Source of the DNA: Fimbriimonadales bacterium | GTDB lineage: Bacteria > Armatimonadota > Fimbriimonadia > Fimbriimonadales > JABRVX01 | NCBI GenBank assembly: GCA_045862955.1 | Contig: BTVI01000011.1 | Location: forward strand, 3,187-67,186 | DNA: 64,000 nt | Reading direction: 5' to 3' | Shown: piece by piece, positions 1 through 64,000 of the stretch | How the letters are laid out: the number at the start of each line of letters is the position of its first letter | Position numbering within the stretch: position 1 is the stretch's first letter | Notes under the pieces: model-generated | Database searches by the model: none | Told to the model about the DNA's origin: nothing | Seen by the model: only the letters and a program-made list of their open reading frames with translations | Translations under genes and position numbers: made by a program

Positions 1-427
1 CTACTCGTCCATTATGTACCCGTTTCACGGTGTCTGATAGCGGCACGGCGGGCACAACGGCGTCCGCCTCGCATGGAGCCAGCAGGCGGTCCAGAAGCTC
101 GCGCTTGAGGTTTGGACGAGCCGCATCGTGCACGGCTACCCACTCCACGGTGGCAGGGAGTGCGCGTAGTCCGTTCAGGCACGAGCCCTGACGGTCATCT
201 CCGCCGGCCACGATATCGTGCTTCAGCGGGATAGAGGCTGCGGCAGCGGAGAACCGTCCGATCTGCTTCGCCGGCACGACGATCACCATGCCTTCGATGG
301 CGGGATGGTTCGCCAGCGCGAGTGCGCCGTGAATCCATAGTGGTCGCCCCCGAATGCTGGTCCACAGCTTGTCGCCCGTTCTGTTAAAACGAACGCCGCT
401 GCCGCCTGCCAGAAGAACCGCGTGCAT
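1..427 (-). CDS. ispD: IspD (2-C-methyl-D-erythritol 4-phosphate cytidylyltransferase), N-terminal 142 codons, runs off left edge
   Basis: Not in ORF track (no stop in window). Hand translation from ATG 427-425: [22 protein letters not shown]...[11 protein letters not shown]. LAGGxGxRF loop and HDAARP motif are IspD hallmarks. Start overlaps the end of the upstream PIN/TRAM gene. Confidence 0.8.
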
Positions 428-1493
428 CGTAGCCGTCTCCCACCTCTTCGCGGTCGGGGGTCGCGAAGATCATCTTGCCGGCGACCGTCTGGATGACGGA
501 GGTGACGCACACCTGAAGCGTGTTTCCGAGTAGCTCCGCCCCACCTTCCACCACGACCATCGTACCATCGTCCAGATAGCCTACGCCCTGGCCGGGTTCC
601 TTGCCCTCGCGCTGAAGCGTGACTGTCATCGTCTCTCCCGGCAACACGTTGGGCTTCATGGCCAGCGCGAGGTCGTTCACGTTCAGCACTCTTACGCCTT
701 CCAGCTCGGCCACCTTGCTTAGGTTGAAATCGTTGGTGACTATATCGCAGTTCATGGCCTTCGCCAGTCTGACGAGCCGGGCGTCGACCTCATCGCCCGC
801 GGGCGGCGCGAGGCGATCTTGCGTGCGCACCTCGACGTCCAGTTCCTTCTGCATCGCTTTCAGGATGTCCAGTCCTCGTCGTCCTCGTGCCCGTCGCAGC
901 GGGTCGGCAGAGTCGGCGATAGCCTGGAGCTCGTCTAGCACGAAGCCGGGGACGTAGATCTGGCCGGAGAGGAAGCCCGTCTTGGCGATCTCGCCGATCC
1001 GGCCATCTATGATCACGTTGGTGTCCAAGATGTGGATGTTGCGGCGCCGCGATGCCGGCTTGCTCGACCAAGGAAGCCCTTCCTTCACGCTGTTCACGCC
1101 CGCAACGACGAGAAAGACGGACACGAGCGTAACCAGCATGGCGAGGAACGGTCCGACGACGCTTATCCTAAGAAGTATGGGATAGAACGCAAGCGAGATG
1201 AGGATGCCGATGGCGATTCCGACGATGGCATTGATCTTCTCCTCGGTCTCCATCTCCTCCATCTGCCGCCCCAGGTAGCTAAGGAAAATGGAGATTTCGG
1301 CGCCGAGGATTGCGCCCGCCAAAGCTCCGACCATTGTCAAGCCGGAATGCACGGTCCAGGTGCGGTAGCTTTCCATCTCCTCTGCCGGCACCCGGAGCGA
1401 GCGAGCTAATGCCATCAGGGCGTCCGTGCCGTACGTCCAAGCGAGGATGCCGCCTGCAAGCATGCAGGTGACGACGAGAAACATGCGTATCAC
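384..1493 (-). CDS. PIN + TRAM domain membrane protein (YacL-like)
   Basis: ORF 384..1493. N-terminal hydrophobic helices, then [12 protein letters not shown]...[10 protein letters not shown] (PIN) and a C-terminal TRAM-like beta region. GTG at 1493 or ATG at 1484 as start. Confidence 0.75.
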
Positions 1494-1588
1494 GCGCAGT
1501 ACGTCTATGCTTCCCTCTCCTCTAACACGGTGGTTGCGAGAGACGCATTGTTAGACCGACCTGCGTCTCCGATGTCTCGTAGGAGCGC

Positions 1589-1998
1589 TCACGACTCCTC
1601 AGATACTCTGAGTCGATTCTCGGCGCGCTCCATTGCAGCGCGATACTCCTTCGCCTTCGGATCCCCGGCGGGAAGCTGAGCCAATCGCTCACGCGCCTCA
1701 TTCAAGGCCACCCGCGCCCGGTCGGGGTCGATCTCCGAGGCGATCTCCGCAGTGTCGGCAAGCACGATGGCACGGTTGCCATCCACCTGCATGAAACCGC
1801 CGCCGACGGCCATCCGGACCGACACGCCATCTGCCCGTGTGTACGTCAAGCGCCCGATCTTCAGTTCCGTCATCAGCGGGACGTGCCCAGCCATCACTCC
1901 GAGGTAGCCGTCTCGTCCCGGTGCGACCAGCGACACGCATGGTTCGTCTGCCACTGTCCGTTCGGGAGTCACGATCGAGAGACGAAAGGTGGTTGCCA

Positions 1999-1999
<1 letters not shown>
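1589..1999 (-). CDS. atpC: F-type ATP synthase epsilon subunit
   Basis: MATTFRLSIVTPERTV...GYLGVMAGHVPLMTEL. ATG at 1999 overlaps the atpD stop by 1 nt (TAATG). The longer ORF start at 2056 lies inside atpD. Confidence 0.9.
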
Positions 2000-4102
<2,103 letters not shown>

Positions 4103-4151
4103 CTCGGCAAACATTCTACCTGCGGGCAAGGGGCGATCGTATCCAAGCCAA

Positions 4152-4181
4152 AACGGCTCGGCGCTGGATCGCCGAGCCGTT
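4152..4181 (-). terminator. Intrinsic terminator after the DUF1559 gene
   Basis: Perfect 12-bp stem AACGGCTCGGCG / CGCCGAGCCGTT with a 6-nt loop. On the minus strand it is followed by TTTTGGCTTGG. Lies 18 nt after the stop at 4199. Confidence 0.65.
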
Positions 4182-4198
4182 ACCCAACATCGGATGCT

Positions 4199-4987
4199 CT
4201 AGCGGAAACGCCAGATGAGGTTGGCGCCCTTGTCCATCGCGAGGATGGAAGCGGCGCTGTACTGCTTGGCATGCCCGTCGGCTAGGATGACGGTCGTCTT
4301 GCCTTCATCCCTGCCCGTGCGGCCGTGGCGGCAGTAGACCGGCTTCAGTTCGCTGGGTTGGCGATCATTCAGCTCCTTGACCAGGTCCCGATCGGACACC
4401 AGCGGTAGCCCCAAGCCCCACTCCGTGGGGTGGTCGTTACCGTTGTAAGGGTCGAAGACATAGGCTCGGTACTTCTCCTGGCGTGGGCCGTGGGGAGTGT
4501 CGGCGAAGAGCGGTATCCTGGCCGGCTCCTTGAGAACGGGGAGCCGGACGATGCTGATGAATCCTTCGCAGCCACGGTGGCCTTGCTCGGCTGGGTCACA
4601 CCCTGTCGGGTCGTAGGCGGTGGCGGAGTTGTAGCCGATCGGCTGCCAAGATCTCGAGTCCCAGTCGGCGGCATATGCAGCGTGCTCGGCTGCGGGGCAG
4701 AGGAACACCGACTTATCCTTCACGTACGGCTGCACCAGCGGCGGCCAAACCCTCCGCGGGTCGGTAGTCGGCGCCCCGTAGTTGGACGATGGCGGCAAGG
4801 CGGCGTTGTAAGAGTCGGCATACATCTCTACGGACAGTGCGAGCTGCTTCATCTGTGATAAGCAAGCAGTCGTCTTGGCCTGCTCTCTGGCCTTGGCAAA
4901 AACGGGGAAGAGAATTGCCGCCAAAATAGCGATGATGGCAATCACGACGAGCAACTCGATCAACGTAAATCCGCGGGAAAGCTTCAT
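4199..4987 (-). CDS. Prepilin-type N-terminal cleavage/methylation domain protein with DUF1559-like C-terminus
   Basis: MKLSRGFTLIELLVVIAIIAILAAILFPVFAKAREQA (type IV pilin-like leader) and C-terminal ...ILADGHAKQY. ATG at 4987 chosen over ORF start 5047. Confidence 0.85.
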   Translation of the reverse strand: MKLSRGFTLIELLVVIAIIAILAAILFPVFAKAREQAKTTACLSQMKQLALSVEMYADSYNAALPPSSNYGAPTTDPRRVWPPLVQPYVKDKSVFLCPAAEHAAYAADWDSRSWQPIGYNSATAYDPTGCDPAEQGHRGCEGFISIVRLPVLKEPARIPLFADTPHGPRQEKYRAYVFDPYNGNDHPTEWGLGLPLVSDRDLVKELNDRQPSELKPVYCRHGRTGRDEGKTTVILADGHAKQYSAASILAMDKGANLIWRFR

Positions 4988-5146
4988 CTCGTTTCCTTTA
5001 GCCTCCATCACACCCGCTTTCGAGCAAGCCGCGGGCCAGTCAGACATATAAACAGACGGTACCCCACATTAGTTGCATCGGATTCGCCCACTGCTCATGC
5101 GGGGGACCGTCTGGCGCTACTTCGACCAATTCCTCCCGAAGCGCGC

Positions 5147-5175
5147 TTGACTTTTCTGACAATCTTTGCTAGTAT
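5147..5175 (+). promoter_or_regulatory. Sigma70-like promoter candidate
   Basis: TTGACT (5147-5152), 17-nt spacer, TAGTAT (5170-5175), inside an AT-rich patch about 70 nt upstream of ATG 5243. Confidence 0.5.
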
Positions 5176-5242
5176 TTGCGCCAGTATCTATCAATATGCG
5201 CTAAGAAGCACATCCAGATACTCCAAGGAAGGAGGAGTGCCG

Positions 5243-5548
5243 ATGGCGTATTGGGATCCTTTGCGGGAGCTCAGCAGGGAAGAGCTGCTCCGGATCACCA
5301 AGTCGCGTGAGTTCTACGACATTCTGGAGGACCTCGTCCGAAGGGAGTTGGCTCGCGAAGGCCGCCGCACGCTCTCCCTAGAAGGGGAACTCGCGCGCGT
5401 CGTGGCAGTCGCGGTGCGCACTTGTGTGGAGCTGCTCTTGCCGCTCACCGATGACACCGCTCCGGGTTCGGGACGCCTACCTTATGATATCATGTCCGCC
5501 CCGCCGCCCTTCTCGGACTTCCCAGAGGACCCCGACGAGATGAACTGA
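5243..5548 (+). CDS. Small hypothetical protein (101 aa)
   Basis: MAYWDPLRELSREELLRITKS... with GGAGGAG RBS. ORF-track start 5147 is the TTG of the putative -35 box. Confidence 0.5.
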   Translation: MAYWDPLRELSREELLRITKSREFYDILEDLVRRELAREGRRTLSLEGELARVVAVAVRTCVELLLPLTDDTAPGSGRLPYDIMSAPPPFSDFPEDPDEMN

Positions 5549-5734
5549 GGCGCACCGGGCCAATTTCCGCCTAGGCCGAGAGAAGTGCTGGCAAATCCGC
5601 CGACTCTGGTGTAGAATAAGAGTTGGCTCCGGTTTTGCGGGGCCCGGTGTATCTGTGTGTCTCGTGGTAGGCGGCAACGCTCCCAGCCCCCGGGTGAGTC
5701 TGAATTACACCTTAAGCCAGAAAGGTAGGAGCGT

Positions 5735-7282
5735 ATGCAGGTTCGCCCATTCTTGGCAGTGCTTCCTCTGGTGCTAGCGGCCTCAGTCTCTGCGGAGGAG
5801 GTCACCTTCCTCTCGGCCAAGATAGCCGAGACACCGGGCTTCATCGGAAGTGCCGTCTTCGGTGAAGACGGCTCGCTGTTGTACTCCGTTCAGAACCCAG
5901 TCGCCAACACTCAGGATGTCATCTACAACGGGGTCAACATCTCGGCAGACATCCTGGGAGCCGATCGGTTCGCTCTCGTAGCTGGCGTGTACGGCGGACA
6001 GCCCGCCTGGTGGGGATATGGCCAACTCACGGGCGGAGACAATAAGTCACGCGTGTTCCTTTACACCACGGACGTGAGTGGAATTTGGGTGCCTAATCTG
6101 GAATGGGCCAGGGCAGCCGCTGCCTCACCTGCGGGCATTGCTTGGTACTGCAAGAAGGCGGGCACGAATGCTCCGCAGGACACCTATAAGAACGAAATAC
6201 TTTTGAGTGGTTTCTTGGGCTCCACCAGGAACACGGTGGCCACGGACATCAACGACCAGGGCCAAGTCATCTGGCACGGCTTCGGCTCCGCGACTGGCGG
6301 TAACCGCGATGTCTACGTGGACTCGACGAACTTCACCGCGAGCATCTTGACGGGCACTCGCCTTGCAACGTCTGTCGCCATCAACAACCGTGGCACTGTG
6401 ATCTGGTTCGGCCGCGGCATCAATACTTCCGGCAAGGAGCACGCGTTCGTGAACGCTACCGACATCAGTGCCCCCCTCGTCGGTGCCAGCACGGTGGCGC
6501 GGTCGGTACTGCTCAACGAGAACGACCAGGTTGCTTGGATTGCCTACTTGACGAACGGGGAAGGCATCTCGGACGTGTGGCTGGACGACCGCAACGTCAG
6601 CGCCGCTATTTTGGGCCTCGACCGGGAGGCTTGGCCGATAGCGCTAAACGACTCGGGTGACTTGCTGTGGTACGGCTCTGGCAGAAACTTGGACGCGGTG
6701 CAGGACATCTTCGTCAACGACTTCAACCTCTCGCGTTCTGTTCTCGGCCCCAATCGCCCGGCGAGCAGTGGGGTAACAATGAACAACCGCGGGTGGGTGC
6801 TCTGGCAGACGCCCAACGCGATGCAGAGTGTGGACACCACCGTTTCCATGCCGTGTAACCGGCCCGTTAGCGGTACCGTGACGCTCGCACAGTATCTTGG
6901 AGACCCAGCGAACGTCCGGCTCACCTTCAGCGTGCGGGAAGCACACCAGGGCTGGAACATGGGTGCGGTCACTGCCTATCCCAACTCCAGCGGCCAGTTC
7001 ATGGTAATGCTGCCCGACGGAGTGTTCGATGTGACGGTCTCTGCACCGACCTTCCTCCGGAAGCTCATCGCCGGTCTGGACACGTCGGGCGCGGGAGTCG
7101 AGGGACTTCAGATCTCGCTGCTCGGAGGTGACGCCGACGGCGACAATGACGTAGACTTCTCCGACGTCGCAAAGGTGATGTACTTCTTCGGTAAGCAGAC
7201 GAGCGACCTGAATGGCGACGGAGTCATGGACTTGCACGACCTGAATCTCGTACTCACGAACCTCGGACTTCACGGCGACTAG
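5735..7282 (+). CDS. Secreted repeat protein with C-terminal beta-sandwich + dockerin-like module
   Basis: Signal peptide MQVRPFLAVLPLVLAASVSA. At least 5 repeats of the type [IL]N[DN]xGxVxW.G.G (INDQGQVIWHGFG, INNRGTVIWFGRG, LNENDQVAWIAY, LNDSGDLLWYGSG, MNNRGWVLWQT). C-terminus GGDADGDNDVDFSDV...DLNGDGVMDLHDLNLVL is a dockerin type I-like EF-hand pair. Confidence 0.8.
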   Translation: MQVRPFLAVLPLVLAASVSAEEVTFLSAKIAETPGFIGSAVFGEDGSLLYSVQNPVANTQDVIYNGVNISADILGADRFALVAGVYGGQPAWWGYGQLTGGDNKSRVFLYTTDVSGIWVPNLEWARAAAASPAGIAWYCKKAGTNAPQDTYKNEILLSGFLGSTRNTVATDINDQGQVIWHGFGSATGGNRDVYVDSTNFTASILTGTRLATSVAINNRGTVIWFGRGINTSGKEHAFVNATDISAPLVGASTVARSVLLNENDQVAWIAYLTNGEGISDVWLDDRNVSAAILGLDREAWPIALNDSGDLLWYGSGRNLDAVQDIFVNDFNLSRSVLGPNRPASSGVTMNNRGWVLWQTPNAMQSVDTTVSMPCNRPVSGTVTLAQYLGDPANVRLTFSVREAHQGWNMGAVTAYPNSSGQFMVMLPDGVFDVTVSAPTFLRKLIAGLDTSGAGVEGLQISLLGGDADGDNDVDFSDVAKVMYFFGKQTSDLNGDGVMDLHDLNLVLTNLGLHGD

Positions 7283-7308
7283 CCTGATCACACGGCTGCA
7301 AGGGCGCA

Positions 7309-7345
7309 GGGAGGTTGGACCGATGGTCCAGCCTCCCCCCTTTTC
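7309..7345 (+). terminator. Rho-independent terminator
   Basis: GGGAGGTTGGACC gat GGTCCAGCCTCCC (one G.T wobble) followed by CCCTTTTCG, 27 nt after stop 7282. Confidence 0.7.
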
Positions 7346-7423
7346 GTGGCCCACCATCCCCCCGTTGGGCCATAATCTCGTAGCGCCCGGTTTGGCGAGG
7401 AGCAAATCAAGGAAGGTACTCGA

Positions 7424-8035
7424 ATGACGAACTTGGCCGGAGCTTGGCGAGTGGCCCTGCCCAAGGTGAAGACGGCGGTCACGGGTAGGACCCTGTGGCA
7501 GGCGCTCGACGTAGTGGTTCCCATCACCATGGAAGACAATCTCGTGGTCCTGGGGGTCCCTCCGCAACATTCGAACCTGGTAGGGCACCTTCGCTCCACC
7601 CCCTGCAAGCGCGCCATCGAGCAGAACCTTTCAGACGCTCTGAAGAAGGCTATCCAAGTCGAGATCATCGGCGGCGATACGATCGCAGACTGGGAGCTCA
7701 TCAAGACCAAGGCGGAGCATGTCAAGGACCTTCAAGAGAAGGAATATCAGCGTTCCGCAGCATCGAAGGCCCGCCAAGAGGCGTGGGAGTCGAGCTACGA
7801 GCAGCTTTCACGCATCAACGCGGCGGTGCCGAACAAAGCCTTGCCTCAGAACCGAGCCCGCCTGCTCATCGATGGTCTGAACGTGATCGTGGCTGCAGCC
7901 CGGGAGCAGGGAGAACTCGACGACCTCGGTGAGAGAAACATGGCTAGGCTGATCGAACGCTTGGCAGGCTATGCCGATGTCCCCGCTCCCGTCGTCGCCT
8001 ACATGGTACTGGAACGCCTGGGCGCCACCTCCTAG
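7424..8035 (+). CDS. Hypothetical protein; N-terminus resembles a DnaA N-terminal (domain I)-type fold pattern
   Basis: AWRVALPKVKTAVTGRTLWQALDVVVPITMEDNLVVLGVPPQHSNLVGHL...AIQVEII follows the W..l...l....f..w...l.p......l.l.vP..f pattern. Assigned by pattern only. Confidence 0.5.
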   Translation: MTNLAGAWRVALPKVKTAVTGRTLWQALDVVVPITMEDNLVVLGVPPQHSNLVGHLRSTPCKRAIEQNLSDALKKAIQVEIIGGDTIADWELIKTKAEHVKDLQEKEYQRSAASKARQEAWESSYEQLSRINAAVPNKALPQNRARLLIDGLNVIVAAAREQGELDDLGERNMARLIERLAGYADVPAPVVAYMVLERLGATS

Positions 8036-8055
8036 CACCGCCGCACTTCAGTCCA

Positions 8056-8082
8056 GTCACGCTGACCCTGTCGAAGCGTGCG
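8056..8082 (+). repeat. Short hairpin motif GTCACGCTGACCCTGTCGAAGCGTGCG (family copy 1)
   Basis: Same motif recurs at 11498-11524, 11905-11930 and inverted at 11986-12011. Internal 6-bp stem CACGCT/AGCGTG. Confidence 0.6.
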
Positions 8083-8356
8083 ACCGCATGCCGCGGCCTC
8101 GGCTTCTGCTGGGGCGTTCCCGACAACTGCTCCTATGCTCCGGGTATCCTCGCACCCTTGTTGCGGCCGGCGCGGATGCGGGGGCTCACATGCGGGCAGA
8201 AACCCGAGCAGTCGCCAGCTACGTGGCAGGCTCGGTTGTAAGAGACGCCGTGAGGCGTGGGCGCTCCAGCGTTGGGGGTCTATCGTTTCGTCGGGATGCG
8301 GCGGTAGACGGCTCGCAACAGTCGAAGCATCCCTAGAAACTCTAGGAGATACGACG

Positions 8357-8743
8357 ATGCATGTTTCCAAGGACGACGTGGAAGTGAAGATGGAGATTCC
8401 GGGTGCAGTGATCCGTCAGCGGATGGACTTCGGTGACGCTTCCGGCTACGGCAGGATCAGCGCCGAGTACTTCAGTCTCTCGGCGGGCGTGGATACGACC
8501 GCGCTATTCGAGGGGCTGGACGGCAACGCGTGCCAGTGCCCGCACTGGGGCTTCGTGCTCCGCGGTCGGATCACCACGACGGACGCGAACGGCGCGAAGG
8601 AGACGGTCAAGGAGAACGACCTCTTCTACTGGCCGCCCGGACACAACGTGAGGGTAGATGCGGACGCGGACATCATCATGTTCAGCCCTCAGCGCGAGCA
8701 TAAGCACGTCATTGACCACATGATCGCGAAGGTGCAGGGCTAG
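8357..8743 (+). CDS. Cupin domain protein
   Basis: MHVSKDDVEVKMEIPG...CPHWGFVLRGRITTTD...FYWPPGHNVRV. AGGAG RBS at 8344-8348. The ORF-track start 8078 lies in non-coding-looking sequence. Confidence 0.7.
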   Translation: MHVSKDDVEVKMEIPGAVIRQRMDFGDASGYGRISAEYFSLSAGVDTTALFEGLDGNACQCPHWGFVLRGRITTTDANGAKETVKENDLFYWPPGHNVRVDADADIIMFSPQREHKHVIDHMIAKVQG

Positions 8744-9046
8744 GCCTAGCGCGGCGGGGCGGATGCATGAGGTGCGGGCAGTTCGCCTGCAACCTCCTCG
8801 TGCGTCCGCCCTACTGTATTTATCCTCCACGTCTGCCAACGCTGCCGAAGCGGGCGACAGACGTTCGACGCGGCTGGGCGCGTAGCCTCTCCACCCCCTG
8901 CGAGCTTCGCGTCCCTCTACGACCTTGGCGTGACTATCCTGGTTCGCCAGTGAGCAGCGGAGAAGGCTAGGAAGCGACAGCACGAGCGGACAACTCACAC
9001 AGTCTGATTGCCATAGCGCTCGGCAGGAGCCCAGTACAATGATCCC

Positions 9047-11446
9047 ATGAACGTACCTGGCCGCCTCGGGTCCCTGCCTACGCTCTTCCTGCTCTCTGCG
9101 CTGCTTACACTATTTGGCCCTACGGCCTGGGCGGCTCCGGGGCCACGCACCACGATCCTCGTCCCCCTGTCCGCCTCGCCGAGTTGGAAGGACATGGCAT
9201 TCCTCGCCGCCGTGCCAGCCGCCACAGTGGCTAACAACGGAGCGCCATCGTTGATCGCACTCGAGGAGACGTTGCAGGTTGGTCCCGAGGTCCAGGACTA
9301 TGCGCGCAGGTACCACCCAGACCGGTGCGTTCTCATCGCCGAAGAGCGGGTCGAGATAGCGCTCGGCCCACGCAAGGCGAGCACGACCCAGGCCAAGTCG
9401 GCCCTCGAGGCCTCTGTGGGACTCAGCAGAGCGTTCTGGAAGTCCAGTCGCATGGCGGTCGTCTGCTCAGAGGACGACTACGCTTCGGCCCTCGTGGCTG
9501 CTCCGCTCGCTGCCCTCCTGAAGTCACCGCTACTGTTCGCCCGCGGGCGGGGCACGTCCGATGCGACGGTCAAGGAACTGACGAGGCTCGAAGTGCGCGA
9601 GGTGATAACCGTAGGTCCCGTCCGTAGTCTGGCGCACCGACGGAGCTGGAAGCTAGCCGCTTTGGACAACGCGCTGGATGTAGCCGCGTGGGCCAGGGCG
9701 CGTGGGCTCGGGGTCCGCTATCTAGCCGTCGTCAACCCACAGGACCGTAGCCGCGGGGTAGTCAGGAAACTCTCGCTGGCAGGCGCGCTGCTCGCGGCAG
9801 GGCGAGGTGGGCTCGTTGCTCCTCTCGCCTACGACGTTCGCTGGAAGCACCCGAGCAAGGCCTCCCCTCTCGACGGAGCGGTCCCGGCTGGAGTTCCGAC
9901 GTCGGTAGCACCCGCCAAGGCAGGCAGCATCGTGCTCGACGGAGAGGCGTACCCCTTCGTCTTGACGGGTGAGCCGGAAGAGCGGCACCTGCGACTATCG
10001 ATCGACGCGAATCGGGATGGGCAGTACGGCCAGGTGGGGGAAGGTCCGTTCGCTTCCGGTGACACCGTACGGCTTGGAGGCAAGACGTACGCGATTTCCC
10101 TCGGCACGCGCACCGGCTTCGGCAAGACCGATGTACACCTAACATGGCCGACGGCGGAGCAGCTCTGTCGTGACCTGCGGGGCTTTTACCGCGCGATCGG
10201 AGCGCCGCCGGAGCATCTCTGTCTCGTCGGCTTCCCGGACGCCATCCCGCAGGCCATTATCGGCCACGGCGGAGTGGTAGAGGAGCAGGTGTCCGACTTG
10301 CCCTATTCCAACGCAGACGAGGACCCCTTCGCCGAAATAGGGGTGGGGCGCGTCATCGCCGAGAACGTGTCATTTGCGACGCTCTACGCCAGCCGCGTCC
10401 TGACCTACCACGACTTGCTCAGTGCCGAGTGGCAGAACCGGGCTTGCCAGGCCGAGTGGGAAACTTCCTTCAGGGGCTTGTTCGAGAACGTAGGCTTCGA
10501 GGCGAGCTACGTACACACCGAGGAGGCTTTGGCGTGGGAGAAGCCTCCGGCAAACGGAAACCCCGGAGTTCGCGAACAGAGCTTTGGTCAGAACTCGCCT
10601 CTGGCCAACTGCGCCGCGATCACCCACGCTAGCCACTCCTGGTGGCGTGCCCTCGGCAGCACCTTTTCGTGGGATGCGACCGTGCTTATGGCCCCTGCGG
10701 TCGTCGAGTCGGGCGGCTGCGGCACGGCCTGCATCGATCGCGAGCCCGACTGTCGGTCGGTCGTTGCGCGCCTGTTTCGCCAGGGTGCGGTCGCTTTTCG
10801 TGGGGCCACGCGGGAGAGCCCGGCGGAAAGCCAGCCAGGACGTCAGGAGTTCTGGAACGGAGTGCTAGCAGGAGCCTCTGTCGGACAGGCGCATAGGCGC
10901 GCGGCGAATAGCACCATGCTTGCAGTACTGGACCTGAACGAAGGGCCCGAGGGCATATACCGCTACTCCCTGAACATCCACACGCTGTTCGGCGATCCCG
11001 CGCTTGTCATGTACCTACCAGCGAAGCCACGGTCGCGGCCGGCATGCGTATCCGTGGAAGGTGACACGGTCTCCGTGCACGCTCCGGAGAGATGGTTGCC
11101 TGTCGAGTTCACCCCTCCTTCGGACTGGAAGGAGTGGGAGGGCAAGCACCTGTACGTGGTTCGTGGAGCGGGAGCCTATGCACTGTCCGACTGGTGCGGG
11201 CAGGGCTACGATCTCGAGCAAATGTATGTCACCGTGGAGTTCACGTCCCGCAGACGTGTCACGAGCGTGAAGCAGGTGCAGACACCCCCAGCGCCGCTCG
11301 GATGGCGAGGAACTTGGCACTGCGATCCCAACCCGGACGGCTCATACACCTACCGCTGGGCGGTGCGACTGATCGACTTCGACCAGATCACGGGAAGGGT
11401 GAAGAGCGCCATAGACCGCCTCGACTACCAGGTGTCATTCGAGTAG
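9047..11446 (+). CDS. Secreted protein: three CWB2-like (cell-wall-binding repeat 2) units + clan CD (C25/gingipain-like) peptidase-like region
   Basis: Signal peptide ...LTLFGPTAWAAP. CWB2-like ...VVCSEDDYASALVAAPLAALLKSPLLFARG...VREVITVGP. Later SDLPYSNADEDPFAEIGVGRVIA, and a His...Cys pair ITHASHSWW...VVESGGCGTAC. Motif-level call only. Confidence 0.45.
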   Translation: MNVPGRLGSLPTLFLLSALLTLFGPTAWAAPGPRTTILVPLSASPSWKDMAFLAAVPAATVANNGAPSLIALEETLQVGPEVQDYARRYHPDRCVLIAEERVEIALGPRKASTTQAKSALEASVGLSRAFWKSSRMAVVCSEDDYASALVAAPLAALLKSPLLFARGRGTSDATVKELTRLEVREVITVGPVRSLAHRRSWKLAALDNALDVAAWARARGLGVRYLAVVNPQDRSRGVVRKLSLAGALLAAGRGGLVAPLAYDVRWKHPSKASPLDGAVPAGVPTSVAPAKAGSIVLDGEAYPFVLTGEPEERHLRLSIDANRDGQYGQVGEGPFASGDTVRLGGKTYAISLGTRTGFGKTDVHLTWPTAEQLCRDLRGFYRAIGAPPEHLCLVGFPDAIPQAIIGHGGVVEEQVSDLPYSNADEDPFAEIGVGRVIAENVSFATLYASRVLTYHDLLSAEWQNRACQAEWETSFRGLFENVGFEASYVHTEEALAWEKPPANGNPGVREQSFGQNSPLANCAAITHASHSWWRALGSTFSWDATVLMAPAVVESGGCGTACIDREPDCRSVVARLFRQGAVAFRGATRESPAESQPGRQEFWNGVLAGASVGQAHRRAANSTMLAVLDLNEGPEGIYRYSLNIHTLFGDPALVMYLPAKPRSRPACVSVEGDTVSVHAPERWLPVEFTPPSDWKEWEGKHLYVVRGAGAYALSDWCGQGYDLEQMYVTVEFTSRRRVTSVKQVQTPPAPLGWRGTWHCDPNPDGSYTYRWAVRLIDFDQITGRVKSAIDRLDYQVSFE

Positions 11447-11497
11447 TGTTGCTTCGCACCGGTCGCAAAGCTCCCGAGCCAGGGACAGCGCAGACCC

Positions 11498-11524
11498 ATC
11501 ACGCTGATCCTGTCGAAGCGTGCG
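11498..11524 (+). repeat. Short hairpin motif ATCACGCTGATCCTGTCGAAGCGTGCG (family copy 2)
   Basis: Near-identical to 8056-8082. Lies 52 nt after stop 11446. Confidence 0.6.
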
Positions 11525-11618
11525 GCCTCTTCCGAAATCGCGTCGACCCGACAGCGTCGGCGTTCGGGTGCTACGTGGAGTTTGCAGGCCACAGAGTGGG
11601 TTGCTGCTGCTCTTCTAT

Positions 11619-11849
11619 CCCCCCACATCCGCGATGTGGAGGGTAGAGTAGTGATAGGAACCTGTTGCTGCTATCCCTCCACATCCGCGATGTGGAGGGT
11701 AGCGTAGCGCCAGGAACCTACCATCCCTCCGCATCCGCGATGTGGAGGGTCGAGTAGCGGTAGGAGCCTACCATCCCTCCGCATCCGCGATGTGGATGGT
11801 AGCGTAGCGATAGGAACCTACCATCCCTCCACATCCGCGATGTGGAGGG
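11619..11849 (+). repeat. Palindromic-hairpin tandem array I (5 units)
   Basis: 25-nt core CCCTCCACAT-CCGCG-ATGTGGAGGG starting at 11619, 11675, 11725, 11775, 11825. The last four have an exact 50-bp period. Linkers are near-identical (TAGCGTAGCGCCAGGAACCTACCAT and variants). Confidence 0.9.
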
Positions 11850-11904
11850 ATAGCACGGTTGTAGAACTTCAGCTCGCCGTTTCCCGAGGATGGGTTACTG
11901 GCAA

Positions 11905-12011
11905 CGTCATGCTGAGCCTGTCGAAGCATGGGGCCGCCGGCCAAGCGTTTTCGAATTCACTAGGTGGCTGTGGCACTCACAGATGCATGCTTCGACAGGC
12001 TCAGCATGACG
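11905..12011. mobile_element. MITE-like unit: perfect 26-bp inverted repeat with 55-nt spacer
   Basis: CGTCATGCTGAGCCTGTCGAAGCATG (11905-11930) and its exact reverse complement (11986-12011). The arms belong to the same motif family as 8056 and 11498. Confidence 0.55.
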
Positions 12012-12132
12012 GTCCCGGACGGCTGCACGCTCTCACTGACCCATCCTCCTCCTGTGTTGTGGCAGCGCGCAGACCGGCTGGGTCGACGGCCTCCACCGGG
12101 TTGTTGGCGCAGTAGACGTACAGGTTCGCCAT
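12001..12132 (-). pseudogene. RHS core-end stub (orphan remnant)
   Basis: Minus-strand translation (M)ANLYVYCANNPVEAVDPAGLRAATTQEEDGSVRACSRPGPSC*. Carries the NLYxYxxNNPVxxxDPxGL core/toxin demarcation motif. Its 5' end abuts hairpin copy 12133-12157 and its stop lies in a MITE arm. Confidence 0.65.
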
Positions 12133-12257
12133 GCCTCCGCATCCGCGATGTGGAGGGTCGAGTAGCGACAGGAACCTACCATCCCTCCACATCCGCGATG
12201 TGGAGGGTCGAGTAGCGGTAGGAGCCTACCATCCCTCCGCATCCGCGATGTGGAGGG
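12133..12257 (+). repeat. Palindromic-hairpin tandem array II (3 units)
   Basis: Cores at 12133, 12183, 12233 (50-bp period), in the same orientation and with the same linker as array I. Confidence 0.9.
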
Positions 12258-12349
12258 ATAGCAGCAGCAGCAGCTCGTGCCCACTTGGTCCCAGGTATCA
12301 ACGCACCCCCCGTGTCGTAAGCGTCGGCACTACCATACCATCTACTCTA

Positions 12350-12902
12350 CCCTCCACATCGCGGATGTGGAGGGATTGAGGATAGCCGGATGTGGAGGGT
12401 AGAGTAGTGACAGCAACATCGTTCCCAGGCCACCGTGTGCGCTCACGCCTGGCGGAGCGCTGCGAGATACCGGGGCATCGCGTCCATCACTCCTCGTACC
12501 TTGCCATCCCTCCACATTCGCGATGTGGAGGGATAGCATCCCTGCATACCGGCTCATGCCAACTGCGTCCCAGGGATCAACGCACCCACCCCGTGTCGTG
12601 AGCGCCGTCACCACTACACCCTCCACATCGCGGATGTGGAGGGATGGCCCGTCACCACTACACCCTCCACATCGCGGATGTGGAGGGATGGCACGCATCA
12701 ACGGCCGACTGGCGACAGGCGCAGCCTAGGTCCTCGCTAGCTAGTTGAACCATGGGATCCAATCCCAGTGCCAGTGTTCTGGTGTACCGGGGTTCCCCCC
12801 GTGCGGACCCCACCAATTGCGTGGTGACAGGCCCCATTTGGGTTTGCCTCGCCATGTCCACCCTATTGCTATCCCTCCACATCGCGGATGTGGAGGGATA
12901 GC
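12350..12902. repeat. Dispersed and inverted copies of the same hairpin
   Basis: Cores at 12350 (inverted, loop CGCGG), 12386-12399 (right arm only), 12508 (loop TCGCG), 12619 and 12663 (inverted, 44 bp apart), 12873 (inverted). The last sits in a perfect 15-bp-arm palindrome at 12868-12902, GCTATCCCTCCACAT CGCGG ATGTGGAGGGATAGC. Confidence 0.85.
12741..12866 (-). pseudogene. Trp-rich tail fragment resembling the C-terminus of toxin domain A
   Basis: Minus frame reads IGWTWRGKPKWGLSPRNWWGPHGGNPGTPEHWHWDWIPWFN* (9 Trp in 41 codons). Compare toxin A tails ...HRWGPKGGPSTPWWKWPHYNRRPG...RPWEGW*. The 5' side is cut by hairpin 12868-12902. Confidence 0.35.
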
Positions 12903-12988
12903 GAACCTCGAACCGGTCGAGCTGCGAGGGGTCGGTAGCTACTGCTGGGATGTCCCCCTGCTTCACCATAGCGCTCGTGACGCTAGTC

Positions 12989-13339
12989 CTACCAACCGGC
13001 GCAGGCAAGGGCGATCGCCGCTACCGTCGCGAACAAAGCTAGTGTACAGAGGACGCTCGCAGACATGCACCCGTGACCGCGGTCCCACCTTGCCGCTGCT
13101 TCGCGCCAGTACTCGTCATTGAACCGCTCCGGCGGGGTCACGTACAGCTCCAGCATTCTAACCACCGTGGCCACCACCTTCACGCGCACCGGGCGACCAC
13201 AGGCATCCCATATTCGGTAGTCGACCTCCGTATCGGAGTCGTGGAACTCCATAGCCGCCCCAAGCTCCGCGGCGCTGGCGTAGGACGACGGCTCCTCGTC
13301 CAAGTAGTACTCCACAAGGAGCGGAAATTGCGGCTCCAA
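12989..13339 (-). CDS. Immunity protein A2 (cognate of toxin A2), C-terminal TM helix
   Basis: 116 aa, TTG start 4 nt after the toxin stop. Homologous to 15609..15959 (shared ...EF.DSD...DYR.WD...RPV.VK..AT....LELY..PP...). Ends in hydrophobic VLCTLALFATVAAIALACAG. Confidence 0.7.
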   Translation of the reverse strand: MEPQFPLLVEYYLDEEPSSYASAAELGAAMEFHDSDTEVDYRIWDACGRPVRVKVVATVVRMLELYVTPPERFNDEYWREAAARWDRGHGCMSASVLCTLALFATVAAIALACAGW

Positions 13340-13343
13340 GAGA

Positions 13344-13928
13344 CTACCAACCTTCCCAGGGCCGATGCCTTCCGATCCCGGGCCGCCGGTTGTAGTGCGG
13401 CCACTTCCACCACGGAGTCGATGGCCCGCCCTTGGGCCCCCACCTGTGTACGTCCAGCGAAAAGGTCCGGCTTCCGCGGTGGTAGAAACTCAGGCCGCCA
13501 CCTCCAGTATTGCGATAGCGCATGAGTTTGGCGCCGCGGCCCCACGCCGTACCACCCGCCTGTAGGCCCCCACCGATGCCAATTGAGACTCCGACCCCGA
13601 CTACCTGGCCACCCATGTACCAGCCGGAGCCAGTGTCCACGGTATCGGCAAGCCCTCCGAGGTCCCTAACGATCTCCGTACCTCCGAACGAGAGGAAATC
13701 CCCCATCCCTGCGAAGAAGTCGGTGAGGTTGTCGAACCAGTCCCTCGGCTTCGGAGTGATCTTCGAGACGAAGTCCGCGACTTCCTCCATGTCGTAGCCC
13801 GGGCCCTCCGCGGTCCACAGCCCGTCCCACCAGGGAGCAGGCGTGGCCGTACGCAACCCGGCGGGGTCCGCCGCTTCCACCGGGTTGTTGGCGCAGTAGG
13901 CACAGAGGCTCGGCGCGGAGTCTCGGCG
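13344..13928 (-). CDS. Orphan polymorphic-toxin cassette A2 (RHS junction + toxin domain A)
   Basis: The frame opens right after a TGA at 13929-13931: RRDSAPSLCAYCANNPVEAADPAGLRTATPAPWWDGLW...GGQVVGVGVSIGIGGGLQAGG...HRPWEGW*. Only about 17 core residues remain and there is no credible start codon or RBS. Confidence 0.75.
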   Translation of the reverse strand, partial: RRDSAPSLCAYCANNPVEAADPAGLRTATPAPWWDGLWTAEGPGYDMEEVADFVSKITPKPRDWFDNLTDFFAGMGDFLSFGGTEIVRDLGGLADTVDTGSGWYMGGQVVGVGVSIGIGGGLQAGGTAWGRGAKLMRYRNTGGGGLSFYHRGSRTFSLDVHRWGPKGGPSTPWWKWPHYNRRPGIGRHRPWEGW

Positions 13929-13932
13929 TCAC

Positions 13933-14394
13933 TCACGGTACGAACTCCATCGTGAGCATCCCGATCCAGGTGTGTCCTGGCGGTGGGGGGCCATCTGAGA
14001 GGTCCCATCCACCCCACGAATGCGCCATGAGATGATCGTGATCGGCCACTCCGCGCGCCAAGTGCCTTTCGATGACTTCTTGGATGACCGCTAGCCCTCG
14101 CGAGTCGGCAGCGATGCGTAGCTCAGTGCGCTCCGTCAGGCTGATTAGGATGTAGTGGTCCTCCGTGGTGGTCTCCGTGGCTGTCATAATTACGGCGTCT
14201 ATTAGCCTGTTCTTCCCCCACTGGGGCGTAGCGCAGGTCTCAACACTGCCCAACGCCGAGCTCCCGAAAAGTCTCTCCCCTCCAGATACTGCCAGCGCGC
14301 GAAGCGTGTCGGCCAGCAAGCGTCCACCATCGGCGTCGTAGATCAGATACGCCGTGGGTTCCGGCCGCGAATCGTCAATCTCTGCGCATATCAT
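13933..14394 (-). CDS. Immunity protein B (cognate of toxin B)
   Basis: 153 aa. ATG 13 nt after the toxin B stop, with GGAG RBS. No recognisable family. Position is typical of an immunity gene. Confidence 0.65.
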   Translation of the reverse strand: MICAEIDDSRPEPTAYLIYDADGGRLLADTLRALAVSGGERLFGSSALGSVETCATPQWGKNRLIDAVIMTATETTTEDHYILISLTERTELRIAADSRGLAVIQEVIERHLARGVADHDHLMAHSWGGWDLSDGPPPPGHTWIGMLTMEFVP

Positions 14395-14407
14395 CGGGCT
14401 TGCTCCA

Positions 14408-15301
14408 CTACTGCATCGGCCAGCGTCGCTTCTCGGGCCTTGGCTGCCCGGGGACCCTAGGGTAGTTCACATCCACATGAGGGCCGAAAGGTGGCCCATG
14501 ATCAGGATCTAGGTGATAGGAGAAGCCAGACCTTGGGTTGACGTAGCCACCTCGTCCAGAGACCGGATCAGGACCTCTCACGACAAACCCCTTCTTCCGA
14601 AACATCTCATCCAGTTCCCGGGGGGACTTGCCTTTGAACGGGCTCTGCCATCCTTCACCACCTGTTGCCCCAGCGATCGCGACGCCGATGCCGACGTAGT
14701 TCTCCAGAACCTGCTCGGCTCCGCGTGCCGCCGTCTGTCCGATGGCCCGGCTTCCGGCCCCATACTGATCGATTAGGTCGGCAAGTTCGTCGCCTTCCTC
14801 GGTACCGTCGCGGTACGGGTCACCCGTGATTGCCCCGAAACCAGTCGTACCAGGCGCCAGTTTCGTTTGGTTGTACCCCAGTGCCCACTTCAGCGCGTTC
14901 CACGGCAGGCTCAGGAGCCATTCGGTACCGCTTACGACGCGATCCCACCAGCTCTTTTCATCGGGCAGATTGGTGGCCCGCCCCAACGCCGAGAAGTGTC
15001 GCAGCCCGTCCGGGTCCGCCGCTTCCACGGGGTTGTTCGCGCAGTAGACGTACAGGTTCGGGTGGCCGCCCGCCATGCCGATGGGGTCGCGCTGCAGCCA
15101 GCGGCCCACCGTGGGGTCGTACTCCCTGGCCCCGGCGTGATACAGCCCCGTGGAAGCGATGTACCGGTACCCGACCGACCCGTTCCAGCGGAAGGGATTG
15201 TCATTCACCACGTTCGAGTGGCTCGCAACCAGGGTCCCCCACGCGTGTTGGAGCTCGGTCGGGCTACGCCCTCCCTCTCTCCAACACGCTCCGTGCCACA
15301 A
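14408..15301 (-). CDS. Orphan RHS C-terminal fragment: last ~70 aa of RHS core + ~190-aa toxin domain B
   Basis: NPFRWNGSVGYRYIASTGLYHAGAREYDPTVGRWLQRDPIGMAGGHPNLYVYCANNPVEAADPDGL, then a unique C-terminal domain ending ...GGYVNPRSGFSYHLDPDHGPPFGPHVDVNYPR.... The ORF is preceded by TGA TGA and its start is a TTG with no RBS. Confidence 0.8.
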   Translation of the reverse strand: MWHGACWREGGRSPTELQHAWGTLVASHSNVVNDNPFRWNGSVGYRYIASTGLYHAGAREYDPTVGRWLQRDPIGMAGGHPNLYVYCANNPVEAADPDGLRHFSALGRATNLPDEKSWWDRVVSGTEWLLSLPWNALKWALGYNQTKLAPGTTGFGAITGDPYRDGTEEGDELADLIDQYGAGSRAIGQTAARGAEQVLENYVGIGVAIAGATGGEGWQSPFKGKSPRELDEMFRKKGFVVRGPDPVSGRGGYVNPRSGFSYHLDPDHGPPFGPHVDVNYPRVPGQPRPEKRRWPMQ

Positions 15302-15388
15302 TCATCACCAACGCGGGAGGACTCACCTTAGGATGTCTTCCAAGAAGGGGGCAGGCCACCAGCTGCTCTTTAGGGGCTCCCCCTCTTC

Positions 15389-15544
15389 CTATACCACCAC
15401 GTGCACATGGAGTGTCGCCTGACGGGTCTCTCGATCAACCGCCGCCGGTACTAGGTCGAGCTCTCCATCGTGGATCAGCGATGCCAGTCGATCCAACTCG
15501 GCGCTGTCGTGAACCTCGAATAGGACTGTGCGGTCGTTCACCAT
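15389..15544 (-). CDS. Possible 51-codon ORF between cassettes
   Basis: Below ORF-track cutoff. ATG 15544: MVNDRTVLFEVHDSAELDRLASLIHDGELDLVPAAVDRETRQATLHVHVVV*. Could be an immunity or antitoxin remnant. Confidence 0.3.
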   Translation of the reverse strand: MVNDRTVLFEVHDSAELDRLASLIHDGELDLVPAAVDRETRQATLHVHVVV

Positions 15545-15608
15545 AGTGTTAGTTCAATCTGTCTCAGAGCGAAGCAGTGTGGGCCCAGGCGCCCAGCCCT
15601 AGCCCGTG

Positions 15609-15959
15609 TCAGGACAGTGACGCAAATGCAACCCAAGCCAGCACGAAGCCGATCGCCATGCCACTCCCAAGGAGTGCACAGCCGGGTTTCTGGCGTGCTG
15701 GGGTGGTCACTCGCCAGGACGGATCGGTGTAGTGCGCGGGCGGGTCTTCATACAACTCGAGCAGCTTCAGCTCGGTCGCCCAGGCCTTTACGTGCACAGG
15801 TCTATCTAGTCCATCCCACACCCGGTAATCTGGATCGTCCGAGTCGAAGAACTCCTGATCCGTTGCCAGCTCATCGCCTGAATCGTACAACGTGTCAGCA
15901 TCGGGCGGGTCGTATCTGAACTCCACACGAAACGGTGGCTGTGGTTGCTCCGGTTGCAC
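15609..15959 (-). CDS. Immunity protein A1 (cognate of toxin A1), C-terminal TM helix
   Basis: 116 aa, GTG start 3 nt after the toxin A1 stop. Paralog of 12989..13339. Ends in ALLGSGMAIGFVLAWVAFASL. Confidence 0.7.
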   Translation of the reverse strand: MQPEQPQPPFRVEFRYDPPDADTLYDSGDELATDQEFFDSDDPDYRVWDGLDRPVHVKAWATELKLLELYEDPPAHYTDPSWRVTTPARQKPGCALLGSGMAIGFVLAWVAFASLS

Positions 15960-15962
15960 TAC

Positions 15963-16975
15963 CTACCACCCTTGCCAGGGTCGATGGCGGCCTATGGCGC
16001 CACCTGGTCCTTCGAATCTCCTGTGATAGTGCGGCCACCTCCACCAGGGCGCTGGAGGTCCACCCTTCTTCGGCACCCACCTGTGGATGTCTGCCGTGAA
16101 CACTCGCTCTCCACGGTTGTAGAAGTTCAGGCCGCCACCTCCAGTATTGCGATAGCGCATGAGTTTGGCGCCGCGGCCCCACGCCGTACCACCCGCCTGT
16201 AGGCCCCCACCGATGCCAATTGAGACTCCGACCCCGACTACCTGGCCGCCCATGTACCATCCGGAGCCAGTGTCCACCACATCGCCAAGCCCTCCGAGGT
16301 CCCTAACGATCTCCGTACCTCCGAACGAGAGGAAATCCCCCATCCCTGCGAAGAAGTCGGTGAGGTTGTCGAACCAGTCCCTCGGCTTCGGAGTGATCTT
16401 CGAGACCAGCTCGGCAACGTCCTCCATGTCGTAGCCTGGGCCATCGTTCGTCCACAGCCCGGCCCACGCAGGTCCCCGGGTGGCCCGGCATCGCGGAGCT
16501 CGTGCGGGGCAGGCGACTCTGTAAAGTGCAGGAATGAACGGACCCCGTCAGGATCGATTGGATGACCCGTGGTGGTTGAGAACGCTAGCGCTGAGCCGTC
16601 CACATCGTAGACGTAGTAGCGGTCAGCCCACCCCGTTCCGTCGTGGAACCAGTTCAGACCCTTGCTAGCCGCCTCGCCAACTTGCTTCAGGTGGATGAAG
16701 GCAGTTCCGAGCAGGTTGCCGATCGCGCGATTGGCGCCGTGCTCGTTTGCCTGAGGAGCTATGACGAAGGACAGGTCAATGGGCAGTTGGCCGACAACCG
16801 GTGCAGACAGCGCTATGCGCCCGCCGCCGGTAAAGGCACCCCCGGCTCGCCACTGCGTCTGTGGCGTCTGGTCTGGAATCGTGCTCTGCGCCCGGACAAA
16901 GGCAGCGCTTGGTGCGAATAGCACCCCGAGTAACGCGATTCCTCTTGTCACGAAGGAGACCATCATCGTCCGCAT
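15963..16975 (-). pseudogene. Signal-peptide mini-RHS-like toxin A1, frameshifted at the DPxGL junction
   Basis: ATG 16975 (GGAGGG RBS): MRTMMVSFVTRGIALLGVLFAPSAAFVRAQS...RYYVYDVDGSALAF...SPAPHELRDAG. The frame then changes at 16483/16484 into ...ATRGPAWAGLWTNDGPGYDMEDV...toxin A. Both frames are open across the junction. Confidence 0.65.
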
Positions 16976-17109
16976 GAACGAACCCTCCGTTGTCGTTTCG
17001 CCAGTGACGCTTCGCGAAATGGCGTACACGGTCATTCTGCCAGCATACGGCTTCTTCCTGCCAGGTACTTTTACGGGTTTTCGCCTTCTTGACGCGCAGC
17101 CCAACCGCA

Positions 17110-17142
17110 ACCGGCCCGGGGGAGGTGGTTGCCCGGGCCGGT
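17110..17142 (-). terminator. Hairpin terminator after the PFOR operon
   Basis: ACCGGCCCGGG ... CCCGGGCCGGT (11-bp stem, 11-nt loop), 32 nt after stop 17174. Followed on the minus strand by TTGCGGTTGG. Confidence 0.5.
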
Positions 17143-17173
17143 AGGTGTCGGGTCTAAGGAGGAGGGAGGTGCG

Positions 17174-19396
17174 TTACAGCGTCGGGTCCTCGTGCATCGC
17201 CTTCAGGCGTCGCCAGCGGCGGTCCACCTCGGCTTGCAGGTCCGCGATCTCTTGTGCGTGGTTCTCTCCGCGAAGGTAGACGCCCGCCTTGCCCATTGCC
17301 CCAAAGAGCTCTTCCACGCCTATTTTCTTTCCGGTCGCCTCGGGATCATAGTTCAGTTTCGTGATCCCGTTCTCGATTTCCAGCAGCGGGAAGAAGCAGC
17401 TGTCCAGCGCTTTCTGCACGACTTCGGGCCCTGCCCAGTCGGGCGTTACCCAGTTCAGCGGGCACACGGAGAAGGACTTCACGAACACGAAGTTGCCGTC
17501 CCTTACGTGCTGTTGCGCCTTACGCGCCTTTCGAATGGCATCTTCCACGTGGGTTTCCGCCACGGTCGCGATGTATCGGCAGTGCGTGCCACGCATCAGT
17601 TCGATCATGTCTTTGTGGTGGAAGGCCTTGCCGCCCGGAGAGGTGGTAGTGAAGAGCCCCTTCGGCGCCGTGTAGCATAGCTGCGCACCCGTGTTCGCGT
17701 ACACGTTATTGTCGTACTCGAAATAGATGAACGGGTGGTTGCGAATGGCTGCACTCAGCAGCTGGTCGAGGCCGATGTCGCCCGACCCGTCTCCGCCCAC
17801 TGCGATCACCGTGGTCTCCTCGGTGATCAGCCCCTTGGACCGAGCCAGGCGGTATGTCTCGACGATTCCCACCGCCGTGGACGAGTTGTTGTGGAACAGG
17901 TTGTGCATGTAGGGCACGCGGAACGAGGTGTCCGGGAATCCCGTGGTGACGACCATGCCGCACCCGGTGTTGAACAGCAACACGGTGGGTCCATCGATTC
18001 CAGAGAGGAAGATGTCCAGGTTCACGAACGCACCGCACCCTGGGCACGACTGCGGGTGAGCGATGCGGTGTGGCATGTCCGAGGCAAGGGTGCGCAGCGT
18101 CTGAATATTCACTCGCTCTCCCAGCCCTTCGTTCACCACGAAGTCCTTCGGGTCTTCGGGTTCGAACCGCTTGGTCGGCAGCTTCTCGGGCGAGCCGGGC
18201 CAGTGGCCGTAATAGTCGAACTTCGGCACCTCTTCGCCGCGGTTAGCGGCCAGTGCCTGCCCGAACAGCTTCTCCGCATCCTGCCACGTGAAAATGAGAC
18301 CGCCGAGGCCGTACACTCGGGTGAGCAGCCGGCAGTCGTTGCGCTCCTCCTGAAGCACGGTCGCAATCTCGTTGGTGACCCAGCCGGCCGGGCCTCCGTA
18401 CTGATCGGCGCGCTCGGCGATCAGCGCGGTCTTCGCGTTCCTGAAAGCTTCCGCCACCTCCTTGGAAGGGAAGGGGCGCAGTACGCGAAGCGAAATGGAG
18501 CCTACCTTGTCGCCCTTCTCGCGCAGCTTGTCCACGGCATCACGGATGGTCTCGGATGCCGAGCAGAGCGAGAACATCACCGTCTCCGGCTTGTCCTCCG
18601 TGCGGTAGGTGTCTATGATGTCGTACTTGCGACCCGAGAACTTCGCATAGTCCTCGAGGATGCCCGGGATGACCTCCATGGCTTCCTTCATCGCCAGGTG
18701 GAGCTGGTACTTGTTGTTGATAAGGTCGTCGTTCATGTATGGCCCGAAGGTCTTCGGGTTGTGCACGTCGAGGATAGAGGGACGCGGAGGCTTCGGCCCG
18801 ATCCACGCCTTTACATCGTCGCGGTTGGAGAAGATCTCGATGCGCCGCGTTCCGTGACTAGTGAAGAAGCCGTCGTACACCACCATCGCCGGCAGGCTCA
18901 CGCGCTCTGCCCACTTCAGCGCGATGATGTTCATATCGTACACTTCTTGCACGTTGTTGGCGAGGAGGATCAGCCATCCTGTGCCGAGCGTGTGCAGAAA
19001 GTCGGAGTGGTCGCACTTGATGTTGAGCGGGGCAGAGACCGCGCGCGCGGCGATGTTCATCACCATCGGCAGCCGAAGGCCGGACAGCACCGGCAGCTCC
19101 TCGAACTTCAGCAGCAGTCCCTGGGCGGATGTCACGTCTACCGCCCTCGCGCCCGCCGCCGCGGCTCCCGTGCAGATGCCGATTGCCGCCAGCTCGCTAT
19201 TAGCGGGCACGAACACCATGTCCAGCTCGCCCTTTGCTATCTTCGCGGCGACCGCTTCCCCCACTTCGCTGGACGGTGTGATCGGATAAAAGCCCTCGAG
19301 GTCGTACCCGATAGCGGCGATGGCCTCGGCAGCGGCGTAGTTGCCGCTGAGGACGGCCACCTTCTGTTCGGCAGTCTTATGCGTTAACAGCGTCAC
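17174..19396 (-). CDS. 2-oxoacid (pyruvate-type):ferredoxin oxidoreductase, fused alpha-beta subunit
   Basis: 740 aa. N-terminal PorA-like LSGNYAAAEAIAAIGYDLEGFYPITPSSEV. C-terminal PorB-like CPGCG...GGDGSGDIGLDQL TPP-binding region. Confidence 0.85.
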   Translation of the reverse strand: MTLLTHKTAEQKVAVLSGNYAAAEAIAAIGYDLEGFYPITPSSEVGEAVAAKIAKGELDMVFVPANSELAAIGICTGAAAAGARAVDVTSAQGLLLKFEELPVLSGLRLPMVMNIAARAVSAPLNIKCDHSDFLHTLGTGWLILLANNVQEVYDMNIIALKWAERVSLPAMVVYDGFFTSHGTRRIEIFSNRDDVKAWIGPKPPRPSILDVHNPKTFGPYMNDDLINNKYQLHLAMKEAMEVIPGILEDYAKFSGRKYDIIDTYRTEDKPETVMFSLCSASETIRDAVDKLREKGDKVGSISLRVLRPFPSKEVAEAFRNAKTALIAERADQYGGPAGWVTNEIATVLQEERNDCRLLTRVYGLGGLIFTWQDAEKLFGQALAANRGEEVPKFDYYGHWPGSPEKLPTKRFEPEDPKDFVVNEGLGERVNIQTLRTLASDMPHRIAHPQSCPGCGAFVNLDIFLSGIDGPTVLLFNTGCGMVVTTGFPDTSFRVPYMHNLFHNNSSTAVGIVETYRLARSKGLITEETTVIAVGGDGSGDIGLDQLLSAAIRNHPFIYFEYDNNVYANTGAQLCYTAPKGLFTTTSPGGKAFHHKDMIELMRGTHCRYIATVAETHVEDAIRKARKAQQHVRDGNFVFVKSFSVCPLNWVTPDWAGPEVVQKALDSCFFPLLEIENGITKLNYDPEATGKKIGVEELFGAMGKAGVYLRGENHAQEIADLQAEVDRRWRRLKAMHEDPTL

Positions 19397-20390
19397 CGGT
19401 CTTTACTTCCTTTCTCCCTGCGGGATTCTCGGCCACGAGGTCCAGGTGCTCTGCCTCGACGGCCTGGGTCAGCGCTTTGCCCTTCTTGGTCTCCGGACAA
19501 ACGTAGATGCACCGGAGGCACCCTTTGCAGAAATCGTAGTCGATGCCGATCATCTGGCCACCACGAAACACTACCGAGCCAGGATCGGGGCAGGTGAAGT
19601 AGCACTTCACGCAGTGGATGCATGCCGCGGCATCGAAGATGGGAATGAGCCCAGCGCGCATGGTCTTCGTGGAGCGGATGTTCAGATGCTCGACGTTCTC
19701 CACGACCGCGCCAATCTGCTGGTTCTCGTAGCCGATGTCGGGCTTCCTGTCGTAGTCCACGGGCACCAGCGGATACTTGCCGTCGGCGGGGTAGGAGGCG
19801 AAGACGCAGTTTGTCGCCGCTGCCTCGTAGGCCGCCAGGTTCGCATCCTTCAGCTTCGGCCACTGCCCGGCGATCATCTCCTTCATTTTCTCATCCGAGA
19901 AGCCCAGCGTGTGGGCCAGCAGGGCGAAGAGGGGGATGTTGATGCGAGACTTGGTGCTCGTCGCTATCTCCGTCGCATCCAGGCAGATGATGCGGCCGCT
20001 GTGCAGCTTCAAGCGGTCGCGCACCTCGTCGGGAGTGAGGCGGGTGTTGACGATGACCGTGGCATTCTCCTGAAGCCCCTCGTTTAGGCGCATCGCTTGG
20101 ATCAGGTGCTCGCGGAACACGACCAGAATGTGCGGAGTTCTCGTCGGTCCGACTTGGCGAACGGGCGTACCTACCTCACACAGTTTCACCGAGACAGAAG
20201 TCGGAGTGCCCTTTTTCTCGGAGCCGTATGCCGCGTCGTAGCCGCCGTCCAGGTCCATCACCTGAACGGCCGTATCGAACAGCATCTTGCCGAGCGAGTT
20301 GGCCCCGTCTCCCCCCAGCGCCACCATGGAGATGTTACAGAAACCAAGTTCGTCTCGATAGGGCAATCGAGACTCAGTCGAGCTGGACAT
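19377..20390 (-). CDS. 2-oxoacid:ferredoxin oxidoreductase, fused gamma-delta subunit
   Basis: GGDGANSLGKML...YGSEKKGTPTSVSVKL (gamma), then two 4Fe-4S motifs CIHCVKCYFTCP and CKGCLRCIYVCP (delta). ATG 20390 with GGGAGGA RBS. Overlaps the alpha-beta gene by 20 nt. Confidence 0.85.
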   Translation of the reverse strand: MSSSTESRLPYRDELGFCNISMVALGGDGANSLGKMLFDTAVQVMDLDGGYDAAYGSEKKGTPTSVSVKLCEVGTPVRQVGPTRTPHILVVFREHLIQAMRLNEGLQENATVIVNTRLTPDEVRDRLKLHSGRIICLDATEIATSTKSRINIPLFALLAHTLGFSDEKMKEMIAGQWPKLKDANLAAYEAAATNCVFASYPADGKYPLVPVDYDRKPDIGYENQQIGAVVENVEHLNIRSTKTMRAGLIPIFDAAACIHCVKCYFTCPDPGSVVFRGGQMIGIDYDFCKGCLRCIYVCPETKKGKALTQAVEAEHLDLVAENPAGRKEVKTGDAVNA

Positions 20391-20438
20391 GCTTATCGTA
20401 TCCTCCCTATCGTTGCGGCGCCAGCGTTCCATTCCGAA

Positions 20439-20702
20439 TCAGTCGCGCGGGAACCGCTCCGGATGCAGCTGGACCGCCTTCGCCATCAGTTCTTCAGCCG
20501 TCTCACGTCGGTTGGGATCGTCCTGGATGCCGTCCACGGGGCAGACTTCGGCGCAGTGGGGTCTGTCATAGAAGCCCACGCACTCGGTACATCGCTCTCC
20601 GCGCACCACGTAGATGGTCCCGTCGAGAACGATCGCATCGTTCGGGCATTCGGGTTGACATAGCCCACAGGCGATACAATCTTCGGTGATTAGCCTGGCC
20701 AT
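20439..20702 (-). CDS. YfhL-type 2x[4Fe-4S] ferredoxin
   Basis: MARLITEDCIACGLCQPECPNDAI...CTECVGFYDRPHCAEVCPVD. Confidence 0.9.
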   Translation of the reverse strand: MARLITEDCIACGLCQPECPNDAIVLDGTIYVVRGERCTECVGFYDRPHCAEVCPVDGIQDDPNRRETAEELMAKAVQLHPERFPRD

Positions 20703-21058
20703 CGTTCTATTCCCCCCTCGGTTCGCTCCGATAACGGTCTCGAACCCCGTCCGCCGACACAGCTGAGGTTCGGGGCCTTAGCCGGGAACCGACCTGGGCT
20801 TGCGGGCGGGAGCGGCGGCACTCGGATGCGATTCCTTAGCCACCCCTAAATTATCGAGCGCGCGCCCAACTCAGTATAGCATGAGCAGGAACCAGCCCAC
20901 GAGGATTCGTGCTTTTTTTCGCAACTGATTGGGCAAAGGTCCCAGGGGCGTTTCCCAGCCCGCCGAAGTGCACCGCAACGGGTATTCGGAAGGAGTGGCG
21001 AAGGCTGCGCAGAAATCCTTAGCAACCATTCGCTTTGGGCATCGGAGAGCCGACAAGA

Positions 21059-21418
21059 ATGCTGATCGTTCTGATCGTTTTCACCGTGATGGGGTTGGCG
21101 TTCGTCGCGACGACCCTCTTTGTTTCGCGCCTTCTGCGGCCGTCAAATCCAACGCCAGTGAAGCTGGAGGCCTATGAGTGCGGTCCTCAGCCTTTCTCGT
21201 CCGCATGGCGCCAGATGAACTTTCACTACTACACTTTCCCGTTGCTTTTCGTGCTCTTCGATGTGGAATCGGCGTTTCTGTTTCCGGTGGCTGTGGTCGC
21301 CTCCTCCATGCTAAGAGGGATGCAGCTCGTGGTCTTCATGGAGATTCTGGTGTTCGTGGCGATTTTGGTTGCCGGATGGTTCTATGCCTGGCGAGTGGGG
21401 GGACTAGAGTGGGAGTAA
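21059..21418 (+). CDS. nuoA: NADH-quinone oxidoreductase subunit A
   Basis: LEAYECGP...FDVE..FLFP motifs. ATG 21059 with GGAGAG RBS (track start 21035 is TTG). Confidence 0.85.
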
Positions 21419-21422
21419 TCGA

Positions 21423-21959
21423 ATGAGCGACCTCAGCGACATGCTGGTGAAAGTGCCAGGCGGAAGCATTCTCATCGGGCCCATAGAGGAAATATTCAAG
21501 TGGGCACGCAAGTCCTCGATGTGGTCTCTGACCTTCGGTCTCTCGTGCTGTGCGATCGAGATGATCTCGACGGCAGCTTCCCACTACGATCTCGACCGGT
21601 TCGGCATTCTCTTCCGTGCGACGCCGAGGCAAGCGGACGTGATGATCGTGGCGGGATGGGTCTCCGTGAAGATGGCTCCACTCATCCGGCGGCTGTACGA
21701 GCAGATGCCCGAGCCCAAGTACGTGGTGGCAATGGGCGGGTGTGCGAGCGCCGGCGGGCCCTATCGAGACTCGGAGACCATCGTGAAGGGCGTTGACAAC
21801 ATCGTGCCCGTGGATGTGTATGTCTACGGCTGCCCTCCACGGCCCGAGAACCTGATCCATGGTCTGCTGATGTTGCAGGAGAGAATCAGCAAGGAGTCGC
21901 TCCGTCGCGACCCGGAAGACCCGACCGCAACACCAGAGCCAATCGTGATTCAGGCATGA
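21423..21959 (+). CDS. nuoB: NADH-quinone oxidoreductase subunit B
   Basis: [10 protein letters not shown]...[11 protein letters not shown]...GCPPRPE. Confidence 0.95.
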
Positions 21960-22465
21960 GTGAGACGGTGGACCTCGGCTTCCTTCCCCAGCTGCAGTCG
22001 CGCTTCGGCAGCGCCTTGCTCGCTGCCGAGTGGACCGGGCGCGATGCTAGGGTCACCGTAGCGCTCGATGCGTTACCCGATCTGCTTCGGTTTGCCCGCG
22101 ATGAGCTCAACCCACCGATGAAGTACCCTGCAATGCTGACCGCCTATGACACGGGAGAGGAGTTGATCCTCGTCTACCGCCTGGCTTCGCTGGAGCACCA
22201 GCAGTTTCTCCTGGTGCATGCTCCTGTGTCCCGCACGGACCCCGTCGCACCCTCTTCGACTGCCCTCTGGCCCGGAATGAACTGGCACGAGCGCGAGGTC
22301 TTCGATATGTTCGGCATACGCTTCGAGGGTCACCCGAACCTCCAACGCATTCTGCTGCCGGACGATTGGGAGGGCCACCCCTTCCGAAAGGACTACGTCT
22401 CTGTTCCGAGTGGGGATCCCCTCCGAGGCCCGCAGCCTACGGATCCGGTGGGAGGTCGAAAATGA
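21956..22465 (+). CDS. nuoC: NADH-quinone oxidoreductase subunit C
   Basis: [43 protein letters not shown] overlap with nuoB. Confidence 0.9.
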
Positions 22466-23592
22466 GGGAGGTGGTCACGACCCTCGAAACCCGAGAGATC
22501 GTCACCGAGGGGATGGTTCTCAACATGGGTCCGCAGCACCCCTCGACGCATGGGGTGCTTCGACTCATACTAACATTGGACGGGGAAGAGGTCATCGAGT
22601 GTGAGCCGGTGATCGGCTATCTGCATCGGGGTCTGGAGAAGTTCGCGGAGCGCAGGCCCTACGCGCACTTCATTCCCTTCACGGACCGATTGGACTACTT
22701 GTCCGCTCTCTCGTGCAACCTGGCATGTGCGCAGGCTATCGAGCGCCTCGCAGGAATCGAAGTCCCCGAGCGAGCCAGCTACCTGCGCGTCGCCCTGATG
22801 GAACTCAATCGCATCGCCAGCCACCTGGTGTTCCTGGGTACTTTCGGAGCGGACATCGGGGCAACGACGGTGCTCCTCTACGCCTTCCGCGAGCGGGAGA
22901 TGTGCCTGGAGCTTCTCGAAGCCATCACTGGCGCGCGGCTCACCTATAACTGGGTCCGCGTGGGCGGGCTGCCCGCGGACATGCCGGATGGATGGGATGT
23001 CGGAGTGCTGGAGTTCTGCCAGCACATGACGAAGCGTCTCGAAGAGAATGACCGCTTGCTCTCGGACAATCCCATCTTCCGCTCGCGCACCGAGGGATTG
23101 GGTGTAATTCCGCCTGAGATGGGAGTGGCCTATGGATTGTCAGGCCCGACGCTTCGTGGTTCCGGAGTGGCATACGACATTCGACGCTTCTGGCCCTATG
23201 AGGTCTATGACCAACTCGAGTTCGACGTGGTGACCGAGGACGCGGGTGACGTATTCGCGCGGTATCGGGTTCGGTTGCGTGAGATGGTAGAGAGCGTTCG
23301 GATCCTGCGGCAGGTCTTCGAACGCATACCCGAGGGACCGATCCGATCGAAGACTCCCAAGGTGCTCAAGCCGCCGGCAGGCGAAGCCTACTCACTGGTC
23401 GAGAGCCCGAGGGGTGAGATTTCCTTTTACATGGTAAGCGACGGTTCTGCCAACCCGGTTCGCTGTCACATTCGCGCCCCATCCTTCTGCAACCTAACCA
23501 TACTGCGTGATCTGGTAGTTGGGCAGAAGGTGGCCGACGTAGTTGCCATTCTTGGAAGCCTAGACATCGTCCTCGGTGAGGTGGACCGTTGA
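22462..23592 (+). CDS. nuoD: NADH-quinone oxidoreductase subunit D
   Basis: [15 protein letters not shown]...LEKFAE. ATG 22462 overlaps the nuoC stop (ATGA). The track start 22366 lies inside nuoC. Confidence 0.95.
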
Positions 23593-24620
23593 AGGAGTGG
23601 CTGGCGTCCGTGCTGCAAGGAATGCCCTATGCGCAAGCGTTCGTGCACGGCGCGATCATCATCACCTTCATTCAAGTGTCGGTGCTTCTGCTTATCTACA
23701 TGGAGCGCAAGGTAGCCGGCTTCATACAGAGCCGAGTAGGGCCCATGCGCACCGGGCCATACGGCTCCCTGCAGACACTCGCCGATGCAATCAAGCTAAT
23801 GACGAAGGAGGACATCGTCCCTGCGGCAGCAGACCGTTTCCTGTTTCTCCTCGCTCCGTTCATGGTGCTGCTGCCGACGTTCTTAGTGTTTAGCGTGTTA
23901 CCGTTTGCCGAGAGCTGGCTGGTGCAGGAGTTCAGCGCAGCGCTCATCTTCATCGTCGGTGCTTCGACGATGGCCATCACGGGCATCATCATGGCAGGCT
24001 GGGGCACGAACAACAAGTACTCGCTGTTAGGTGGCATGCGGTCTGCCGCGCAACTCATCAGCTATGAGATCCCCATCGTGCTGGCGCTGCTCTGCGTTGC
24101 CTTCTACGCAGGTTCGATGAACACCGTGGAAATCGTGACGGCACAGCAGGGTGTGAGATACTTGTTCGGAATCCCGCTGCCGAACTGGTTCATCCTCCAT
24201 CCGCCCCTCATGCTCGCGGCACTCATCTACTACATCGGTCAATTGGCCGAGACGAATCGCACGCCGTTCGACCTGCCCGAGGCGGAGTCGGAGCTGGTGA
24301 GTGGCTTTCACACCGAGTACTCTGGCATGCGCTTCGCCTTTTTCTTCCTTGCGGAGTTCGCAAACACCTTCTTCGCTGCCGCTCTGGGTATCGTGCTCTT
24401 CTTCGGTGGATGGGACGGTCTCGGCGGCAATTGGGGCGCGCTGTGGTTCCTAACCAAAAGCTACGTGGGTGTGTTCTTCTTGATGTGGATTCGCTGGACG
24501 CTGCCACGCGTGCGCATAGACCAACTGTTAGGCTTTGCTTGGAAGGTGCTGGTTCCGCTGGGCCTGTTCGCTGTCCTTTGGACCGCTGCGGCGGTAGTGT
24601 TCGGGGGGAAGGTACGATGA
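23589..24620 (+). CDS. nuoH: NADH-quinone oxidoreductase subunit H
   Basis: MERKVAGFIQSRVGPMRTGPYG...PFDLPEAESELVSGFHTEYSGMRFA. TTG start overlaps the nuoD stop. It follows nuoD directly, with no nuoE/F/G. Confidence 0.9.
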   Translation: MKEWLASVLQGMPYAQAFVHGAIIITFIQVSVLLLIYMERKVAGFIQSRVGPMRTGPYGSLQTLADAIKLMTKEDIVPAAADRFLFLLAPFMVLLPTFLVFSVLPFAESWLVQEFSAALIFIVGASTMAITGIIMAGWGTNNKYSLLGGMRSAAQLISYEIPIVLALLCVAFYAGSMNTVEIVTAQQGVRYLFGIPLPNWFILHPPLMLAALIYYIGQLAETNRTPFDLPEAESELVSGFHTEYSGMRFAFFFLAEFANTFFAAALGIVLFFGGWDGLGGNWGALWFLTKSYVGVFFLMWIRWTLPRVRIDQLLGFAWKVLVPLGLFAVLWTAAAVVFGGKVR

Positions 24621-25150
24621 CCGCGCTAGCCTCGCTCGTAGTCGGCTTTATAAATATCCTCAAGGGCATGAGCGTAACGCTCGGCAACTTCGGTGCGCGC
24701 AAGGTCACCGTCCAATACCCGCAGCAGCGGCGAAGAGTCAGCCCTCGCTATCGTGGTATGTTCTACCTGAAGTGGAACCCGGAGAAAGAGCGCCTCAACT
24801 GCGTGGGTTGCACACTGTGCGCGCAAGCGTGTCCAACCGACGTGATCACGATGCATAAGGTCGGGAAGGGAACTGATGCCGGTGTAGACGAGTTCACTAT
24901 GGACCTCGGAAGGTGCATGTTCTGCGAACTGTGTGTGGAGGCATGTCCCTTCGATGCCATCTATATGGGGCAGGAGTACGAGTTCGCAACATACCAGCGC
25001 GAGCAATGTGTGATGACGATCGACGCCCTGGCGCAGGGAGGCGAAGCCAACGTGCGACTGAACAATGAGACGCTGCTGCGGCTGGAGAAGGAAGCCGAGC
25101 AGAAGCGCGCCGCAAAGGCCGAAGGACACGAAGCGGAGAAGAAGGATTGA
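24617..25150 (+). CDS. nuoI: NADH-quinone oxidoreductase subunit I
   Basis: CVGCTLCAQACP and CMFCELCVEACP. ATG 24617 (ATGA overlap with nuoH). Confidence 0.9.
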   Translation: MTALASLVVGFINILKGMSVTLGNFGARKVTVQYPQQRRRVSPRYRGMFYLKWNPEKERLNCVGCTLCAQACPTDVITMHKVGKGTDAGVDEFTMDLGRCMFCELCVEACPFDAIYMGQEYEFATYQREQCVMTIDALAQGGEANVRLNNETLLRLEKEAEQKRAAKAEGHEAEKKD

Positions 25151-25734
25151 TGGAGATCGCGCTGTTCTACGGCATAGTAGGGCTGGTGCTGGCATCCGGC
25201 GCAGCCGTGGTGCTACTGCGGAACCTAGTGCACGCGGGGCTGTGGTTGATCGTGTGCTTTCTGGGTGTCGCCTGCCTATTCCTGATGCTGCAGTCCGAGC
25301 TGCTATTCGCGATACAGCTAACCATCTATGCAGGCGCGATACCGATTTTGTTGCTATTCGTTCTGATGCTCACGCGCGAGGTGATGAGTGTCGAGCAGAC
25401 CGCACACTCGCGCATGTGGCCGCTCGGTATCGGTGCCGCGTTGGCATTCTTGCTCATCGCGTTGCCGAGGACCGAGGGCATAGGTGCTAGCACACCGCTG
25501 CCGCCGGTTCCGGCCGACCTGACGGCGCAGATCGGTCGCGGCTTCCTCGGAGAATACGTGTTGCCGTTCGAGGTGGCATCTTTGCTCCTGTTAGCTGCGT
25601 TGGTCGGCGCAATCTACCTGGCTCGTGCCGAAAAGGCCCCCGCGGCCGCGACACGCGAAGAAACCCCCACGGAGGAGACGATTGGAAGGGATACCGCTTC
25701 AGCACTGGCTGATCGCAGCGACGTTGCTGTTTAG
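25150..25734 (+). CDS. nuoJ: NADH-quinone oxidoreductase subunit J
   Basis: Hydrophobic NuoJ-like N-terminus, ATG 25150 (TGATG with the nuoI stop). Ala/Glu/Thr-rich C-terminal tail. Confidence 0.85.
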   Translation: MEIALFYGIVGLVLASGAAVVLLRNLVHAGLWLIVCFLGVACLFLMLQSELLFAIQLTIYAGAIPILLLFVLMLTREVMSVEQTAHSRMWPLGIGAALAFLLIALPRTEGIGASTPLPPVPADLTAQIGRGFLGEYVLPFEVASLLLLAALVGAIYLARAEKAPAAATREETPTEETIGRDTASALADRSDVAV

Positions 25735-25996
25735 CATGGGGCTGTTCGGCGTCATTGCGCGCCGCAGTACCATCGCCCTGCTGATGTCCATCGAGTTGAT
25801 GCTCGCTGCGGCAAACATCAACTTCTTGGCCTTCTGGCGCTATCGCTGGGTGAGCAGCATCGAGGCGCCGGTGTTCGTAACGATCATCATTTTGGTGGCA
25901 GCGTGCGAAGTGGCGGTGGGTCTCGGCATCATTCTCAGCATGTTTCGGCGGTTCCGCTCGGCCGATGTAGAAGACTTGAAGGAGATGCAGGGCTAG
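25682..25996 (+). CDS. nuoK: NADH-quinone oxidoreductase subunit K
   Basis: IPLQHWLIAATLLFSMGLFGVIARRSTIALLMSIELMLAAANINFLAF. TTG 25682 preceded by GGAGGAG. Overlaps the nuoJ tail. Confidence 0.8.
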   Translation: MEGIPLQHWLIAATLLFSMGLFGVIARRSTIALLMSIELMLAAANINFLAFWRYRWVSSIEAPVFVTIIILVAACEVAVGLGIILSMFRRFRSADVEDLKEMQG

Positions 25997-25999
25997 GGC

Positions 26000-27898
26000 A
26001 TGAGAGAACTGGCAGGTCTCATCCCTCTACTACCTCTTGCGGGCGCTATCGTGACGGCGTTGTTCTTCGTGACGCGACGCGACAACGGAACGCTGGCAGC
26101 GATTCCGGTGCTGCTGATGACGCTGGCAAGTGCCGTTCTATCATGCTTCACGCTCGGCGGGCTGCTACAATACGGACCGAGCGGGCACACTCAGGCTTGG
26201 CTGGCCGTCGGCGAGTTCCAATTGACCGTGGGCTACATCATAGATGCCCTCAGCGTCACGATGCTACTGGTAGTCACGGTCGTTGCCTTCCTGGTGCAGA
26301 TGTTCTCGATAGGCTACATGCGTGGCGACGATGGGTTCGCACGGTACTTTACCTACATGGGGCTCTTCGCCACGGCGATGCTCGGCCTCGTAATTGCAGA
26401 CAACCTCTGGCTCATCTACGTGTGTTGGGAGTTGGTCGGCATCTGCTCCTATCTGCTGATCGGCTTCTGGTACCGTAATTATGCACCCGCGAACGCAGCG
26501 AAGAAGGCTTTCATCGTGACTCGCTTCGGCGACCTGGGCCTGCTCGGCAGTGTGATCTTGCTGGGCAGTGCAGCCGGCACATTCGAGCTGCAAGGACTCC
26601 AGGAGCGGATCGCGGGTGGCAACATCGGAGTGAGTTGGCTTGCAGGCGGAGGGTTTCTCACTCTGTGCGCCCTGCTTCTGTTCTTCGGAGCCATGGGTAA
26701 GAGCGCGCAGTTCCCACTGCACGTATGGTTGCCGGATGCGATGGAAGGCCCGACGCCGGTTTCCGCGCTCATCCATGCCGCGACGATGGTAGCCGCGGGG
26801 GTGTTCCTGGTCGCTCGGACGTACTTCCTGTTCGCCGCGGCTCCCGGTGCGCTCGATGTGGTGGCATGGGTGGGTGTCATCACCGCAGTGATGGGAGCGA
26901 CGATCGCGGTGGTGCAGTACGACATCAAGAGGGTTATGGCCTACTCCACGATCAGTCAACTCGGATACATGATGCTGGGACTGGCGGTGGGCGGCGTAAC
27001 AGTAGGAATCTTCCACCTCGGAACCCACGCGTTCTTCAAGGCCCTGCTCTTTCTGACGGCGGGCAGTGTAATTCATGCGCTCCACCACCGCCAGGACCTG
27101 CGCGAGATGGGTGGCCTTCATCCCAGAATGCGCGTTACTTCGATTACATGCCTCGTAGGTGCACTCGCGCTCGCTGGCATTCCGCCCCTCTCAGGCTTCT
27201 GGAGCAAGGATGAGATTCTGGCTTCTGCCCTTCACGCTAGCACGTTGTTCTACGTGCTCGGGGCTGTAGTGGCTGCTCTTACCGCGTTCTACATGTTCCG
27301 CATGTGGTGCCTCGCTTTCCTCGGCTCCCCACGCACTCCGGCCGCTGAGCACGCAAAAGAGAGCCCGTGGGTGATGACGGTTCCGCTGTCGGTCCTTGCA
27401 CTTGCCGCAATCGGAGTCGGTGTGGTGAACTTGCCCTTCGGTGCCTGGGCACATACGCTACGGGAGTTCTTGGAACCGGGCGCGACCCCACATCCATTCA
27501 GCTATGCCGCAGCCCTGCCCGCGCTCGTGCTGTCCCTACTCGGGTTGGTAGTCGGGGTCGCCCTCTATCGGCGCGCACCGGAACGAGATCCCGTTACTCG
27601 GTTGCCTGTTCCCGTGTATCAGTTCCTGGCCCGGAAGTGGTACATAGACGACTTCTATGAAAAGGGGGTGGCGCGCGCAGCCGTCGCTTGGGGATCCGTA
27701 GTGGCCTGGTTCGACAAGTACGTAGTCAACGGATTGGTGGACCTGACCGCATGGCTCTGCGGTGTTAGTGGTGGGTTGCTCAGACTTGCAACGAGCGGTC
27801 AGCCGCAGTTCTACATCGCAGTGCTCGTCGTGTTCGCGGTGCTGATGGCTGTGTGGTTTCGTTTCGGCGGAGGCATTCTGTGGGTGAGGGCTTGGTGA
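26000..27898 (+). CDS. nuoL: NADH-quinone oxidoreductase subunit L
   Basis: 632 aa, antiporter-like: WELVGICSYLLIGFW...GKSAQFPLHVWLPDAMEGPTPVSALIHAATMV. Confidence 0.95.
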   Translation: MRELAGLIPLLPLAGAIVTALFFVTRRDNGTLAAIPVLLMTLASAVLSCFTLGGLLQYGPSGHTQAWLAVGEFQLTVGYIIDALSVTMLLVVTVVAFLVQMFSIGYMRGDDGFARYFTYMGLFATAMLGLVIADNLWLIYVCWELVGICSYLLIGFWYRNYAPANAAKKAFIVTRFGDLGLLGSVILLGSAAGTFELQGLQERIAGGNIGVSWLAGGGFLTLCALLLFFGAMGKSAQFPLHVWLPDAMEGPTPVSALIHAATMVAAGVFLVARTYFLFAAAPGALDVVAWVGVITAVMGATIAVVQYDIKRVMAYSTISQLGYMMLGLAVGGVTVGIFHLGTHAFFKALLFLTAGSVIHALHHRQDLREMGGLHPRMRVTSITCLVGALALAGIPPLSGFWSKDEILASALHASTLFYVLGAVVAALTAFYMFRMWCLAFLGSPRTPAAEHAKESPWVMTVPLSVLALAAIGVGVVNLPFGAWAHTLREFLEPGATPHPFSYAAALPALVLSLLGLVVGVALYRRAPERDPVTRLPVPVYQFLARKWYIDDFYEKGVARAAVAWGSVVAWFDKYVVNGLVDLTAWLCGVSGGLLRLATSGQPQFYIAVLVVFAVLMAVWFRFGGGILWVRAW

Positions 27899-29367
27899 TG
27901 GAGTTCGTGAATGCCCACCTCCTCTCGATCACGTTCTGGTCGCCCTTCCTGGCCTGCCTGATCCTCCTGATCGTTCCGCCGGAACGCAAGACCTTGGCGC
28001 GTATGATCGCTCTCGTCGCGGCGCTCATCACGCTGTGCACGGCAACCGCTCTTTGCCTCGGCTATGACGCAGGGCGAGGAGGCTTTCAGTTCATTGAGAA
28101 CTATGAGTGGCTACCAGGACTACCCGTGCGTTACCTCTTAGGCGTGGACGGGATCAGTCTCTCCATGGTGCTACTCACCGCAATCATCATCACTGCCGGC
28201 GTCTTCGCCTCCTGGACCCTGGAGAATCGCTGCAAGGAGTTTCTCACGCTCCTCTTGTTCCTGGTCACGGGTGTGTTCGGCGTCTTCGTATCTTTGGACC
28301 TGTTCTTCCTGTTTCTGTTCTACGAGATTGCAGTGTTGCCGATGTACCTGCTGATCGGTGTGTGGGGCACGGGGCCGAAGGAGTACTCGGCCATGAAGCT
28401 GACCCTATACCTCATGCTCGGCAGCGCGCTGATCCTAACAGGCATCCTGGTGTTGCAGTACCTGCACCCATCGCACACGTTGGACCTGTCGGAGCTGTCG
28501 CGCGGGACGACACTCGCGATCGAGACTCAGCGGCTGCTCTTCCTCGCCTTCTATCTCGGCTTCGGGGTACTCGCGGGTATCTGGCCCTTCCACACCTGGT
28601 CGCCCGACGGCCACGCCTCGGCTCCGACTGCGGTCTCGATGCTGCACGCAGGCGTGCTGATGAAGTTAGGTGCCTATGGCGTCCTACGTATGTGCGTGGG
28701 TGTGTTGCCCGATGCGGCGCGCGAGATGATGCCACTCGTCGCCGTGATTGCTGCCATCAACATCGTGTACGGCGCATTCTCGGCAATGGGACAGAAGGAT
28801 CTGAAGTACGTGATCGCCTACTCCAGTGTTAGCCACATGGGCGTTGTGATGTTGGGCATCGCAGCAATGAACCCAGTGAGCATCAATGGCGCCGTGATGC
28901 AGATGTTCTCGCACGGCATCATGACAGGCCTGTTCTTTGCACTCGTCGGTCTGGTCTACGAGAAGACTCACATCCGCGACATCACGCAGATGGGCGGATT
29001 GGCCCGTCAGATGCCAGGCGTCGCGATCGCCTTCGTAATAGGGGGCCTGGCGTCCTTCGGTCTGCCGCTAACTAGTGGGTTCATCGCCGAGTACCTCGTG
29101 TTCTTCGGCTCCTTCCAAACCTTCCCGTACGTCACTGCCGTCGCGCTGACCGGCATCGTGATCACGGCGGCCTACGTGTTACGTGTCGTGCAGAAGGTGT
29201 TCCTCGGTCCCATGCCGGACCGATGGCGAGGCACCCCCGACGCCATGCGCACCGAATGGGTGGCACTGGCATCGCTCGCCGCACTTCTGATCATCGTAGG
29301 GGTGGTGCCCGGACCACTGACGGAGCTAATCAACACCGGCATTCGAAATCTCGGAGTGCAGCTGTGA
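27898..29367 (+). CDS. nuoM: NADH-quinone oxidoreductase subunit M
   Basis: FHTWSPDGHASAPTAVSMLHAGVLMKLGAYG. ATG 27898 overlaps the nuoL stop (TGATG). Confidence 0.9.
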   Translation: MEFVNAHLLSITFWSPFLACLILLIVPPERKTLARMIALVAALITLCTATALCLGYDAGRGGFQFIENYEWLPGLPVRYLLGVDGISLSMVLLTAIIITAGVFASWTLENRCKEFLTLLLFLVTGVFGVFVSLDLFFLFLFYEIAVLPMYLLIGVWGTGPKEYSAMKLTLYLMLGSALILTGILVLQYLHPSHTLDLSELSRGTTLAIETQRLLFLAFYLGFGVLAGIWPFHTWSPDGHASAPTAVSMLHAGVLMKLGAYGVLRMCVGVLPDAAREMMPLVAVIAAINIVYGAFSAMGQKDLKYVIAYSSVSHMGVVMLGIAAMNPVSINGAVMQMFSHGIMTGLFFALVGLVYEKTHIRDITQMGGLARQMPGVAIAFVIGGLASFGLPLTSGFIAEYLVFFGSFQTFPYVTAVALTGIVITAAYVLRVVQKVFLGPMPDRWRGTPDAMRTEWVALASLAALLIIVGVVPGPLTELINTGIRNLGVQL

Positions 29368-30791
29368 CACCGATTCAGGATTGGACCCCCATCAGTCCCC
29401 ACCTTGTGGTTACGGGGTTTGCGATACTCGTGCTTCTCGCTAGAGCGCGGCGCGGGCGTGACAGCGGTCCCGACGCCCTGAGCGCATGGCTTGCTACCAT
29501 CGGCTGCCTGGCGGGTATCGCATGTCTGGCTGCCATTCCTAGCACTTCGGGATCGGGTCTCGTCTGGTCGGACGACTACGCCCGTTTCTTCAGTGCCGTC
29601 GTCCTCGCTGCTGCCTGCGCCGTGTGTCTCGCTTCAGTGGAGCGCGGCTTTTCGGGTGAGTTTCACAGCTTACTGCTGCTGTCGGCAGTAGGCATGATGT
29701 TCATGGTGTCGGCATCGAGCTTGCTGATGCTGTTCTTGGGCCTGGAGGTCGCGACCATATGCTTGTTCGTGCTGGCAGGTTTCCGCCGCGCAGATCGCAA
29801 GTCGTGCGAGGCAGCCGTTAAGTTTCTAACCGTAGGGGCGACCGCATCTGCGCTCTTCATCTTCGGCGCAAGTTGGTTGTACGGTGCGGCCGGCTCGACG
29901 GACTTCTCGGCCCTGCGAGCCCTTTTCTCCGGTGAGCTGCCCGCCTACGCGTGGTTGGGCTTCGTATTCGTCATAGCGGGGTTCGGATTCAAGATTTCGG
30001 CGGCACCGTTCCACCTTTGGGCTCCCGACGTCTATGAGGGCTCGCCATCGATGGTAGTCGCATTCCTGTCCACGGCTTCGAAGACTGCGGCACTGGTTGC
30101 ACTGGTGCGAGTGTTATTGGTAGCCTTCGGTGTCGCGGCCTCCGGGTGGCTGCCGATCATCTCGGTGCTCGCGGTGCTCACTATCGTCCTCGGCAACCTC
30201 GTCGCGGTGGTTCAGACCAACGTGAAGCGGTTGCTAGCTTACTCGGGTGTCGCGCAAGCAGGCTTCTTGCTGATAGCGGTGGCTGCGACGGCTGCCCCAG
30301 AGGCGCGTTCGACAGCGGGCATGGCGTTGGCACTCTACCTACTGCTGTATGTGTTCGCCAATGCCGGTGCGTTCCTCTGCGTTCATGCGGTGTCGGAGAT
30401 GAGCGGAGCGCACCAGTTGAGCAGCTATGACGGTTTGAGCAGGCGGAACGCCCCGCTAGCCTTCGCGCTTCTCATCTTTCTGCTGTCTCTTGCCGGCGTC
30501 CCGCCGCTTGCAGGATTCGTAGGGAAGTGGTACCTATTCACGGCAGGAGTCCAAGGCGGTCTCTGGTGGTTAGTACTGCTGGGTGCGGTCGCCAGCACGG
30601 TGTCTCTCTACTACTACCTTATCATTGCCAAGAGGATGTACATTCACGATCCTGCGGAGGGAGCGAGTCCTCTCGACGTGCCACGCCCCTTAGCTCTTTC
30701 CATCGCGGTGTGTGTGGCCTTCACTGCTATCATCGGTCTGTACCCCGCACCGTGGATCGAGTTGGCCCAGGCGATCGGAAGGTCTCTTTAG
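29364..30791 (+). CDS. nuoN: NADH-quinone oxidoreductase subunit N
   Basis: GFKISAAPFHLWAPDVYEGSPSMVVAFLS. GTG 29364 overlaps the nuoM stop (GTGA). Confidence 0.9.
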   Translation: MTPIQDWTPISPHLVVTGFAILVLLARARRGRDSGPDALSAWLATIGCLAGIACLAAIPSTSGSGLVWSDDYARFFSAVVLAAACAVCLASVERGFSGEFHSLLLLSAVGMMFMVSASSLLMLFLGLEVATICLFVLAGFRRADRKSCEAAVKFLTVGATASALFIFGASWLYGAAGSTDFSALRALFSGELPAYAWLGFVFVIAGFGFKISAAPFHLWAPDVYEGSPSMVVAFLSTASKTAALVALVRVLLVAFGVAASGWLPIISVLAVLTIVLGNLVAVVQTNVKRLLAYSGVAQAGFLLIAVAATAAPEARSTAGMALALYLLLYVFANAGAFLCVHAVSEMSGAHQLSSYDGLSRRNAPLAFALLIFLLSLAGVPPLAGFVGKWYLFTAGVQGGLWWLVLLGAVASTVSLYYYLIIAKRMYIHDPAEGASPLDVPRPLALSIAVCVAFTAIIGLYPAPWIELAQAIGRSL

Positions 30792-32104
30792 CGTTGCGGA
30801 TCATCACCCTCATCGGGCAGGCGAGTCACCAGTAGCTTGTCTACGCGCGCGCCATCCATGTCCACCACCTCGATTCGTAGGCCAGCCACCTCGAAGCTAT
30901 CGCCGGAGCTAGGCGCGCCCGCCAGCTCCCTCCTCGCCAGGCCACCCAACGTCTGAAGGTCTCTCTCCCCCAGCGTCTCTCTTGCCACTCCCACTCGCTC
31001 GGCAAACTCCTCTAAGGGCATTAGGCCGTCCACCAGCCACGATCCGTCCTTGCGTTGCTGGAACCACTCCGACGGGTCGGTTACCGACGGCAGCTCGCCA
31101 ACCATCGCCTGCAGGACATCGTTCAGCGTGATTAGCCCCTCGACGCTTCCGAACTCGTCCAGCACCAACGCGATACCGGCCCTGCTCCCCCGAAAGTTCT
31201 CGAGCAGTCGTAGTACTGTGATGTTCTCCGGAACATACAGTGCGTCATGCGCCATCGCACGCAGGTCGGGCTGCTCGCCACGTACCCTGGCACCGTACAG
31301 ATCCCGGACACCCACGATCCCCAGCGTCTTGTCCAAGCTGCCCTCGCAGACCGGGAAGAAGGAGTGCGGGGTGTCAGCGATCTTCTTGTCGTTAGCCTCC
31401 CACTCGGCCAGAACGTCCAGCCAAACGATGTCCGGTCGCCGGGTCATCAGTCTCGCCGCCTTCGTCTCGTCGAGACGAGCCGTTCGCTGAAGTATCTCGC
31501 TCTCGATGGGCCGAAGCGCACCCGACTCCGCACCTTCTCGCAGTACTAGATGCACATCCTCCTCGGTGACCAGGTGTGTGTCGGTAGGCCTCAGTCTCAG
31601 CACGGCAAGTACGCTACGGCTGCTCGCCGACAGCAACCAGACCAGAGGGGCAGAAAGCCAGGACAGGAAACGCATCGGTCGGGCCACCACCCTGGCAACG
31701 GCCTCCGGCGCACGGAGAGCGATCTGCTTGGGCACAAGCTCGCCAAAGATTAGCGAGAGGTACGTGATGATCACCACTACCACGCCGATGGCGACGGCAT
31801 CCGCTCTCCCACGCAACCACTCGATACCTCGGATGTAGTCTGCCAGTTTGCCGGCGACGGTGGCCCCGGCGAACGCACCCGCAAGCACCCCCACCAACGT
31901 GATCCCGATCTGAACGGTGGACAGGAAGCGCTCCGGCTGCTCGGCTAACCGCAGCGCAGACTGAGCACTCCGGTCACCGCTTTCTGCCCGCGCGCGAAGC
32001 CTGCTCTTGCGCGCAGCCACGAGCGCCAACTCCGACATGGCGAAGATGCCGTTAAGGAGGATCAGCAGACCAATAATGCTTAGCTCGGCGGCGATGGACG
32101 ACAC
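30788..32104 (-). CDS. CNNM/CorC-HlyC family protein (DUF21 TM domain + CBS pair + CorC_HlyC)
   Basis: N-terminal TM domain ...AMSELALVAARKSRL..., GELVPKQIAL, then CBS-like and C-terminal transporter-associated regions. Stop overlaps the nuoN stop convergently. Confidence 0.8.
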   Translation of the reverse strand: MSSIAAELSIIGLLILLNGIFAMSELALVAARKSRLRARAESGDRSAQSALRLAEQPERFLSTVQIGITLVGVLAGAFAGATVAGKLADYIRGIEWLRGRADAVAIGVVVVIITYLSLIFGELVPKQIALRAPEAVARVVARPMRFLSWLSAPLVWLLSASSRSVLAVLRLRPTDTHLVTEEDVHLVLREGAESGALRPIESEILQRTARLDETKAARLMTRRPDIVWLDVLAEWEANDKKIADTPHSFFPVCEGSLDKTLGIVGVRDLYGARVRGEQPDLRAMAHDALYVPENITVLRLLENFRGSRAGIALVLDEFGSVEGLITLNDVLQAMVGELPSVTDPSEWFQQRKDGSWLVDGLMPLEEFAERVGVARETLGERDLQTLGGLARRELAGAPSSGDSFEVAGLRIEVVDMDGARVDKLLVTRLPDEGDDPQR

Positions 32105-32161
32105 TTGCAGAAGGTATTCTGCACCAACCGGCGCTTACTTCGCCCATTGCGGAGTAGGGTG

Positions 32162-33019
32162 CTACACATATCGGTCGAAAAGGTCGTCTAGCGTGTCACC
32201 GCGAGCGAGGCCACGCTCCGCCCGCTCCGCAAGCGCCTCTTCGAATGTCGGCTTCCTCACTTGTAGCAGGAGGCCCAAGTAGATTGGGTTGGTGGAAGCG
32301 GCCCTCTCGAATGCCTGCACTCTATCCGAAACATCGTGGTCCTCCGGAAGGGGCACGACCTTCTCCTTGTACGCATCGAAGGTGTCCTGCTTGTTGAACG
32401 TCACGCACGGGCTGATCACGTCAATCCAAGCGAAGCCCTTGTGCTCGATAGCGGCAGCGATCAGCTCGGCCAGGTCGTTAGGCTTGCCGGAGAACCCGCG
32501 CGCGATGAAGGTTGCCCCGTAGGTAATGGCCATCTCCAACGGATTGATCGGGTTCTCGATGCTACCTTCCGGAGACGACTTGGTGATGAAGTGCAGGGAG
32601 CTGGTTGGCGATACTTGGCCCTTGGTCAGGCCATAAATGCTGTTGTTCATCACGATGTAGGTGATGTCTGGGTTGCGGCGACATGCGTGAGGTAGGTGCC
32701 CCGCACCGATGGAGTACGCGTCGCCATCTCCACCGACTGCCACCACGCACAGATCCGGCCTTGCCGCTTTGATGCCGGTTGCAGTGGGCAGCGTTCGCCC
32801 GTGAACGCCGTGAAGCCCATAGGATGCGATGAACAGTGGCAGCCTGCTGGAGCAGCCGATGCCCGACACCATCACCAGCTTCGCAGGGTCGAGGTTCAGC
32901 TTCACATATGCCTTGACCACCGAGTTGACAACCCCATGATCCCCACAGCCTGGGCACCAGATCGGTTTCAGCTCGGCCCGATAGTCGCTCGTCGTTCTTG
33001 TCGCGACGGTGTCAGACAT
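32162..33019 (-). CDS. korB: 2-oxoglutarate:ferredoxin oxidoreductase beta subunit
   Basis: WCPGCGDHGV...VAVGGDGDAYSIGAGH TPP-binding motif, 285 aa. Confidence 0.85.
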   Translation of the reverse strand: MSDTVATRTTSDYRAELKPIWCPGCGDHGVVNSVVKAYVKLNLDPAKLVMVSGIGCSSRLPLFIASYGLHGVHGRTLPTATGIKAARPDLCVVAVGGDGDAYSIGAGHLPHACRRNPDITYIVMNNSIYGLTKGQVSPTSSLHFITKSSPEGSIENPINPLEMAITYGATFIARGFSGKPNDLAELIAAAIEHKGFAWIDVISPCVTFNKQDTFDAYKEKVVPLPEDHDVSDRVQAFERAASTNPIYLGLLLQVRKPTFEEALAERAERGLARGDTLDDLFDRYV

Positions 33020-34796
33020 GTGCTTCCTCCTTCGCGTAGGCTGTCCGAATGTATTCCAGTGCGGTCGCCGGCTCGATGGGCATGCCGGTGTCTCGAGTGA
33101 ACGACCTCACGGGCAGGCAGCACTGCGCCCGCACCATGTTGGCAAGCTGGCCGCTCCAATTCATCTCGATGGCTATCAAGCGGTCCACCCTTTCCGCGAA
33201 TCGCTCGATCTGAGCGACCGGAAGCGGATGTACCATCTTCGGGGCAAGCAGGGCGACTTTCATCCCTAGGTCGCGAGCGGCTTCGAGCGCCTCGCGGACG
33301 GGGGCAACGCAAGAACCCCATGCTATCACACCTAAGTCGGCGTGGCCCTCTTCGCCGAACCTGTACACGAACTCGTCGGCGTGGTGTTCCAGGAGGTGGC
33401 TGAGCTTGCGGAATCGCTTGGCAGACATCAGTGCGGTCGCTTCCGGAGAATAGGCGGGGTCGCCGTGCTCGTTATGCTCCAGGCCGGTGGCGGTGTACTG
33501 CAGCCCTGGGGTGCCCGGTCGCGGCATGGGTGAAATGCCGTCTGGCGTGTTCTCGTATCGCTTTAGCACGTAACCGCTCTCCGACGGGCTGCCATTCGGC
33601 CCGAGCCATCCGTCTGGCACCACTTTTCGCTCCCATCGGGGGACCCGGTCGGGGTCGAAACGGGGTACCGAGACTTTCGACGCGGACAGCGCTTGCTCGG
33701 ACAGAATGATCACCGGGACCTGGTAACGCTCCGAGATATTGAACGCCTCGATGGTCGTATAGAAACAGTCCTCGACGCTGATGGGGGCGAGCACGACGCG
33801 GGGCGACTCGTTGTGAACCCCGTAGGCCGCAAGGTTCAGGTCACCCTGCGACGTCTTGGTAGGCATGCCGGTACTAGGCCCGCCACGCTGCACATCCACG
33901 ATGACTACGGGTATCTCTGCCATACCCGCTAGGTTGATTTGCTCTACCATCAGCGACAGTCCGGGGCCCGAAGTGGCGGTCATCGCCTTGTGCCCTGCGT
34001 ACGAGGCGCCAATGCACATGCCCAATGCGGCGATCTCGTCTTCCGCCTGGATCATGTGGCCGCCGAAGCGGGGAAGCTCCACGGCGAGCGTCTCCATGAT
34101 CTCGGACGCGGGAGTGATGGGGTAACCCGCGTACAGATGCAAACCCGAAGCGATGCCTGCGAGCGCCACAGCTTCGTTGCCAGTCACCAGCATCGCGTCC
34201 ACCGGATCGCCGACGGGCAGCGGCTCGATCTCGCTGGACGATAGCTCCTTGATCTTGTCGCGTCCCGCCCGAAAAGCGCGGAGGTTCAGGTCGACTACCT
34301 CTGCACCCTTGCGCTCGAATTGAGAGCTGACGAAAGCTTCGGCAAGGTCCGTCGGCCCCCCTAACGCGGTCCAGATGGATCCGAAGCACACCACGTTCTT
34401 GGCCAGCCTGAAGCCTATCTCCTTGGTAGCGATGTGCGTGAACGGCACGGGCATCAGACGAACATCGGACGTGTCGTCGATGTGCACGGAGTCCACGTCG
34501 TACACCAGAGTGGAACCTGGCACCATGCCGGACTTGTAGCGGTCGTACCCTTCTTGGTTGAGGGCGACCATGATGTCCGCTTGGTCGCCAGGAGTCAGAG
34601 GGGGATCGCGCCGGATGCGCAGCTTGAACAGCACCGTGCCGCCGCGGATCTCCGCGGGGAAGGTACGATAGCTGAACACCTGATAGCCGATGCGGGTGCA
34701 GGCCCGCGTGATCATCTCCCCGAGGCTAACGATGCCCTCGCCCGACTCACCCGCGATCCACACGGACAGCTCGACCTGCCGTTCCGACTTCGCCAT
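33012..34796 (-). CDS. korA: 2-oxoglutarate:ferredoxin oxidoreductase alpha subunit (gamma-alpha fused type)
   Basis: 594 aa. N-terminal gamma-like IAGESGEGIVSLGEM...FPAEIRGG, then alpha domain ...LYAGYPITPASEIME. Confidence 0.85.
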   Translation of the reverse strand: MAKSERQVELSVWIAGESGEGIVSLGEMITRACTRIGYQVFSYRTFPAEIRGGTVLFKLRIRRDPPLTPGDQADIMVALNQEGYDRYKSGMVPGSTLVYDVDSVHIDDTSDVRLMPVPFTHIATKEIGFRLAKNVVCFGSIWTALGGPTDLAEAFVSSQFERKGAEVVDLNLRAFRAGRDKIKELSSSEIEPLPVGDPVDAMLVTGNEAVALAGIASGLHLYAGYPITPASEIMETLAVELPRFGGHMIQAEDEIAALGMCIGASYAGHKAMTATSGPGLSLMVEQINLAGMAEIPVVIVDVQRGGPSTGMPTKTSQGDLNLAAYGVHNESPRVVLAPISVEDCFYTTIEAFNISERYQVPVIILSEQALSASKVSVPRFDPDRVPRWERKVVPDGWLGPNGSPSESGYVLKRYENTPDGISPMPRPGTPGLQYTATGLEHNEHGDPAYSPEATALMSAKRFRKLSHLLEHHADEFVYRFGEEGHADLGVIAWGSCVAPVREALEAARDLGMKVALLAPKMVHPLPVAQIERFAERVDRLIAIEMNWSGQLANMVRAQCCLPVRSFTRDTGMPIEPATALEYIRTAYAKEEAHV

Positions 34797-35046
34797 GACT
34801 GCTAACCCTCAAATGAACTCATCATGCAGCGTGGAATCCCTGATCCCAATCGTTACCATTATGCTACGGCGAGCAGTCCTTCGCTACTCGAAATACCGAT
34901 TCCTGCGCGATAGGAGCAGGTTGCTGCGAGATCCGGGGCCCGGATGCATGATACCCTATGGGGATTGAGCGATATTTCACAAAGGCCCCAATGCCCGGCG
35001 ACGCCCTTGCGTGATAATGCACAATGCTGGAGGAGCGTGTTGTCCG

Positions 35047-36444
35047 ATGCCTGCTTGTTCACCATCCTTCAGCCTCACCGTTCGATTGCGTATTCCGAAT
35101 GCACCCGGGATGTTTGCCCGTGTCGCCGACGCCATCGGTGGTGCGGGGGCGGCACTGGGCTCCATCGACCTACTATCCGCCAATCACACCCACAAGGTGC
35201 GGGAGGTAGACGTCCTGGCAAGGAGCGAGGAACACCAGCAGGAGGTCCTGGACGCCATCGCACGAGTCGAGGGTGTGGAAGTGCTCGAGGTGCACGACCG
35301 AACCACCCGAGTGCACGTCGGCGGCAAGCTGGAAGAGCATCCCCGGTATGCCTGCAAGACCTACGACGACCTTTCCATGCTCTACACGCCCGGCGTCGCT
35401 CGAGTGTGCAAGATGATTAAGGACAGCCCAGCACTGGCGCGGCGATATACCATTCGCGGCAACACCGTGGCCGTCGTAACTGACGGAAGCGCGGTGCTGG
35501 GCCTGGGTAATATCGGCCCGATCGCGGCTCTGCCCGTCATGGAAGGCAAGGCCGTCCTGTTCAAGCAGTTCGCGAACGTGGACGCATTCCCGATCTGTTT
35601 GGATACGCAGGACGTCAACGAGATCGTCGAGACGGTCGAGCGCATCGCCCCGGTCTTCGGAGGCATCAACCTGGAGGACATCTCCGGGCCACGCTGCTTC
35701 GACGTGGAGGAGCGCCTGGCCGAGCGATTGGACATCCCGGTGTTTCACGATGACCAGCACGGAACCGCGATCGTCGTCGTTGCAGCCCTCATCAACTCGC
35801 TGAAGTTGCTTCGTAGGAGGGCAGAGGACCTTCGCGTGGTGGTCGCAGGTGCTGGTGCTGCCGGGACGGCCGTGAGCGCGCTGCTCCTCGAAGCGGGCGT
35901 TCGCGACCTAACCGTCGTGGATGTGACCGGTATCCTACACCCGGACGACATGCAGGGCGCGCACCCGAAGCGCAGGTGGCTTGCGCAGGTTACGAACCCG
36001 CGAAGAATTCGCGGAAGCCTGGAGGATGCGGTTCGGGGTGCCGACATGTTTGTCGGTGTCGCAGCCCCGAACATTCTGTCGCTCGATGCCCTGCGGAGCA
36101 TGGCCCCCGACCCGATCGTCTTCGCGATGGCCAACCCAGACCCCGAGATCCTGCCAGAGCTTGCTCAACAGTACGCCGCGATTGTCGCGACGGGCCGGTC
36201 GGATTATCCGAATCAGATCAACAATGTCTTGTGCTTTCCGGGTCTTTTCCGGGGCCTGCTCGATTGCGGGGCGAGGCGCGTGACGATGGGAATGAAGCTA
36301 GCTGCCGCACGTGCGATCGCCTCTACGGTCTCTGACGAGCAGCTCTCGGAGGATTTCATCGTGCCCAGCGTCTTCAACCCAGCAGTGGCCGAGGCCGTGG
36401 CCCGGGCGGTGGCGGCAAACTGTGACTCCTGCAGGGGTTCGTAA
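35047..36444 (+). CDS. ACT-domain NAD(P)-malic enzyme, paralog 1
   Basis: N-terminal ACT-like SFSLTVRLRIPNAPGMFARVADAIGG, then LSMLYTPGVARVC...[21 protein letters not shown]...[17 protein letters not shown] 35047 after GGAGGAG. Confidence 0.9.
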   Translation: MPACSPSFSLTVRLRIPNAPGMFARVADAIGGAGAALGSIDLLSANHTHKVREVDVLARSEEHQQEVLDAIARVEGVEVLEVHDRTTRVHVGGKLEEHPRYACKTYDDLSMLYTPGVARVCKMIKDSPALARRYTIRGNTVAVVTDGSAVLGLGNIGPIAALPVMEGKAVLFKQFANVDAFPICLDTQDVNEIVETVERIAPVFGGINLEDISGPRCFDVEERLAERLDIPVFHDDQHGTAIVVVAALINSLKLLRRRAEDLRVVVAGAGAAGTAVSALLLEAGVRDLTVVDVTGILHPDDMQGAHPKRRWLAQVTNPRRIRGSLEDAVRGADMFVGVAAPNILSLDALRSMAPDPIVFAMANPDPEILPELAQQYAAIVATGRSDYPNQINNVLCFPGLFRGLLDCGARRVTMGMKLAAARAIASTVSDEQLSEDFIVPSVFNPAVAEAVARAVAANCDSCRGS

Positions 36445-36473
36445 GCCACGCAGCCGCAACAGTTCGCAGGAAC

Positions 36474-36502
36474 TTGACACGCGGGCATTTCGCCTATATC
36501 AT
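36474..36502 (+). promoter_or_regulatory. Sigma70-like promoter; predicts a leaderless or near-leaderless GH36 mRNA
   Basis: TTGACA (36474-36479), 17-nt spacer, TATCAT (36497-36502). The ATG at 36509 lies 7 nt after the -10 box and has no RBS. Confidence 0.45.
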
Positions 36503-36508
36503 GTTGGA

Positions 36509-38965
36509 ATGCGGTTCGTGCTTCGAGTGGCACTCGTGCTTGTGGCTACGTGTGCGGCTGCTAGCGCCTTGGCCGACAACCCCTGTCCGTTCTTCCAGGG
36601 CGAAACCGCTCAGGTATCGGCTGGGCCCGAGGGCTTCGTCCTGGAGAACGACATCTACCGCCGAGTGATCTCGACCGAGATGCGGACGGTGTCGCTGCAA
36701 TACCAGGGCACTGAGCTACTGGCCTCCTCGACAGGTGAAGGTGAGATCGTCCTCGGAAACGGGGAACTGGTGGAGGCTGCAGGTAGCACGGTTTTGGGCT
36801 ACGACGTCTCAGAGGCACGCGATTCGCTCGTGCTTCGGATCCACTTGCAGCGCGAGGGGCTGCTGTTCACGGTGTGCTACCGAGTCTTTCGGGGCAATCG
36901 CCCGTGGTTGGCGAAGTGGTTCGAGTTCGCAGAGCCGACCGAAGTGTACAAGGTCCAGCTGGACGACCTGCGCTTCCGGCCGGAGTTCGATCGCCAGTTC
37001 CTCGGGGAATGGGGCGACAATGGGATCGTGGCTGGGGGCTCGGGGTATGCGTTCGGGATCCAAGTCAACGAGGGCATGCCGTTGGCGAGTTGCACCCGCT
37101 ATTCGTTGGGCATCCGGTCGAGTCTGAAGGTGCAGGCGCAGGTGACGGAGACCGAGCCGTCTGTACTGGCGATCTGCCGAGGTAGCCGGTTCACTGCAGC
37201 CTTCGCTCTCCAGCTCTATTGGGGCGCCTACCTGTCGCATGCAAGCATGTTCAACAGGCCCATCGTTTTCAACACCTGGTATGGCTACAAGTGGTGGCTG
37301 ACCGAAGCGGACTGCCTGCGGGCGATTGACAGGGTGGCAGATCTCGGTTGTGACATCTTCGTGGTAGACGACGGGTGGCAGAAGAAGTATGGTGACTGGG
37401 TGGCCACTCGCGACCGCTTCCCACGTGGCCTCGAGGCTCTGGGGGCCGAGTGCCGATCGAAGGGGATCGAATTCGGATTCTGGATGGCACCGGCACTCAC
37501 CGCCCAGGATGCCGAGAGCTACCAGCGGAGCAACGTAGTGCTTCATCCGAACCAGACCCCCTACGCTCCAGGGAATGGTACGTATCACGTGAACTGCTTC
37601 GCCAGCCCGTGGAAGGAGCATATCACGGCACGGATCCTGGACGAGATCCGCGCTTCCGGTGCGACATTCATGAAGCTCGATTTCATCCTGTTCGTGGAGG
37701 GATGCTACGCACCGAACCACGGTCATACACCCGGTGAAGCCACTGCGGCACAGACTGCGGCGTGGAAGGACTTCCTAGCAGCTGTTCGTGCCGAGGTCCC
37801 GAACTTTCACATCTATAGAACCGGGACCCGCGCCGAGAGGACGTCTTACAACGACTTCGGTTGGTACTCCGACTGGCTGCTGGCTTCCTTGTACGATCCG
37901 CGTCGCTACGAAAGTAGGTGGTGGTATCGGAGCGCCGACTCCACCCGATACGCCGCGTACAGCTCGGGCATGCTGACGCCGAACTGGTGCCGCACCGGCA
38001 CGTCACCACTCTCGATACCGTTCTGTGCCGACTCGCTCGATGCACTGGAGTACAACCTAACGTCGGTGTGCGCTCTGTTCTGCAACTTCGAGCTCTCGAA
38101 CATGGTAGAGTATATGACCGCCGAAGAGGAGTCGCTGGTGCGCAAGTGGATGGCATGGTTCCGGGCTAACACCGACTACCTCGCATATGCACAGTTCGAT
38201 AACGCGACGGCAAGGCCCTATGACCCTTGGAACGAGGGACTATATGGGCTCGAGTGGGTGGATGGGGTGTACCATCTGAGACCCAAGCTGCGTGGGCGCT
38301 ACGGCTACCTATGCTTTTGGAACCCCAGCGAGAGTGCCAAGGTTGTCACCGTGAACATCCTCCCCAGCGACTACTTCCTACCAGGGGACATCGCTACCGC
38401 TTGGTTCCACGCGATGCAAGGCGGCTGGGAGGCCCCGAATGGCTCGGATCGTATCCAGTGCCAGTTCGAGATGCCACCGCTAAGCTGGGAGATCATCAGC
38501 CTGTTCGACCCGAACGATCCCGAGTATCGTGACTTCGTGACCCTAAGGGGACGAGTGGACTTCGGCTATCGATCGGAACTAGCACCTCCCGTGCCGAGCG
38601 TTACACTGCGGATCACCTCCACAGCCGGAGAAGAGTATCACGAAGCCCGGCTGAGTGAGACTGGCGAATTCGAGGTATTCGTCGAGTTACCGCGCGGTGA
38701 GTGCGTCGTGTCTGTCAAACCGTCTCACTACCTGCGCAACGCCGTGCGCCTCTACAACGACGGGAGGGGAATCGCCGAGGCGGTCTTCATGCTAGTGAAT
38801 GGGGATGCAAACGGCGACAACGCAGTGGATGTTCAGGATCTCAGCTCGGTACTGCTGAACTTCGGGCGCTCCCATGCGATGGCCGATCTGGATGAAGATG
38901 GTCTGGTAGGACTACCCGACCTGGCCATCGTCCTAGTATCCTTTGCGAAGATCGGCGATCCATAG
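36509..38965 (+). CDS. Secreted GH36-like alpha-galactosidase with C-terminal beta-sandwich + dockerin-like module
   Basis: Signal peptide MRFVLRVALVLVATCAAASALA. FNTWYGY...CDIFVVDDGWQKKYGDW...FGFWMAP...TFMKLDFI (melibiase-type motifs). C-terminus VNGDANGDNAVDVQDL...DLDEDGLVGLPDLAIVL. Confidence 0.75.
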   Translation: MRFVLRVALVLVATCAAASALADNPCPFFQGETAQVSAGPEGFVLENDIYRRVISTEMRTVSLQYQGTELLASSTGEGEIVLGNGELVEAAGSTVLGYDVSEARDSLVLRIHLQREGLLFTVCYRVFRGNRPWLAKWFEFAEPTEVYKVQLDDLRFRPEFDRQFLGEWGDNGIVAGGSGYAFGIQVNEGMPLASCTRYSLGIRSSLKVQAQVTETEPSVLAICRGSRFTAAFALQLYWGAYLSHASMFNRPIVFNTWYGYKWWLTEADCLRAIDRVADLGCDIFVVDDGWQKKYGDWVATRDRFPRGLEALGAECRSKGIEFGFWMAPALTAQDAESYQRSNVVLHPNQTPYAPGNGTYHVNCFASPWKEHITARILDEIRASGATFMKLDFILFVEGCYAPNHGHTPGEATAAQTAAWKDFLAAVRAEVPNFHIYRTGTRAERTSYNDFGWYSDWLLASLYDPRRYESRWWYRSADSTRYAAYSSGMLTPNWCRTGTSPLSIPFCADSLDALEYNLTSVCALFCNFELSNMVEYMTAEEESLVRKWMAWFRANTDYLAYAQFDNATARPYDPWNEGLYGLEWVDGVYHLRPKLRGRYGYLCFWNPSESAKVVTVNILPSDYFLPGDIATAWFHAMQGGWEAPNGSDRIQCQFEMPPLSWEIISLFDPNDPEYRDFVTLRGRVDFGYRSELAPPVPSVTLRITSTAGEEYHEARLSETGEFEVFVELPRGECVVSVKPSHYLRNAVRLYNDGRGIAEAVFMLVNGDANGDNAVDVQDLSSVLLNFGRSHAMADLDEDGLVGLPDLAIVLVSFAKIGDP

Positions 38966-39140
38966 CCAGTGCGGCCAGCGTGCCCCACCTGCAGATTGGC
39001 CCGCGGGAGGATTGTATATTCAGTGATTCTCAATGGCACAATAGATGAGTACAGGCAGGCGCGGTCGAGCTCACTCTGCTAGCCGGACGCTGCTGCATCA
39101 CCCGACGGGTTCAGACCATTCTAGGACGAAGTGGAAACTG

Positions 39141-41720
39141 ATGGCAACCTTGCACCCCGTACCGGCTCTGAGCAAGAGCACATATCTCGAAAAGCTACGC
39201 TTCATTGCCGACTTCATGGCGGGCCAGTATCTGCCCGACAAGCCGTGGTGGGTCGCGAACTCGCCCGAGTACCCATATGTCATGCCTGTCGGCACCATTC
39301 AGACCACGGACATCGCCGCGCAAATGATCATCGCGATCGCTGTGCTCAAACAGAATGGCATGGCCACCCCGACGCTCATCGCACAGGCAGAAGCTGCTGT
39401 GCAGCAGATGATCTGGGTAGCATACCAGCCATCCGGAAAGTACATCGACCGCATCATGGACGGCAGTTTCGGCGGCACCCACGGCGCCACATACTGCTGG
39501 ACATGCGAGGCGCTATCCAGGGCTTACTTCGCTTTCGACAACGTGGACAAGGATCGGATTAGGCAGGTCCTCGGCAATCTGTGGATGCATGACCCGAACA
39601 GCTGGCAGGCGAGGGAACGGGAGCAGGCGATGAAATGGGGCTTCATCCCGAAATACTACTCACACCTGGTGGGAATCCCTGGAATGGCATCACGAATGCA
39701 GTCGCATCTCGACACCTACTGCGAAGTCGAGATGGCACCAGGAGCTAGCTACTTCGATGGTTGGGAATACCATTACGGCCGGTGGAGCCCGCAGACGTTT
39801 CACACATCGAACCTCGCCTACTACGCGATACAAGCCGTCGCCGGCATCCGACACTTGGATCGCTGGATCGCCGAGGGGCTATTGACCGTCACGCCTGTGC
39901 AATTGGACAAGATCCGAAATGGTGCTGCGCACATCCTCGCATCCTTTTCGATGGCGGGGAACCTGGTGGACGTCGGGCAGTACATCACGTCGCTGGATGG
40001 GGGTCTTGCATACCGCTCTCTACAGGGTGTTCGGAATCGGGCCGACGCCATGGCAACCCTCGCAGTCAATCCATCGCTGCACTGGTGGCCCGAGTTGCCG
40101 AACTATTGCCGATACCTGTGCGACCGGTGGCTGGAGCACCTGGGTGCTTTGGATGGCGAACTACTCGGCGCCGGTGGAGCACAGCATCCCTGGCCTGGAG
40201 TCCCGCCGGTCTGTGAGCATGGGGGGCTGATGTATGTGTCGGGAGAGCCGTCCTACATTCAGGGACCCAACAGCGCGACTCACACGGTCTCCGAGATGGC
40301 CATGGCGCTGGCCACCATCATAGATCTCGGCCCAGCTTTCTTCAGCATTCAGCCGAAACACGTGGACGTGTCGTTCCGTTACAACCATGGTACCAAGGCA
40401 TCCGTAGTCGTAACGCCTTCGTACGCAGCCGTCTTTCCGTTCGGCAGCCTGCCCGCGCAGCAGAACTGGCCAGGTAACCGCGGCCCCGTCCCATGCAACA
40501 TCATTGATGCGAAGGGAGGCATGATCGGCCCGACTACATCCTATGGAGGCGCCGTCATTCATGCCGATAACGCTGCCAAGATGTTCGCGGCAGGTTATTC
40601 TACCGCGACCGGCACTTCCTTTTGGTCTTCGAGGGGGGGTACCACCGGTCCGGACTCGTTTCGCATCACCGACGCCAGCGGCGTCATCGACTCCTTCGAC
40701 TATAACCCCCCGCCCCTCGACTTGGTGCAACACCTCAGAACGCAGTGGACCGGAATGGCCACTGTCACTTCACGAACCACGCTTCGGACCGCTGACGCTT
40801 CGGTGGCAGCGCCGTACGATGTCGAGGAGACGTGGACGTGCTATCGCGACTTTCTCCATCGCAACGTCCGATGGCGCCTGACCGGTCAGTTGCAGACGAG
40901 CGCGACACCATACCTGTACTTTGCGGCTGCACTCAGACCCGGCAGAATCATCGCTTGGTTCCAAGACGGTGCAGAAACTCTGTGGGACGGTACTACACCT
41001 TTGCAGCAGCTGCAGCCCGGTCACAGCATTGCCACTCTGTCACACATCCTGTTCAAGCGTGACAGCCGCGGTGGTACGGAGTGGAATCACGGGTATGTTG
41101 CAGTCCCTCTCTCCTCCAGCTTTGCGTTGCCTACAACGCAGAACAGTGTGCAGGGTAGGCGCCCTGCAGAGTGGAACCATCCTATCAACCGTTGGTCGGA
41201 ATGCGGCGTTCGAGTCGTGTACGGGCACTCGGTGCCTCTGCCCGATGCTTCGGAAGCCGACTGGTTGCTCATCCCACTTCATCCTTCGAACGGCGACTTC
41301 GATTCGACGGCTGCGCGTGCGGCGTTATTCGCACGTACATGGTGGTTGGAGGGACGCAACTCCCATGCGTTCCGAATGTTCTTCCCGAATGGCGACAGCT
41401 GGGGTGCCACTCATGCCTACGTGCAGGGTGACCAGGATTGTGTCTTTGCGTGGCCCTCCTCGGGTTACTGTAAGCTATGGGTATCTGCAGGACGTTCCTA
41501 TCGCCTTCTGACATCGGAAGACACTATCGTCTCCTTGTCCATCGCTGGAATGGACGGCACTGTCGTGCGCTTACTCGGCTTGGGACCGGTTCGGGTGATG
41601 ATGCTCCGGGATGGAAGGGCATCCGTTGGCACGTTCGCACTGCGGGGCGGGACTGTGTATGAGTTCGTGTTACAGAAGGTGATGGGGACCCAGGCGCCGC
41701 CTCCGACCCAAGACGTGTAG
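39141..41720 (+). CDS. Large hypothetical protein (~860 aa), no signal peptide
   Basis: ORF 39045..41720. ATG 39141 (MATLHPVPALSKSTYLEKLRF) or 39045. No motif I can name. Helix-rich N-terminal half and beta-rich C-terminal half suggest a polysaccharide lyase/hydrolase-like layout (weak). Confidence 0.6.
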   Translation: MATLHPVPALSKSTYLEKLRFIADFMAGQYLPDKPWWVANSPEYPYVMPVGTIQTTDIAAQMIIAIAVLKQNGMATPTLIAQAEAAVQQMIWVAYQPSGKYIDRIMDGSFGGTHGATYCWTCEALSRAYFAFDNVDKDRIRQVLGNLWMHDPNSWQAREREQAMKWGFIPKYYSHLVGIPGMASRMQSHLDTYCEVEMAPGASYFDGWEYHYGRWSPQTFHTSNLAYYAIQAVAGIRHLDRWIAEGLLTVTPVQLDKIRNGAAHILASFSMAGNLVDVGQYITSLDGGLAYRSLQGVRNRADAMATLAVNPSLHWWPELPNYCRYLCDRWLEHLGALDGELLGAGGAQHPWPGVPPVCEHGGLMYVSGEPSYIQGPNSATHTVSEMAMALATIIDLGPAFFSIQPKHVDVSFRYNHGTKASVVVTPSYAAVFPFGSLPAQQNWPGNRGPVPCNIIDAKGGMIGPTTSYGGAVIHADNAAKMFAAGYSTATGTSFWSSRGGTTGPDSFRITDASGVIDSFDYNPPPLDLVQHLRTQWTGMATVTSRTTLRTADASVAAPYDVEETWTCYRDFLHRNVRWRLTGQLQTSATPYLYFAAALRPGRIIAWFQDGAETLWDGTTPLQQLQPGHSIATLSHILFKRDSRGGTEWNHGYVAVPLSSSFALPTTQNSVQGRRPAEWNHPINRWSECGVRVVYGHSVPLPDASEADWLLIPLHPSNGDFDSTAARAALFARTWWLEGRNSHAFRMFFPNGDSWGATHAYVQGDQDCVFAWPSSGYCKLWVSAGRSYRLLTSEDTIVSLSIAGMDGTVVRLLGLGPVRVMMLRDGRASVGTFALRGGTVYEFVLQKVMGTQAPPPTQDV

Positions 41721-41733
41721 CCGAGCTGCGCTA

Positions 41734-43554
41734 TCAAGCTTCCTGGAGGTATTCCTTGATGCGGCGGGCCATGCTCTCTGTCATCGTAGGTACGGCGGCT
41801 AGCGCCTGAATGGGAGCATCCCTGATCGCCGCAACCGAACCGAAGGTGCGAAGTAGCAGCCTCCTCCTTCTCGGACCCACTCCCGGAATCTCCTCGAGCA
41901 CCGAACCCACCGCCCGCTTTGCCCGCAGCTTCCGGTGATAGCTCAACGCGAACCGGTGCGCCTCGTCCCGGAGCCGACGTAGCAGCATCAAGCCGCGCGA
42001 GTTGGCCGGCAAAGCAAGGGGCTCAGGGTCGCCGGGACGGAAGATGAGTTCCTGTCGTTTGGCCAGACCGACTGCGGGCACAGACAGCTCGACCTCCGAC
42101 ATCGCCTGAAGCGCGGCATTGAGCTGTCCCTTCCCCCCGTCTATCACCATCAGGTCCGGCAGCTTGGCAAACTTCTCGTCGCCCTCGACAGCGGAGCGGA
42201 GCCTGCGCAGAATCACCTCTCGCATCATCGCGAAGTCGTCCGGGCTCTCCGGATTGAAGCGGATTCGGAACCTCCGATACTCGTCTTTCGCGGCCTCGCC
42301 GTTCTCCATCACTACCATGCTTCCCACGGGTACAGTGCCTTGGATGTTCGAGATGTCGTAACACTCGATCCGCATGGGCAGCGTATCCAAACCTAACACT
42401 TCTTGCAGCTCTGTCAGCGCCTGATCCGCCCAGGCCTCTCGTTGCTCCAGGTCGCTGCGGAACTCTGCCAAGGCGAGCTCGGCATTGTTCGCTGCCATCT
42501 CTACGAGCTCTAGCTTCTTCCCACCCCTCGGCACGTTCACCGTCACCGTAGTGCCGCTCTTCTGGCGTAACCACTGCTGAACGATGTTCCGCTCCTCGAT
42601 CTCCACCGGCAACAACACCTCCCGCGGCACCTCAGCAGCGTCGGCATAGAATTGCTTCACGAATTGCTGCACCGCGAGCTCGGGGCTGTCGTCGGGCCCG
42701 GCATCCAAGAAGAAACTCCGCTGGCCCACCAGTTTCCCGGACCGTACGTAGAACATCTGCACGCACGCTCCTCGCTCGTCCTTCACCAAAGCCACGACGT
42801 CTTGGTCGGCATCCGGATCCCCCAGGACCTTCTGCCTTTGCATCACCGCCTCGATGCTCGCCAGCTTGTCGCGAAGCGAGGCCGCACGCTCGAACTCCAT
42901 GGCCTCCGCAGCTTCCTCCATCTCGCGGCGTATGCGTTGGGACAGTTCCTCCTGACGCCCTTCCAAGAACAGGATCACGTTTCGGATCACATCACGGTAC
43001 CGCCGCCGATCCGATAGCCCGGCACACGGGCCGAGGCACTGCCCGAGGTGGTAGTACAGACAAGGTCGCTGCTCCTTCTTGTTCGTCCACACTTTCTGGC
43101 ATGGGATGAGTGGAAAGAGCTTGTGTAGAAGGCGAACCGTGTCCCTGACGGCGTAGGCACTGCTGAACGGGCCGAAGTAGCGCGTGCCCCCCTTCTTGCG
43201 GAGCCTCGTGAACATCACGCGAGGGAAGGGCTCGCCGAGCGTGACCGCGATGTACGGGTAGGACTTGTCGTCCCGCAAGCGCACGTTGAATGGCGGCCTG
43301 TAGCGCTTGATCAGGTTGCACTCCAGCACAAGCGCCTCTAGCTCGGTGTCCGTTACGAAAGTCTCCAGGTCCGCGACGCGGGACACCAACCGCGCCACCT
43401 TCAGCGAGTGCCTGGCCGACTTCTGGAAGTAGGAGCGGACTCTCGAGCGCAACGACACGGCTTTGCCCACGTAGAGCACCTCGCCGTCCGCGCCGCGAAA
43501 GAGATAGCAGCCCGGCTTATTGGGCAAAGCCTTCAGCTTGGCGGCTAGCTCCAT
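41734..43554 (-). CDS. uvrC: Excinuclease ABC subunit C
   Basis: MELAAKLKALPNKPGCYLFRGADGEVLYVGKAVSLRSRVRSY (GIY-YIG), UVR domain, C-terminal (HhH)2. ATG 43554 rather than track start 43737. Confidence 0.95.
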   Translation of the reverse strand: MELAAKLKALPNKPGCYLFRGADGEVLYVGKAVSLRSRVRSYFQKSARHSLKVARLVSRVADLETFVTDTELEALVLECNLIKRYRPPFNVRLRDDKSYPYIAVTLGEPFPRVMFTRLRKKGGTRYFGPFSSAYAVRDTVRLLHKLFPLIPCQKVWTNKKEQRPCLYYHLGQCLGPCAGLSDRRRYRDVIRNVILFLEGRQEELSQRIRREMEEAAEAMEFERAASLRDKLASIEAVMQRQKVLGDPDADQDVVALVKDERGACVQMFYVRSGKLVGQRSFFLDAGPDDSPELAVQQFVKQFYADAAEVPREVLLPVEIEERNIVQQWLRQKSGTTVTVNVPRGGKKLELVEMAANNAELALAEFRSDLEQREAWADQALTELQEVLGLDTLPMRIECYDISNIQGTVPVGSMVVMENGEAAKDEYRRFRIRFNPESPDDFAMMREVILRRLRSAVEGDEKFAKLPDLMVIDGGKGQLNAALQAMSEVELSVPAVGLAKRQELIFRPGDPEPLALPANSRGLMLLRRLRDEAHRFALSYHRKLRAKRAVGSVLEEIPGVGPRRRRLLLRTFGSVAAIRDAPIQALAAVPTMTESMARRIKEYLQEA

Positions 43555-43752
43555 GCTCCTCTCACCGTTCCTAGGGTAACGCAGATTCGTGAGAACAGAC
43601 GCGGCAGGAGGCAGCGGAATCGCTCGTGCAAAGTTTCGCCGAGTGACCAGAAATATGGCCGGTGCGCACCAATCTTGTGACGCCAAGCGCGGACTCTCGT
43701 GCAATTCGCTTGCCGTTTGGGGCAGAATCGGGCCCAAGGAGCGACAGTCAGA

Positions 43753-45141
43753 ATGATCACTACAGGTTCACCGTCCTATAGTTTAACCCTTCGGATACGA
43801 CTTCCGAACCGCCCGGGGTCGTTCGCGTTGGTGGCGGAGGCCATCGGGTCTACCGGCGCCGTCCTTGGCTCGATCGACCTAGTATCCGCCGACCGCAACA
43901 ACAAGGTACGGGACGTCGTAGTCCTCGCGAGCAGCGAAGAGCACGAACAGAAGGTGGTGGCGGCAGTCAAGGCCGTGCCTGGAGTGAAGGTCCTGCACGT
44001 GCACGACCGCACCACCCAAGTGCACATCGGCGGCAAGCTAGAAATCCACTCGAAGCGGCCCCTTCGCAATTATGACGACCTCTCCATGGTGTACACCCCT
44101 GGGGTCGCACGCATCTGCAAGATGACCGAAAAGGACCCCGCTGCGATGCGACAGCTCACGATCAAGGGAAACTCGGTCGCTGTGGTCACCGACGGCACGG
44201 CGGTCCTGGGCCTTGGGGATATCGGCCCATGTGGTGCCATGCCGGTGATGGAGGGCAAGGCGGTCCTGTTCAAGGAGTTCGGAAACGTGGACGCCTATCC
44301 CATCTGCCTCGCGACCAAGGACGTGGACGAGATCGTCAGGACGGTGGTGAACATCTCGCCCGGTTTCGGCGGCATCAACCTCGAGGACATCTCTGCACCT
44401 CGCTGCTTCGATGTGGAAGAGCGCCTTATCAAGGAGTGTGACATTCCGATCTTCCACGACGATCAGCACGGAACTGCAGTGGTTGTACTGGCCGCGCTTC
44501 TGAACGCTCTGAAGGTGGTGGGCAAGTCCATCTCCGAACTGCGAATCGCGGTCGCCGGAGCTGGCGCATCGGGCACTGCGGTCACATCGCTGCTGATCGA
44601 CGCCGGAGTGAAGGACATCGTGTGCGTTGGACGAACCGGCATCCTTCATCCCGACGAAGTCAAGGATGCGCATCCGAAGCGGCGCTGGTTGGCCGAAGTG
44701 ACCAACCCGAGGCGTATCAAGGGCAGCCTTGCCGATGCGGTACGTGGGGCGAACATGTTTATCGGGCTGGCCCAGGCAGGGCTTCTCACTGTGGACATGC
44801 TGAAGACGATGGCACCGGAGCCGATCATCTTCGCCATGTCGAACCCAGTGCCGGAGATCATGCCGGAAGAGGCCGCACCCTATGCACGCATCATCGCGAC
44901 GGGCCGGTCCGACTATCCCAACCAGATCAACAACGTTTTGTGCTTCCCCGGGTTCTTCCGAGGAATGCTGGATTGCGGCGCGCGCAAGGTGACGACCGAG
45001 ATGAAACTCGCGGCCGCGCACGCCATCGCCAACAGCATCCCGGAGGACCACCTATCGGAGGAGCTCATCATCCCGAGCGTGTTCAACAAGCACGTGGGGC
45101 GGGACGTTGCTCGCGCAGTCGCATCGGTTGCTTGCGAATAG
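43753..45141 (+). CDS. ACT-domain NAD(P)-malic enzyme, paralog 2
   Basis: [33 protein letters not shown]... collinear with paralog 1. AGGAG RBS before ATG 43753. Confidence 0.9.
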
Positions 45142-45142
45142 C

Positions 45143-46831
45143 TTAGGCGCCCGACACCGAGGGCAACCCGCAGTCGCGACGCCTATCCCGACCCGAACTC
45201 GCTACCGCCGACGGAGCAGCCATTGCTAGCAACGAAAGCACCGTAAGCAGAGAGGGCTCGGGCACTAGCGTCGAGAGCCACAGGTTGTAGCGGTAGCTGC
45301 CTCCTGCATACTCCTTGTAGAGCCAAAGCACGTCGCCCAGTTCGTTGGTCGCCCATGCCTCGGGGACGGGGGCGTTCGGGATGCCCGCATCCGCCGAGAG
45401 GTTGAGCGAGCCTACGGACAAGCCGCTCTGCAGGCTTCCGTACCCATACCACAGCGGTGACTCGCCTGCAAAGCCGAAGGCATACGCCAACCTGCCACTC
45501 CCGAGCAGCCCCGCCGAGAGGTTCTCTGGCTCCCGAGGGTCCGGCGGGTAACGCGTCCCGAAGTAGATGTTCCCGTCCTTGCCCATGGCTCTCGAGATCA
45601 GGTCGGTGCGGTGGATCGCCCGTCGGCGGTCACCGTCCCACAACTCCCACAGCTCGGTGCCGTTGGTGTCGAGCGCGTGGGTGTAAGCCCCTTCCTGTGT
45701 CATGACCATGGCCAGGAAGGTGCCCTGCGGATTGAACGCGAGGCAGGCTGTAGCGTCCACGTTCGTGATTTCCGTGCCCGGGTCGCGTTCCGACTCGAAC
45801 ATCATCGCGGAGGCGCCAGGCGGGCCCCACGCCTTGACGAAAGCGCCGCGGTACGGCGTACCGCTCGCACCAGTGTCCGAAGTAGACGCTGCCGTCCGGC
45901 AATCACCACCGCCGAGCTCTCCACCGGGCCCAGCGGGCCGCCCGTTCACAGAACTCACGAACCACTGCTGCGATGGCGCCTGCCCGTCGTCCCGGACAGC
46001 CCAGAGGGTGCCGCTCTGCGAAACCAGTTGCCCCTGCTCATTCCTTGCGATGTCCCACGTCCCGAAGTACACCATGCCCCCCGCGCCGACACAAGGCGAC
46101 GACATGGCAAGGGAGAAGCCCGGTCCTGCCGTCCCGTCGAAGTCGGGCCGGTAGCGCCACTTGACTTCGGGGTAGTGTACCGGGGACTGCTCACGTCCCG
46201 GATCGCATACAGCGTTCCGCTCTTGGCGTAGGTGGAGTTGTCCAAGTTTCCGGCATGAGCTGTGACGTAGATAGTACCGTCGGGGCCGATCGCGGGGTTG
46301 CCGAGCTCCACGTTGTCCATCCGCGGGGCCTCACCATCATAGGCATCCATGTGCAGCTGACACACCCCGCGCCCGTTACGGTCGAGGGCTAGTAGCAGGC
46401 CGGGAGCCTGCATCCGATTGCCGTCATATACTGGAATGTACAGACACCCATCGCTCCGCACTGCGGGACCGGACTCCGTGAATTACTCGATCTCCCTCGA
46501 TAGGCGCCCTAGGAGCGTGGGTACAGGGACCTTGGCGTCCGAGGTGAGGACGACACCACGCTCGACGGAGTCGGACCAGAGGTGGTAAGGAGGCTGGTAC
46601 TCCCAACGATGGTTCGGCAGTCGCACCCTCCACCGCACTCGGTCACCTGGCCCCGTGATGCCGCTGGGCATCGTCTGTACGGCTTTGGCAGAGTTCATGT
46701 TGTCGTGCGCCCGCCTAGGCCAAGGCGCAAAAGGGGTCGAGCTGCGCGGGGACGCACAGCGGGATCGAAGCGAGGGCTACCCCCCACAGAAGGAGGACGG
46801 ACACCCTGGTCGCCAGGCAACTTTGCTTCAC
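45143..46831 (-). pseudogene. PQQ-like beta-propeller PEP-CTERM protein, disrupted three times
   Basis: GTG 46831 gives signal peptide VKQSCLATRVSVLLLWGVALASIPLCVPAQ, and that frame stops at 46715. The next frame (..WPRRAHDNMNSAKA..VRWRV..) has an in-frame TAA at 46483-46485. A further frame change occurs near the G4 run at 46182-46185 (..SGTLYAIRD / PEVKWRYRPDFDG..). C-terminus VPEPSLLTVLSLLAMAAP...GRDRRR is a PEP-CTERM signal. Confidence 0.6.
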
Positions 46832-46954
46832 GGCGCCAGCCTCGTACACTGTGCCCACCTGCGGCGACCGCCGAGGCGGGTGGATACTTCGCTGGGTATT
46901 CTATCAGTGCCGCATCGGTCTGTCCAGCCCTTCGGCTAGCTAACAATGCATGAT

Positions 46955-47017
46955 GTGTTCAACTAGCACGTGGGACGAGACGTAGCGCACGCAGTCGCAT
47001 GGGTCGCCTGTGGGTAG
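46955..47017 (+). pseudogene. Displaced copy of the last 21 codons of the malic-enzyme gene
   Basis: Gap-free hand alignment to 45079-45141 (extended 1 nt past the stop) gives 52/64 identical positions, same frame and same TAG position: VFN*HVGRDVAHAVAWVACG* vs [20 protein letters not shown]. Contains an internal TAG. Confidence 0.7.
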
Positions 47018-47074
47018 CCGCGGTCGTAGCCTATTACGTAGTGTCCTGCCGGTCCGAGGTACGGCGCATGCAAA

Positions 47075-47100
47075 GGGCCCTCGCGCTAGCGCGAGGGCCC
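47075..47100. terminator. Perfect 26-bp palindrome, bidirectional terminator candidate
   Basis: GGGCCCTCGCGCT|AGCGCGAGGGCCC. Lies 20 nt after the minus-strand stop at 47120 (followed there by TTTGCATG) and 58 nt after the malic-enzyme remnant stop on the plus strand. Confidence 0.6.
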
Positions 47101-47119
47101 GAGTTTCTGGTACGAATAG

Positions 47120-47767
47120 CTATCTTCTTCGGCGACCGCGCACGATGAGTGCGCTCGCGCCCATTAGCAGCATGGCGATCGATCCGGGCTCGGGCACTGC
47201 CTCCAGGAACCGAACTTCCGAGAGGCCCACGTGTCCGGCCGAGTCGCCTCCGCCGTAGTAGCTCATAATGTCGAACTTCACGTAGCGAGTGCCTCGAAGG
47301 GGGGTCTCGAAGCTGATCCGCTGGCCGGTGTAGTCAGCCGTTCCCGTGGCGATGTCGAACACGTGCACGCCGTGACTGATCCACTCCGAACCATCGAGTG
47401 AGGTCAGGATGTCTACGTCCTTCGCCCCACGACCCGTGTAGGAGCCGTTCTGGTTAACATAGTTGAAGTTCCAGACGTGAATCGCGCCGAGGTCGTATAC
47501 GTCGCCAAGATCGAAAGCGATGACGGCGGTGCCCAACCAGGGCTGCGTTTCCCAGTAGTAGGAATCTACGGGGGCATTGGAGTGGCAGGCTGGCTCGACC
47601 GAGGTGTCAAGACCGTTGCCATTGATAATGTTCTCTGCCGGCATCGTGTACCACTCGCTGGAAACGTAATGGATGCTTACACCGGTGATCTCCTGCGCAC
47701 TTACGGCAGTAACACAAGCCAGACTACCTGCCAGGCCGATGAGGAGAGACAAGGTCGCCTTTGTCAT
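47120..47767 (-). CDS. F5/8 type C (discoidin)-like PEP-CTERM protein
   Basis: MTKATLSLLIGLAGSLACVTAVSAQ signal. ...RYVKFDIMSYYGG...GLSEVRF (discoidin-like). C-terminal VPEPGSIAMLLMGASALIVRGRRRR. ATG 47767 rather than track start 48184. Confidence 0.8.
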   Translation of the reverse strand: MTKATLSLLIGLAGSLACVTAVSAQEITGVSIHYVSSEWYTMPAENIINGNGLDTSVEPACHSNAPVDSYYWETQPWLGTAVIAFDLGDVYDLGAIHVWNFNYVNQNGSYTGRGAKDVDILTSLDGSEWISHGVHVFDIATGTADYTGQRISFETPLRGTRYVKFDIMSYYGGGDSAGHVGLSEVRFLEAVPEPGSIAMLLMGASALIVRGRRRR

Positions 47768-47915
47768 GGAGCTATCGCCTCTGATTATCAAAGTGGCGGC
47801 ATACTCCGCCCAGGTCGCGCTGGATCGGAGAACCACTGGGGCGACTGCATGGCGCGTGCCATTCAGGAGGCCGAACCAAGATACGACGGAGCAGACGTCG
47901 TCGAGGGTCCGGGAC

Positions 47916-49037
47916 TCAGAGGTCCAGCAAGTACCCGGCAATCGCCTTCGCACGCTCGGACCAGGAGTTGGCGGCGGCAGCCGCGCGGCGTGCCTCTGCG
48001 CGCTCCGGGTGGGCGAGTTCATCCTCGATTGCTTCGACGAAGCCCTGCGCGTCTGCCGCGACTCGCACCGTGGAGCCAGCCGCTTCAGCGAAGGGAAGCG
48101 GGGTCGTAACCACGCCCTTACCCGCCGCCAGGTACTCGTACAGCTTGAGCGGGGACACGCCCTCGGTGTAAGGGTTGATGCCATAAGGGATTATTCCGAC
48201 ATCCATTGCTGCCACGTACGCGGGTAGCACGTCATACGGGCGGAAGCCCAGGTAGTGCAGATTCGGGGCAGATGGCAGGGCAGTCTCGGCGGTGTCGTCA
48301 CATACTCCCACTTTGCCTACCAGCACGAAGCTCCACGTTGGGCGCAGTCGCGCCAGGTCTGCCAGCAGCGAGAAGTCCACCTTGTAGGCATCCACCGCAC
48401 CCGAGAACCCGACGATAGGACGGGGCAGCTCCGCAAGCTCGTCTGGCACTGGCAGGTCCGTTCGAGCAAAGTGATCGTAGTCCACCCCGTTCGGCACGAG
48501 TAGGTGCCTCGGGTTCAGGTGCTTGCGCTGCTCGAGCAGTTTCGGATTGCTAGCGAACACTGCCACTGCTTCTCGACACAGCCTCTCATCTTCTCGCCTG
48601 CACCCCTCCGGATCTGCGGCATAGAATGGCATGGTCGGATAGTCGTCGATCACTCGATAAGCGAATGGCAGCTCCGGGAAAATCTCACGAAACCGCGCCT
48701 CGTTCGGGCTGAAGATCAGTAGGTACGCAGGCTCCTCCCCCCATAGCCGCTTGGCGGAATCTAGCACGGCACGTCTCATGATCTTTCGCTCCATACTCGC
48801 TGTTAGTGCGACGCGAGCAGGTAGGGAAGGGACATATGTAATTACGGTCAGGTTCTCGCGCGGCGAGCGGCTGTCGGTGCGACCCCATTGCCAGGGTTGC
48901 AGCGTGCGGGCGTTTTGCCTGTCACGGACCTCCACCAGCATCACCCTATGCCCGATAGCAGCGAGAGCTCGTGGTAGTAGCACCGGGTTCGTTGGTATGG
49001 CTGGGTCCGCGTTGCCGACGAAGGAGATGAAGTTCAT
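47916..49037 (-). CDS. Glycosyltransferase (GT-B, family 1/4-like)
   Basis: 373 aa. ...FSGAVDAYKVDFSLL...VLVGK...GIIPY...SPLKLYEYLAAGKGVVTTP. Start abuts the rimM stop. Confidence 0.75.
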   Translation of the reverse strand: MNFISFVGNADPAIPTNPVLLPRALAAIGHRVMLVEVRDRQNARTLQPWQWGRTDSRSPRENLTVITYVPSLPARVALTASMERKIMRRAVLDSAKRLWGEEPAYLLIFSPNEARFREIFPELPFAYRVIDDYPTMPFYAADPEGCRREDERLCREAVAVFASNPKLLEQRKHLNPRHLLVPNGVDYDHFARTDLPVPDELAELPRPIVGFSGAVDAYKVDFSLLADLARLRPTWSFVLVGKVGVCDDTAETALPSAPNLHYLGFRPYDVLPAYVAAMDVGIIPYGINPYTEGVSPLKLYEYLAAGKGVVTTPLPFAEAAGSTVRVAADAQGFVEAIEDELAHPERAEARRAAAAANSWSERAKAIAGYLLDL

Positions 49038-49553
49038 CTACGGTTCGTCTTCGTCCAGCAGCCCGGGAATGGGGTGGATCACAATGCGCCCACCCTTTAG
49101 GTCGATCTGCGTGACGATGTGCTTCACCACCGGGATCAGAATGCCTGCGACTTCATACACGTCGTTGGCGGCGTTGTGGTGGATGTGCTCCAAATTACCT
49201 AACAGCCTGCCATCGTCCGTCCACACGGGCAGGCCAATCAAGTCGTCATCGTAGTAGTGGTCGGGGGGCAGGTTTGCGCGCTCCGAGTCGGGAAGGAACA
49301 ACTCCATGCCGCGTAGTGGTTCCACGTCCTCCACACTCTCCACGCCCTCGAACTTAACCAGTACCCGCCCCTTATGCCACCGTGCAGTGGCCACTCGCAT
49401 CTCGTGTGCCGTGGAGGGATTTCGGCCGACCCAACAGCGCAGACCCGGCTCGTATCGCTCTGGCAGATCGGTCAAGCACTCGACCTTGGCCTCTCCCCGA
49501 AGCCCAAAAGGGGCCACTATCTGGCCGATCACGAACCACCCAGTTCGCGCCAC
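49038..49553 (-). CDS. rimM: 16S rRNA processing protein RimM
   Basis: GQIVAPFGLRGEAKVECLTDLPERY... and a PRC-barrel C-terminus. Confidence 0.9.
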   Translation of the reverse strand: MARTGWFVIGQIVAPFGLRGEAKVECLTDLPERYEPGLRCWVGRNPSTAHEMRVATARWHKGRVLVKFEGVESVEDVEPLRGMELFLPDSERANLPPDHYYDDDLIGLPVWTDDGRLLGNLEHIHHNAANDVYEVAGILIPVVKHIVTQIDLKGGRIVIHPIPGLLDEDEP

Positions 49554-49558
49554 CGTTG

Positions 49559-49792
49559 CTATCCCGTGTCGAACTTGATGTGCACTTGCAGGTGCTGTTT
49601 CTGCGCCGCCGCTCCGACAATCGTGCGGATCGCATCGGCCACTCGCCCGCGTCTGCCAATGATTTTGCCCACGTCGTCAGGCGCGACACGCACGACGTAC
49701 TCCACGGAGTCACCGCGACGCGATTCCCGGACGGTTGCCTGCTCCGGCAGGTCCACTACCCTATGGACAAGCGTCTCAACCAGCTTCTTCAT
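49559..49792 (-). CDS. KH domain RNA-binding protein (YlqC-like)
   Basis: 77 aa, ...VRVAPDDVGKIIGRRGRVADAIRTIV. Canonical position between rpsP and rimM. Confidence 0.9.
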   Translation of the reverse strand: MKKLVETLVHRVVDLPEQATVRESRRGDSVEYVVRVAPDDVGKIIGRRGRVADAIRTIVGAAAQKQHLQVHIKFDTG

Positions 49793-49817
49793 GGGTCCAT
49801 GCCCCCTTAGCTATGCC

Positions 49818-50309
49818 TTACGACTGCTCTTCGCCCTCTTCCGCAGCAGGCTCCGCGGCGGCCGCCTCGGCCACTTGCGGCTCCGCTTCCGCGGAGGTCT
49901 CGGGCGACGGCTCGTCGCCAGTCGACTCTGCGACCGATTCCTCCGGTGCGGACTGCGCCACGACCTCTTCCACCGCGGGCTCGGGTTGCGGCGCGGGTGC
50001 TGCGACGGGAGTCGCCACCGGCTCGCTCTTGGGCTTGGGCGTGTACTCCTTGCCCTTCGCCTTCATGAAGGCCGCCCAGATGCCTTGCTCTTCCAGCAGG
50101 TACTTCACGGTGTCAGTCGGCTGGGCGCCCACCGAGAGCCAGTACAATGCCCTCTCGGAATCGAGACGGACAGGCAGGTCGGTCAGCGGGTCATAGGTTC
50201 CGATGACCTCCTTGCTGCGACCGCCGCGGGCACGCGTGCTGTCCGTAACCACGACCCTGTAGAAAGGGCGCTTCTTCGCCCCGATCCTGCTCAATCGAAT
50301 ACGAACCAT
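49818..50309 (-). CDS. rpsP: 30S ribosomal protein S16 with ~75-aa acidic low-complexity C-terminal extension
   Basis: MVRIRLSRIGAKKRPFYRVVVTDSTRARGGRSKEVIGTYDP..., then a Pro/Ala/Glu-rich tail. Confidence 0.95.
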   Translation of the reverse strand: MVRIRLSRIGAKKRPFYRVVVTDSTRARGGRSKEVIGTYDPLTDLPVRLDSERALYWLSVGAQPTDTVKYLLEEQGIWAAFMKAKGKEYTPKPKSEPVATPVAAPAPQPEPAVEEVVAQSAPEESVAESTGDEPSPETSAEAEPQVAEAAAAEPAAEEGEEQS

Positions 50310-50328
50310 GCTGTTCCTTCAAGCCTCC

Positions 50329-51678
50329 CTACGATCTGTGAGCCTTTCCTAGGCGCTTCATGCGCTTTCTCATGCCCATGACGCCCTTCATCATCCGGCG
50401 CATATCATGCAACTGCATGATCAGCGCGTTGACATCTTCCAGCCGCACGCCGCTTCCCGCAGCGATGCGGCGCTTTCTCGACCCGTTCAGGATCTCTGGG
50501 TTTCGGCGCTCCTCTGGGGTCATGGAGAGGATAATCGCTTCCACCCGCGACATCGTCTTACCTTGCAGCGCTTCCTTCGCACCTCGAACCTGACTCATGC
50601 CAGGCACGAGATCCACCAGTTTCTCCAGCGGGCCCAACTTCTTCACCATCTGAAGCTGCTGCAGCAAGTCTTCGAAGCTAAGCTGACTCGTGCGCAGCTT
50701 GGCTTCCATCTGCATCGCTTGTTCCTGCGAGATGGCCTGCTCAGCCTTCTCGATGAGCGAGAGCACGTCGCCCATCCCCAGAATGCGGCTCGCCGCCCGA
50801 TCCGGGTAGAAGGGCTCCAGTGCGTCCGTCTTCTCGCCCGTGCCCACGAAGCGGATGGGCTTTCCGCACACGGCGCGGATGCTCAGCGCTGCACCGCCGC
50901 GCGCATCTCCGTCCATCTTCGTAAGGATCACGCCATCCAGCCCCAGCCGCTCGTGGAACGCCTTCGCCACGTTGACGGACTCTTGACCCGCGCTTCCGTC
51001 CACCACCAGCAGCGTCTCGTGGGCAGCCGTTGCACGCTTCACTTCGGCGACCTCGGCCATCAGGTCATCATCAATCTGCAGCCGCCCGGCGGTATCGAGG
51101 ATCAGCGCCGAAATGCCTCTGCCGCTAGCGTTGGAGGCATCCGAGCACGCCGCCAGGGCATCCTTCGCCACCCGCACCGGGTCCGCTAGCCCCTCCGGAG
51201 CGAACACCGGTGCACCTACTTGCTCTCCCAAGACTCGAAGTTGTTTCACCGCAGCCGGACGCTGTAGGTCGCACGCCGCGAGCATTGCGGTCTTTCCGAG
51301 ACCTTGAAGCCAGCGCACCATCTTGGCTGCAGTGGTGGTCTTCCCCGAGCCCTGCAGCCCGCATAGCAGGAACACGGTCGTTCCGTTCGGGTTCCAGTTG
51401 ATCTCTACGGGCTCGCCACCTAGCAGCTCCACCAGGTGATCGCGAACGATCTTCACCACCTGCTCGTCGGGCTGCAGCGCCTCCCACACCCGCTCCCCGA
51501 CCGCTTTCTCTCGAACGGCCTGCACGAAGTCCTTGACTACTTTATAGTTGACGTCCGCTTCGAGCAGCGCAACGCGCACCTCACGGAGAGCGTCCGTTAC
51601 GTCCTTCTCCGTGAGGCGACCCCGACCGCGCAACCGGCCGAAGATGCCACCTAGCTTCTGGGTAAGCGATTCGAACAT
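50329..51678 (-). CDS. ffh: Signal recognition particle protein Ffh
   Basis: MFESLTQKLGGIFGRLRGRGRLTEKDV...GLQGSGKTTTAAK...DTAGRL.... Met-rich M domain. Confidence 0.97.
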   Translation of the reverse strand: MFESLTQKLGGIFGRLRGRGRLTEKDVTDALREVRVALLEADVNYKVVKDFVQAVREKAVGERVWEALQPDEQVVKIVRDHLVELLGGEPVEINWNPNGTTVFLLCGLQGSGKTTTAAKMVRWLQGLGKTAMLAACDLQRPAAVKQLRVLGEQVGAPVFAPEGLADPVRVAKDALAACSDASNASGRGISALILDTAGRLQIDDDLMAEVAEVKRATAAHETLLVVDGSAGQESVNVAKAFHERLGLDGVILTKMDGDARGGAALSIRAVCGKPIRFVGTGEKTDALEPFYPDRAASRILGMGDVLSLIEKAEQAISQEQAMQMEAKLRTSQLSFEDLLQQLQMVKKLGPLEKLVDLVPGMSQVRGAKEALQGKTMSRVEAIILSMTPEERRNPEILNGSRKRRIAAGSGVRLEDVNALIMQLHDMRRMMKGVMGMRKRMKRLGKAHRS

Positions 51679-51721
51679 GGAGCGGGAGCAGTATACCCAG
51701 AGGCCGCTCGCCTGGCGGCCC

Positions 51722-54589
51722 CTAGGGCTCGGCTCGCGGCAGCCGCAGGGCGTGCTTGCCCGCCCCCAACTCGCCGGGCTGGCTGCCCAGCCGGTACCCA
51801 GGAGGCGCCTCCAGCACGCCGACTACTCCTTCGGGTAGCTCCGCCTCTAACTCCATGCCGTCCTCCGCCACGCTCCACCGAACACCGATGGGGCCGTGAG
51901 GAGTGGGAACGCGGCCCTCGGCCCATGACAGGCCTCCCGGTGATGGCGCGATCGATGCCCGCGTAAAGCCCGGCTCCAGCGGGCGTACGCCGAGCACCTG
52001 GGTGCCTAGGAAGTACGCCGGACCCGCACCCCACGCGTGGCAGTGGCTCCGGGTCCACCTGCCGCTGTCGAAGAAAGACGGAAACACCTCCCAACAGGTC
52101 GTGGCGCCACGGTCTAGCATGAAGCCCCACTTGTCGCGGATGACGTTCAGCATGTCCTCTGTCCAGCCCATCTCGGCCAGCATCTCGAGCCAGAAGAAGG
52201 CGAAGAACGGCGTGCCGACACGCACCATCCCGTCCGGGGGATTGGTCAGGGCGTCGTGCAACACGATTGCCCGATCTTTTCGTGCCGCGCGGTATCGCAG
52301 GGCCAGGATCTGCGTCTGCTGACTCACCACGTCACTCAGCGAGCCATCTGGCTTGAGGCAGTCTACATAGGCACGCTTCTCCTCCGACCAGAGGTTGGAT
52401 ATGATCGCGTCGATCAATGCGTCGGCGGCGCCGTCCCACTGTGCCGCTGCGGATTCGTCACCGAAGGTTCTCAGCAGTCGCGACAGGCTCCGCCACGAGC
52501 CGGCCAAGAGTAGGTTCTGGGGCGTCACCACCCCCTCGTTCGGCTGGTCCATCGGTGCCCAGTCGGTCAGGTTCCACGCTTTGATGGCGAACAGCCCCTC
52601 GGCGTTCAGCATGGTCCTTGCATTACTTGCCTGCTTGACGAGAGCAGGCAGTAGCTCTCGAATGAGATCGCGATCGCCCGTGTGCATGTAGTAGTCTTCA
52701 CATGCCAGCGCCCATAGGAAGGACCAGTTGGGGATGATGTCCTGCCACGCGCTCGGGCACTGCGACTCCACGAGCTTCGAGCGTTTGAGCGATCGCGCCG
52801 CGAGTCGCAGGCACCGCGCGGCTAGATCATACGCACCGAAGCAGTAATAGGCTGCGAGTGCCTCGGGACGGCTGTCACCCACCCAAAAAGTCTGCTCGTA
52901 CGTGGGGCAGTCGGTGAAGGTATCCTCCATGCAGACGCGCGTGGTGTGTGCGCACATCTCCCAAACTCGATTGAGCGTGTCGTCGCTACACTGGAACGCG
53001 CCCACCGGCTCGACGGGGTAGGTGGCCTCGATGATCCGGACAGCATGCAGCTTCACGGGCTGCGAATGGTCTCTCACTGTTACGATCAGGTACCTAGCAC
53101 CATGCCGAACGAACGAGCGGAAGGTCTGTCTGCCGCCACGACACCGGTACCGTAGCGTATTCTCCATGTCCCACGGCAGGTCTCGAATCCCCTCCTGGTA
53201 CGCCTCGAAGCCGAGGATGTCAATGGTCGTACCCTCCTCGGCTTCGACGTCAATCTCCCAGTAACCGATCGTTAGCTTCTCGAACTCCAGAACGATCTCG
53301 GTGTCCCCACCACCAGATGGTTCGATGGTGGTCCCAACTCCCTTTGTTAGCCCTTCGTGGACCGAGCGGTCTAGCGCTCGCACTTCTTCGGCATAGGCCA
53401 CATCTGCAGTCACGCAGTTGTGGTGCACATCGAGCGCCGTCACTGCTTGTATCATCGGTGCGGCTACCGCGTCGAAGTCTTCGACGTTCCTGCATCGCAG
53501 GAGTTTGTCGAATTTGGGGTCCGTTCGTGGCAGAGTGATCGTCACGAACTCTGCGCCAGGCATGTTCGGTGCCCGTACTCCCATCGAACGGCCCGCCTCC
53601 AGCACTGCCTGTGTCCGCCACTCGTGATGAACCCCCGAGAGCACCCAAATGAAGAGGTTCGGCCCGTGAGCTAGGGGTGCCCGGTACCTTCGCGAACCCG
53701 CCCACGCGGGCAGCCGCGATGGGACCTCTTTCAATGGCTCACCATTCACAGTGAGTGCGCCGGGCTCCGAGCCCACTCCGCGCAGCTCCAACTCGATGGG
53801 TTGACCGCTTGTCGACTCGGCCACCGTCACCAGCAGACCAGAGATCTCACGCAGATCCGAGCCACGATAGCCGGGAAGTAGGTTGCGACGCAGCGAGACC
53901 GACCACACCGTCCGGGGCGCACGTACAATCCGCACTTCCCGCACCGCGATGGGTGATAGCACCTCGTCCGTGAGGAAGGGAACATCTCTCGGCGAGAGCC
54001 GGGTCCAGGGAGGGGTCCCTACGGGGCCGATGAGAGTGGCACGGTCCCAAAACGAGTGATCGTACTCGGCGGTGGTCCAACCCTCGGGAGCGAGAGCTGC
54101 ATCATACGCCTCGGCCCACCCCTGCTGGCAGCTTATTCTTAGCGTCTCGCGGGAGTAGGCGGCAAACTCCCGAACGCGCCACGTCTGGTCGGATGCCAGT
54201 ATCGTAGCGTCCGGCGCATCGATCTGCGCCAGTAGACCACCTCGACTAGGAATGTACTGGAAGTTCCCCACGCCGAACTCGTGCACTAACACGGCGATCG
54301 CGTTTCGGCCAGCGTGAAGAAGATGGCCCACATCGTAAGTGTCGTAGCGGTAGTCGTCTGGCCAGGACCTAACAGGACCCTGGCCCAAGAGCCTGCCGTT
54401 CAGCCAGACGCGATATCTGGAGTCCGCCGTGATCCTCAGCTTCGCATCCGGATAGGAATTCTGTAAGTCGAAGCTCTTACGAAAGCAGAGCCACTGGTTC
54501 CACTGTGGCTCTTCGTGATCCGACCATATCCAGGATGCCTGCCATCGAAATCCGTCTTCAGTCACTACCGGGACCTCCTGCGGAAACAT
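51722..54589 (-). CDS. GH78 alpha-L-rhamnosidase
   Basis: 955 aa, ...[18 protein letters not shown]... and six-hairpin region motifs. Alternative GTG start at 54565 (GGAGG RBS, GTGACTGA overlap with the carB stop). Confidence 0.8.
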
Positions 54590-57500
54590 AGTCGTTCAGT
54601 GCCCGACAGCTCACCCTGGTAGGCCTGCACTCGGCCTCGAGCGTTAGCACCAGCGCCTCTGCGGTGTCCAGCGATGTCAAGCACGGGACCCCATGCTCCA
54701 CCGACGCTCTGCGCAATAGCCGTGCCTGCTTCTCCACGGCCCGGTCCGTTGAAGCGGTATTGATCACCAGCGCCACTCTCCCGCCCCGAATCAGATCCAT
54801 GACGTCGGGTGACCCCTCACCCATCCGCGTAACACGCTCGGCGGCCAGCCCCGCCTCACGCAGCGCTACGAACGTGCCGTGCGTTGCAGCCAGCCCGAAG
54901 CCCACGGCAGCCAACCTTCGAGCAATTGCGACTGCTCGCGGCTTGTCTCGATCCGCCACCGTCAAGAGAGCTAGCCCATCTCGTCTAGGGTATAGCCCTG
55001 CAGCCTCGATGGCTTTGGCCAACGCAGAGGGGTAGTCGCCGTCCACTCCCATAATCTCGCCGGTAGATTTCATCTCCGGCCCCAGCATAGGTTCCACCTT
55101 CGTCAGCTTCTGGAAGCTGAATACCGGCGCCTTCACCGCGAAAACCCGCGTTGGCATCGGCGGGGCCTCTGGCAGCTTCTCTCCCAGCATCACGTGCACA
55201 GCCAACCGAACGAGCGGGACCCCTGTCACCTTGCTGATGTAGGGAACCGTCCGGCTGGCCCGTGGGTTCACCTCCAGCACGAACGGCACCTCGTCGGCTA
55301 TCAGAAACTGGATGTTCAGCATCCCACGCACGCCGAGTTCCAGCGCGATTCGCATCGCACTATCCCGGATGCGATCCTGAACCTCTGACGACAACGAGAT
55401 GGGCGGGAACGAAGCCATGCTATCGCCCGAGTGAATTCCCGCCGCCTCGATGTGCTCCATGATGCCGGATAGGATCACCCTCTCACCATCACACACCAGG
55501 TCCACCTCGGCCTCTCGACCGTGGATGAACTTGTCAACCAGTACCGGCGCCTCGGACGAAGCTGCAGCCGCGCTCATCCACACCGACTCCATCTCCGCCT
55601 CGTCATACACCACGGTCATCGCGCGGCCGCCGAGGACGAACGACGGGCGTACCAGTACCGGATAGCCGATCTCCTGAGCCACCTTCATCGCATCGTCAAC
55701 TGTCAGCACGCCCTTGCCAGGCGGTTTGGGAAGGCCCAAGCGAGACAGAAGGCGCTCGAACTGGTCACGGTCCTCGGTCGCGTCCATCACATCGGCAGGC
55801 GTACCGAGAATGCGCACTCCGGCCTCGGCCAACGGCCTTGCCAGGTTGACGGCGGTCTGCCCGCCGAATTGCACGATCACGCCCTCTGGCTTCTCGTGGT
55901 CCACCAGATTCAGCACGTCCTCGAGCGTGATCGGGTCGAAGTAGAGGGCGTCGGAGATATCGAAGTCGGTGCTAACCGTCTCTGGGTTGCTGTTGATGAT
56001 AACCGCCCGGCGGCCCATCTCCCGCAGGGCCTCCACAGCGTGTACGCTGCAGTAGTCGAACTCCACTCCTTGTCCGATCCGTATCGGGCCCGATCCCAAT
56101 ACGAGCACCGCTGACCCGTCGCGCGGTGGCGTGTCGTCGCTCTCGCCCCAGTAAGAGGCGTAGTAATACGGAGTTGCCGCTTCGAACTCGGCGGCACACG
56201 TGTCCACCATCTTGAACGCGGGTGCCACTCCTTGCTCCAGCCTCGCCGCGCGGGCCTCCAACTCGGTACACCCTGCCGCTAACCCAATCGTCCGATCGGA
56301 GAAGCCCAAGCGCTTGATACGGCGCAGTTCCAGAGGGTCGCTTAGTACGGTCTTCCCGTTGCCGCACAGGTAACGCTCGGTCTCCACCAAGTGGCGCAGT
56401 TTGCTAAGAAACCAACGATCGATGCTGGTCAACCCAGCCAGGTACTCCACCTCGTTACCGCGGCGCAGGCACTCGATGACGGCCCAAAGCCTCTCGTCGG
56501 TCGGCGTCTTCGCAGCCTCGTGCAGCTCGTCATCGGGGAGACGCTGTAGCGCAGGGTAGCTCAGCCCGTCCGTGCCCAACTCCAGGCTGCGAAGCGCCTT
56601 CATTAGCGCAGCCTCGAAGGTGCGCCCGATGGCCATCACTTCGCCTGTGGCTTTCATCTGCGTGCCCAGCCGGCGGTCGCCATGCCCGAACTTATCGAAG
56701 GGCCATCTCGGGATCTTCACCACGCAGTAGTCCAGAGCCGGCTCGAAGAACGCTTTTGTCCTCTGCGTCACAGCGTTCGGTATCTCGTCCAGGCGAAGGC
56801 CAACCGCGATCTTTGCGGAGACGCGCGCAATCGGATAGCCGGTCGCCTTGCTCGCCAGGGCGGACGAGCGTGAAACGCGCGGATTCACCTCGATCACGTA
56901 GTAATCGAAGCCGCTCGGGCTGACGGCAAACTGCACGTTACAGCCGCCTTCGATGCCCAGGGCGCGAATGATGCGGAGAGCAGCGCTGCGAAGAAGCTGG
57001 TACTCGATGTCGGAGAGCGTCTGGCTGGGAGCAACGACGATGCTGTCTCCCGTGTGCACCCCCATCGGGTCCAGATTCTCCATGTTGCACACGGTGAGGC
57101 AGTTGTCAGCCCCGTCGCGCATCACCTCGTACTCGAGTTCCTTCCACCCGAGCAAGCTGCGCTCCACCAGAATCTGGTTGCGCATTGAGAGAGCGAGACC
57201 CCGCGCACCGATTTCTAACAACTCCTCCGGGCTCTCGGCTACCCCTCCGCCCGTCCCGCCGAGCGTATACGCGGGCCGAATAATACAGGGGTATGGGGCG
57301 AACTGGGAGAGCTTCTTCAGCTCGTCCATGCTCTCTACGATCCAACTCTCGGGTACCGGCTCGTTGATCTTCCGCATCGTCTCACGGAACAGCTCCCGGT
57401 CTTCGGCCCGATGGATAGCATCGAGAGGGGTGCCGAGGAGTCGCACTCCGTACCGGTCGGTGATGCCGGCGTCGGCAAGCTGCGCGGCGAGGTTCAGGCC

Positions 57501-57782
57501 GGTCTGCCCGCCCAGCGACGGGAGGAGCGAGTCCGGTCGTTCCTCGGCGATGATCCTTTCCAGAAACTCTGGGGTGAGAGGTTCGATGTACACCCGGTCC
57601 GCCATCTCGACGTCGGTCATGATGGTAGCGGGGTTGGAGTTGACCAATACGACCGACACGCCCTCTTCACGAAGCGAGCGGCAGGCCTGGCTACCTGCGT
57701 AATCGAACTCGGCGGCCTGCCCAATGACGATCGGACCGGAGCCGATCACTAACACCTTTCGAATAGAGGGATCGCGTGGCAC
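54558..57782 (-). CDS. carB: Carbamoyl-phosphate synthase large subunit
   Basis: [33 protein letters not shown]... with duplicated ATP-grasp halves and an MGS-like C-terminus. GTG 57782 chosen. No carA adjacent. Confidence 0.95.
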
Positions 57783-57921
57783 TCTTCCACCGGCCTGCGT
57801 GGCCTCGGCATTGTAGCTACAGGAGATTGCCAAAGGCAAGGCAAGCCTAGGGCCACGACGAGCGCGATGCAATGCATTCAGCTCTGAGCACGGCGCGGGT
57901 GACACGGGATATCGTCATAAC

Positions 57922-58268
57922 ATGCTCGGTGTGGGTACGATGAGGCGGATGGATGTGGATCCTTCGGTGGTCGAGAGAATCGTGTGCGCCCTGAGGTCTC
58001 AGTTCACCGTGCGACGTGTGATGCTGTTTGGGAGCCACGTCCGTGGCGGATCACGGCCGGACAGCGACTCTGACGTGCTTGCCGAGGTCGAATCGGACCG
58101 CCCTACTGGGAGCGCCAGCGCCAGGCGCCTCGCGCTCTACCCGGCCGTACGTTCTCCGTCGCCCTAATAGTCAAAACCCCGGCGGAGATCCGCAGAGCGC
58201 GGGAGGACCTGGGGTCAGTCGTTCGCCAAGCCGAGATAGAGGGAGTCGCGGGCTATGTGTCTCCCTGA
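57922..58268 (+). pseudogene. MNT-type nucleotidyltransferase (HEPN-MNT antitoxin-like), frameshifted
   Basis: ...VRRVMLFGSHVRGGSRPDSDSDVLAEVESD in frame 1 (stop at 58165). The C-terminal half ..FSVALIVKTPAEIRRAREDLGSVVRQAEIEGV..* is in another frame ending at 58268. Confidence 0.6.
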
Positions 58269-58437
58269 GCCGGTGACCCGTTGGCTCGAGCACGCAGAGT
58301 CCGACCTCCGGGTAATCACCTTGTTGCTAGCAGCTGATGCCTTTCCTCCCGATCCTGTCTAATTCCATGCGCAGCAGGCAGCCGGGAAGGCGCTGCAGGG
58401 GCTGCTGGTTGACGATGTGGCAAGCCCTGACGTCTAG
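58255..58437 (+). pseudogene. HEPN domain remnant with in-frame stop, truncated
   Basis: MCLPEPVTRWLEHAESDLRVITLLLAADAFPPDPV*FHAQQAAGKALQGLLVDDVASPDV*. TAA at 58360-58362. Ends before any Rx4-6H motif and overlaps the cytochrome gene's 3' end. Confidence 0.55.
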
Positions 58438-59723
58438 TTCGCCTTTTTCGCCCTACGCATCTCCTCGGCCAGCGACTTGATCTCCGTCAGGTCACGCTTC
58501 ATCTCGCTCCACCCATACCACAGCGCGTAGTCCGGGTTAGCATGGAACGTGCCCTGGAAAGTGCGCATCCGATGCTCGAGGAACATCACGAATAGCTTCT
58601 GCTCGATCTTCGTCGGCGCATCGTGGAACGTCAGCAGGTCGGGGAATGCAGCTCCGTAGCCTTCGGGCTTCTGAAGAGTGCCGTCGGCGTAGAGGCCAGC
58701 GACGATCCGAATGGCCTCCGCCATGAGATGGTCGGCCTCCTTGATCATCTCGTCACCCTTCTCCAGCACGTGACCCGCGAAGTTCGCCGAGTGGCACTGG
58801 TTGCAAGTCTTCAGCATCTTGTCCCGCTCTTTCTGCCAGTCCTCTTGGGTCAGGCGGGCAACATCCGCGGCCTTTACGGCTTCGAGCCTCGCCGTCGGTT
58901 TGCCGTCGGGGTCCAGTACGCCGAGTCCCTGAAGGATCGTCAGCCGGTCGGCGGCCCACTGCTTGTCCTCTGGCATGGGCAGTCGAACCGCGAGGAATCC
59001 CCAGGCGGTGCGGACGCCGTGGTGCCCGTCCTGCATGTGGCACGTCTGGCAGGTCGGGGCCGCTGTGCCCTCAGGCAGAACCCCGTTCTGCTTCAACAGG
59101 GCCCGAACACCGTGCTTCGACGAGGAGTACATCTCCCAGTGTGGATGGTCGAAGCCCATGTGGCAGGTCTGGCAGGCCTGAGGCTGCCGCGCCTCGGCCA
59201 GCGAGAATGCGTGACGCGTATGGCACGAGTCGCACGAGGCCACGCCGAAGTGATTAGCGCCGCCTTTGATCTGCTTGATTTCTTCCTCCGACTTGAGGCC
59301 GATCTTGTGGCAGCCGCCGCATCCAGCCATCCCGATGGTCAGTGCCATCGGCTGATAGTGGATCGTCGGCATCGCCTTCATCGCAACCCATGCCTTCGCA
59401 TGCTTGCCGCTCTTGAACTGCTCGACCTGCTCCTCGTGGCAGTCGTTGCAGGTGTCCGGCGTCGGAATCTTCACCTTCGCTACGTCAGCCGCGGACTTGT
59501 GCTCATCGCCGTGGCACACCGAGCAATCCACGTCGTTCTGACTATGCTTGCTCAGCTTCCATTCCGCCACGATCTGAGGGGTCACCTTCAGGTGGCAGGA
59601 AACGCAGTCGCTGGCTGCTTCCTGCTCTCCCTTCTTCGTGAAGTTCGCCAATCCGAACCACGGCAGCGCCGCTGCGATTCCCACAGTCGCAACTGCGGCC
59701 AGAACCGGCCTCGTGATACCCAT
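58434..59723 (-). CDS. Octaheme c-type cytochrome, hydroxylamine oxidoreductase (HAO) family
   Basis: Eight CxxCH: CVSCH, CSVCH, CNDCH, CGGCH, CDSCH, CQTCH, CQTCH, CNQCH. HAO-type block CDSCHTRHAFSLAEARQPQACQTCHMGFDHPHWEMYSSSKHG. ATG 59723 with AGGAGG RBS. N-terminal signal/anchor. Confidence 0.85.
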   Translation of the reverse strand: MGITRPVLAAVATVGIAAALPWFGLANFTKKGEQEAASDCVSCHLKVTPQIVAEWKLSKHSQNDVDCSVCHGDEHKSAADVAKVKIPTPDTCNDCHEEQVEQFKSGKHAKAWVAMKAMPTIHYQPMALTIGMAGCGGCHKIGLKSEEEIKQIKGGANHFGVASCDSCHTRHAFSLAEARQPQACQTCHMGFDHPHWEMYSSSKHGVRALLKQNGVLPEGTAAPTCQTCHMQDGHHGVRTAWGFLAVRLPMPEDKQWAADRLTILQGLGVLDPDGKPTARLEAVKAADVARLTQEDWQKERDKMLKTCNQCHSANFAGHVLEKGDEMIKEADHLMAEAIRIVAGLYADGTLQKPEGYGAAFPDLLTFHDAPTKIEQKLFVMFLEHRMRTFQGTFHANPDYALWYGWSEMKRDLTEIKSLAEEMRRAKKAN

Positions 59724-59870
59724 CGCTGTCCTCCTACGACATTGCTCCCTCGCCACGGCGACAATCGGTTCGTCGGGCCAGAGCTTGCGGATCTCACGTC
59801 AGTGTTCTCCGCCTACCGCCATGATTCCTCTTTGTCTCCGACTGCGAGATGGCTACCCACAAAATGGGTG

Positions 59871-59903
59871 GGGAGAAGCGGTGCGGGGGAGACCGCTTCT
59901 CCC
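59871..59903 (-). terminator. Strong hairpin, terminator candidate for the upstream envelope operon
   Basis: Perfect 12-bp stem GGGAGAAGCGGT / ACCGCTTCTCCC with a 9-nt loop. On the minus strand it is followed by CACCCATTTTGTGGG. Lies about 240 nt after stop 60141, so its function is uncertain. Confidence 0.4.
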
Positions 59904-60140
59904 ACAGGGGGTTATATGGTGAGGTGGAGACCGGGTTTACAGCGACATGGTATCACAGGGTTGTGGCATGTGTCAAGGCACTTTCGGATAGTCTTCGGGC
60001 AAATCTAGGCCAATCGGTCAAAAATCGGAGCCTCAGGACAAAACTTCGGATATTTATCCATGCTAAGTATTTCGCAGAGACCGCAATCCGCGAACCCTTG
60101 GCCTAATCGGTGTAGTGCCGCCGACAGCCGCCCTGCCGGG

Positions 60141-60884
60141 CTAGGAACCGGTCGGGAGCTTCGTACCCGGATCGCTCTCCGCCCCCTCGGGCTCGGGGTT
60201 GGCAAGACTGATCGTCGCGAGGTCGGGAGGGGATGAGGCCTCGAGACCATTTCGCTCGAGGAGAACTGTGCGAAGAATCTCTCGATACATGCGCGCGCGC
60301 TCCAGCGCGCCCCGAAAAAGACCCAGCTTCTCCTCCTTCATCGGGTGAGTCACTCCGCGTAACGGAACGCGTCGGACGGGCCACCGCTTGCGCCTCGCAT
60401 ACCGATTGATGCGAACCTCCACATCCATCCTCGAGCAGTCGAGCTTCGGAACCTCGAGGAAAAGGCTGCGGCGAATCGCCCTCTGTCCGCTGATGTTCGG
60501 CGAGACGCGTTGCGCTAGGTCGGTAAGAAACCTACCGCCGCAAAAGCGTCCGATGCACATAGCCGCCTCACCGCTAAGCACGGGTTGGAGCAGCACGTCT
60601 ACATGGCGGGGCGCAAGATTGCGAAGGTCGGCGTCGAGAAAGAGCAACACATCGGCCGATGTCACGAGCGCGCCGGCTCGCATCGCCGCGCCCTTGCCCA
60701 CATTGTGAGGCAGCCTGTACACCCGGACATTCGGGTGACGCATCGCGGCGCTCGCTGTGCCATCCGACGAACCATCGTCCACGACGATGATCTCAGAGAC
60801 CAGAGGACACGCTGCAACAGCTTCCAGCACCTGGCTGATGCGACCGGCCTCGTTGAAAGCCGGTACGATGCACGCGACCCTCAT
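60141..60884 (-). CDS. Glycosyltransferase family 2
   Basis: MRVACIVPAFNEAGRISQVLEAV...IIVVDDGSSDGT...NVGKGAAMRAG...LDADL. Confidence 0.85.
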   Translation of the reverse strand: MRVACIVPAFNEAGRISQVLEAVAACPLVSEIIVVDDGSSDGTASAAMRHPNVRVYRLPHNVGKGAAMRAGALVTSADVLLFLDADLRNLAPRHVDVLLQPVLSGEAAMCIGRFCGGRFLTDLAQRVSPNISGQRAIRRSLFLEVPKLDCSRMDVEVRINRYARRKRWPVRRVPLRGVTHPMKEEKLGLFRGALERARMYREILRTVLLERNGLEASSPPDLATISLANPEPEGAESDPGTKLPTGS

Positions 60885-61648
60885 GTCTTCGGGCCGGCTC
60901 CCTGTTGCTTTGCGATTTCCTCGTTTGCCTTGCGAATCCGATCTTTCGTTAGAGGGTGGGTCCGCAGTATCTTGTCGAGGTCCGATGTGCCGCCCTTTTC
61001 TTTCCGTTGCAGTTTGCCGAAGAAGCGAGTAAGCCCGTTGGGGTCGTACCCAGCGTTATATAGGTACCGAATGGCCAGGCGGTCGGCCTCGTACTCGTCC
61101 TCTCGACTGAAGTGAAGCTGGCCGAGGAGAGCTCCGATCTGCGCGACATCCTGTGCGGTGCCTTTGGTTCCGAGCCCGATGATCAGGTCGAGCCAAAAAC
61201 CCTGTGTGTACATCTTCGCTATGTGCCGCGCGTGAATGTGTGCGATCTCATGGGCGACAACAGACGCGACTTCGTCCGCATCACCTTCCGACAGGTCGAG
61301 CAACCCCTTGAACAGGTATACGGGCCCACCCGGCAGGGAGAACGCATTCACTTCCTTGGAGTCGAGAACTTTGAACGTGTACGGGTACTGCTCGACTTTG
61401 TTGCTAGCAAGAATGCGTTGCCCTATCTCCTGCACGAGGGCCTGATCCGCCGGGTTCGGTGAGAGTTTGTACTCCTTCTCGACCTCTTGGGATGCTTGCT
61501 GTCCGATGCGAATCTCCTCGCTCTTGGACATCAGCGCGGTGCTCTTGCAGCTCGAAGTGATCCCCACTCCCGCAAGGAGGCCGAGCACGGCAAGCTTCAC
61601 GAGACGCACCGCCCCCCGAAGTTCTCGCTGGCTATTCTGGCTTCGCAA
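60881..61648 (-). CDS. M48 family metallopeptidase (lipoprotein)
   Basis: HEIAHIHARH ... EYEADRLAIRY. N-terminal LLAGVGITSSC lipobox-like. Confidence 0.85.
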   Translation of the reverse strand: MRSQNSQRELRGAVRLVKLAVLGLLAGVGITSSCKSTALMSKSEEIRIGQQASQEVEKEYKLSPNPADQALVQEIGQRILASNKVEQYPYTFKVLDSKEVNAFSLPGGPVYLFKGLLDLSEGDADEVASVVAHEIAHIHARHIAKMYTQGFWLDLIIGLGTKGTAQDVAQIGALLGQLHFSREDEYEADRLAIRYLYNAGYDPNGLTRFFGKLQRKEKGGTSDLDKILRTHPLTKDRIRKANEEIAKQQGAGPKT

Positions 61649-62729
61649 AAAGGCTTCCCCCTTCGAAACGCCCTTTCAGACGCCTCTCCACATCATGCAA
61701 CCGTCGCTGCAGTCCACACTCCGCGTGGCCGAGCCAACCTCGGAGCGGCATCAGCAGCCGCCAGTGCATCTCGGTGTGCTCAGCTTTCCACCTGCTCTTG
61801 TACTTCTCCTCCCCTCGGAGGAAGTCGAACCATTCGCAGCCGTCCTCGATGGCGTCCCGAATCGCCTGGCCGACGAGCAGGGCGCCCGGGCTCAGCCGCC
61901 GGAACTCGGTGTCGAACCCTGCCTGGTAATACGCAAAGGTCTGACCGTACTGCACCCCGTAGAGCATCGCGATCGTTCGCCCCGAAGCCTCCAGAGCATA
62001 TAGCCTAAGCCACCCGCGCTCGGCCGCTTGTCGCGACCAGTCGAGGTGAAAGGCGCGCGCCCTCCGGCTGGCAAACGAACCAGGCAACCCGCGCCTGTGC
62101 CACCGGCTGGAATGCAGGGCGAACAAGGTTCTCATTCCCTCTTCGACCTCGACTCGGCCGAGTAGCCTGATTCTTCCGCCGATCGCAGCCAGATCGCGAT
62201 GACCCCGCTTCAGGTTCGAGCGCATCTTGGCGGACAGCATCCGGATGTACTGGTCCCAGCTCCTCGGCAGCTGTAGGCGCACGGCTCGCGCATCGGGAGT
62301 GCAGTGCTCCGCATAACGCACATGGATAGGACTGCCGTCGGGGATCTGCCGTAGGTCCAGGTAGGCTGCCGGAGTCTGTTCGAGCTGCCGCGCTACGAGA
62401 TCGGCGACCGCGGCGGAATGACCAGGCAAGGCGATAACTCCCAAGTAATCAGAGTTCCCAGACCCGATCCAACGGAACGGACGCCCCGGTGACTTGCCGA
62501 CGAATCCGGGTGCAATGCCGATCGTAGAGTGGCCTTCCCTGACCCTCAAAGCCAATGGGCTACCGGACCCGAAGTGCCGCCACCACGTCGAGTTCCATTC
62601 CCACGTCTGGAAAAAAGTGCGTGCGCCACCTCGTTCCTGCAGGTCGCACCACTCGTCTCGAAGCGAGGCTAGCGTCTCGGATCCCCAGAAGCACTCGATA
62701 CTCGGGGCGGGTCGCTCTAACCCAAGCAC
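61632..62729 (-). CDS. GNAT-fold acetyltransferase (BioF2/CelD-like, Acetyltransf_6-type)
   Basis: 365 aa, ...TWEWNSTWWRHFG...LYALEASGRTIAMLYGVQYGQTFAYYQAGFD...GALLVGQAIRDAIEDG...FDFLRGEEKYKSRW. Confidence 0.7.
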   Translation of the reverse strand: MLGLERPAPSIECFWGSETLASLRDEWCDLQERGGARTFFQTWEWNSTWWRHFGSGSPLALRVREGHSTIGIAPGFVGKSPGRPFRWIGSGNSDYLGVIALPGHSAAVADLVARQLEQTPAAYLDLRQIPDGSPIHVRYAEHCTPDARAVRLQLPRSWDQYIRMLSAKMRSNLKRGHRDLAAIGGRIRLLGRVEVEEGMRTLFALHSSRWHRRGLPGSFASRRARAFHLDWSRQAAERGWLRLYALEASGRTIAMLYGVQYGQTFAYYQAGFDTEFRRLSPGALLVGQAIRDAIEDGCEWFDFLRGEEKYKSRWKAEHTEMHWRLLMPLRGWLGHAECGLQRRLHDVERRLKGRFEGGSLFAKPE

Positions 62730-62832
62730 GAAGCGGAGTATAGCACGCCTTCCTCCGGTGCGCCGCCGATAATCCTAAGGGATATCCGCCCCGAGACCCG
62801 ATCGAGGCGGAACCGAAGGGGAGGCTGCAAGG

Positions 62833-64000
62833 ATGAAAGGTTGCGTCGCGCAGTGCAAGCGATTCTGGCTGTCCGAGACCGAGACGGCGATAGACAGGCA
62901 CGTGCGATCGCTGCGCCGGCACCCCTCCATCGTCTTCGCTCAGCAGGTGCGGGTCGGGGCCGAGTACCCTTATCCCGTTTTCATGCCGCCGGCAGCAAGC
63001 GGGAGTCCACTCCAGGCGCTCACGCGAGGTCGCCTCATGTCCCCCGCAGTCCGGGATTGGCTCTGCCTGGAGTTCCTTTGTCGCGACGTCCGCCTAGTCC
63101 ACGCGCACTTCGCCACCGATGCCATCTTCTATTCACCCGCAGCCGAGGCGGCAGACGTGCCGATGCTGGTGTCCTGCCACGGGCACGACGTCTACCGCTT
63201 CCCGCGAACATTCTCGGGGCTCGCTCGCTGGATGCTGCGCCGGCTGTTTTCGAAGGCAGCGATGGTCACTGCCGTCTCCGAACACATGCGAGGGGAAATC
63301 ATTTCCCTAGGCTGTCCTCCGGACAAGGTCAGAACGGTGCGCGTGGGCATAGACCTAGCCGACAGGGAGTTTCGACCCCCGACACCCAATCCGCGCCGCA
63401 CCCGTTTCGCCTGCATCGCTGGACTGCGACCGAAGAAGGGCATCCCCTATCTCATCGAAGCATTCGGTAAGGTAGCGACCGTGCGCTCGGACGCCGAACT
63501 CGTGATCGTGGGAGATGGACCGATGCGCCCGAGGATCGAGCGATGCATCGAGCAGCATCGCCTGTGGGGCAAGGTAGTGCTCACCGGAGCGCTGCGCCCC
63601 CATGAGATAAGGAGGGTGCTCGAGACAGCCCACATCTACGTGCAGCCGAGCGTAACTGCGCCCGACGGGGACCGGGAGGGCATTCCGGCCACGTTGATGG
63701 AGGCGATGGCCCGGGGCCTGCCCGTCATCGCTACCAGGCATTCGGGCATCCCGGAACTCGTGCAAGACGGAGTCAGTGGGTACCTGGTGGACGAACGCGA
63801 CCCATCGGCGCTGGCCGAGGCCATGCTGCTCTCGATGGAGCGCTCGCATTCCTGGGAGGCGATGGGGCAAGCAGGTCGCGCCGCCATCGAGCGCGATCAC
63901 GATCTGACGAAGCAGACGGCAGTCGTCGAGGACCTTTACGAGGAGCTGCTGACCGTCCAAGACAGTGCAGTGGTGATCCCCATCGGCCAGGTGAGGCCCG
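62833..64000 (+). CDS. GT4 glycosyltransferase (WcaL-like), 3' end beyond window
   Basis: Not in ORF track (no stop). Hand translation from ATG 62833 (GGGGAGG RBS) is open to 64000: ...LVIVGDGPMRPRIE...EGIPATLMEAMARGLPVIATRHSGIPELVQDGVSGYLV (E-x7-E). Confidence 0.8.
   Translation, partial: MKGCVAQCKRFWLSETETAIDRHVRSLRRHPSIVFAQQVRVGAEYPYPVFMPPAASGSPLQALTRGRLMSPAVRDWLCLEFLCRDVRLVHAHFATDAIFYSPAAEAADVPMLVSCHGHDVYRFPRTFSGLARWMLRRLFSKAAMVTAVSEHMRGEIISLGCPPDKVRTVRVGIDLADREFRPPTPNPRRTRFACIAGLRPKKGIPYLIEAFGKVATVRSDAELVIVGDGPMRPRIERCIEQHRLWGKVVLTGALRPHEIRRVLETAHIYVQPSVTAPDGDREGIPATLMEAMARGLPVIATRHSGIPELVQDGVSGYLVDERDPSALAEAMLLSMERSHSWEAMGQAGRAAIERDHDLTKQTAVVEDLYEELLTVQDSAVVIPIGQVRP

Follow-up and report, generated by a model that had tools for sequence, protein, structure and literature searches.

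The 64-kb stretch of Fimbriimonadales DNA analyzed here (the window) harbors an rhs locus on its minus strand, flanked by a pyruvate:ferredoxin oxidoreductase (PFOR) gene and a C25-peptidase gene, in which toxin tip/immunity cassettes follow one another in the order N-A1-ImmA1-o51-B-ImmB-A2-ImmA2-stub. This locus is probably a collapsed Sec-type rhs main gene together with an array of orphan tip/immunity modules, forming a lineage-specific island of this MAG that is retained chiefly for the immunity it would confer and as raw material for recombination. It adds to a known kind of system and is not a new one, extending the picture of Rhs orphan tip/immunity archives to the Armatimonadota, and it flags two toxin-domain families that have neither a curated family nor a solved structural relative. 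Comparison with a sister locus provides a rare two-genome view of the rearrangement of such an island, in which one and the same head gene is joined to tip A1 here and to tip B in the sister lineage.

Organization of the locus

All eight elements listed in the initial annotation, which had been made from the sequence alone, are present on the minus strand where it had placed them (Table 1). The locus contains three Rhs core ends, each 5'-truncated, along with two families of toxin tips (A, in two copies, and B, in one) and three small downstream immunity ORFs. ORF and profile scans support its classification as a polymorphic toxin locus of the Rhs type, made up of tip/immunity cassettes truncated at their 5' ends and accompanied by no shell, PAAR or VgrG gene in the window. 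PAAR and VgrG were absent from the window ORFs scanned, and a six-frame regex scan of the 64 kb revealed no YD-rich ORF and no additional core end, the loose YD motif occurring once in the locus and YD clusters nowhere in the window. A Pfam profile search gave no RHS_repeat or YD-shell match on any ORF of the locus, which therefore has nothing resembling the YD shell of ~1000 or more residues of a full-length Rhs protein; the remaining long ORFs of the window are housekeeping genes.

A terminator had also been assigned to the PFOR gene. A consensus terminator scan of positions 11400-17300 was empty, leaving only a GC-rich inverted repeat (Table 1) that may possibly mark a transcript end or a boundary.

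Table 1. Features of the rhs locus and its surroundings (positions refer to the window).
Feature	Position	Strand	Description
GC-rich inverted repeat	17111-17141	-	CCGGCCCGGG, 11-nt loop, CCCGGGCCGG; 10 bp; 33 nt past the PFOR stop codon; no T-run
Head gene N	16486-16975	-	ATG at 16975; GGAGG at 16988-16984; ORF continues out of frame to 16238
Toxin tip A1	15963-16485	-	-1 frame relative to N; helical pre-toxin part and His-rich beta part
ImmA1	15609-15959	-	116 aa; GTG at 15959, 3 nt past the A1 stop; C-terminal hydrophobic tail-anchor
o51	15389-15544	-	51-codon ORF; DNA identical in the sister species
Cassette B	14408-15301	-	in-frame TGA TGA ahead; non-rhs leader (15301-15247), core end AWG...DPDGL (15244-14990), linker, ~75-aa toxin domain (~14650-14411)
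ImmB	13933-14394	-	153 aa; Imm32-like; ATG with GGAG 9 nt upstream
Cassette A2	13344-13928	-	core remnant SLCAYCANNPVEAADPAGL (13910-13854), then tip A2
ImmA2	12989-13339	-	116 aa; C-terminal hydrophobic tail
Stub	12001-12132	-	core remnant ANLYVYCANNPVEAVDPAGL (12129-12070) and 22 codons; cut on both sides by palindromic repeats
Palindrome cluster	11619-12897		13 copies of the 25-nt CCCTCCACATC(CGCG/GCGG)GATGTGGAGGG

Core ends of the cassettes

The Rhs core ends proposed in the initial annotation were borne out by the NCBIfam model of the RHS-associated core (TIGR03696, Rhs_assc_core; cutoff 32.5 bits), and they lie far beyond chance. Cassette B scores 76.9 bits over model positions 3-76 of 76 and carries the complete end of the domain, terminating in PxxxxDPxGL; the stub (29.1 bits, positions 43-76) and A2 (16.7 bits, positions 57-76) are partial matches under the cutoff. 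The B core end aligns with the C-terminal plug of the solved TccC3, YenC2 and Rhs shells, with conservation of R, D and DPDGL. The stub extends 22 codons past its DPAGL, not 24 as first counted.

The head gene and its junction with tip A1

Contrary to the earlier statement that no module has an intact 5' end, head gene N retains its start codon, Shine-Dalgarno site and signal peptide, and in the sister locus described below the head reads in frame through YD repeats and a core end into tip B. The N product consists of a Sec-type signal peptide (MRTMMVSFVTRGIALLGVLFAPSAAFVRA/QS) and ~135 residues with no detectable homologue. No homologue of the head's 171 residues was found among 5.8 billion proteins, a first metagenome scan with the head as query gave no matches, and none of three ORF variants of the head or A1 had an exact-sequence record. 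Head residues 53-165 have neither a homologue nor an RHS_repeat match, so the origin of the head as the start of a once full-length rhs gene is an inference. Two features previously ascribed to this cassette were not upheld: its ‘YD-like repeat’ has no RHS_repeat match, and its ‘degenerate core end’, SPAPHELRD, shows 40% identity to genuine core ends in the ungapped register, as against ~26% expected by chance, while homology to the A cassettes begins abruptly at 16485. In this ungapped comparison, cassette 1 has no core end.

The A homology begins two codons past the point at which DPAGLR (the DPxGL motif) would lie, and because it does so in the other frame, the N/A1 join is itself out of frame; a 5-nt insertion, suggested by a MAFFT alignment as the cause of the frameshift, was rejected in favor of the ungapped alignment. 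A -1 ribosomal slip at CCC GGG G, noticed by eye, was likewise dropped, because in the frame of the head this is not a canonical X XXY YYZ site. The junction is identical in an independent assembly (Logan DRR491770) and the frame break is real; the only export determinant of the cassette, the signal peptide of N, is out of frame with toxin tip A1.

A chimeric join of repeats from several metagenome rhs loci could in principle have produced such an arrangement, as A1/A2 and the core ends are repeats at which short-read contigs do break (L001 in A1 and A2, L011-L014 in the B core). However, two independent Logan assemblies are 100% identical to the window over ImmA1-B-ImmB (2417 nt) and the N/A1 junction, the repeats are only 77-91% identical to one another, and each segment of the sister locus is colinear in two further assemblies, making an assembly artefact extremely improbable.

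Toxin tips and immunity proteins

Tip A1 comprises a glycine-zipper helical pre-toxin part and a His-rich beta part of ~65 aa. A1 and A2 have 300 nt in common at 91% identity, with a near-identical pre-toxin part (including a 121-nt exact match) and a diverged final ~55 residues; their immunity proteins are only 37% identical. The A family has a His-rich ‘PHYHRRPGIGxHRPWQGW’ domain, with H, H, H and P invariant in the family alignment, and the B family an ‘NPFKGKS...SYHID...PHVDVN’ domain paired with Imm32-like immunity.

As had been noted, the tips cannot be assigned to a named family: neither reaches a curated Pfam or NCBIfam threshold. AF2 models (for the A family, of the A2 copy; for tip B, with a pLDDT of 80 and consisting of one helix and five strands) gave nothing better than E=0.8 in Foldseek searches against the PDB, and PDB sequence searches with the tip profiles matched only in the core-end part. 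Both tips are nonetheless related to tips of full-length Rhs proteins elsewhere. The A-type domain forms the C-terminus of a 1468-aa signal-peptide RHS protein with seven RHS_repeat stretches (P0322), as well as of many shorter proteins, and the B-type domain is present in two RHS proteins (P0008, P0012) and in signal-peptide proteins.

Each predicted immunity gene has a start and a Shine-Dalgarno-like site of its own, and a homologue of ImmA1 in another locus (L003) also comes after an A-type tip. Contrary to the earlier view that no immunity protein is assignable, ImmB can be placed in outline. It matches Pfam Imm32 (PF15566) over 46 of 54 model positions with E=1.1e-5 and 25.7 bits, just under the threshold of 27, and the toxin-B/Imm32 pair recurs in an unrelated genome, where an Imm32-like gene adjoins the 3' side of a toxin-B homologue (P0016). 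ImmB has no sequence match in the PDB. The partners listed for Imm32 are Ntox12, Ntox37 and Ntox7 (Zhang et al. 2012, PMC3482391), and the B family conserves the E, K/R and HxD listed for Ntox37. Unlike Ntox37, which is described as all-beta, the tip B model contains a helix, and tip B of the window has no match to Ntox37 (PF15535; gathering threshold 27.8 bits); another B-family member (P0005) matches it weakly over the toxin domain (E=0.032, 15.3 bits). A relationship of tip B to Ntox37 and of ImmB to Imm32 may be taken as a weak lead.

Rearrangement and selection in comparison with a sister locus

A syntenic sister locus (L002/L009/L010) has the order N-B-ImmB-A-ImmA-o51-B'. In its 308-codon head gene, a signal peptide is followed in frame by a small number of YD repeats, then by a core end and tip B, and the first 52 codons of the window's head are 98% identical to the L002 head. 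Tip B of the sister is frameshifted; its indels recur in a second assembly, and these frame breaks, too, are real. The two loci are rearranged versions of one array. Their identity is mosaic: ~960 nt of the window (16170-15209) are ~98.8% identical to L002, as against 88% and 81.6% for the flanking genes, and a toxin-domain/immunity module has been exchanged recently.

The coding sequences of the tip cassettes are under purifying selection, with dN/dS of 0.10 for A1, 0.115 for A2, 0.09 for the B core and 0.20-0.23 for tip B; the value is 0.37 for ImmB and 0.04 and 0.18 for the flanking genes, and ImmA1 differs from its L002 copy by four nonsynonymous and no synonymous changes. The array had been described as decaying from 5' to 3', but selection of this kind is not decay, and the core residues kept (0, ~85, 19 and 20, in cassette order) do not follow such a gradient. 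The low dN/dS may stem from selection that acted in donor genomes ahead of transfer, or from a present function of the tips.

One such function would be production of the orphan tips within the cell from internal promoters, the tips and their immunity genes behaving like type II toxin-antitoxin systems. Main and orphan rhs tips of Salmonella Typhimurium have been shown to act in this way: transcription was reported to start 89 nt upstream of the PxxxxDPxGL-coding sequence, and translation at internal sites (PMC7043789). In addition to the purifying selection, this reading is favored by in-frame start codons, including an ATG (MEDV/MEEV) chosen by gene callers in A1 and in the sister A cassette, and by cassette B, an open 297-codon ORF that keeps its core residues ahead of DPDGL. 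It is nevertheless unlikely, as a consensus scan of 11400-17300, which does not cover the promoters of this phylum, found no sigma-70-like promoter, the core of A2 and the stub amounts to only ~20 residues, and the sister lineage tolerates a frameshifted tip B.

The in-frame sister head gene raises a different prospect, namely that a shell-less ‘mini-Rhs’ – signal peptide, short N-region, core-end/DPxGL plug and tip – is a working Sec-exported format, and that the locus is active or was so very recently. Two proteins from unrelated genomes (P0016 and P0019) are intact at ~300 aa with a signal peptide, only an NLYAYVxQNPWTSFDPDGL motif, and a B-type toxin domain, and P0016, which precedes an Imm32-like gene, is not adjacent to any rhs gene. 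A Rhs core end by itself is not expected to fold or cleave, however; in solved Tc/Rhs proteins this segment plugs a closed shell, and it is there that the B core end aligns. Moreover, the head genes are broken in both lineages, that of the window is without any core end, and the short core-end ORFs of the clade mostly lack a start codon or signal peptide. We therefore consider an active mini-Rhs very unlikely. In a broader version of this idea, short signal-peptide proteins combining a core end or an NLYxYxxNNPxxxxDPxGL motif with a tip would constitute a shell-independent export format in Armatimonadota and PVC-type bacteria, and the window and sister loci would be recently disabled examples of it, not decayed full-length rhs genes; this we regard as distinctly unlikely.

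Under the collapse of a main gene, the reading we prefer, the ancestor would have been a Sec-exported, WapA-like Rhs gene (signal peptide, N-domain, YD shell, core end and tip B), followed by ImmB and then by the displaced cassettes A-ImmA-o51, B-ImmB, A2-ImmA2 and the stub. In the window lineage, a deletion would have removed the shell and the first B-ImmB pair, joining tip A1 to head codon ~165 in the wrong frame; the sister lineage would have undergone a different deletion, which placed the head (~75 aa) in frame with the last ~140 residues of shell and core and with tip B, which later gained two 1-nt indels. At present, no toxin would be exported from the locus. The immunity genes would most likely be the selected function, protecting against neighbors that still fire A- or B-type tips, and the tips would stay as recombination stock, since exact matches in the core ends (17-24 nt) and in the A pre-toxin segment make homology available for exchange.

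No full-length rhs gene was found at the syntenic site in relatives, and in more distant relatives, whose PFOR is 70-72% identical, the PFOR gene is not followed by rhs. When the B core end was used to scan a genome collection without this genome and its relatives, only a Verrucomicrobiota match and a Selenomonas match were returned.

Clade context and known systems

The absence of a shell had been considered unusual, a view that the clade does not support: 121 of its 158 core-end ORFs keep fewer than 150 residues upstream, as against 13-18 full-length signal-peptide RHS genes, and at least seven further arrays lack a nearby shell. Arrays with a main gene plus orphans and arrays of orphans only both occur. 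The full-length RHS proteins of the clade (1584-1842 codons) begin with a signal-anchor-like segment.

WapA of Bacillus subtilis is an RHS/YD toxin with a Sec signal peptide, and like toxins of this type, the locus has a head gene with a Sec-type signal peptide in place of PAAR or VgrG; unlike them, it has no shell, and its head is unrelated to the N-termini of the clade's full-length proteins. The closest parallels are the orphan rhs-CT/rhsI modules of Dickeya dadantii rhsC, Yersinia pseudotuberculosis and Salmonella Typhimurium (PMC3150448, PMC3967940), which are truncated at the 5' end but retain core of varying length as far as DPxGL, and each of which precedes a small immunity ORF that has a start of its own. 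Cassettes B, A2 and the stub are 5'-truncated with DPxGL kept, and a small ORF follows B and A2. In those modules, too, tips are akin to full-length Rhs tips elsewhere, near-identical modules are common to strains, and repeats or insertions interrupt some of them. Orphan modules have no initiation signals, retain upstream sequence that varies and pass from strain to strain (PMC3150448), and can be re-armed through recombination (PMC3967940). The present array differs from them in having no full-length rhs upstream, its sole gene with a start and export signal having lost the shell and lying out of frame, and in its position between housekeeping genes of an Armatimonadota MAG instead of a T6SS/vgrG context. 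The array resembles orphan immunity arrays and acquired interbacterial defence islands (those of the Vibrio cholerae T6SS, PMC5361080, and of Serratia Rhs, PMC10539506) in being built through sequential displacement and recombination and in keeping immunity without a deliverable cognate toxin; in contrast to those arrays, the toxin tips are kept as well, with their coding sequence conserved.

The distal end of the array

Downstream of ImmA2, a start resembling that of o51 is present, the exact match to o51 being 10 nt only. The 13 palindrome copies of the cluster are partly arranged in 50-nt tandem and in two opposite orientations; they have no Rfam match, and no further copies were found in the 64-kb window or in 19 loci (L001-L019). 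The palindrome and its site between convergent genes fit REP/BIME elements, whereas dispersal does not, all 13 copies lying in one 1.3-kb cluster. This cluster has eroded the distal end of the array.

An Rhs cassette array between a PFOR gene and a C25-peptidase-like gene

The most likely interpretation of this locus is a Sec-type rhs gene that has collapsed, accompanied by an orphan tip/immunity array, in agreement with the published behavior of orphan modules (PMC3150448, PMC3967940), and its main value lies in two uncharacterised toxin domains and a clear case of cassette rearrangement. The array occupies the minus strand, with the pyruvate:ferredoxin oxidoreductase (PFOR) alpha-subunit gene on one side and a C25-peptidase-like gene (C25) on the other (Table). 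All eight elements of the initial annotation were confirmed at their positions, in the order N-A1-ImmA1-o51-B-ImmB-A2-ImmA2-stub, where N is a head gene, A1 and A2 are A-type tips (putative toxins), B is a cassette comprising an Rhs core end and tip B, the Imm genes are small ORFs for putative immunity proteins downstream of each tip, and o51 is a 51-codon ORF.

There is firm evidence that the repeated segment belongs to Rhs: NCBIfam TIGR03696 (cutoff 32.5 bits) matches cassette B at 76.9 bits over model positions 3-76 of 76, with the stub (29.1 bits, positions 43-76) and A2 (16.7 bits, positions 57-76) below cutoff. In alignments with solved shells (TccC3, YenC2 and T6SS Rhs), the B core end corresponds to their C-terminal plug, and the R...D...DPDGL residues are conserved. 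A six-frame motif scan of the window recovered three core ends and no cluster of the YD repeats that form the shell body; the remaining long ORFs scanned in the 64 kb are housekeeping (complex I, CarB, UvrC, SRP54, malic enzymes, glycosidases, cytochromes). The top protein match of the cassette-B ORF at NCBI, at 100% identity, is AMXMBFR61_09710, a hypothetical protein from a Fimbriimonadales bacterium MAG, and a 2417-nt Logan contig (run DRR491769) is 100% identical across ImmA1-B-ImmB.

Positions of the array, its surroundings and features of compared loci
Feature	Sequence	Position	Remarks
PIN-TRAM domain protein	window	384-1493	369 codons; window edge
C25-peptidase-like gene	window	9047-11446	convergent with array
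Palindromic element CATGCTGAGCCTGTCGAAGCATG	window	8058-8080, 11500-11522, 11908-11930, 11986-12008	4 copies, 0-3 mismatches
25-nt palindrome cluster	window	11619-12897	8 copies in one orientation (11619-12257), 5 inverted (12350-12897)
Stub	window	12001-12132	
o51	window	15389-15544	between ImmA1 and cassette B
PFOR alpha-subunit gene	window	17174-19396	
2-oxoacid:ferredoxin oxidoreductase gene sets	window	17174-20432, 32162-34796	two separate sets
Malic-enzyme paralogues	window	35011-36444, 43699-45141	n=2
Orphan-only array	L003/L020/L021	~9900-17700	begins right after gyrB stop codon
Orphan-only array	L075	9872-13944	begins right after gyrB stop codon
1436-codon YD-repeat ORF	L050	5725-10729	overlaps core-end/tip ORF in different frame; position given for the pair
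P0016	L100 (GCA_947471905.1)	764-1974	region around P0016 (intact, 327 aa)

The head gene and its junction with tip A1

The initial annotation held that no module has an intact 5' end; head gene N, however, has a GGAGG 8 nt upstream of its ATG (16975), and its product starts with a Sec-type signal peptide. From there to about residue 165 the head has no homologue among 5.8 billion proteins, and RHS_repeat does not match it. The degenerate core end ascribed to cassette 1 likewise found no support: in ungapped register with the other A cassettes, identity is at least 10/15 from 16485 downstream and ~6/15 upstream, where chance at such composition would give ~26%. Position 16485 lies two codons beyond the DPAGLR position, and cassette 1 therefore has no core end, its head and tip A1 being joined in different frames. 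This junction is exactly reproduced in a 65-kb Logan contig (run DRR491770).

A sister locus with a different cassette order

A sister genome shares the PFOR-to-C25 interval, which is only 3.3 kb long there. Two assemblies cover it: L002 from JGI, whose contig is also L010 in GCA_039961735.1, and the independent L009 (GCA_964650095.1), 99.85% identical. The gene order in the sister is N-B-ImmB-A-ImmA-o51-B', B' being another B of which the initial ~130 nt are present. The signal-peptide head is common to both genomes (52 codons, 98% identical), and in the sister it continues in frame into ~60 residues of YD repeats, followed by a full core end and tip B. Relative to the intact window B, this tip has two indels, a loss of 1 nt and a gain of 1 nt, and each is seen in both assemblies. 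The two loci fit a single ancestral array after different deletions. In relatives with 70-72% identity in PFOR, the site is occupied by unrelated genes, and the island is therefore specific to the small window/sister lineage; no full-shell version was found at the PFOR site among the sister locus and these relatives. The DNA of o51, which has neither a Shine-Dalgarno site nor a family match, is 100% conserved in the sister species.

Frame breaks in both lineages bear on two other readings of the array: they weaken the proposal that the tips are expressed internally in a toxin-antitoxin-like role (PMC7043789), which we consider unlikely, and equally the proposal that a shell-less mini-Rhs is a working format, which seems more improbable still. 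For a collapsed rhs gene with orphan modules, immunity would be the likely retained function.

Selection and probable lateral exchange

The array had been described as decaying from 5' to 3', a view opposed by comparison with the sister, in which dS of the flanking genes is about 0.6-0.7 and their dN/dS is 0.04 (PFOR) and 0.18 (C25). Values within the cassettes (A1 against sister A, 0.10; A2, 0.115; B core end 0.09, linker 0.20 and toxin domain 0.23; ImmB 0.37) indicate conservation rather than free decay.

A ~960-nt tract (window 16170-15209, L002 ~11890-12855) that runs from the toxin part of A1 through ImmA1 and o51 into the start of B is ~98.8% identical between the genomes, against 88% and 81.6% for the flanking genes; in ImmA1 there are four differences, all nonsynonymous. 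The simplest reading is that a toxin-domain/immunity module was recently exchanged laterally. Within the window, the pre-toxin parts of A1 and A2 have a 121-nt exact match in common, the two tips diverge in the last ~55 residues, and ImmA1 and ImmA2 are 37% identical, the usual pattern of toxin-immunity co-diversification.

Toxin tips and immunity proteins

Tip A consists of a helical segment with a glycine-zipper-like helix, which recurs ahead of many different C-termini, including those of proteins of 1400-2900 residues, and a ~65-residue beta-rich domain (consensus DWH...PHYHRRPGIGxHRPWQGW; His, His, His and Pro invariant). This second domain forms the C-terminal end of P0322, a 1468-residue signal-peptide RHS protein, and also terminates a DUF637-type protein. 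The C-terminal ~75 residues of tip B form a domain (motifs NPFKGKS, GGYVNP, SYHID, PHVDVN) that also occurs in RHS proteins and in signal-peptide proteins of ~300 residues in which DPDGL is the only motif kept. Neither tip reaches Pfam or NCBIfam thresholds, and their moderate AF2 models (pLDDT 76 for A, 80 for B) have no Foldseek match in the PDB.

ImmB matches Pfam Imm32 slightly below threshold, and an Imm32-like gene also lies 3' of P0016, a B-type toxin encoded in an unrelated genome. Reported partners of Imm32 are Ntox12, Ntox37 and Ntox7 (Zhang et al., PMC3482391), and one B-family member has a weak Ntox37 match over the toxin domain; a possible kinship of tip B with Ntox37 is a lead, not an assignment. 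ImmA1 and ImmA2 both have a hydrophobic tail at the C-terminal end, and in a different Armatimonadota array a homologue lies 3' of an A-type tip. P0016 itself comprises a signal peptide, the NLYAYVRQNPWTSFDPDGL motif only and a B-type toxin domain, with a ParE/antitoxin pair before it and the Imm32-like gene (76 aa) after it; its contig has no rhs shell.

Shell-less arrays across the clade

A metagenome scan with a clade core-end profile yielded 80 loci with 158 core-end ORFs; in 121 of these the motif is preceded by fewer than 150 residues. Thirteen are full-length (1358-1605 residues upstream), and there are several others that a contig end truncates or a frame break divides. Full-length rhs genes of the clade begin with a signal-anchor-like segment, and up to six orphans often lie behind such a gene. 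Seven arrays (L003/L020, L075, L035, L055, L066, L054, L018) lack any YD ORF in the ~10 kb upstream, and shell absence is therefore common in this clade. What distinguishes the window and its sister is the signal-peptide head that survived. Two YD-less arrays (L003/L020 and L075), from two Armatimonadota-like genomes other than the window's, adjoin gyrB, which suggests preferred insertion sites beside housekeeping genes. The overlapping ORFs of L050 represent either a full-length rhs frameshifted near the core end or a sequencing error.

Distal erosion and palindromes

Flanking the stub, 13 copies of a 25-nt palindrome, CCCTCCACATC(CGCG/GCGG)GATGTGGAGGG, form one 1.3-kb cluster, partly as 50-nt tandem units. 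No copies occur elsewhere in the window or in loci L001-L019, which suggests that the palindrome expanded locally and is not a dispersed REP family. A second palindromic element, CATGCTGAGCCTGTCGAAGCATG, appears in translation as 'MLSLSKH / LRQAQHD' peptides of spurious ORFs, and one of its copies cuts the 3' end of the stub.

Follow-up and report, generated by a model that had tools for sequence, protein, structure and literature searches.

Orphan Rhs toxin/immunity cassettes arrayed in a Fimbriimonadales genome, with probable gene conversion between two toxin alleles

Results

The window, i.e., the whole 64,000-nucleotide stretch analyzed here, comes from a metagenome-assembled genome (MAG, AMXMBFR61) of Fimbriimonadales (Armatimonadota). 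Positions 12744-17110 are an array of orphan Rhs C-terminal (CT) toxin/immunity cassettes, A1, toxB, and A2, with a truncated third tail, A3, located downstream of a decayed Rhs gene that has kept its signal peptide and lost its shell. The minus strand carries all genes of the array (Table 1). The original prediction of toxin/immunity modules held: the terminal stretch of an Rhs core opens A2 (..YCANNPVEAADPAGL; last 20 positions of TIGR03696, E 0.008), toxB contains the full TIGR03696 Rhs core (E 1.3e-21), and distant Rhs loci contain homologous toxin-immunity pairs as well. Its open reading frames and quoted peptide strings were correct; the Rhs context, the minus strand, A3, and the missing in-frame delivery domain of A1 had been overlooked.

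Table 1. Coordinates of the features of the array in the window
Feature	Position	Strand	Description
Decayed Rhs-type gene, 5' fragment	16460..17110	-	Sec-like signal peptide (MRTMMVSFVTRGIALLGVLFAPSAAFVRA/QS), ~190 aa, no YD shell
Toxin A1	15963..16541	-	Frame open 16541-15963; first ATG 16427 (154 aa)
Homogenised block, A1 copy	16127..16406	-	Perfect runs 16127-16247 and 16286-16406; patch 16248-16285
ImmA1	15609..15959	-	116 aa; acidic soluble part and C-terminal TM helix
orf51	15389..15544	-	Small ORF travelling with the A1 cassette
Orphan toxB	14408..15301	-	Rhs core C-terminal part (residues 20-100), then unannotated ~195-aa CT
ImmB	13933..14394	-	153 aa, acidic
Toxin A2	13344..13928	-	Rhs-core remnant LCAYCANNPVEAADPAGL, then linker, shared module, tail 2
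Homogenised block, A2 copy	13490..13769	-	Perfect runs 13490-13610 and 13649-13769
ImmA2	12989..13339	-	116 aa; acidic soluble part and C-terminal TM helix
A3, remnant of a third tail type	12744..12872	-	IGWTWRGKPKWGLSPRNWWGPHGGNPGTPEHWHWDWIPWFN, then stop; truncated at palindromic repeat
Further Rhs-core remnant without toxin	12059..12128	-	ANLYVYCANNPVEAVDPAGL
Palindrome cluster	11619..12897	.	13 copies of a 25-nt CCCTCCACATCCGCGATGTGGAGGG, partly as 50-nt tandem units

The mechanical ORF of the decayed Rhs gene extends to 16238 and overlaps toxin A1 in the -1 frame; a Pfam search of the 5' fragment gave no match. Window 17110-16785 is also present in a sister genome (L001), where the equivalent Rhs N-terminus runs on into 2-3 YD repeats, the Rhs core, and toxB, the last being frameshifted in that genome. 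The NCBI record does not annotate toxin A1 (its tags _09690, _09680, and _09720 are A2, ImmA2, and ImmA1, respectively); the homology of A1 to A2 and L001 begins at ~16485, and A1 has no Rhs-core remnant, in-frame upstream partner, or in-frame delivery domain. Toxin A2 is identical to protein P0002. Family-model searches (Pfam, NCBIfam) gave no match for orf51, and ImmB matches Imm32 weakly (E 1.1e-5, 25.7 bits, below the cut-off of 27). A3 was found by tblastn with P0003 (68% identity, E 2e-20) and by an HMM match at positions 117-163; the palindromic repeat 12873-12897 directly abuts it. All 20 strand-matches of the palindrome in the window lie in its cluster, against a chance expectation of 0, and the cluster fills the decayed distal end of the array.

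Toxins A1 and A2 had been described as direct repeats 2637 bp apart with a near-identical core and a perfect run of about 120 nt, which our alignments reproduced. A repeat search returned a 300-nt direct repeat (13431-13730 versus 16068-16367, 91% identity, spacing 2637), and at this offset the two homogenised blocks of Table 1, compared without gaps, are identical at 274/280 positions (298/310 over 13490-13799). There are two perfect runs, each of 121 nt, separated by a 38-nt patch with six mismatches. Identity collapses at 13489/16126, a GGGG/L codon boundary, beyond which the tails are divergent as predicted (70% DNA identity over 144 aligned nt, 18 nt of indels; ~65% amino acid identity for the toxin). 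On the 5' side, a 54-nt linker (codon columns 20-37) has 78% identity, and no identity is left upstream of ~16485. The immunity proteins, said to match at about half of positions, are indeed divergent, with a lower overall figure of 36-37% protein identity (52% for DNA). The two runs contain no synonymous difference between A1 and A2 over ~62 synonymous sites; the same sites differ from the sister-genome orthologue with a pS of 0.27-0.47, and the probability of finding no A1/A2 difference is then ~1e-13, which excludes chance as the source of the identity.

The evolutionary comparison uses three A sequences, i.e., A1 and A2 of the window and the single A gene of one sister genome. Nucleotide alignment with dN/dS, the check proposed originally, revealed non-uniform divergence: between A1 and A2, dS is 0 in the core tracts and saturated in the tail, and ImmA1 and ImmA2 have a dS of ~2 and a dN of 0.6. 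The L001 core differs from both window cores with a dS of 0.33-0.73 (A1 core, 0.51) and a dN/dS of ~0.07-0.10, which indicates purifying selection on a real coding domain without nucleotide-level constraint. The A1 tail is 97.5% identical to the L001 tail (dS 0.06), ImmA1 has 99.1% nucleotide identity to its L001 counterpart (dS 0), and orf51 is 100% identical to L001 10884-11039; for the housekeeping flanks (PFOR, POR, and a C25 peptidase), dS against the sister genome is 0.59-0.68. In the 38-nt patch, with phasing as in the MAG assembly, A1 equals L001 at five of the six sites that separate A1 from A2. The upstream flank of A2 (toxB-ImmB-linker) is collinear with L001 (~88%), and the window order A-Imm-orf51-rhs-toxB-ImmB-A is a circular permutation of the L001 order rhs-toxB-ImmB-A-Imm-orf51-rhs, in which an rhs fragment is retained after orf51.

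A single unannotated Rhs-CT family of two modules includes toxins A1 and A2 as two of its alleles. The N-terminal helical module (~75-100 aa) has the signature AGxGD-x2-SFGxT-x3-R ... SGxY-x2-G, followed by a predicted helix with a glycine zipper, G79xxxG83xxxG87xxxG91; small residues abound at positions 73-96 in 150 relatives, and the zipper helix is moderately hydrophobic (Kyte-Doolittle 19-residue maximum, 1.22). This module follows the Rhs DPxGL motif and precedes many unrelated tails in hundreds of Rhs/teneurin-like toxins. A profile search gave 617 matches at E<=1e-3; the full-length proteins are RHS/teneurin YD-shell proteins with the module at their C-terminal end, DPxG is found <=30 aa upstream in 82/151 matches, the match is to the core only in 107/151, and 139 tails form 47 clusters. 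Judged from these searches, the core is generic and stands in front of at least 47 unrelated tail clusters. Two cassettes in L005 have the module in common and differ in their tails, and L008 has an A-type tail behind a different N-module.

The tail (~55-70 aa) is basic, β-rich, and rich in Trp, His, and Arg, and contains the family-invariant motifs D-x-H-R, P-H-Y-H, and H-R-P-W. The invariant residues H145, Y146, H147 ... H160, R161, P162, and W163 (HYH...HRPW) thus sit in the divergent tail, and the strictly conserved ones are polar (four His, Arg, and Tyr); in toxin A2, Asn replaces the near-invariant His147 (PHYNRR). The tail has no sequence match in Pfam, NCBIfam, or PDB, and Foldseek against PDB gave a best E of 1.1 from a moderate-confidence model (pLDDT 70). 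A small acidic immunity protein always follows, of the family EFFDSxDxD..V.D..G.PV.VK..L.LE in L001, L004, L005, and L007; net charge is +7 for the tail and -9 to -13 for the immunity protein. The soluble part of ImmA1 has a net charge of -13 (pI 4.15) and that of ImmA2 -9, each with one C-terminal TM helix (residues 94-112 and 96-114, respectively). The homologues in L005 and L007 are soluble, acidic proteins of 69-70 aa without TM helix or signal peptide; this conserved acidic family usually lacks a TM helix.

Discussion

The locus is probably best explained as an orphan Rhs-CT array in which A1 and A2 are alleles, the identity of their cores arose by gene conversion, and the A1 tail cassette was imported. 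A core dS of 0 within the window against ~0.5 to the sister genome points to intragenomic gene conversion or recombination, and recent conversion of the core, one of two origins proposed originally, agrees with the saturated tail and with the contrast between the A1 core (0.51) and A1 tail (0.06) against the orthologue. Resident A2-type sequence would have overwritten the A1 core in two tracts, with the 38-nt donor-type patch left over. Because dS for the A1 tail, ImmA1, and orf51 is 0-0.06 against a background of 0.59-0.68, these are a recently imported lateral cassette; the A2 tail and ImmA2 are a different, anciently diverged allele, as the saturated dS between the two tails and immunity genes indicates that the alleles are old. 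The shared module would serve as the homology arm through which tail-plus-immunity units are exchanged, on a scale smaller than the whole CT. Direction and number of events are read here from three sequences and one sister genome. One or both toxins may be non-functional relics, since a near-invariant His is missing from A2 and A1 lacks an in-frame secretion/Rhs part.

A history in which a single toxin A unit was recently duplicated in tandem, giving cores identical by descent, and a foreign cassette then replaced tail and immunity gene in one copy, with no conversion between resident copies, is unlikely. The circularly permuted order relative to L001 and the rhs fragment after L001 orf51 would fit unit duplication or a Campbell-type insertion, and the A1 tail and ImmA1 are clearly imported. 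However, the tract of identity ends on either side, with a 5' linker of only 78% identity, and so is no duplication that extends to one end; the L001-like states in the A1 patch indicate that the A1 core was formerly donor-like and then partly overwritten; and a recombination breakpoint at the core/tail junction is still needed, i.e., the two histories differ only in the order of events. The other origin proposed originally, co-diversification of tail and immunity protein, here read as occurring in situ under diversifying selection with the core kept constant by purifying selection, is very improbable as the source of the pattern, which comes rather from old alleles and the recent import of the A1 tail-ImmA1-orf51 segment. 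The variable parts are indeed the adjoining tail and immunity gene, and the immunity protein diverges more than the toxin (37% versus ~65% amino acid identity), but the codons without synonymous difference between A1 and A2 have a dS of 0.33-0.73 to L001, and purifying selection cannot remove synonymous differences. The saturated A1/A2 dS of tail and immunity gene, the near identity of the A1 tail and ImmA1 in a genome with a housekeeping dS of ~0.6, and the L001 comparison, which speaks against a nucleotide-level functional element in the core, argue against it likewise.

A metagenome is the source of the window, both perfect runs are exactly 121 nt, and the phasing of the patch rests on the MAG assembler; the repeat identity or tandem arrangement could accordingly be suspected of being an assembly artefact (collapse or chimera of strain variants), which we hold to be highly unlikely. 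Window 16156-13740 is reproduced at 100% over 2417 nt by an independent k=31 Logan unitig (L006, run DRR491769), whose ends lie 30 nt within the A1 run and 30 nt within the A2 run and which shows no mismatch. The k-mers of the core-tail1 and linker2-core junctions are therefore in the reads, the segment between the copies is unbranched, and the tandem arrangement is not an artefact of the MAG assembler. The orf51-rhs adjacency is, moreover, independently kept in L001.

As to function, the tail would be the toxic moiety, which the acidic immunity protein may neutralize in the cytoplasm of the producing cell or at its inner face, and the shared module, by analogy with the entry domain of CdiA-CT or the glycine zipper of Tde1, may serve delivery or membrane translocation. 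The glycine zipper and the C-terminal TM helices of ImmA1 and ImmA2, from which a membrane-targeting toxin had been predicted, are both present; the prediction itself is weak given the soluble homologues in L005 and L007, which, together with the invariant residues in the tail, leave a membrane-targeting mechanism unproven. Whether toxin A is a glycine-zipper pore-forming or membrane-depolarizing toxin comparable to Tse5-CT, EsxX, or CDI ionophores, inserting as a whole protein into the target membrane and being blocked there by membrane-anchored immunity, is doubtful. The zipper in its predicted helix, the enrichment of small residues around it, the TM helix in both immunity proteins, a Trp/Arg-rich tail that could occupy the membrane interface, and precedents (PMC10684867, PMC12744356, PMC11630599) favor such a pore-former. 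Yet at least 47 unrelated tails, HINT-containing ones among them, stand behind this one zipper module, an arrangement that fits generic delivery better than toxic activity; the residues under strict conservation are polar and in the tail, the L005 and L007 immunity proteins are soluble, the zipper helix is only moderately hydrophobic, and searches by sequence and by fold gave no match to known pore formers.

Several known systems resemble parts of this array. Zhang et al. (2012) are said to have described, among polymorphic toxins, His-rich small nucleases of HNH/EndoVII fold (Tox-HNH, -GHH, -WHH, -AHH). Points of similarity are a small, basic domain at the C-terminus that has several invariant His, the β-hairpin and following short helix in the model, and the acidic cytoplasmic immunity protein, and we take this family set as a lead only. 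The toxin A tail differs in lacking an HH dyad; Pfam models of HNH/EndoVII-type toxin families gave no match at E<=0.1 in 30 family members, and Foldseek gave no His-Me finger match.

Among glycine-zipper effectors, Tde1 is translocated in dependence on an N-terminal GxxxG motif (PMC10240207), Tse5-CT is an Rhs pore-former (PMC10684867), and EsxX is a glycine-zipper effector (PMC12744356). A repeated GxxxG helix N-terminal to, or part of, an antibacterial effector, the Rhs scaffold (Tse5), and, in some cases, membrane-associated immunity are shared features; in contrast, homology to these three is not detectable, the zipper here lies within a larger conserved domain of polar signature (AGxGD/FGxT/R), and the immunity family is mostly soluble. 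[quoted passage not shown] As here, a conserved N-terminal sub-domain is common to toxins whose C-terminal toxic domains are unrelated, the immunity gene goes with the C-terminal domain, and sub-domains swap, whereas the scaffold here is Rhs, there is no sequence relationship, and the entry function of the module is putative.

Recombination of orphan Rhs modules has precedent (Poole et al. 2011, PMC3150448; Koskiniemi et al. 2014, PMC3967940), and the A1/A2 array is a clear example, though fairly ordinary in kind, of how bacterial polymorphic toxins diversify. Like orphan rhs-CT/rhsI modules, the toxin fragments keep a piece of the Rhs core (..DPxGL), have no start and export signals of their own, are each followed by a small immunity gene in tandem arrangement, and are reshuffled by homologous recombination between repeated conserved segments. 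Unlike them, this locus, in an Armatimonadota MAG and with an Rhs of the Sec-signal type rather than one linked to PAAR/T6SS, has no intact main rhs, only the N-terminal fragment with its signal peptide (the sister genome has a mini-Rhs with 2-3 YD repeats), and the homology lies inside the CT, i.e., in the post-DPxGL module, and not in the Rhs core.

Gene order and Rhs architecture of the toxin A locus

The two toxin genes, A1 and A2, are each followed by a putative immunity gene (ImmA1 and ImmA2) that begins 4 to 5 nt past the toxin stop, and all relevant genes of the locus are on the minus strand. Homologous putative immunity ORFs also lie downstream of homologous toxins in a sister-genome locus (L001) and in the distant Rhs loci L004, L005, and L007.

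Features of the toxin A locus and its surroundings (window positions)
Feature	Position	Strand	Remark
Pyruvate:ferredoxin oxidoreductase (PFOR) gene	19396-17174		locus lies downstream of PFOR
ORF with Sec-type signal peptide	17110-16238	-	
Toxin A1	16541-15963	-	open frame; first ATG 16427
ImmA1	15959-15609	-	116 aa
orf51	15544-15389	-	51-codon ORF
toxB	15301-14408	-	TIGR03696 Rhs-associated core, E 1.3e-21
ImmB	14394-13933	-	weak Imm32 match
Toxin A2	13928-13344	-	starts with Rhs-core remnant
ImmA2	13339-12989	-	116 aa
Decayed stretch	12900-11600		dense in palindromic repeats
A3, remnant of a third toxin-A tail type	12872-12744	-	68% identical to the tail of metagenomic protein P0003, E 2e-20
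Further Rhs-core remnant	12128-12059	-	
C25-peptidase gene	9047-11446	+	convergent

Orphan Rhs C-terminal toxin/immunity cassettes have this layout (PMC3150448, PMC3967940). The original prediction missed the Rhs context, which shows in the core of toxB, in the remnant at the start of A2, and in the further remnant toward the decayed end. A2 opens with the last 18 residues of the Rhs core, LCAYCANNPVEAADPAGL (last 20 positions of TIGR03696, E 0.008), i.e., with a core remnant ending in PxxxxDPxGL at the toxin start, as in an orphan cassette; A1 has no such remnant, since a junction to the N-terminal signal-peptide ORF makes up its 5' end. A repeat family (D5) is common to 13843-13912, 14991-15060, and 12059-12128. 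Upstream, where a complete main rhs gene encoding a YD-repeat shell could be expected, there is only a 217-aa signal-peptide fragment and then PFOR; L001 has a mini-Rhs of 308 aa, and full-length Rhs proteins with a toxin-A-type C-terminal toxin region (CT) are known elsewhere, in L004 (1499 aa) and in the database protein P0061 (2180 aa). A2, ImmA2, and ImmA1 are identical to AMXMBFR61_09690, _09680, and _09720 of an NCBI Fimbriimonadales bacterium MAG, in which A1 is unannotated; an exact look-up of P0002, the database protein identical to A2, found no record.

The CT of toxB (~195 aa) matches no family; it has its own Gly-rich helix, NYVGIGVAIAGATGGEG, and an HLDPDHGPP..PHVDV motif, and matches the profile of the toxin A shared module weakly (E 6e-6). 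The toxB orthologue in L001 (8148-9400) is split by a frameshift.

A near-identical core between divergent flanks

Toxin A consists of an N-terminal half, the core or shared module, and a C-terminal half, the tail. That A1 and A2 combine a near-identical core with divergent tails was confirmed: they form a direct repeat at a fixed 2637-nt offset, in a highly non-random pattern. Perfect identity extends over two runs of 121 nt each (13490-13610 = 16127-16247 and 13649-13769 = 16286-16406), which flank a 38-nt patch with six mismatches, and 274 of the 280 nt at 13490-13769 are identical to the A1 counterpart. Identity breaks off sharply at the GGGG|L codon boundary (13489/16126), past which the tails are 70% identical at the DNA level with 18 nt of indels, and ImmA1 and ImmA2 52% (36-37% as proteins). 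On the 5' side of the repeat there is 78% identity in the linker and none upstream of ~16485. The equal length of the two runs may be a coincidence, or 121 nt may be the longest exact repeat that the assembler could traverse. A Logan unitig (L006, run DRR491769) equals window 16156-13740 without mismatch, with both of its ends 30 nt into a shared run, as expected from a k=31 graph, so the order tail1-ImmA1-orf51-rhs-toxB-ImmB-A2 has been independently assembled.

Incongruent histories of core and tail

Only three close homologues of toxin A were found among 5.8 billion proteins, and a narrow alignment found no relatives among the GTDB representative genomes. One close homologue, P0001, sits in the syntenic sister-genome locus L001 (GCA_964650095.1; L002 is an independent assembly), which runs signal-peptide mini-Rhs, frameshifted toxB, ImmB, A, Imm, orf51, and rhs fragment, with a single A gene. 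Compared codon by codon, the core tracts of A1 and A2 have a dS of 0, while either window copy differs from L001 in the same tracts by a dS of 0.33-0.73 (about 0.5; dN/dS about 0.07-0.10). By our own arithmetic, zero synonymous differences in both runs, given the divergence from L001, has P about 1e-13. The tail of A1 has a dS of only 0.06 against L001 (97.5% identity) and a saturated dS, with dN 0.18, against A2. ImmA1 and its L001 counterpart have dS 0 and dN 0.011, all three differences being non-synonymous, and orf51 is 100% identical in the two genomes. Between window and L001, dS is 0.59-0.68 for PFOR, POR, and the C25 peptidase, 0.34 for toxB, and 0.15 for ImmB, and the 5' flank of A2 is collinear at about 88%. 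This pattern across core, tail, and flanks indicates that core and tail have incongruent histories, and the 95-100% identity of tail1-ImmA1-orf51-spacer (window 15173-16126, L001 10300-11255) despite the housekeeping dS points to a recent lateral exchange of this cassette.

Of the two explanations in the original prediction, gene conversion of the core is therefore borne out by the dS of 0 between A1 and A2 in tracts that diverge from L001, and co-diversification of tail and immunity protein in situ is contradicted, since the alleles are old (Imm dS about 2) and one of them is nearly identical in a distant genome. Purifying selection is unable to explain a dS of 0, and a nucleotide-level constraint such as an RNA element is ruled out by the many synonymous changes in L001; Rfam had no match within the genes. 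The most economical reading is a history in three parts. At the orthologous position after ImmB, the window lineage would carry tail 2/ImmA2 and L001 tail 1/Imm, with the breakpoint exactly at the module boundary; the window lineage would hold, in addition, the recently exchanged tail1-ImmA1-orf51 cassette; and gene conversion in two tracts would have homogenized the A1 core to the resident A2-type sequence, sparing a donor-type patch. In the 38-nt patch, A1 equals L001 at five of the six sites that discriminate A1 from A2. Another order of events, duplication first and tail replacement later, seems to us unlikely, as the bounded tract and the patch are harder to reconcile with it. Returning to conversion plus exchange, the contrasts of core, tail, and housekeeping dS imply an exchange unit smaller than the classical Rhs CT: the unit is the ~55-aa tail with its immunity gene, recombining via the conserved post-cleavage module.

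The shared module, the tail, and the immunity proteins

A profile built from four close sequences was searched against 1.84 billion representatives (50%-identity clusters), and it matched at least 617 proteins at E<=1e-3. The full-length matches are RHS/teneurin-type YD-shell proteins of 1386-2180 aa with the domain at their very C-terminal end, and DPxG lies <=30 residues upstream in 82 of the 151 best matches. The whole domain was matched by 26 of these 151 and the core alone by 107; of the downstream tails, 139 reach >=40 aa, and BLAST sorts these into 47 clusters, HINT-containing ones among them. The core is thus an N-module common to toxins with unrelated C-modules, as in a bipartite CT, and conversely L008, a distant Rhs locus, has a toxin-A-type tail behind a different N-terminal module. 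L005 (1-8807) and L008 (1-6498) are long orphan Rhs CT/immunity arrays (Ntox33, Ntox24/Imm53, and several unannotated types), and in L005 the shared post-DPxGL module is present in two cassettes whose tails differ.

Among 150 relatives, the conserved core positions are A39 (0.91), G40 (0.99), G42 (0.90), D43 (0.96), F47, G48 (0.96), T50 (0.96), R54 (0.96), S67, Y70 (0.95), G73 (1.00), and G77 (0.85). This signature is followed by a helix with many small residues, a pattern kept in the 150 relatives; A1 and A2 have G73xxxG77 and the zipper G79xxxG83xxxG87xxxG91 within the predicted helix 68-84 and beyond, i.e., consecutive GxxxG as in a glycine zipper, in a segment of only moderate hydrophobicity (KD19 1.22). 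AlphaFold2 gave an unusable model from four sequences (pLDDT 32) and one of pLDDT 70 from 30 sequences, with predicted helices at 13-23, 30-45, 49-56, and 68-84 and then a four-stranded sheet (97-104, 109-116, 119-129, and 141-148); these strand positions place the recombination breakpoint (111/112) inside the beta-domain, past its first strand.

The tails have a net charge of +7, a pI of 11.6, and six Trp, and the whole-domain subfamily conserves the GGGG turn and H127, H145, Y146, H147, H160, R161, P162, and W163. The four conserved His make an enzymatic or metal-binding role possible. His147 (A1 numbering) is present in 29 of the 30 aligned members, the exception being A2, which has Asn (PHYNRR, 13399-13401 region); A2 may hence be an attenuated or inactive toxin. 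Pfam and NCBIfam gave no informative family for A1/A2, the immunity proteins, the 30 family members, or 10 core-only relatives; a PDB sequence profile search matched only the end of the Rhs core and neither module; Foldseek against PDB found no fold match (best E 1.1); and Tox-HNH-type Pfam models had no match in the 30 members at E<=0.1, nor was there a structural match to HNH/His-Me finger.

ImmA1 and ImmA2 have a ~90-aa acidic part (net -13 and -9) and one C-terminal TM helix each (KD19 2.0-2.5), and the putative immunity family has the motif EFFDSxDxD..V.D..G.PV.VK..L.LE. In L004, whose Rhs is full-length (1499 aa) and has a signal peptide, a separate ORF encodes the TM segment, and there is an additional, orphan copy of the immunity gene; the immunity proteins of L005 (69 aa) and L007 (70 aa, pI 4.2) have no TM segment. 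The recurrence of homologous immunity ORFs downstream of homologous toxins indicates that the family tracks the tail; the toxin-A-type tail of L008 is paired with another acidic protein. Judged by its sequences, the family basically comprises small proteins, putatively soluble and cytoplasmic, to which the TM anchor seen in this genome would be accessory.

Proposed mechanism

The tail would be the toxic module that the immunity protein recognizes; within the target cell it probably works as a small His-dependent enzyme or as a domain that binds nucleic acids or metal. The shared module may be a delivery module helping the released CT across the target membrane, for which the CdiA-CT entry domain (PMC9424206) and the Tde1 glycine zipper (PMC10240207) are analogues; from these we infer import across the target cytoplasmic membrane, and a Sec-exported surface Rhs such as that of L004 would require a self-contained entry function. 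The zipper also invites the reading that the whole toxin A is a glycine-zipper pore former like Tse5-CT (PMC10684867) or EsxX (PMC12744356), which we consider doubtful: searches of Pfam, NCBIfam, PDB, and Foldseek gave no homology or fold likeness to characterized pore formers (Tse5-CT, Tse4, EsxX, and CDI ionophores). With this and the TM-free immunity homologues of L005 and L007, a membrane-targeting toxin, as originally proposed, is not supported as stated. Delivery by the shared module can be carried further, and we offer this tentatively: the core may be an undescribed, widespread domain after the Rhs/teneurin-like DPxGL cleavage site, serving both as a self-translocation (cytoplasm-entry) module for Sec-exported, non-T6SS Rhs toxins and as a recombination handle that swaps mini-toxin/immunity units below the CT level, and the HYH...HRPW tail a new class of very small (~60 aa) His-dependent cytoplasmic toxins with its own acidic immunity family.

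State of the locus

A1 and the signal-peptide ORF meet at ~16490 in different frames (-1), across CCACCCGGGGACC (16460-16541, minus strand). A programmed -1 frameshift was rejected, there being no X XXY YYZ slippery site, and the likelier cause is a recombination event that left the junction out of frame, or an indel error in a homopolymer. A single-base indel here, real or a sequencing error, would give a ~375-aa secreted fusion without an Rhs shell. A2 keeps its core remnant and has no start or export signal; A3 ends at a palindromic repeat and has neither core module nor recognizable immunity gene. This decay, together with the YD shell missing from the locus, suggests that the array is largely a reservoir or relic, whose toxins could be deployed only after recombination with an intact rhs elsewhere, as in PMC3967940; the immunity genes may be the selected parts, protecting against neighbors' toxins. 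Scanning 11400-17300 for promoters and terminators turned up 0 sites, below the number in shuffles, so the scan is uninformative for this phylum.

A 25-nt palindrome, CCCTCCACATCCGCGATGTGGAGGG, has 13 copies (<=3 mismatches) in 11619-12897 and is found nowhere else in the 64 kb; some copies are arranged as 50-nt tandem units, and the cluster, which is missing from L001, adjoins A3 (12872) and the Rhs-core remnant (12128). It looks like a REP/BIME-like element colonizing the decayed array end. A CRISPR-like reading of the 50-nt-spaced palindromes (11619-12257) was discarded, as the inter-repeat segments are themselves repeated (D1/D4). The segment 11820-12058 matches Rfam RF02901 (AaHKsRNA41) on both strands below threshold (58/46 bits against a gathering score of 97; E 1e-11/3e-8). 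This palindromic interspersed repeat, probably a repeat element and not an sRNA, translates to spurious LSLSKH/LRQAQHD peptides.

Implications

Three families common in metagenomes emerge, the AGxGD/FGxT module, the HYH...HRPW tail, and the EFFDSxD acidic immunity protein, none of them represented in Pfam, in NCBIfam, or by a solved structure; they are tractable targets for studying target-cell entry of Rhs toxins that are not T6SS-delivered. The contrasts in synonymous divergence inside one gene make the locus an unusually clean, quantified view of polymorphic-toxin diversification, and a clear example of tail-plus-immunity exchange below the CT level, recent lateral transfer included. Otherwise, it is a decayed orphan array of a well-known type, that of orphan Rhs toxin/immunity cassettes diversifying by recombination.

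Follow-up and report, generated by a model that had tools for sequence, protein, structure and literature searches.

In this 64-kb stretch of DNA from a Fimbriimonadales bacterium (phylum Armatimonadota; assembly GCA_045862955.1, contig BTVI01000011.1), referred to here as the window, we found a gene that begins as an RHS protein and runs, one base out of frame, into the remnant of a toxin; the site of this join is probably the scar of a large, microhomology-mediated deletion in a decaying, Sec-exported RHS (YD-repeat) toxin gene. Collinearity with RHS N-termini, two homology boundaries, a difference in phase between the parents of the join and the absence of the RHS shell were all observed directly. 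We conclude that the locus is most likely a pseudogenised RHS gene accompanied by orphan toxin/immunity cassettes, and that its state reflects ordinary gene decay.

Organization of the locus

The locus is read on the minus strand. It was compared with L001 (NCBI, GCA_964650095.1) and L002 (JGI metagenome), which are two independent assemblies of one related Fimbriimonadales strain, and with the proteins P0004, P0005 and P0006, the relatives of the signal-peptide ORF (SP-ORF). Its features are as follows.

19396-17174: pyruvate:ferredoxin oxidoreductase (PFOR) gene, upstream of the RHS locus
ATG 16975, open to 16238, minus strand: SP-ORF, 245 aa
16889..16975, minus strand: Sec-type signal peptide, MRTMMVSFVTRGIALLGVLFAPSAAFVRA then QS (translation, hydropathy, comparison with L001 and P0005)
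16458..16975, minus strand: RHS N-terminal remnant, signal peptide plus ~140 aa, ending ...ELRDAGPPGDLRGPG (HMMER, blastn, tblastn)
16458..16467, minus strand: junction microhomology GTGGGCCGGG, common to both parents (three-way DNA comparison)
16238..16457, minus strand: out-of-frame tail of the SP-ORF, 73 aa, CGRTMAQATTWRT..., stop at 16240-16238
15963..16467, minus strand: coding remnant of toxin A1, WAGLWTNDGPGYDMEDV...RPWQGW-stop, without core-end remnant and without DPxGL
15609..15959, minus strand: I1, presumed immunity gene of A1, 116 aa, with a C-terminal hydrophobic helix (role by position only)
15389..15544, minus strand: conserved 51-aa ORF, MVNDRTVLFEVHD..., within the 'tail' that separates I1 from the cassette that follows
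14408..15301, minus strand: orphan cassette B, in which toxin B is preceded by a 3' portion of the RHS core (AWGTLVASHSNV... to CANNPVEAADPDGL)
13933..14394, minus strand: presumed immunity gene of toxin B, 153 aa (weak Imm32 match)
13344..13913, minus strand: orphan cassette A2, a core-end remnant of 17-20 codons (SLCAYCANNPVEAA), DPAGL at 13868-13854, then toxin A2
12989..13339, minus strand: I2, presumed immunity gene of A2, 116 aa, with a C-terminal hydrophobic helix
12059..12128, minus strand: third core-end remnant, NLYVYCANNPVEAVDPAGLRAAT, not followed by a toxin (repeat family D3)
9047-11446: C25-peptidase gene, convergent

The frame of A1 is open from a stop at 16550 to the stop at 15965-15963, with its first ATG at 16427. 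I1 starts 4 nt past the A1 stop and shares 99% nucleotide identity with the L001 gene at 10469-10819, and the 51-aa ORF in the tail is identical in amino-acid sequence to L001 10884-11039. Cassette B gave a strong match to the core family TIGR03696 (Rhs_assc_core, E 1.3e-21); its immunity candidate, which is kept in L001 at 9397-9858, matches Pfam Imm32 below threshold (E 1.1e-5, 25.7 bits against a cut-off of 27). The core sequence ahead of A2 consists only of SLCAYCANNPVEAADPAGL, and this remnant also belongs to repeat family D3, while the third core-end remnant lies inside a field of palindromic repeats 3' of I2 and is 88.6% identical to L001 9879-9948. A scan of 15100-17300 for consensus promoters and terminators found nothing.

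The signal-peptide ORF begins as an RHS protein

Sequence comparison shows that the SP-ORF is homologous, in its N-terminal region, to the beginnings of genuine RHS-repeat proteins. Its relatives were detected only by an exhaustive HMMER search, which among 1.8 billion representative proteins returned three: P0004 (580 aa; 76% identity to SP-ORF aa 94-169, E 7.5e-30), P0005 (252 aa, with a signal peptide of its own; E 3e-22) and P0006 (1323 aa; aa 2-131 match SP-ORF aa 40-168, E 1.9e-19). A word-indexed protein search with the SP-ORF gave nothing and missed even the L001 orthologue. Both P0004 and P0006 carry the Pfam RHS_repeat domain, and P0006 is a complete RHS protein that ends in ...YCANDPVEAVDSDGL plus a toxin. 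At the DNA level, window positions 16773-16458 align with positions 400-715 of the P0004 locus, L004, at 82% nucleotide identity (blastn, E 7e-88) with only two 1-nt gaps, at ~16640, and none at 16484/16483; by tblastn, P0006 aa 2-136 match 16858-16457.

All three relatives share the motif [ND]AGPPG[DS][LI]RxxG[LF]W[LV]Y, located ~130-160 residues from the N-terminus, and here the ELRDAGPPGDLRGPG of the window matches ELRNAGPPGDLRGPG at the protein level, where P0004 reads ELRNAGPPGDLRGPGLWLYRF. Right after RGPG the window departs from the RHS N-termini, and the 73-aa tail that completes the ORF has no homology to them. At the other end of the ORF, the 19-residue hydropathy maximum falls at residues 3-21, within a signal peptide that is identical in the L001 orthologue and aligns with that of P0005; its putative cleavage site was placed by the V-R-A pattern.

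Searches of Pfam and NCBIfam identified no family in the SP-ORF, toxin A, I1 or I2 and no YD/RHS repeat array in the SP-ORF; the matches below threshold were PorACj (E 0.0035) and the Imm32 match of the B immunity gene. Upstream of A1 there is no core domain or PxxxxDPxGL in any frame, the core end being present instead in cassette B and as the short remnants before A2 and at 12128-12059. With no repeats and no core or DPxGL, the SP-ORF gene is the remnant of an RHS protein rather than a working member of the family. The shell itself (P0006 aa 137-1082) has no match anywhere in the 64 kb by tblastn with P0004, P0005 and P0006; P0006 matches beyond it are those of the core end, comprising aa 1083-1166 at 15244-14993 in cassette B and the two short remnants.

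Anatomy of the junction

A three-way comparison of the window with L004 on one side and with A2 and the orphan toxin A of L001 (L001-A) on the other locates the two homology boundaries. Identity to L004 holds through ...CTGCGTGGGCCGGG, the last base of which is 16458, and then collapses, and high identity to A2 and L001-A sets in with GTGGGCCGGGCTGTGGAC, the first base of which is 16467. Scored in 12-nt windows, agreement with L004 is 8-11/12 down to the window starting at 16466 and 3-5/12 thereafter; agreement with A2 and L001-A is 9-12/12 from about 16472. In the region of the shared 10-mer GTGGGCCGGG, L004 reads GTGGACCGGG, L001-A GTGGGCCGGA and A2 GTGGGACGGG. The N-terminal frame divides the 10-mer as cGT GGG CCG GGn (RGPG) and the toxin frame as G TGG GCC GGG (WAG), such that the SP frame (phase of 16975) and the toxin frame (phase of 16427) are one base apart. 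Because the parents read the shared 10-mer in different phases, a crossover inside it is necessarily one base out of frame, and no separate frameshift mutation is needed to account for the frame break. A1 becomes homologous to A2 and L001-A at a point 13 codons beyond the DPAGL of these two, and CANNPVEAADPAGL, which both of them keep directly upstream of the toxin, is missing from A1. Since L004, at 82% identity, stands in for the strain's own N-terminal parent, the crossover can be placed only to within the 16-nt string GTGGGCCGGGCTGTGG (16467-16452). A crossover at GGCCAC (16485), where the blastn match to L001-A starts, was considered and rejected: positions 16479-16468 are N-terminal DNA, matching the N-terminal parent at 11/12 positions and the toxin parent L001-A at 5/12 (hand count).

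The most probable history is the following. The ancestral gene would have encoded, in order, the signal peptide, an N-terminal domain of ~140 aa, a YD-repeat shell of ~1,000 aa, the PxxxxDPxGL core end and the toxin, with its immunity gene next and orphan toxin/immunity cassettes after that. Illegitimate recombination at GTGGGCCGGG (16467-16458), probably in a single event, would then have joined the N-terminal domain, after ...AGPPGDLRGPG, to A1 at a point ~13 codons past the DPxGL of the latter, with loss of the entire shell and core end, of the DPxGL cleavage site and of the first ~13 residues that follow it. Such a deletion would amount to ~1,040 codons, the equivalent of P0006 residues ~137 to ~1180, and may also have taken an intervening cassette. 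Left over would be the 245-aa ORF, consisting of signal peptide, N-terminal stub and nonsense tail, and an A1 fragment that could not be delivered; downstream of A1 there would remain the presumed immunity genes, which appear intact, and another two orphan cassettes. The locus is presumably non-functional as a toxin.

A preliminary description of this DNA had offered a different lesion, namely that 10 nt (ttgcgtacgg) were lost between 16483 and 16484, right at a DPxGL junction, and that this loss disabled a cassette in which nothing else was damaged. The strings on which this was built are present: the minus strand at 16492-16475 reads GAT GCC GGG CCA CCC GGG, A2 reads GAC CCC GCC GGG TTG CGT ACG GCC ACG with its DPAGL at 13868-13854, and the plus strand at 13847-13856 is CCGTACGCAA. 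The frame arithmetic also holds, in that GCCGGG occurs in both A1 and A2 and, with both copies taken as anchors, A2 carries 10 more bases than A1 before GGGCTGTGGAC, a difference of 1 mod 3 that fits the frame offset; the SP-ORF does adjoin A1 out of frame, and inserting 10 nt (or 1, 4, 7 or any other 3n+1) would fuse the two into a product without an RHS shell, as had been said. It is the homology of the GCCGGG anchors that fails. In A1 the GCC GGN encodes the AG of the conserved N-terminal motif NAGPPG, and L004 has AAC GCC GGT CCG CCC GGG at the same place, with its RHS-repeat ORF continuing in frame. The supposedly damaged DPAGL is thus, on this alignment, the DAG of the N-terminal RHS motif, and DAGPP as a whole is part of that motif rather than a DPxGL junction. 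Upstream of GCCGGG, A1 is unlike CANNPVEAAD, the RHS core end located ahead of DPAGL in A2 and L001-A (7/21 identical, about random, by hand count), and the 12 bases at 16479-16468 side with the N-terminal parent, as given above.

The alignment to RHS N-terminal coding DNA therefore runs without a gap across the proposed site, the two junctions are not homologous, nothing is missing there, and the 10-nt deletion is refuted; the disabling lesion would instead be the ~1,040-codon deletion, whose junction at 16467-16458 lies ~20 nt downstream. Recombination with an orphan cassette, which had been put forward as a means of repair, is not possible either: the likeness of A1 to A2 is confined to sequence downstream of the junction, from 16467 on, so an exchange between them would keep the frame break. 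This removes a false lead, as there is neither a 10-nt lesion at a DPxGL junction nor a repairable 'expressed copy'.

The sequence at the junction could also have arisen from an in-frame join, ...GGG CTG TGG, by loss of one G. The true sequence would then be ...CGT GGG CCG GGG CTG TGG ACG..., the break would be a sequencing or consensus error or a recent 1-nt loss, and the product would be a shell-less protein of ~330 aa made up of the signal peptide, the RHS N-terminal stub and A1 (...DLRGPGLWTNDGPGYDMEDV...). One extra base in the run at 16460-16458 does restore the frame: a G added to CCGGGCTG gives ...DLRGPGLWTNDGPGYD... and recreates the GLW found in both parents (RGPGLW in P0004, WAGLW in toxin A). 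I1 and the 3' half of A1, moreover, are 98-100% identical to L001 and show no visible decay. However, such a history requires two events where one suffices, and the 16-nt spacing from GTGG to TGG is exactly that of the toxin parent, as expected for a crossover in GTGGGCCGGG. Three Gs in a row are not a typical site of short-read errors, nor is the run long enough for phase variation. RHS toxins use a shell and a DPxGL cleavage site, neither of which the fusion would have, and among 5.8 billion proteins toxin A was never found on a full-length RHS protein or fused to a signal peptide. We therefore consider an in-frame fusion unlikely, and it is very unlikely that loss of the shell turned an encapsulated RHS toxin into a Sec-exported glycine-zipper toxin protein of ~330 aa; were that the case, the in-frame 'mini-RHS' of the related strain described below would be a second example of a route from RHS protein to bacteriocin-like secreted toxin.

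The junction is known from one assembly, a metagenome-assembled genome (MAG), and P0002, which is identical to A2, bears the NCBI name 'MAG: ... Fimbriimonadales bacterium'. MAG assemblies of loci with repeated cassettes can be chimeric, which we count against the deletion scar; A1 and A2 are 94-100% identical over ~300 nt, and an assembler might have jumped across an intact RHS gene lying between the N-terminal domain and the toxin. Protein scans of genome and metagenome contigs with the SP-ORF found no independent copy of the junction, a degenerate 46-nt pattern for the N-terminal-domain DNA retrieved only the L004 contig from genome and metagenome contigs, and exact-product look-ups with the 245-aa ORF and A2 placed the window's own contig outside the indexed collections. 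The breakpoint, however, lies outside the long repeat: the near-identical stretch of A1 and A2 begins ~50 nt downstream of the junction, where the shared string is only 10-16 nt, and usual assembler k-mer sizes exceed this length. In addition, the L001 and L002 assemblies also lack the shell, so its loss is real in this lineage, and a chimera is quite unlikely.

Programmed -1 ribosomal frameshifting could in principle join the SP-ORF to A1, since the toxin frame is at -1 relative to the SP frame and the two frames overlap over 16550-16238. Against this, the SP frame contains no X XXY YYZ heptamer between 16975 and 16238, the arrangement is not conserved (the gene structure of L001/L002 differs), and a deletion scar accounts fully for the junction; we give such frameshifting virtually no credence.

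Shell loss in a related strain

L001 and L002 are syntenic with the window (PFOR, RHS locus, C25 peptidase), and the flanking DNA is ~94.5% identical. In both, the signal peptide seen in the window, together with the first ~65 residues, continues in frame into a 288-aa 'mini-RHS', which in L001 maps to P0006 aa 2-26, 918-959 and 1079-1175. The mini-RHS of L001 is followed by toxin B (frameshifted there), the presumed immunity gene of toxin B and just one orphan A, whose CANNPVEAADPAGL leader is intact, and then by ImmA, the 51-aa ORF and a 74-nt core fragment. Because the same signal peptide leads the mini-RHS in this strain, it belongs to the ancestral RHS gene. Window positions 16784-16486 (299 nt) are absent from L001; P0005 and P0006 are continuous across that boundary, so the 299 nt are ancestral N-terminal sequence, which L001 has evidently deleted. 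Judged by these sequences, the two strains lost the shell independently, at different breakpoints.

These observations document advanced decay of an RHS locus in Armatimonadota. The breakpoints of shell loss differ between the two related strains, yet both have retained toxin/immunity cassettes, which fits the notion of immunity genes outlasting the weapon.

Toxin A and its presumed immunity genes

A1 shares 93% amino-acid identity with P0001 and 84% with P0002. Searches of 5.8 billion proteins with a single sequence and with a 4-sequence profile found homologues of toxin A in three clusters only, all of orphan type. Toxin A and the N-terminal domain of the SP-ORF are thus very rare families, with three protein clusters each, and are additions to the polymorphic-toxin catalogue.

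A1 is a mosaic. Positions 16417-16120 (~300 nt) are closest to A2, at 94-100% identity, and 16167-15963 are closest to L001-A; the latter part, with I1 and the tail to 15173, is 97-100% identical to L001. The identity of the 3' part of A1 and of I1 to L001 exceeds the 94.5% of the flanking housekeeping DNA. This pattern suggests gene conversion between cassettes in addition to recent exchange between strains. As an orphan module, A1-I1 is set apart by the absence of a core 3' end and DPxGL ahead of the toxin, which A2, L001-A and B have.

Toxin A contains a glycine-zipper stretch with three overlapping [GAS]xxxGxxx[GAS] motifs (GGQVVGVGVSIGIGGGLQAGG), followed by a basic, aromatic-rich tail, and both I1 and I2 have a hydrophobic helix at their C-terminus (in I1, hydropathy windows exceed 1.6 over residues 92-116). 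From these motifs, it is a reasonable guess that toxin A may act on membranes and be countered by a membrane-anchored immunity protein. Modelling of toxin A with AlphaFold2, based on an alignment of 4 sequences, gave an unusable structure (pLDDT 32.5). I1 matched none of the immunity families in Pfam and NCBIfam; I1 and I2 are presumably immunity genes, a role that for I1 is assigned by position.

Comparison with known systems

In the 'C-terminal displacement' model of Poole et al. 2011 (PMC3150448), orphan rhs-CT/rhsI modules lie downstream of rhs genes; sequences there diverge abruptly after DPxGL, and the orphans carry upstream core fragments. The window resembles those loci in its array of variable C-terminal toxin cassettes, behind each of which lies a small gene presumed to confer immunity, and its cassettes B and A2, like those orphans, retain part of the 3' end of the RHS core as far as DPxGL. 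Unlike those loci, the main gene here lacks the whole shell, and A1 is joined at a 10-nt microhomology inside the toxin rather than through the core and DPxGL, so that the locus provides a microhomology-mediated join in place of the usual exchange through the core. It also differs in its Armatimonadota host and in having a Sec signal peptide rather than a PAAR/VgrG-linked N-terminus.

Bacillus subtilis WapA is a YD-repeat toxin with a signal peptide. The SP-ORF gene is like WapA in carrying an N-terminal Sec signal peptide, and not a type VI secretion adaptor, on an RHS/YD-repeat toxin, a likeness of architecture. The orphan rhs of Salmonella is reportedly activated by homologous recombination in the shared core, yielding an in-frame chimera; in contrast, the join described here is illegitimate and out of frame, and it removed the delivery shell. 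As described by Starsta et al. 2020 (PMC7043789), Salmonella Typhimurium has a full-length rhs beside an orphan that lacks the delivery part, and in this respect the orphan cassettes of the window, which also lack a delivery part, are comparable.

Glycine-zipper toxins that depolarise membranes include the C-terminus of EsxX (PMC12744356) and the CDI ionophoric toxins (PMC11630599). The motifs of toxin A and the hydrophobic ends of I1 and I2 are reminiscent of these, a resemblance of motif only; toxin A has no Pfam or NCBIfam match above cut-off. Taken as a whole, the locus is of a known kind, an Rhs/YD polymorphic toxin locus with orphan CT/immunity modules.

Results and Discussion

On sequence comparison, the first copy of toxin A (A1) is a mosaic, joining a 5' part like that of the second copy (A2) to a 3' part like that of a related strain whose syntenic locus is represented by two assemblies, L001 (NCBI) and L002 (JGI). 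The comparison, of window 16417-15173 with 13780-13344 (A2) and with L001 9943-11255, draws on the following features.

15389-15544, minus strand: 51-aa ORF (MVNDRTVLFEVHDSAELDRLASLIHDGELDLVPAAVDRETRQATLHVHVVV) between I1, the presumed immunity gene of A1, and the next cassette
15246-15173: 74-nt start of the core fragment (AWGxLVASHSNVxNDNPFRWNG)
L001 8533-8606 and 11182-11255: the same 74-nt stretch

The 5' 300 nt of A1 share 94-100% identity with A2, and identity to L001 is 97-100% over the 3' 200 nt of A1, over I1 and the 51-aa ORF, and into the beginning of the core fragment that follows. The latter values exceed that of the PFOR gene beside the locus, which is 94.5% identical to its L001 counterpart. 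The pattern suggests gene conversion between cassettes together with a recent exchange or sweep of the immunity region. The 51-aa ORF, whose amino-acid sequence is identical in the window and L001, was without family assignment.

The two copies of the 74-nt stretch in L001 form a direct repeat bracketing the unit core-B-ImmB-A-ImmA-tail, in which ImmA and ImmB are presumed immunity genes. In the window there appear to be two of these units, one directly after the other, the first truncated by the shell loss that joins the RHS N-terminal domain to A1 (junction 16467-16458); unequal crossing-over at the 74-nt repeat could account for the differing cassette numbers. In the related strain (L001 8208-9400, and L002), RHS is an in-frame "mini-RHS" without ∼1,000 aa of shell, corresponding to residues 2-26, 918-959 and 1079-1175 of P0006, a full-length RHS protein of 1323 aa; toxin B is frameshifted in this strain and intact in the window. 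On contig L004 (1-476), the RHS gene is itself truncated 5', at ...LSFVIAP, and adjoins an unrelated minus-strand gene. This break (window 16773) lies at most 12 nt from the end of the L001 match to the window (16785), a closeness that could be accidental, could mark a hotspot, or could arise if the short contig is a chimera.

A third variant of toxin A, of the P0003 type, survives as a C-terminal relic at 12878-12745 (minus strand), which reads GWTWRGKPKWGLSPRNWWGPHGGNPGTPEHWHWDWI... as compared with GWTWRDEPRWGLSPRNGWGPHGGKPGTPEHWHRDWNPWF in P0003; the region is 83% identical in nucleotides to L003 1027-1192. Its 5' side is truncated by a hairpin repeat copy (12873-12897).

This repeat, a 25-nt perfect palindrome with a 10-bp stem (CCCTCCACAT-CSSSG-ATGTGGAGGG), occurs 13 times at 11619-12897, against a chance expectation of none. 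The copies, with the loop in both orientations, include tandem arrays of 50-nt (11617-11854, 12129-12257) and 44-nt period (12605-12692). All of them lie in the interval that separates the C25-peptidase gene from the last orphan cassette, with none elsewhere in the 64 kb or in the corresponding interval of L001/L002. They may represent hairpin elements of the REP or MITE type.

Follow-up and report, generated by a model that had tools for sequence, protein, structure and literature searches.

Why does the end of a malic-enzyme gene occur twice in one stretch of DNA, once in place and once stranded about 1.8-1.9 kb 3' of the live gene? The locus lies in a 64,000-nt stretch from a Fimbriimonadales bacterium, referred to here as the window. 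A preliminary description of the window proposed that incoming DNA had carried its own copy of the 3' end of the gene for malic enzyme paralog 2 (ME2) and had pushed the old end downstream, where it now flanks a dead PEP-CTERM gene. We compared the locus with that of related lineages, labeled W (the window species), A and B (L083 and L085), C (L092 and L138), and D (L097). The region from ME2 to the neighbouring glycosyltransferase gene contains the following features, in which P and F denote the two versions of the interval set out further below.

43753-45141, plus strand: ME2, intact, 462 aa counted from its ATG, with the Pfam domains malic and Malic_M
45079-45142, plus strand: left, functional copy of the repeat, which covers the final 20 codons of ME2, its stop and 1 nt more, and aligns collinearly with the tails of the gene in A, B and C
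45143-45201, no strand: spacer, native to the P version, that separates the stop of ME2 from the ancestral one (45202-45204) of a convergent PEP-CTERM gene
45202-45530, minus strand: 3' part of the gene for an NxS..LLG-repeat PEP-CTERM protein, with the last repeat and a VPEPS-hydrophobic-RRR tail
45531-46858, minus strand: gene for a BamB/PQQ_2-type beta-propeller with a signal peptide, truncated by ~20 codons at its 3' end, where it is fused with the repeat-gene part
46859-46954, minus strand: propeller upstream region, containing a promoter-like site whose -35 is at 46926 and whose -10 ends at 46898
46954-46955, no strand: the only novel joint, which links the DNA upstream of the propeller gene to ME2 codon -20; the other junctions of the interval are each present in some relative
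46955-47018, plus strand: right copy of the repeat, an ME2 3' end, stranded and dead, which is followed by the downstream DNA native to it, as judged from lineage C
47019-47119, no strand: DNA that natively follows ME2 in the F version, with a 26-nt perfect palindrome at 47075-47100
47120-47767, minus strand: intact gene (215 aa) for a PEP-CTERM protein with an F5/8 type C (discoidin) domain, matching Pfam F5_F8_type_C and PEP-CTERM
47768-47915, no strand: F5/8 upstream region, homologous to lineage C up to 47892
47916-49037, minus strand: glycosyltransferase gene, the stop of which bounds the F5/8 upstream region

The exact ME2 protein was found on 3 contigs, and its amino-acid identity to lineages A and B is 97%. 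A GTG at 43699 is a possible alternative start. Scanning GTDB genomes with ME2 returned mainly generic malic-enzyme patterns, with a best match of 59% identity and no close relative, and in L088, a more distant relative, UvrC is not followed by ME2.

In a gap-free alignment, 45079-45142 and 46955-47018, the two copies of the ME2 3' end, agree at 52 of 64 positions and share both reading frame and stop position, in agreement with the initial reading of the letters. BLASTN within the window recovered the match at E = 4.4e-12. The runner-up among ungapped 64-nt matches on either strand of the window reached 35/64, and all 300 shuffled queries fell below the real score, with a maximum of 37/64. 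The internal TAG ascribed to the downstream copy is present (AAG->TAG), giving the translation VFN*HVGRDVAHAVAWVACG*. In addition to this stop, the right copy carries 2-3 amino-acid replacements relative to the tail of any lineage, and R/K->H and S->W distinguish it from the tails of all of them. The longest identical runs between the left and right copies are just 9-11 nt. Weaker similarity had also been described for a further 30-60 nt upstream, and this extension does not hold: ungapped identity there is 13/30 and 19/60, and homology to the relative with the empty site starts exactly at 46955. Malic enzyme paralog 1 was considered as the source of the fragment and ruled out, as its tail is unrelated and paralog 2 is closer.

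Comparison with the relatives showed that each flank of the duplication has a native counterpart. In lineage C, ME2 directly abuts the conserved hairpin and the F5/8 gene with nothing between them, so the expectation that a relative lacking the insert would join its malic-enzyme gene directly to the hairpin at 47075 was borne out. Positions 2-2114 of L092 correspond to window positions 43031-45143, and positions 2050-2402 to 46955-47309; these two alignments overlap precisely over the 64-65 nt of the repeat. L138 continues the lineage C match across the whole F5/8 gene to 47892, and the right copy and the DNA downstream of it are collinear with this lineage. A and B are collinear with the window from 25046 or 41307, past the ME2 stop and into the 3' end of the PEP-CTERM gene, such that the window, A and B all have the ME2 stop joined to the PEP-CTERM gene in the same way, at ~82-84% nucleotide identity. 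The displaced-end account is partly supported: a true duplication flanks a block that is absent in C, but the supposed fresh insertion joint at the ME2 stop is shared with A and B.

In lineage D, the propeller gene and its upstream region, the latter partly kept to about 46879, lie beside the glycosyltransferase gene, with neither fragment nor hairpin nor F5/8 gene. The same three elements are absent from B, in which the P cargo adjoins the glycosyltransferase gene. A strict insertion is contradicted by D, which has the propeller gene without the duplicated fragment, an outcome that the preliminary description had itself named as counting against its reading, and B lacks the fragment as well. 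Within a thin sampling of relatives, the P cargo genes turned up only at the ME2 locus (lineages A, B and D) and, in L189, in a chromosomal tandem.

The DNA between the copies had been described as a single PQQ-like PEP-CTERM pseudogene with its upstream region. Both pseudogene and upstream region are present, but the pseudogene is a chimera of two genes. A deletion has fused the propeller gene with the repeat PEP-CTERM gene next to it; in L189 these two genes lie in tandem. The propeller gene of the window contains at least 4 frameshifts and one in-frame stop, and tblastn with proteins P0191 and P0192 matched 46783-45542 with frame changes -3/-1/-3 and a stop. The reconstructed pseudogene protein matched neither Pfam PQQ_2 (PF13360) nor PEP-CTERM nor TIGR02595 in HMM searches, and the PQQ_2 assignment of the propeller part was made through its intact homologues and tblastn: the intact homologue P0192 scores 40.2 bits on PF13360 (cut-off 27.6), and P0191 scores 25.0 bits.

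The repeat-gene part (45202-45530), of which tblastn with P0194 and P0195 covered 45523-45221, is orthologous to the 3' ends found in A and B. VPEPS, a hydrophobic stretch and RRR were seen by eye in the repeat proteins of A and B; in the window an 11-nt deletion near 45214 has inactivated this part and frameshifted the tail. The repeat PEP-CTERM protein has just 13 homologues among 1.84 billion representatives. A 167-aa gene in B was considered as a truncated propeller and rejected, as it is the C-terminal part of the repeat protein. The spacer at 45143-45201 is homologous to the spacer in A and B, with equal spacing, and contains no strong hairpin (z = -0.67).

On the other side of the right copy, the region at 47019-47119 matches lineage C at 66 of 91 positions, with the stem of the hairpin kept and the loop changed. 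The palindrome at 47075-47100 is perfect, as had been noted, with 13+13 nt folding into an 11-bp GC stem at about -26 to -30 kcal/mol. The terminator role assigned to it is less secure. Because the hairpin has just three U on either side and a scan for the terminator consensus made no call, we regard it only as a candidate terminator that would act in both directions, on ME2 and on the F5/8 gene. The F5/8 protein shares 89% amino-acid identity with that of lineage C and scores 23.8 bits on PF07589 (cut-off 20.7) and 21.4 bits on TIGR02595 (cut-off 16). A search with a concatenated F5/8 and glycosyltransferase query returned glycosyltransferases only, with F5/8 orthologues absent, even the window's own. 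The nearest outgroup glycosyltransferase (60% identity) lies in an unrelated context and gives no polarity for the versions of the islet.

Based on these arrangements, we consider it likely that the interval between ME2 and the glycosyltransferase gene exists in two alternative versions, and that the window carries both in tandem, connected through one illegitimate joint. The P version would comprise ME2, the spacer, the repeat PEP-CTERM gene and the beta-propeller gene; the F version would comprise ME2, 54 nt, the hairpin and the F5/8 PEP-CTERM gene. Both were pieced together from partial contigs, with that of A ending before the far side of the cargo and that of C before the DNA past F5/8. 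Each version would natively begin at the ME2 end. In the window species, DNA of one version would have been joined to that of the other, with the end of the propeller upstream region ligated to codon -20 of the F version's ME2 copy and the other side settled by ordinary homologous recombination in a flanking conserved gene.

For the joint itself, we infer homology-facilitated illegitimate recombination (HFIR) or an equivalent unequal exchange. The locus displays the hallmark of HFIR, a single novel non-homologous joint with the other side in homologous DNA. The joint at 46954|46955 is seen in the window species only, in at least three independent assemblies. Its flanks (…GCATGAT|GTGTTC… vs …CCCGAGC|GTGTTC…) have no clear shared run when present-day sequences stand in for the pre-event partners. 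The ME2 end attached to P would then serve the working gene, and the end attached to F would be the stranded one, which has decayed; the P cargo has decayed as well. On this reading, the 64-nt fragment is a scar without function, left by a single illegitimate joint. Whether F was resident and P arrived, or P was resident and F arrived with the fragment hitch-hiking, is about equally balanced. The direction of displacement first proposed fits, but its mirror image, with the fragment, hairpin and F5/8 gene incoming, fits equally well.

A close parallel for such a joint is found in Rhs/CDI orphan tips and the T6SS arrays of Vibrio cholerae, which combine a homology anchor on one side with an illegitimate joint on the other and involve no integrase (PMC5361080). 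As at ME2, a previous 3' region is moved downstream as an orphan without an integrase. The Rhs and T6SS cases, however, concern polymorphic toxin tips that come with immunity genes, evolve under diversifying selection and are often displaced serially, whereas the ME2 locus reflects a single event on a conserved metabolic-enzyme tail with no selective logic for the tail and with the two directions of displacement graded about equal. No toxin tip with a cognate immunity gene is present at the locus, where the cargo consists of PEP-CTERM surface-protein genes.

The two copies were probably already different when they were joined, since 8 of their 12 differences are at third codon positions and the fragment is equidistant from the W, A and C tails (51/63 each). 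The third-position bias fits coding-sequence evolution in separate genomes. The pattern of divergence along the locus is a mosaic: W-A identity at 4-fold sites is 82% in the cargo vs 52-57% in ME2 and UvrC (p = 0.002), and W-C identity is 65% in F5/8 vs 48-49% (p = 0.003). As W-B silent-site identity ranges from 43% to 68% between neighbouring genes, these contrasts are weak evidence that the lineages may exchange DNA at this locus, and no basis for a direction of transfer. At 6 of 8 informative sites the left ME2 tail sides with C (post hoc p = 0.02), counter to the A/B likeness expected from the two-version model. The cargo adjoining this tail is A-like, and the combination requires a second exchange.

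One reading of this pattern, which we regard as doubtful, is that the 64-nt tail of ME2 serves as a portable anchor for integrase-free cassette exchange, perhaps along with the final ~11 codons of the glycosyltransferase gene on the opposite side. Alternative surface-protein cargoes, bordered by the coding 3' ends of these two conserved genes, would be excised and re-inserted among Fimbriimonadales lineages by general homologous recombination alone. If true, this would explain an A-like cargo beside a C-like tail, as well as a cargo much younger than its flanks.

The timing of the event allows a different order, in which the composite arrangement is ancestral, C lost the P cargo via the 64-nt repeats, and B and D separately lost the fragment, hairpin and F5/8 gene. 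This alternative differs on timing, and the composite would still be born from the joint at 46954|46955. Sliding-window analysis of UvrC-ME2 and the informative sites produced a star for the four lineages, with sites split 35/33/36, which is compatible with an ancestral composite. The divergence of the fragment from each tail, which is as great as that between the lineages, is compatible with it too, and a deletion across the direct repeats would produce precisely what is seen in C. However, three independent losses are required. B and D also have an unrelated stretch of 150-300 nt at the F5/8-upstream position beside the glycosyltransferase gene, a spacer not found in W and C, and so are not simple deletion derivatives of the window arrangement. 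Furthermore, the C tail groups with the left copy even at the last codons, leaving almost no room for a crossover. Taken together, we consider an ancestral composite unlikely.

Another possibility is that the 64 nt were copied within this genome, by target-site duplication at a staggered break or by tandem duplication with deletion, giving two copies that were identical at first and diverged afterwards. No new joint is seen at 45142/45143 or 47018/47019, and target-site duplication is therefore not needed: the stop codon with 14 nt and the spacer is native in A and B, and the stop codon with 54 nt and the hairpin is native in C. The repeat is direct, with its right end 1 nt beyond the stop codon, as such a duplication could leave it, and its 12 differences are only marginally more than the ~7 that we estimate from the divergence of the cargo. 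Parsimony on the 63 nt gave a best tree of 33 steps vs 35 and did not place the fragment; a tree with the copies as sisters costs only 2 extra steps, but no site unites the two copies against all other tails. The block ends carry no terminal inverted repeats, and no transposase was found, a difference from transposable elements that adds to the native state of the junctions flanking the repeat. We view duplication in situ as very unlikely.

Site-specific integration of the e14/icd type would place an attachment site in the last 63 nt of ME2, with a replacement 3' end brought in and the integrase later deleted along with most of the element, so that the PEP-CTERM cargo alone was left. Direct repeats of the gene's 3' end do flank the block, lineage C has an empty site, and the differences between copies are mostly synonymous, like those of icd/icdC (PMC13626634). 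For icd/icdC of E. coli K-12, at the attachment site of e14 (and phage 21), deleting the DNA between the two ends gives back one chimeric gene (PMC13626634, citing Hill et al. 1989). In both cases a housekeeping gene is kept working by a substitute 3' end from the DNA on its right, a C-terminal fragment pseudogene is stranded beyond the intervening block, and the two ends differ chiefly by conservative or synonymous changes. In contrast to e14, a 15-kb prophage that has a site-specific recombinase and is excised upon SOS induction, the ME2 block consists of decayed chromosomal PEP-CTERM genes over 1.8 kb, without a recombinase and with its cargo at the same locus in relatives.

Searches of the locus also argue against integration. 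The open reading frames between the repeats match no Pfam family and include no integrase, recombinase or transposase; the gene calls around the locus include no integrase, excisionase, phage or conjugation gene; and a tRNA gene scan found none within 20 kb of the block. The absence of an integrase, noted at the outset, is thereby confirmed, and nothing at the locus points to the integrative element whose logic had been invoked. The suggested comparison of composition likewise gave no signal, with 63-67% GC in the block vs 60-64% in the flanks. The cargo is of chromosomal type: lineages A, B and D have it at this very locus, and L189 has its genes in tandem. D has it without the repeat, and the identical runs of 9-11 nt are the longest that the copies offer. 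The locus resembles tRNA/tmRNA genomic islands in that direct repeats of a target 3' end flank a variable block with an empty site in relatives, but the target is protein-coding, and the missing integrase, neighbouring tRNA gene and compositional signature set it apart. Integration of this kind is highly improbable. Chance similarity or an assembly artefact, for which only the short length of the repeat speaks, can be dismissed given E = 4e-12 against chance maxima of 35-37/64, a frame and stop codon kept in both copies, and the identical structure and joint in independent assemblies of other samples (L082, L093, L094).

The scar at the ME2 tail is real and of an ordinary, known kind, comparable to e14 icd/icdC and to orphan Rhs and T6SS tips. 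It calls for no new mechanism and adds one further instance of gene-tail displacement, a clean and datable example in the poorly studied Armatimonadota/Fimbriimonadia. The locus is a small variable islet of exosortase-sorted surface-protein genes, probably reshuffled between related lineages by homologous and illegitimate recombination, without mobile-element machinery. For annotation, the 64-nt copy should be recorded as a gene fragment or pseudogene and not as an open reading frame, and the neighbouring "PQQ/PEP-CTERM" open reading frames as the remains of two fused genes. Strains differ in the propeller pseudogene by extra indels.

The 3' end of the second malic-enzyme gene (ME2, 43753-45141, +) recurs downstream, as the preliminary description had claimed, at 52 of 64 positions without gaps and with an identical frame and stop position in both copies. 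The two copies and the decayed genes (cargo) between them are as follows.

45079-45142, +: left repeat copy; last 20 ME2 codons, stop codon and one base
46955-47018, +: right repeat copy (the fragment); ungapped match to 45079-45142
46783-45542, -: propeller part of the cargo; matches the BamB/PQQ_2-type beta-propeller proteins P0191 and P0192
45523-45221, -: repeat-protein part of the cargo; matches the last repeat and PEP-CTERM tail of P0194 and P0195

BLASTN of the repeat against the window gave E = 4.4e-12; the runner-up 64-nt match on either strand reached 35/64, and the maximum from 300 shuffled queries was 37. The weaker similarity proposed for the 30-60 nt upstream is not real, identity there being only 13/30 and 19/60, and homology of the right copy with relatives begins exactly at 46955. 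Paralog 1 (35011-36444) was ruled out as the source of the fragment, as its tail is unrelated. The fragment translates as VFN*HVGRDVAHAVAWVACG*, whereas the working ME2 tail has no internal stop; with this stop codon and radical replacements it has no visible function, and its invariance among strains is due solely to their being 99% identical. Eight of the 12 differences between the copies (63 coding positions) fall at third codon positions, an excess that fits tails which had diverged before the joining.

The intervening sequence had been described as a PQQ-like PEP-CTERM pseudogene. It is dead, but it is not a single gene: two adjacent genes were fused by deletion. P0191 and P0192 (the latter scoring 40.2 bits on PF13360) end without any PEP-CTERM tail, while P0194 and P0195 belong to a distinct and rare family of NxS..LLG-repeat PEP-CTERM proteins for which a set of 1.84 billion representative proteins contains just 13 homologues. 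In L189, a locus from a further organism, a propeller gene and a repeat gene stand in tandem and look intact (1-3000), which indicates that a deletion fused both genes in the window's lineage. The fusion (45202-46858, -) carries at least four frame changes and one in-frame stop codon, and its sorting tail has lost 11 nt. Its decay is still ongoing: between strains it shows more substitutions than neighbouring genes, plus four indels. The largest, in strains L082, L093 and L094, removes ~133-144 nt relative to window 46709-46849 and spans the propeller signal-peptide region, the BLAST breakpoints overlapping by 11 nt; the others are of 1 nt at 45901, 1 nt at 45938 and 3 nt at 45684. A 167-aa "remnant" in lineage B was considered as a propeller and rejected, being the C-terminal part of the repeat protein.

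The nearest named relatives are Fimbriimonadia/Fimbriimonadales MAGs, and the loci compared were these.

Lineage W: the window and its strains, ~99% identical to each other
Lineage A: L083, ~83.6% nucleotide identity to W
Lineage B: L085-L087, ~82% nucleotide identity to W, 20 kb collinear
Lineage C: L092 and L138, two independent assemblies, mutually 99.5% identical
Lineage D: L097/L098, this locus rearranged
L189: further organism with intact-looking cargo homologues

In lineage C, the synteny check suggested earlier found ME2 followed by 54 nt, a hairpin and a convergent F5/8-type PEP-CTERM gene, with nothing between. L092 2-2114 aligns to window 43031-45143 and L092 2050-2402 to 46955-47309, and what these alignments share is the repeat itself; L138 is collinear across the entire F5/8 gene, up to window 47892. 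The right copy, hairpin and F5/8 gene thus form a single native block, as had been predicted. The hairpin had been called a perfect palindromic terminator. The 26-nt palindrome (47075-47100) is indeed perfect and forms a GC stem of 11 bp, kept in lineage C with the loop changed from CTAG to CTGA; the terminator function is putative, given three U per side and the lack of a call here in a consensus terminator scan. The mechanical F5/8 ORF (47120-48184, -; 354 aa) overlaps the glycosyltransferase gene (47916-49037, -); the actual gene begins at 47767 and encodes 215 aa with a signal peptide, and this shorter form is conserved in lineage C.

In lineages A and B, collinearity with the window extends from well upstream across the ME2 stop codon and the spacer into the PEP-CTERM gene's 3' end, with equal stop-to-gene spacing in W, A and B. 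The left junction, common to A and B, is therefore not new. In B and D the cargo adjoins the glycosyltransferase gene without the malic-enzyme fragment, hairpin or F5/8 gene, in place of which there is a 150-300 nt spacer absent from W and C; lineage D still has the DNA upstream of the propeller gene. In lineage B, the interval from the PEP-CTERM remnant to the glycosyltransferase gene (L085 20650-20770) contains a direct repeat, GGCGTCCCGCCGGA, on either side of a GC-rich, hairpin-like insert, perhaps a small element of the REP/MITE type.

On the favoured reading, the DNA from ME2 to the glycosyltransferase gene comes in two alternative versions, and the window's locus is a tandem composite of both. 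The P version would comprise the spacer, repeat PEP-CTERM gene and propeller gene, and the F version the 54 nt, hairpin and F5/8 PEP-CTERM gene, each natively starting at the ME2 end. Only the 46954/46955 joint, where the propeller upstream region meets ME2 codon -20, is non-native; every other junction in the composite belongs natively to one of the two versions. A single illegitimate joint, with homologous recombination in the conserved flank on the other side, would be enough. The process would then be homology-facilitated illegitimate recombination, which has been put forward to explain Rhs and T6SS displacement arrays (PMC5361080).

Two directions, about equally likely, would produce this composite. 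In one, that of the preliminary description, P-version DNA bringing its own ME2 end entered a genome that had the F version; in the other, an F block with the fragment at its head entered a genome that had the P version. For W, A, B and C the ME2/UvrC tree is a star (informative sites 35/33/36), the fragment matches the W, A and C tails equally well (51/63 each), and parsimony on its 63 nt (33 vs 35 steps) does not place it. Between W and A the cargo has 13/182 differences and 82% four-fold identity, though a pseudogene in W, against 52-57% for ME2 and UvrC (p = 0.002); between W and C, F5/8 reaches 65%, compared with 48-49% in ME2 and UvrC (p = 0.003). Both contrasts are weak evidence, because neighbouring W-B genes (25046-49037 vs L085) span 43% to 68%: ME1 68%, PFOR 62%, ME2 58%, UvrC 52%, melibiase 43% and an 859-aa protein 43%. 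This spread suggests pervasive recombination among lineages or strong codon-bias differences. The left ME2 tail groups with C at 6/8 informative sites (post hoc p = 0.02), and the cargo, just 15 nt further on, resembles A, an arrangement that neither direction predicts without a second exchange. Over 45142-45383 (spacer and PEP-CTERM 3' part) W and A (L083) show 19/227 differences, far more similar than adjacent ME2 silent sites (57% four-fold identity); the ME2 tail is the most divergent W-A piece (13/63). W and A form a mosaic here, with similar spacer and cargo beside a divergent tail.

Other origins fare less well than the tandem composite. The scar is of a true displacement type with an empty-site relative, lineage C, and to this extent the earlier reading stands; a simple insertion does not. 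Lineage D has the PQQ gene without the duplicated fragment, the very observation named beforehand as contradicting strict insertion. Nothing indicates an integrative element: as noted earlier, there is no integrase in or near the block, nor are there transposase, phage, conjugation or tRNA genes, and the block has no terminal inverted repeats. Its GC content, a composition check also proposed, is 63-67% against 60-64% in the flanks. Among stranded gene tails, the nearest formal parallel is e14 icd/icdC (PMC13626634), whose defining recombinase and mobility are both absent at the ME2 locus. Cassette exchange without an integrase, using the coding 3' ends of the flanking genes as anchors, is, in our judgement, improbable. 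Both flanking junctions are already native, which makes a target-site duplication or copying in situ unnecessary as well as unlikely. An assembly artefact is ruled out by L082, L093 and L094, independent assemblies from other samples (~99% identical) with the identical joint.

The last ~11 glycosyltransferase codons of the window (...AKAIAGYLLDL*) are unlike those of B and D (...ITRYLRQR*-like; 47916-47950, L085 20780-20830, L097), and nucleotide homology resumes only at 47950; the variable stretch may therefore reach into this 3' end too. The malic-enzyme paralogs (35011-36444 and 43753-45141) are 67% identical and 7 kb apart. Both occur in W and B, and the corresponding neighbourhood of the more distant L088 contains paralog 1 alone. 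The ME2 N-terminus gives weak ACT-domain matches.
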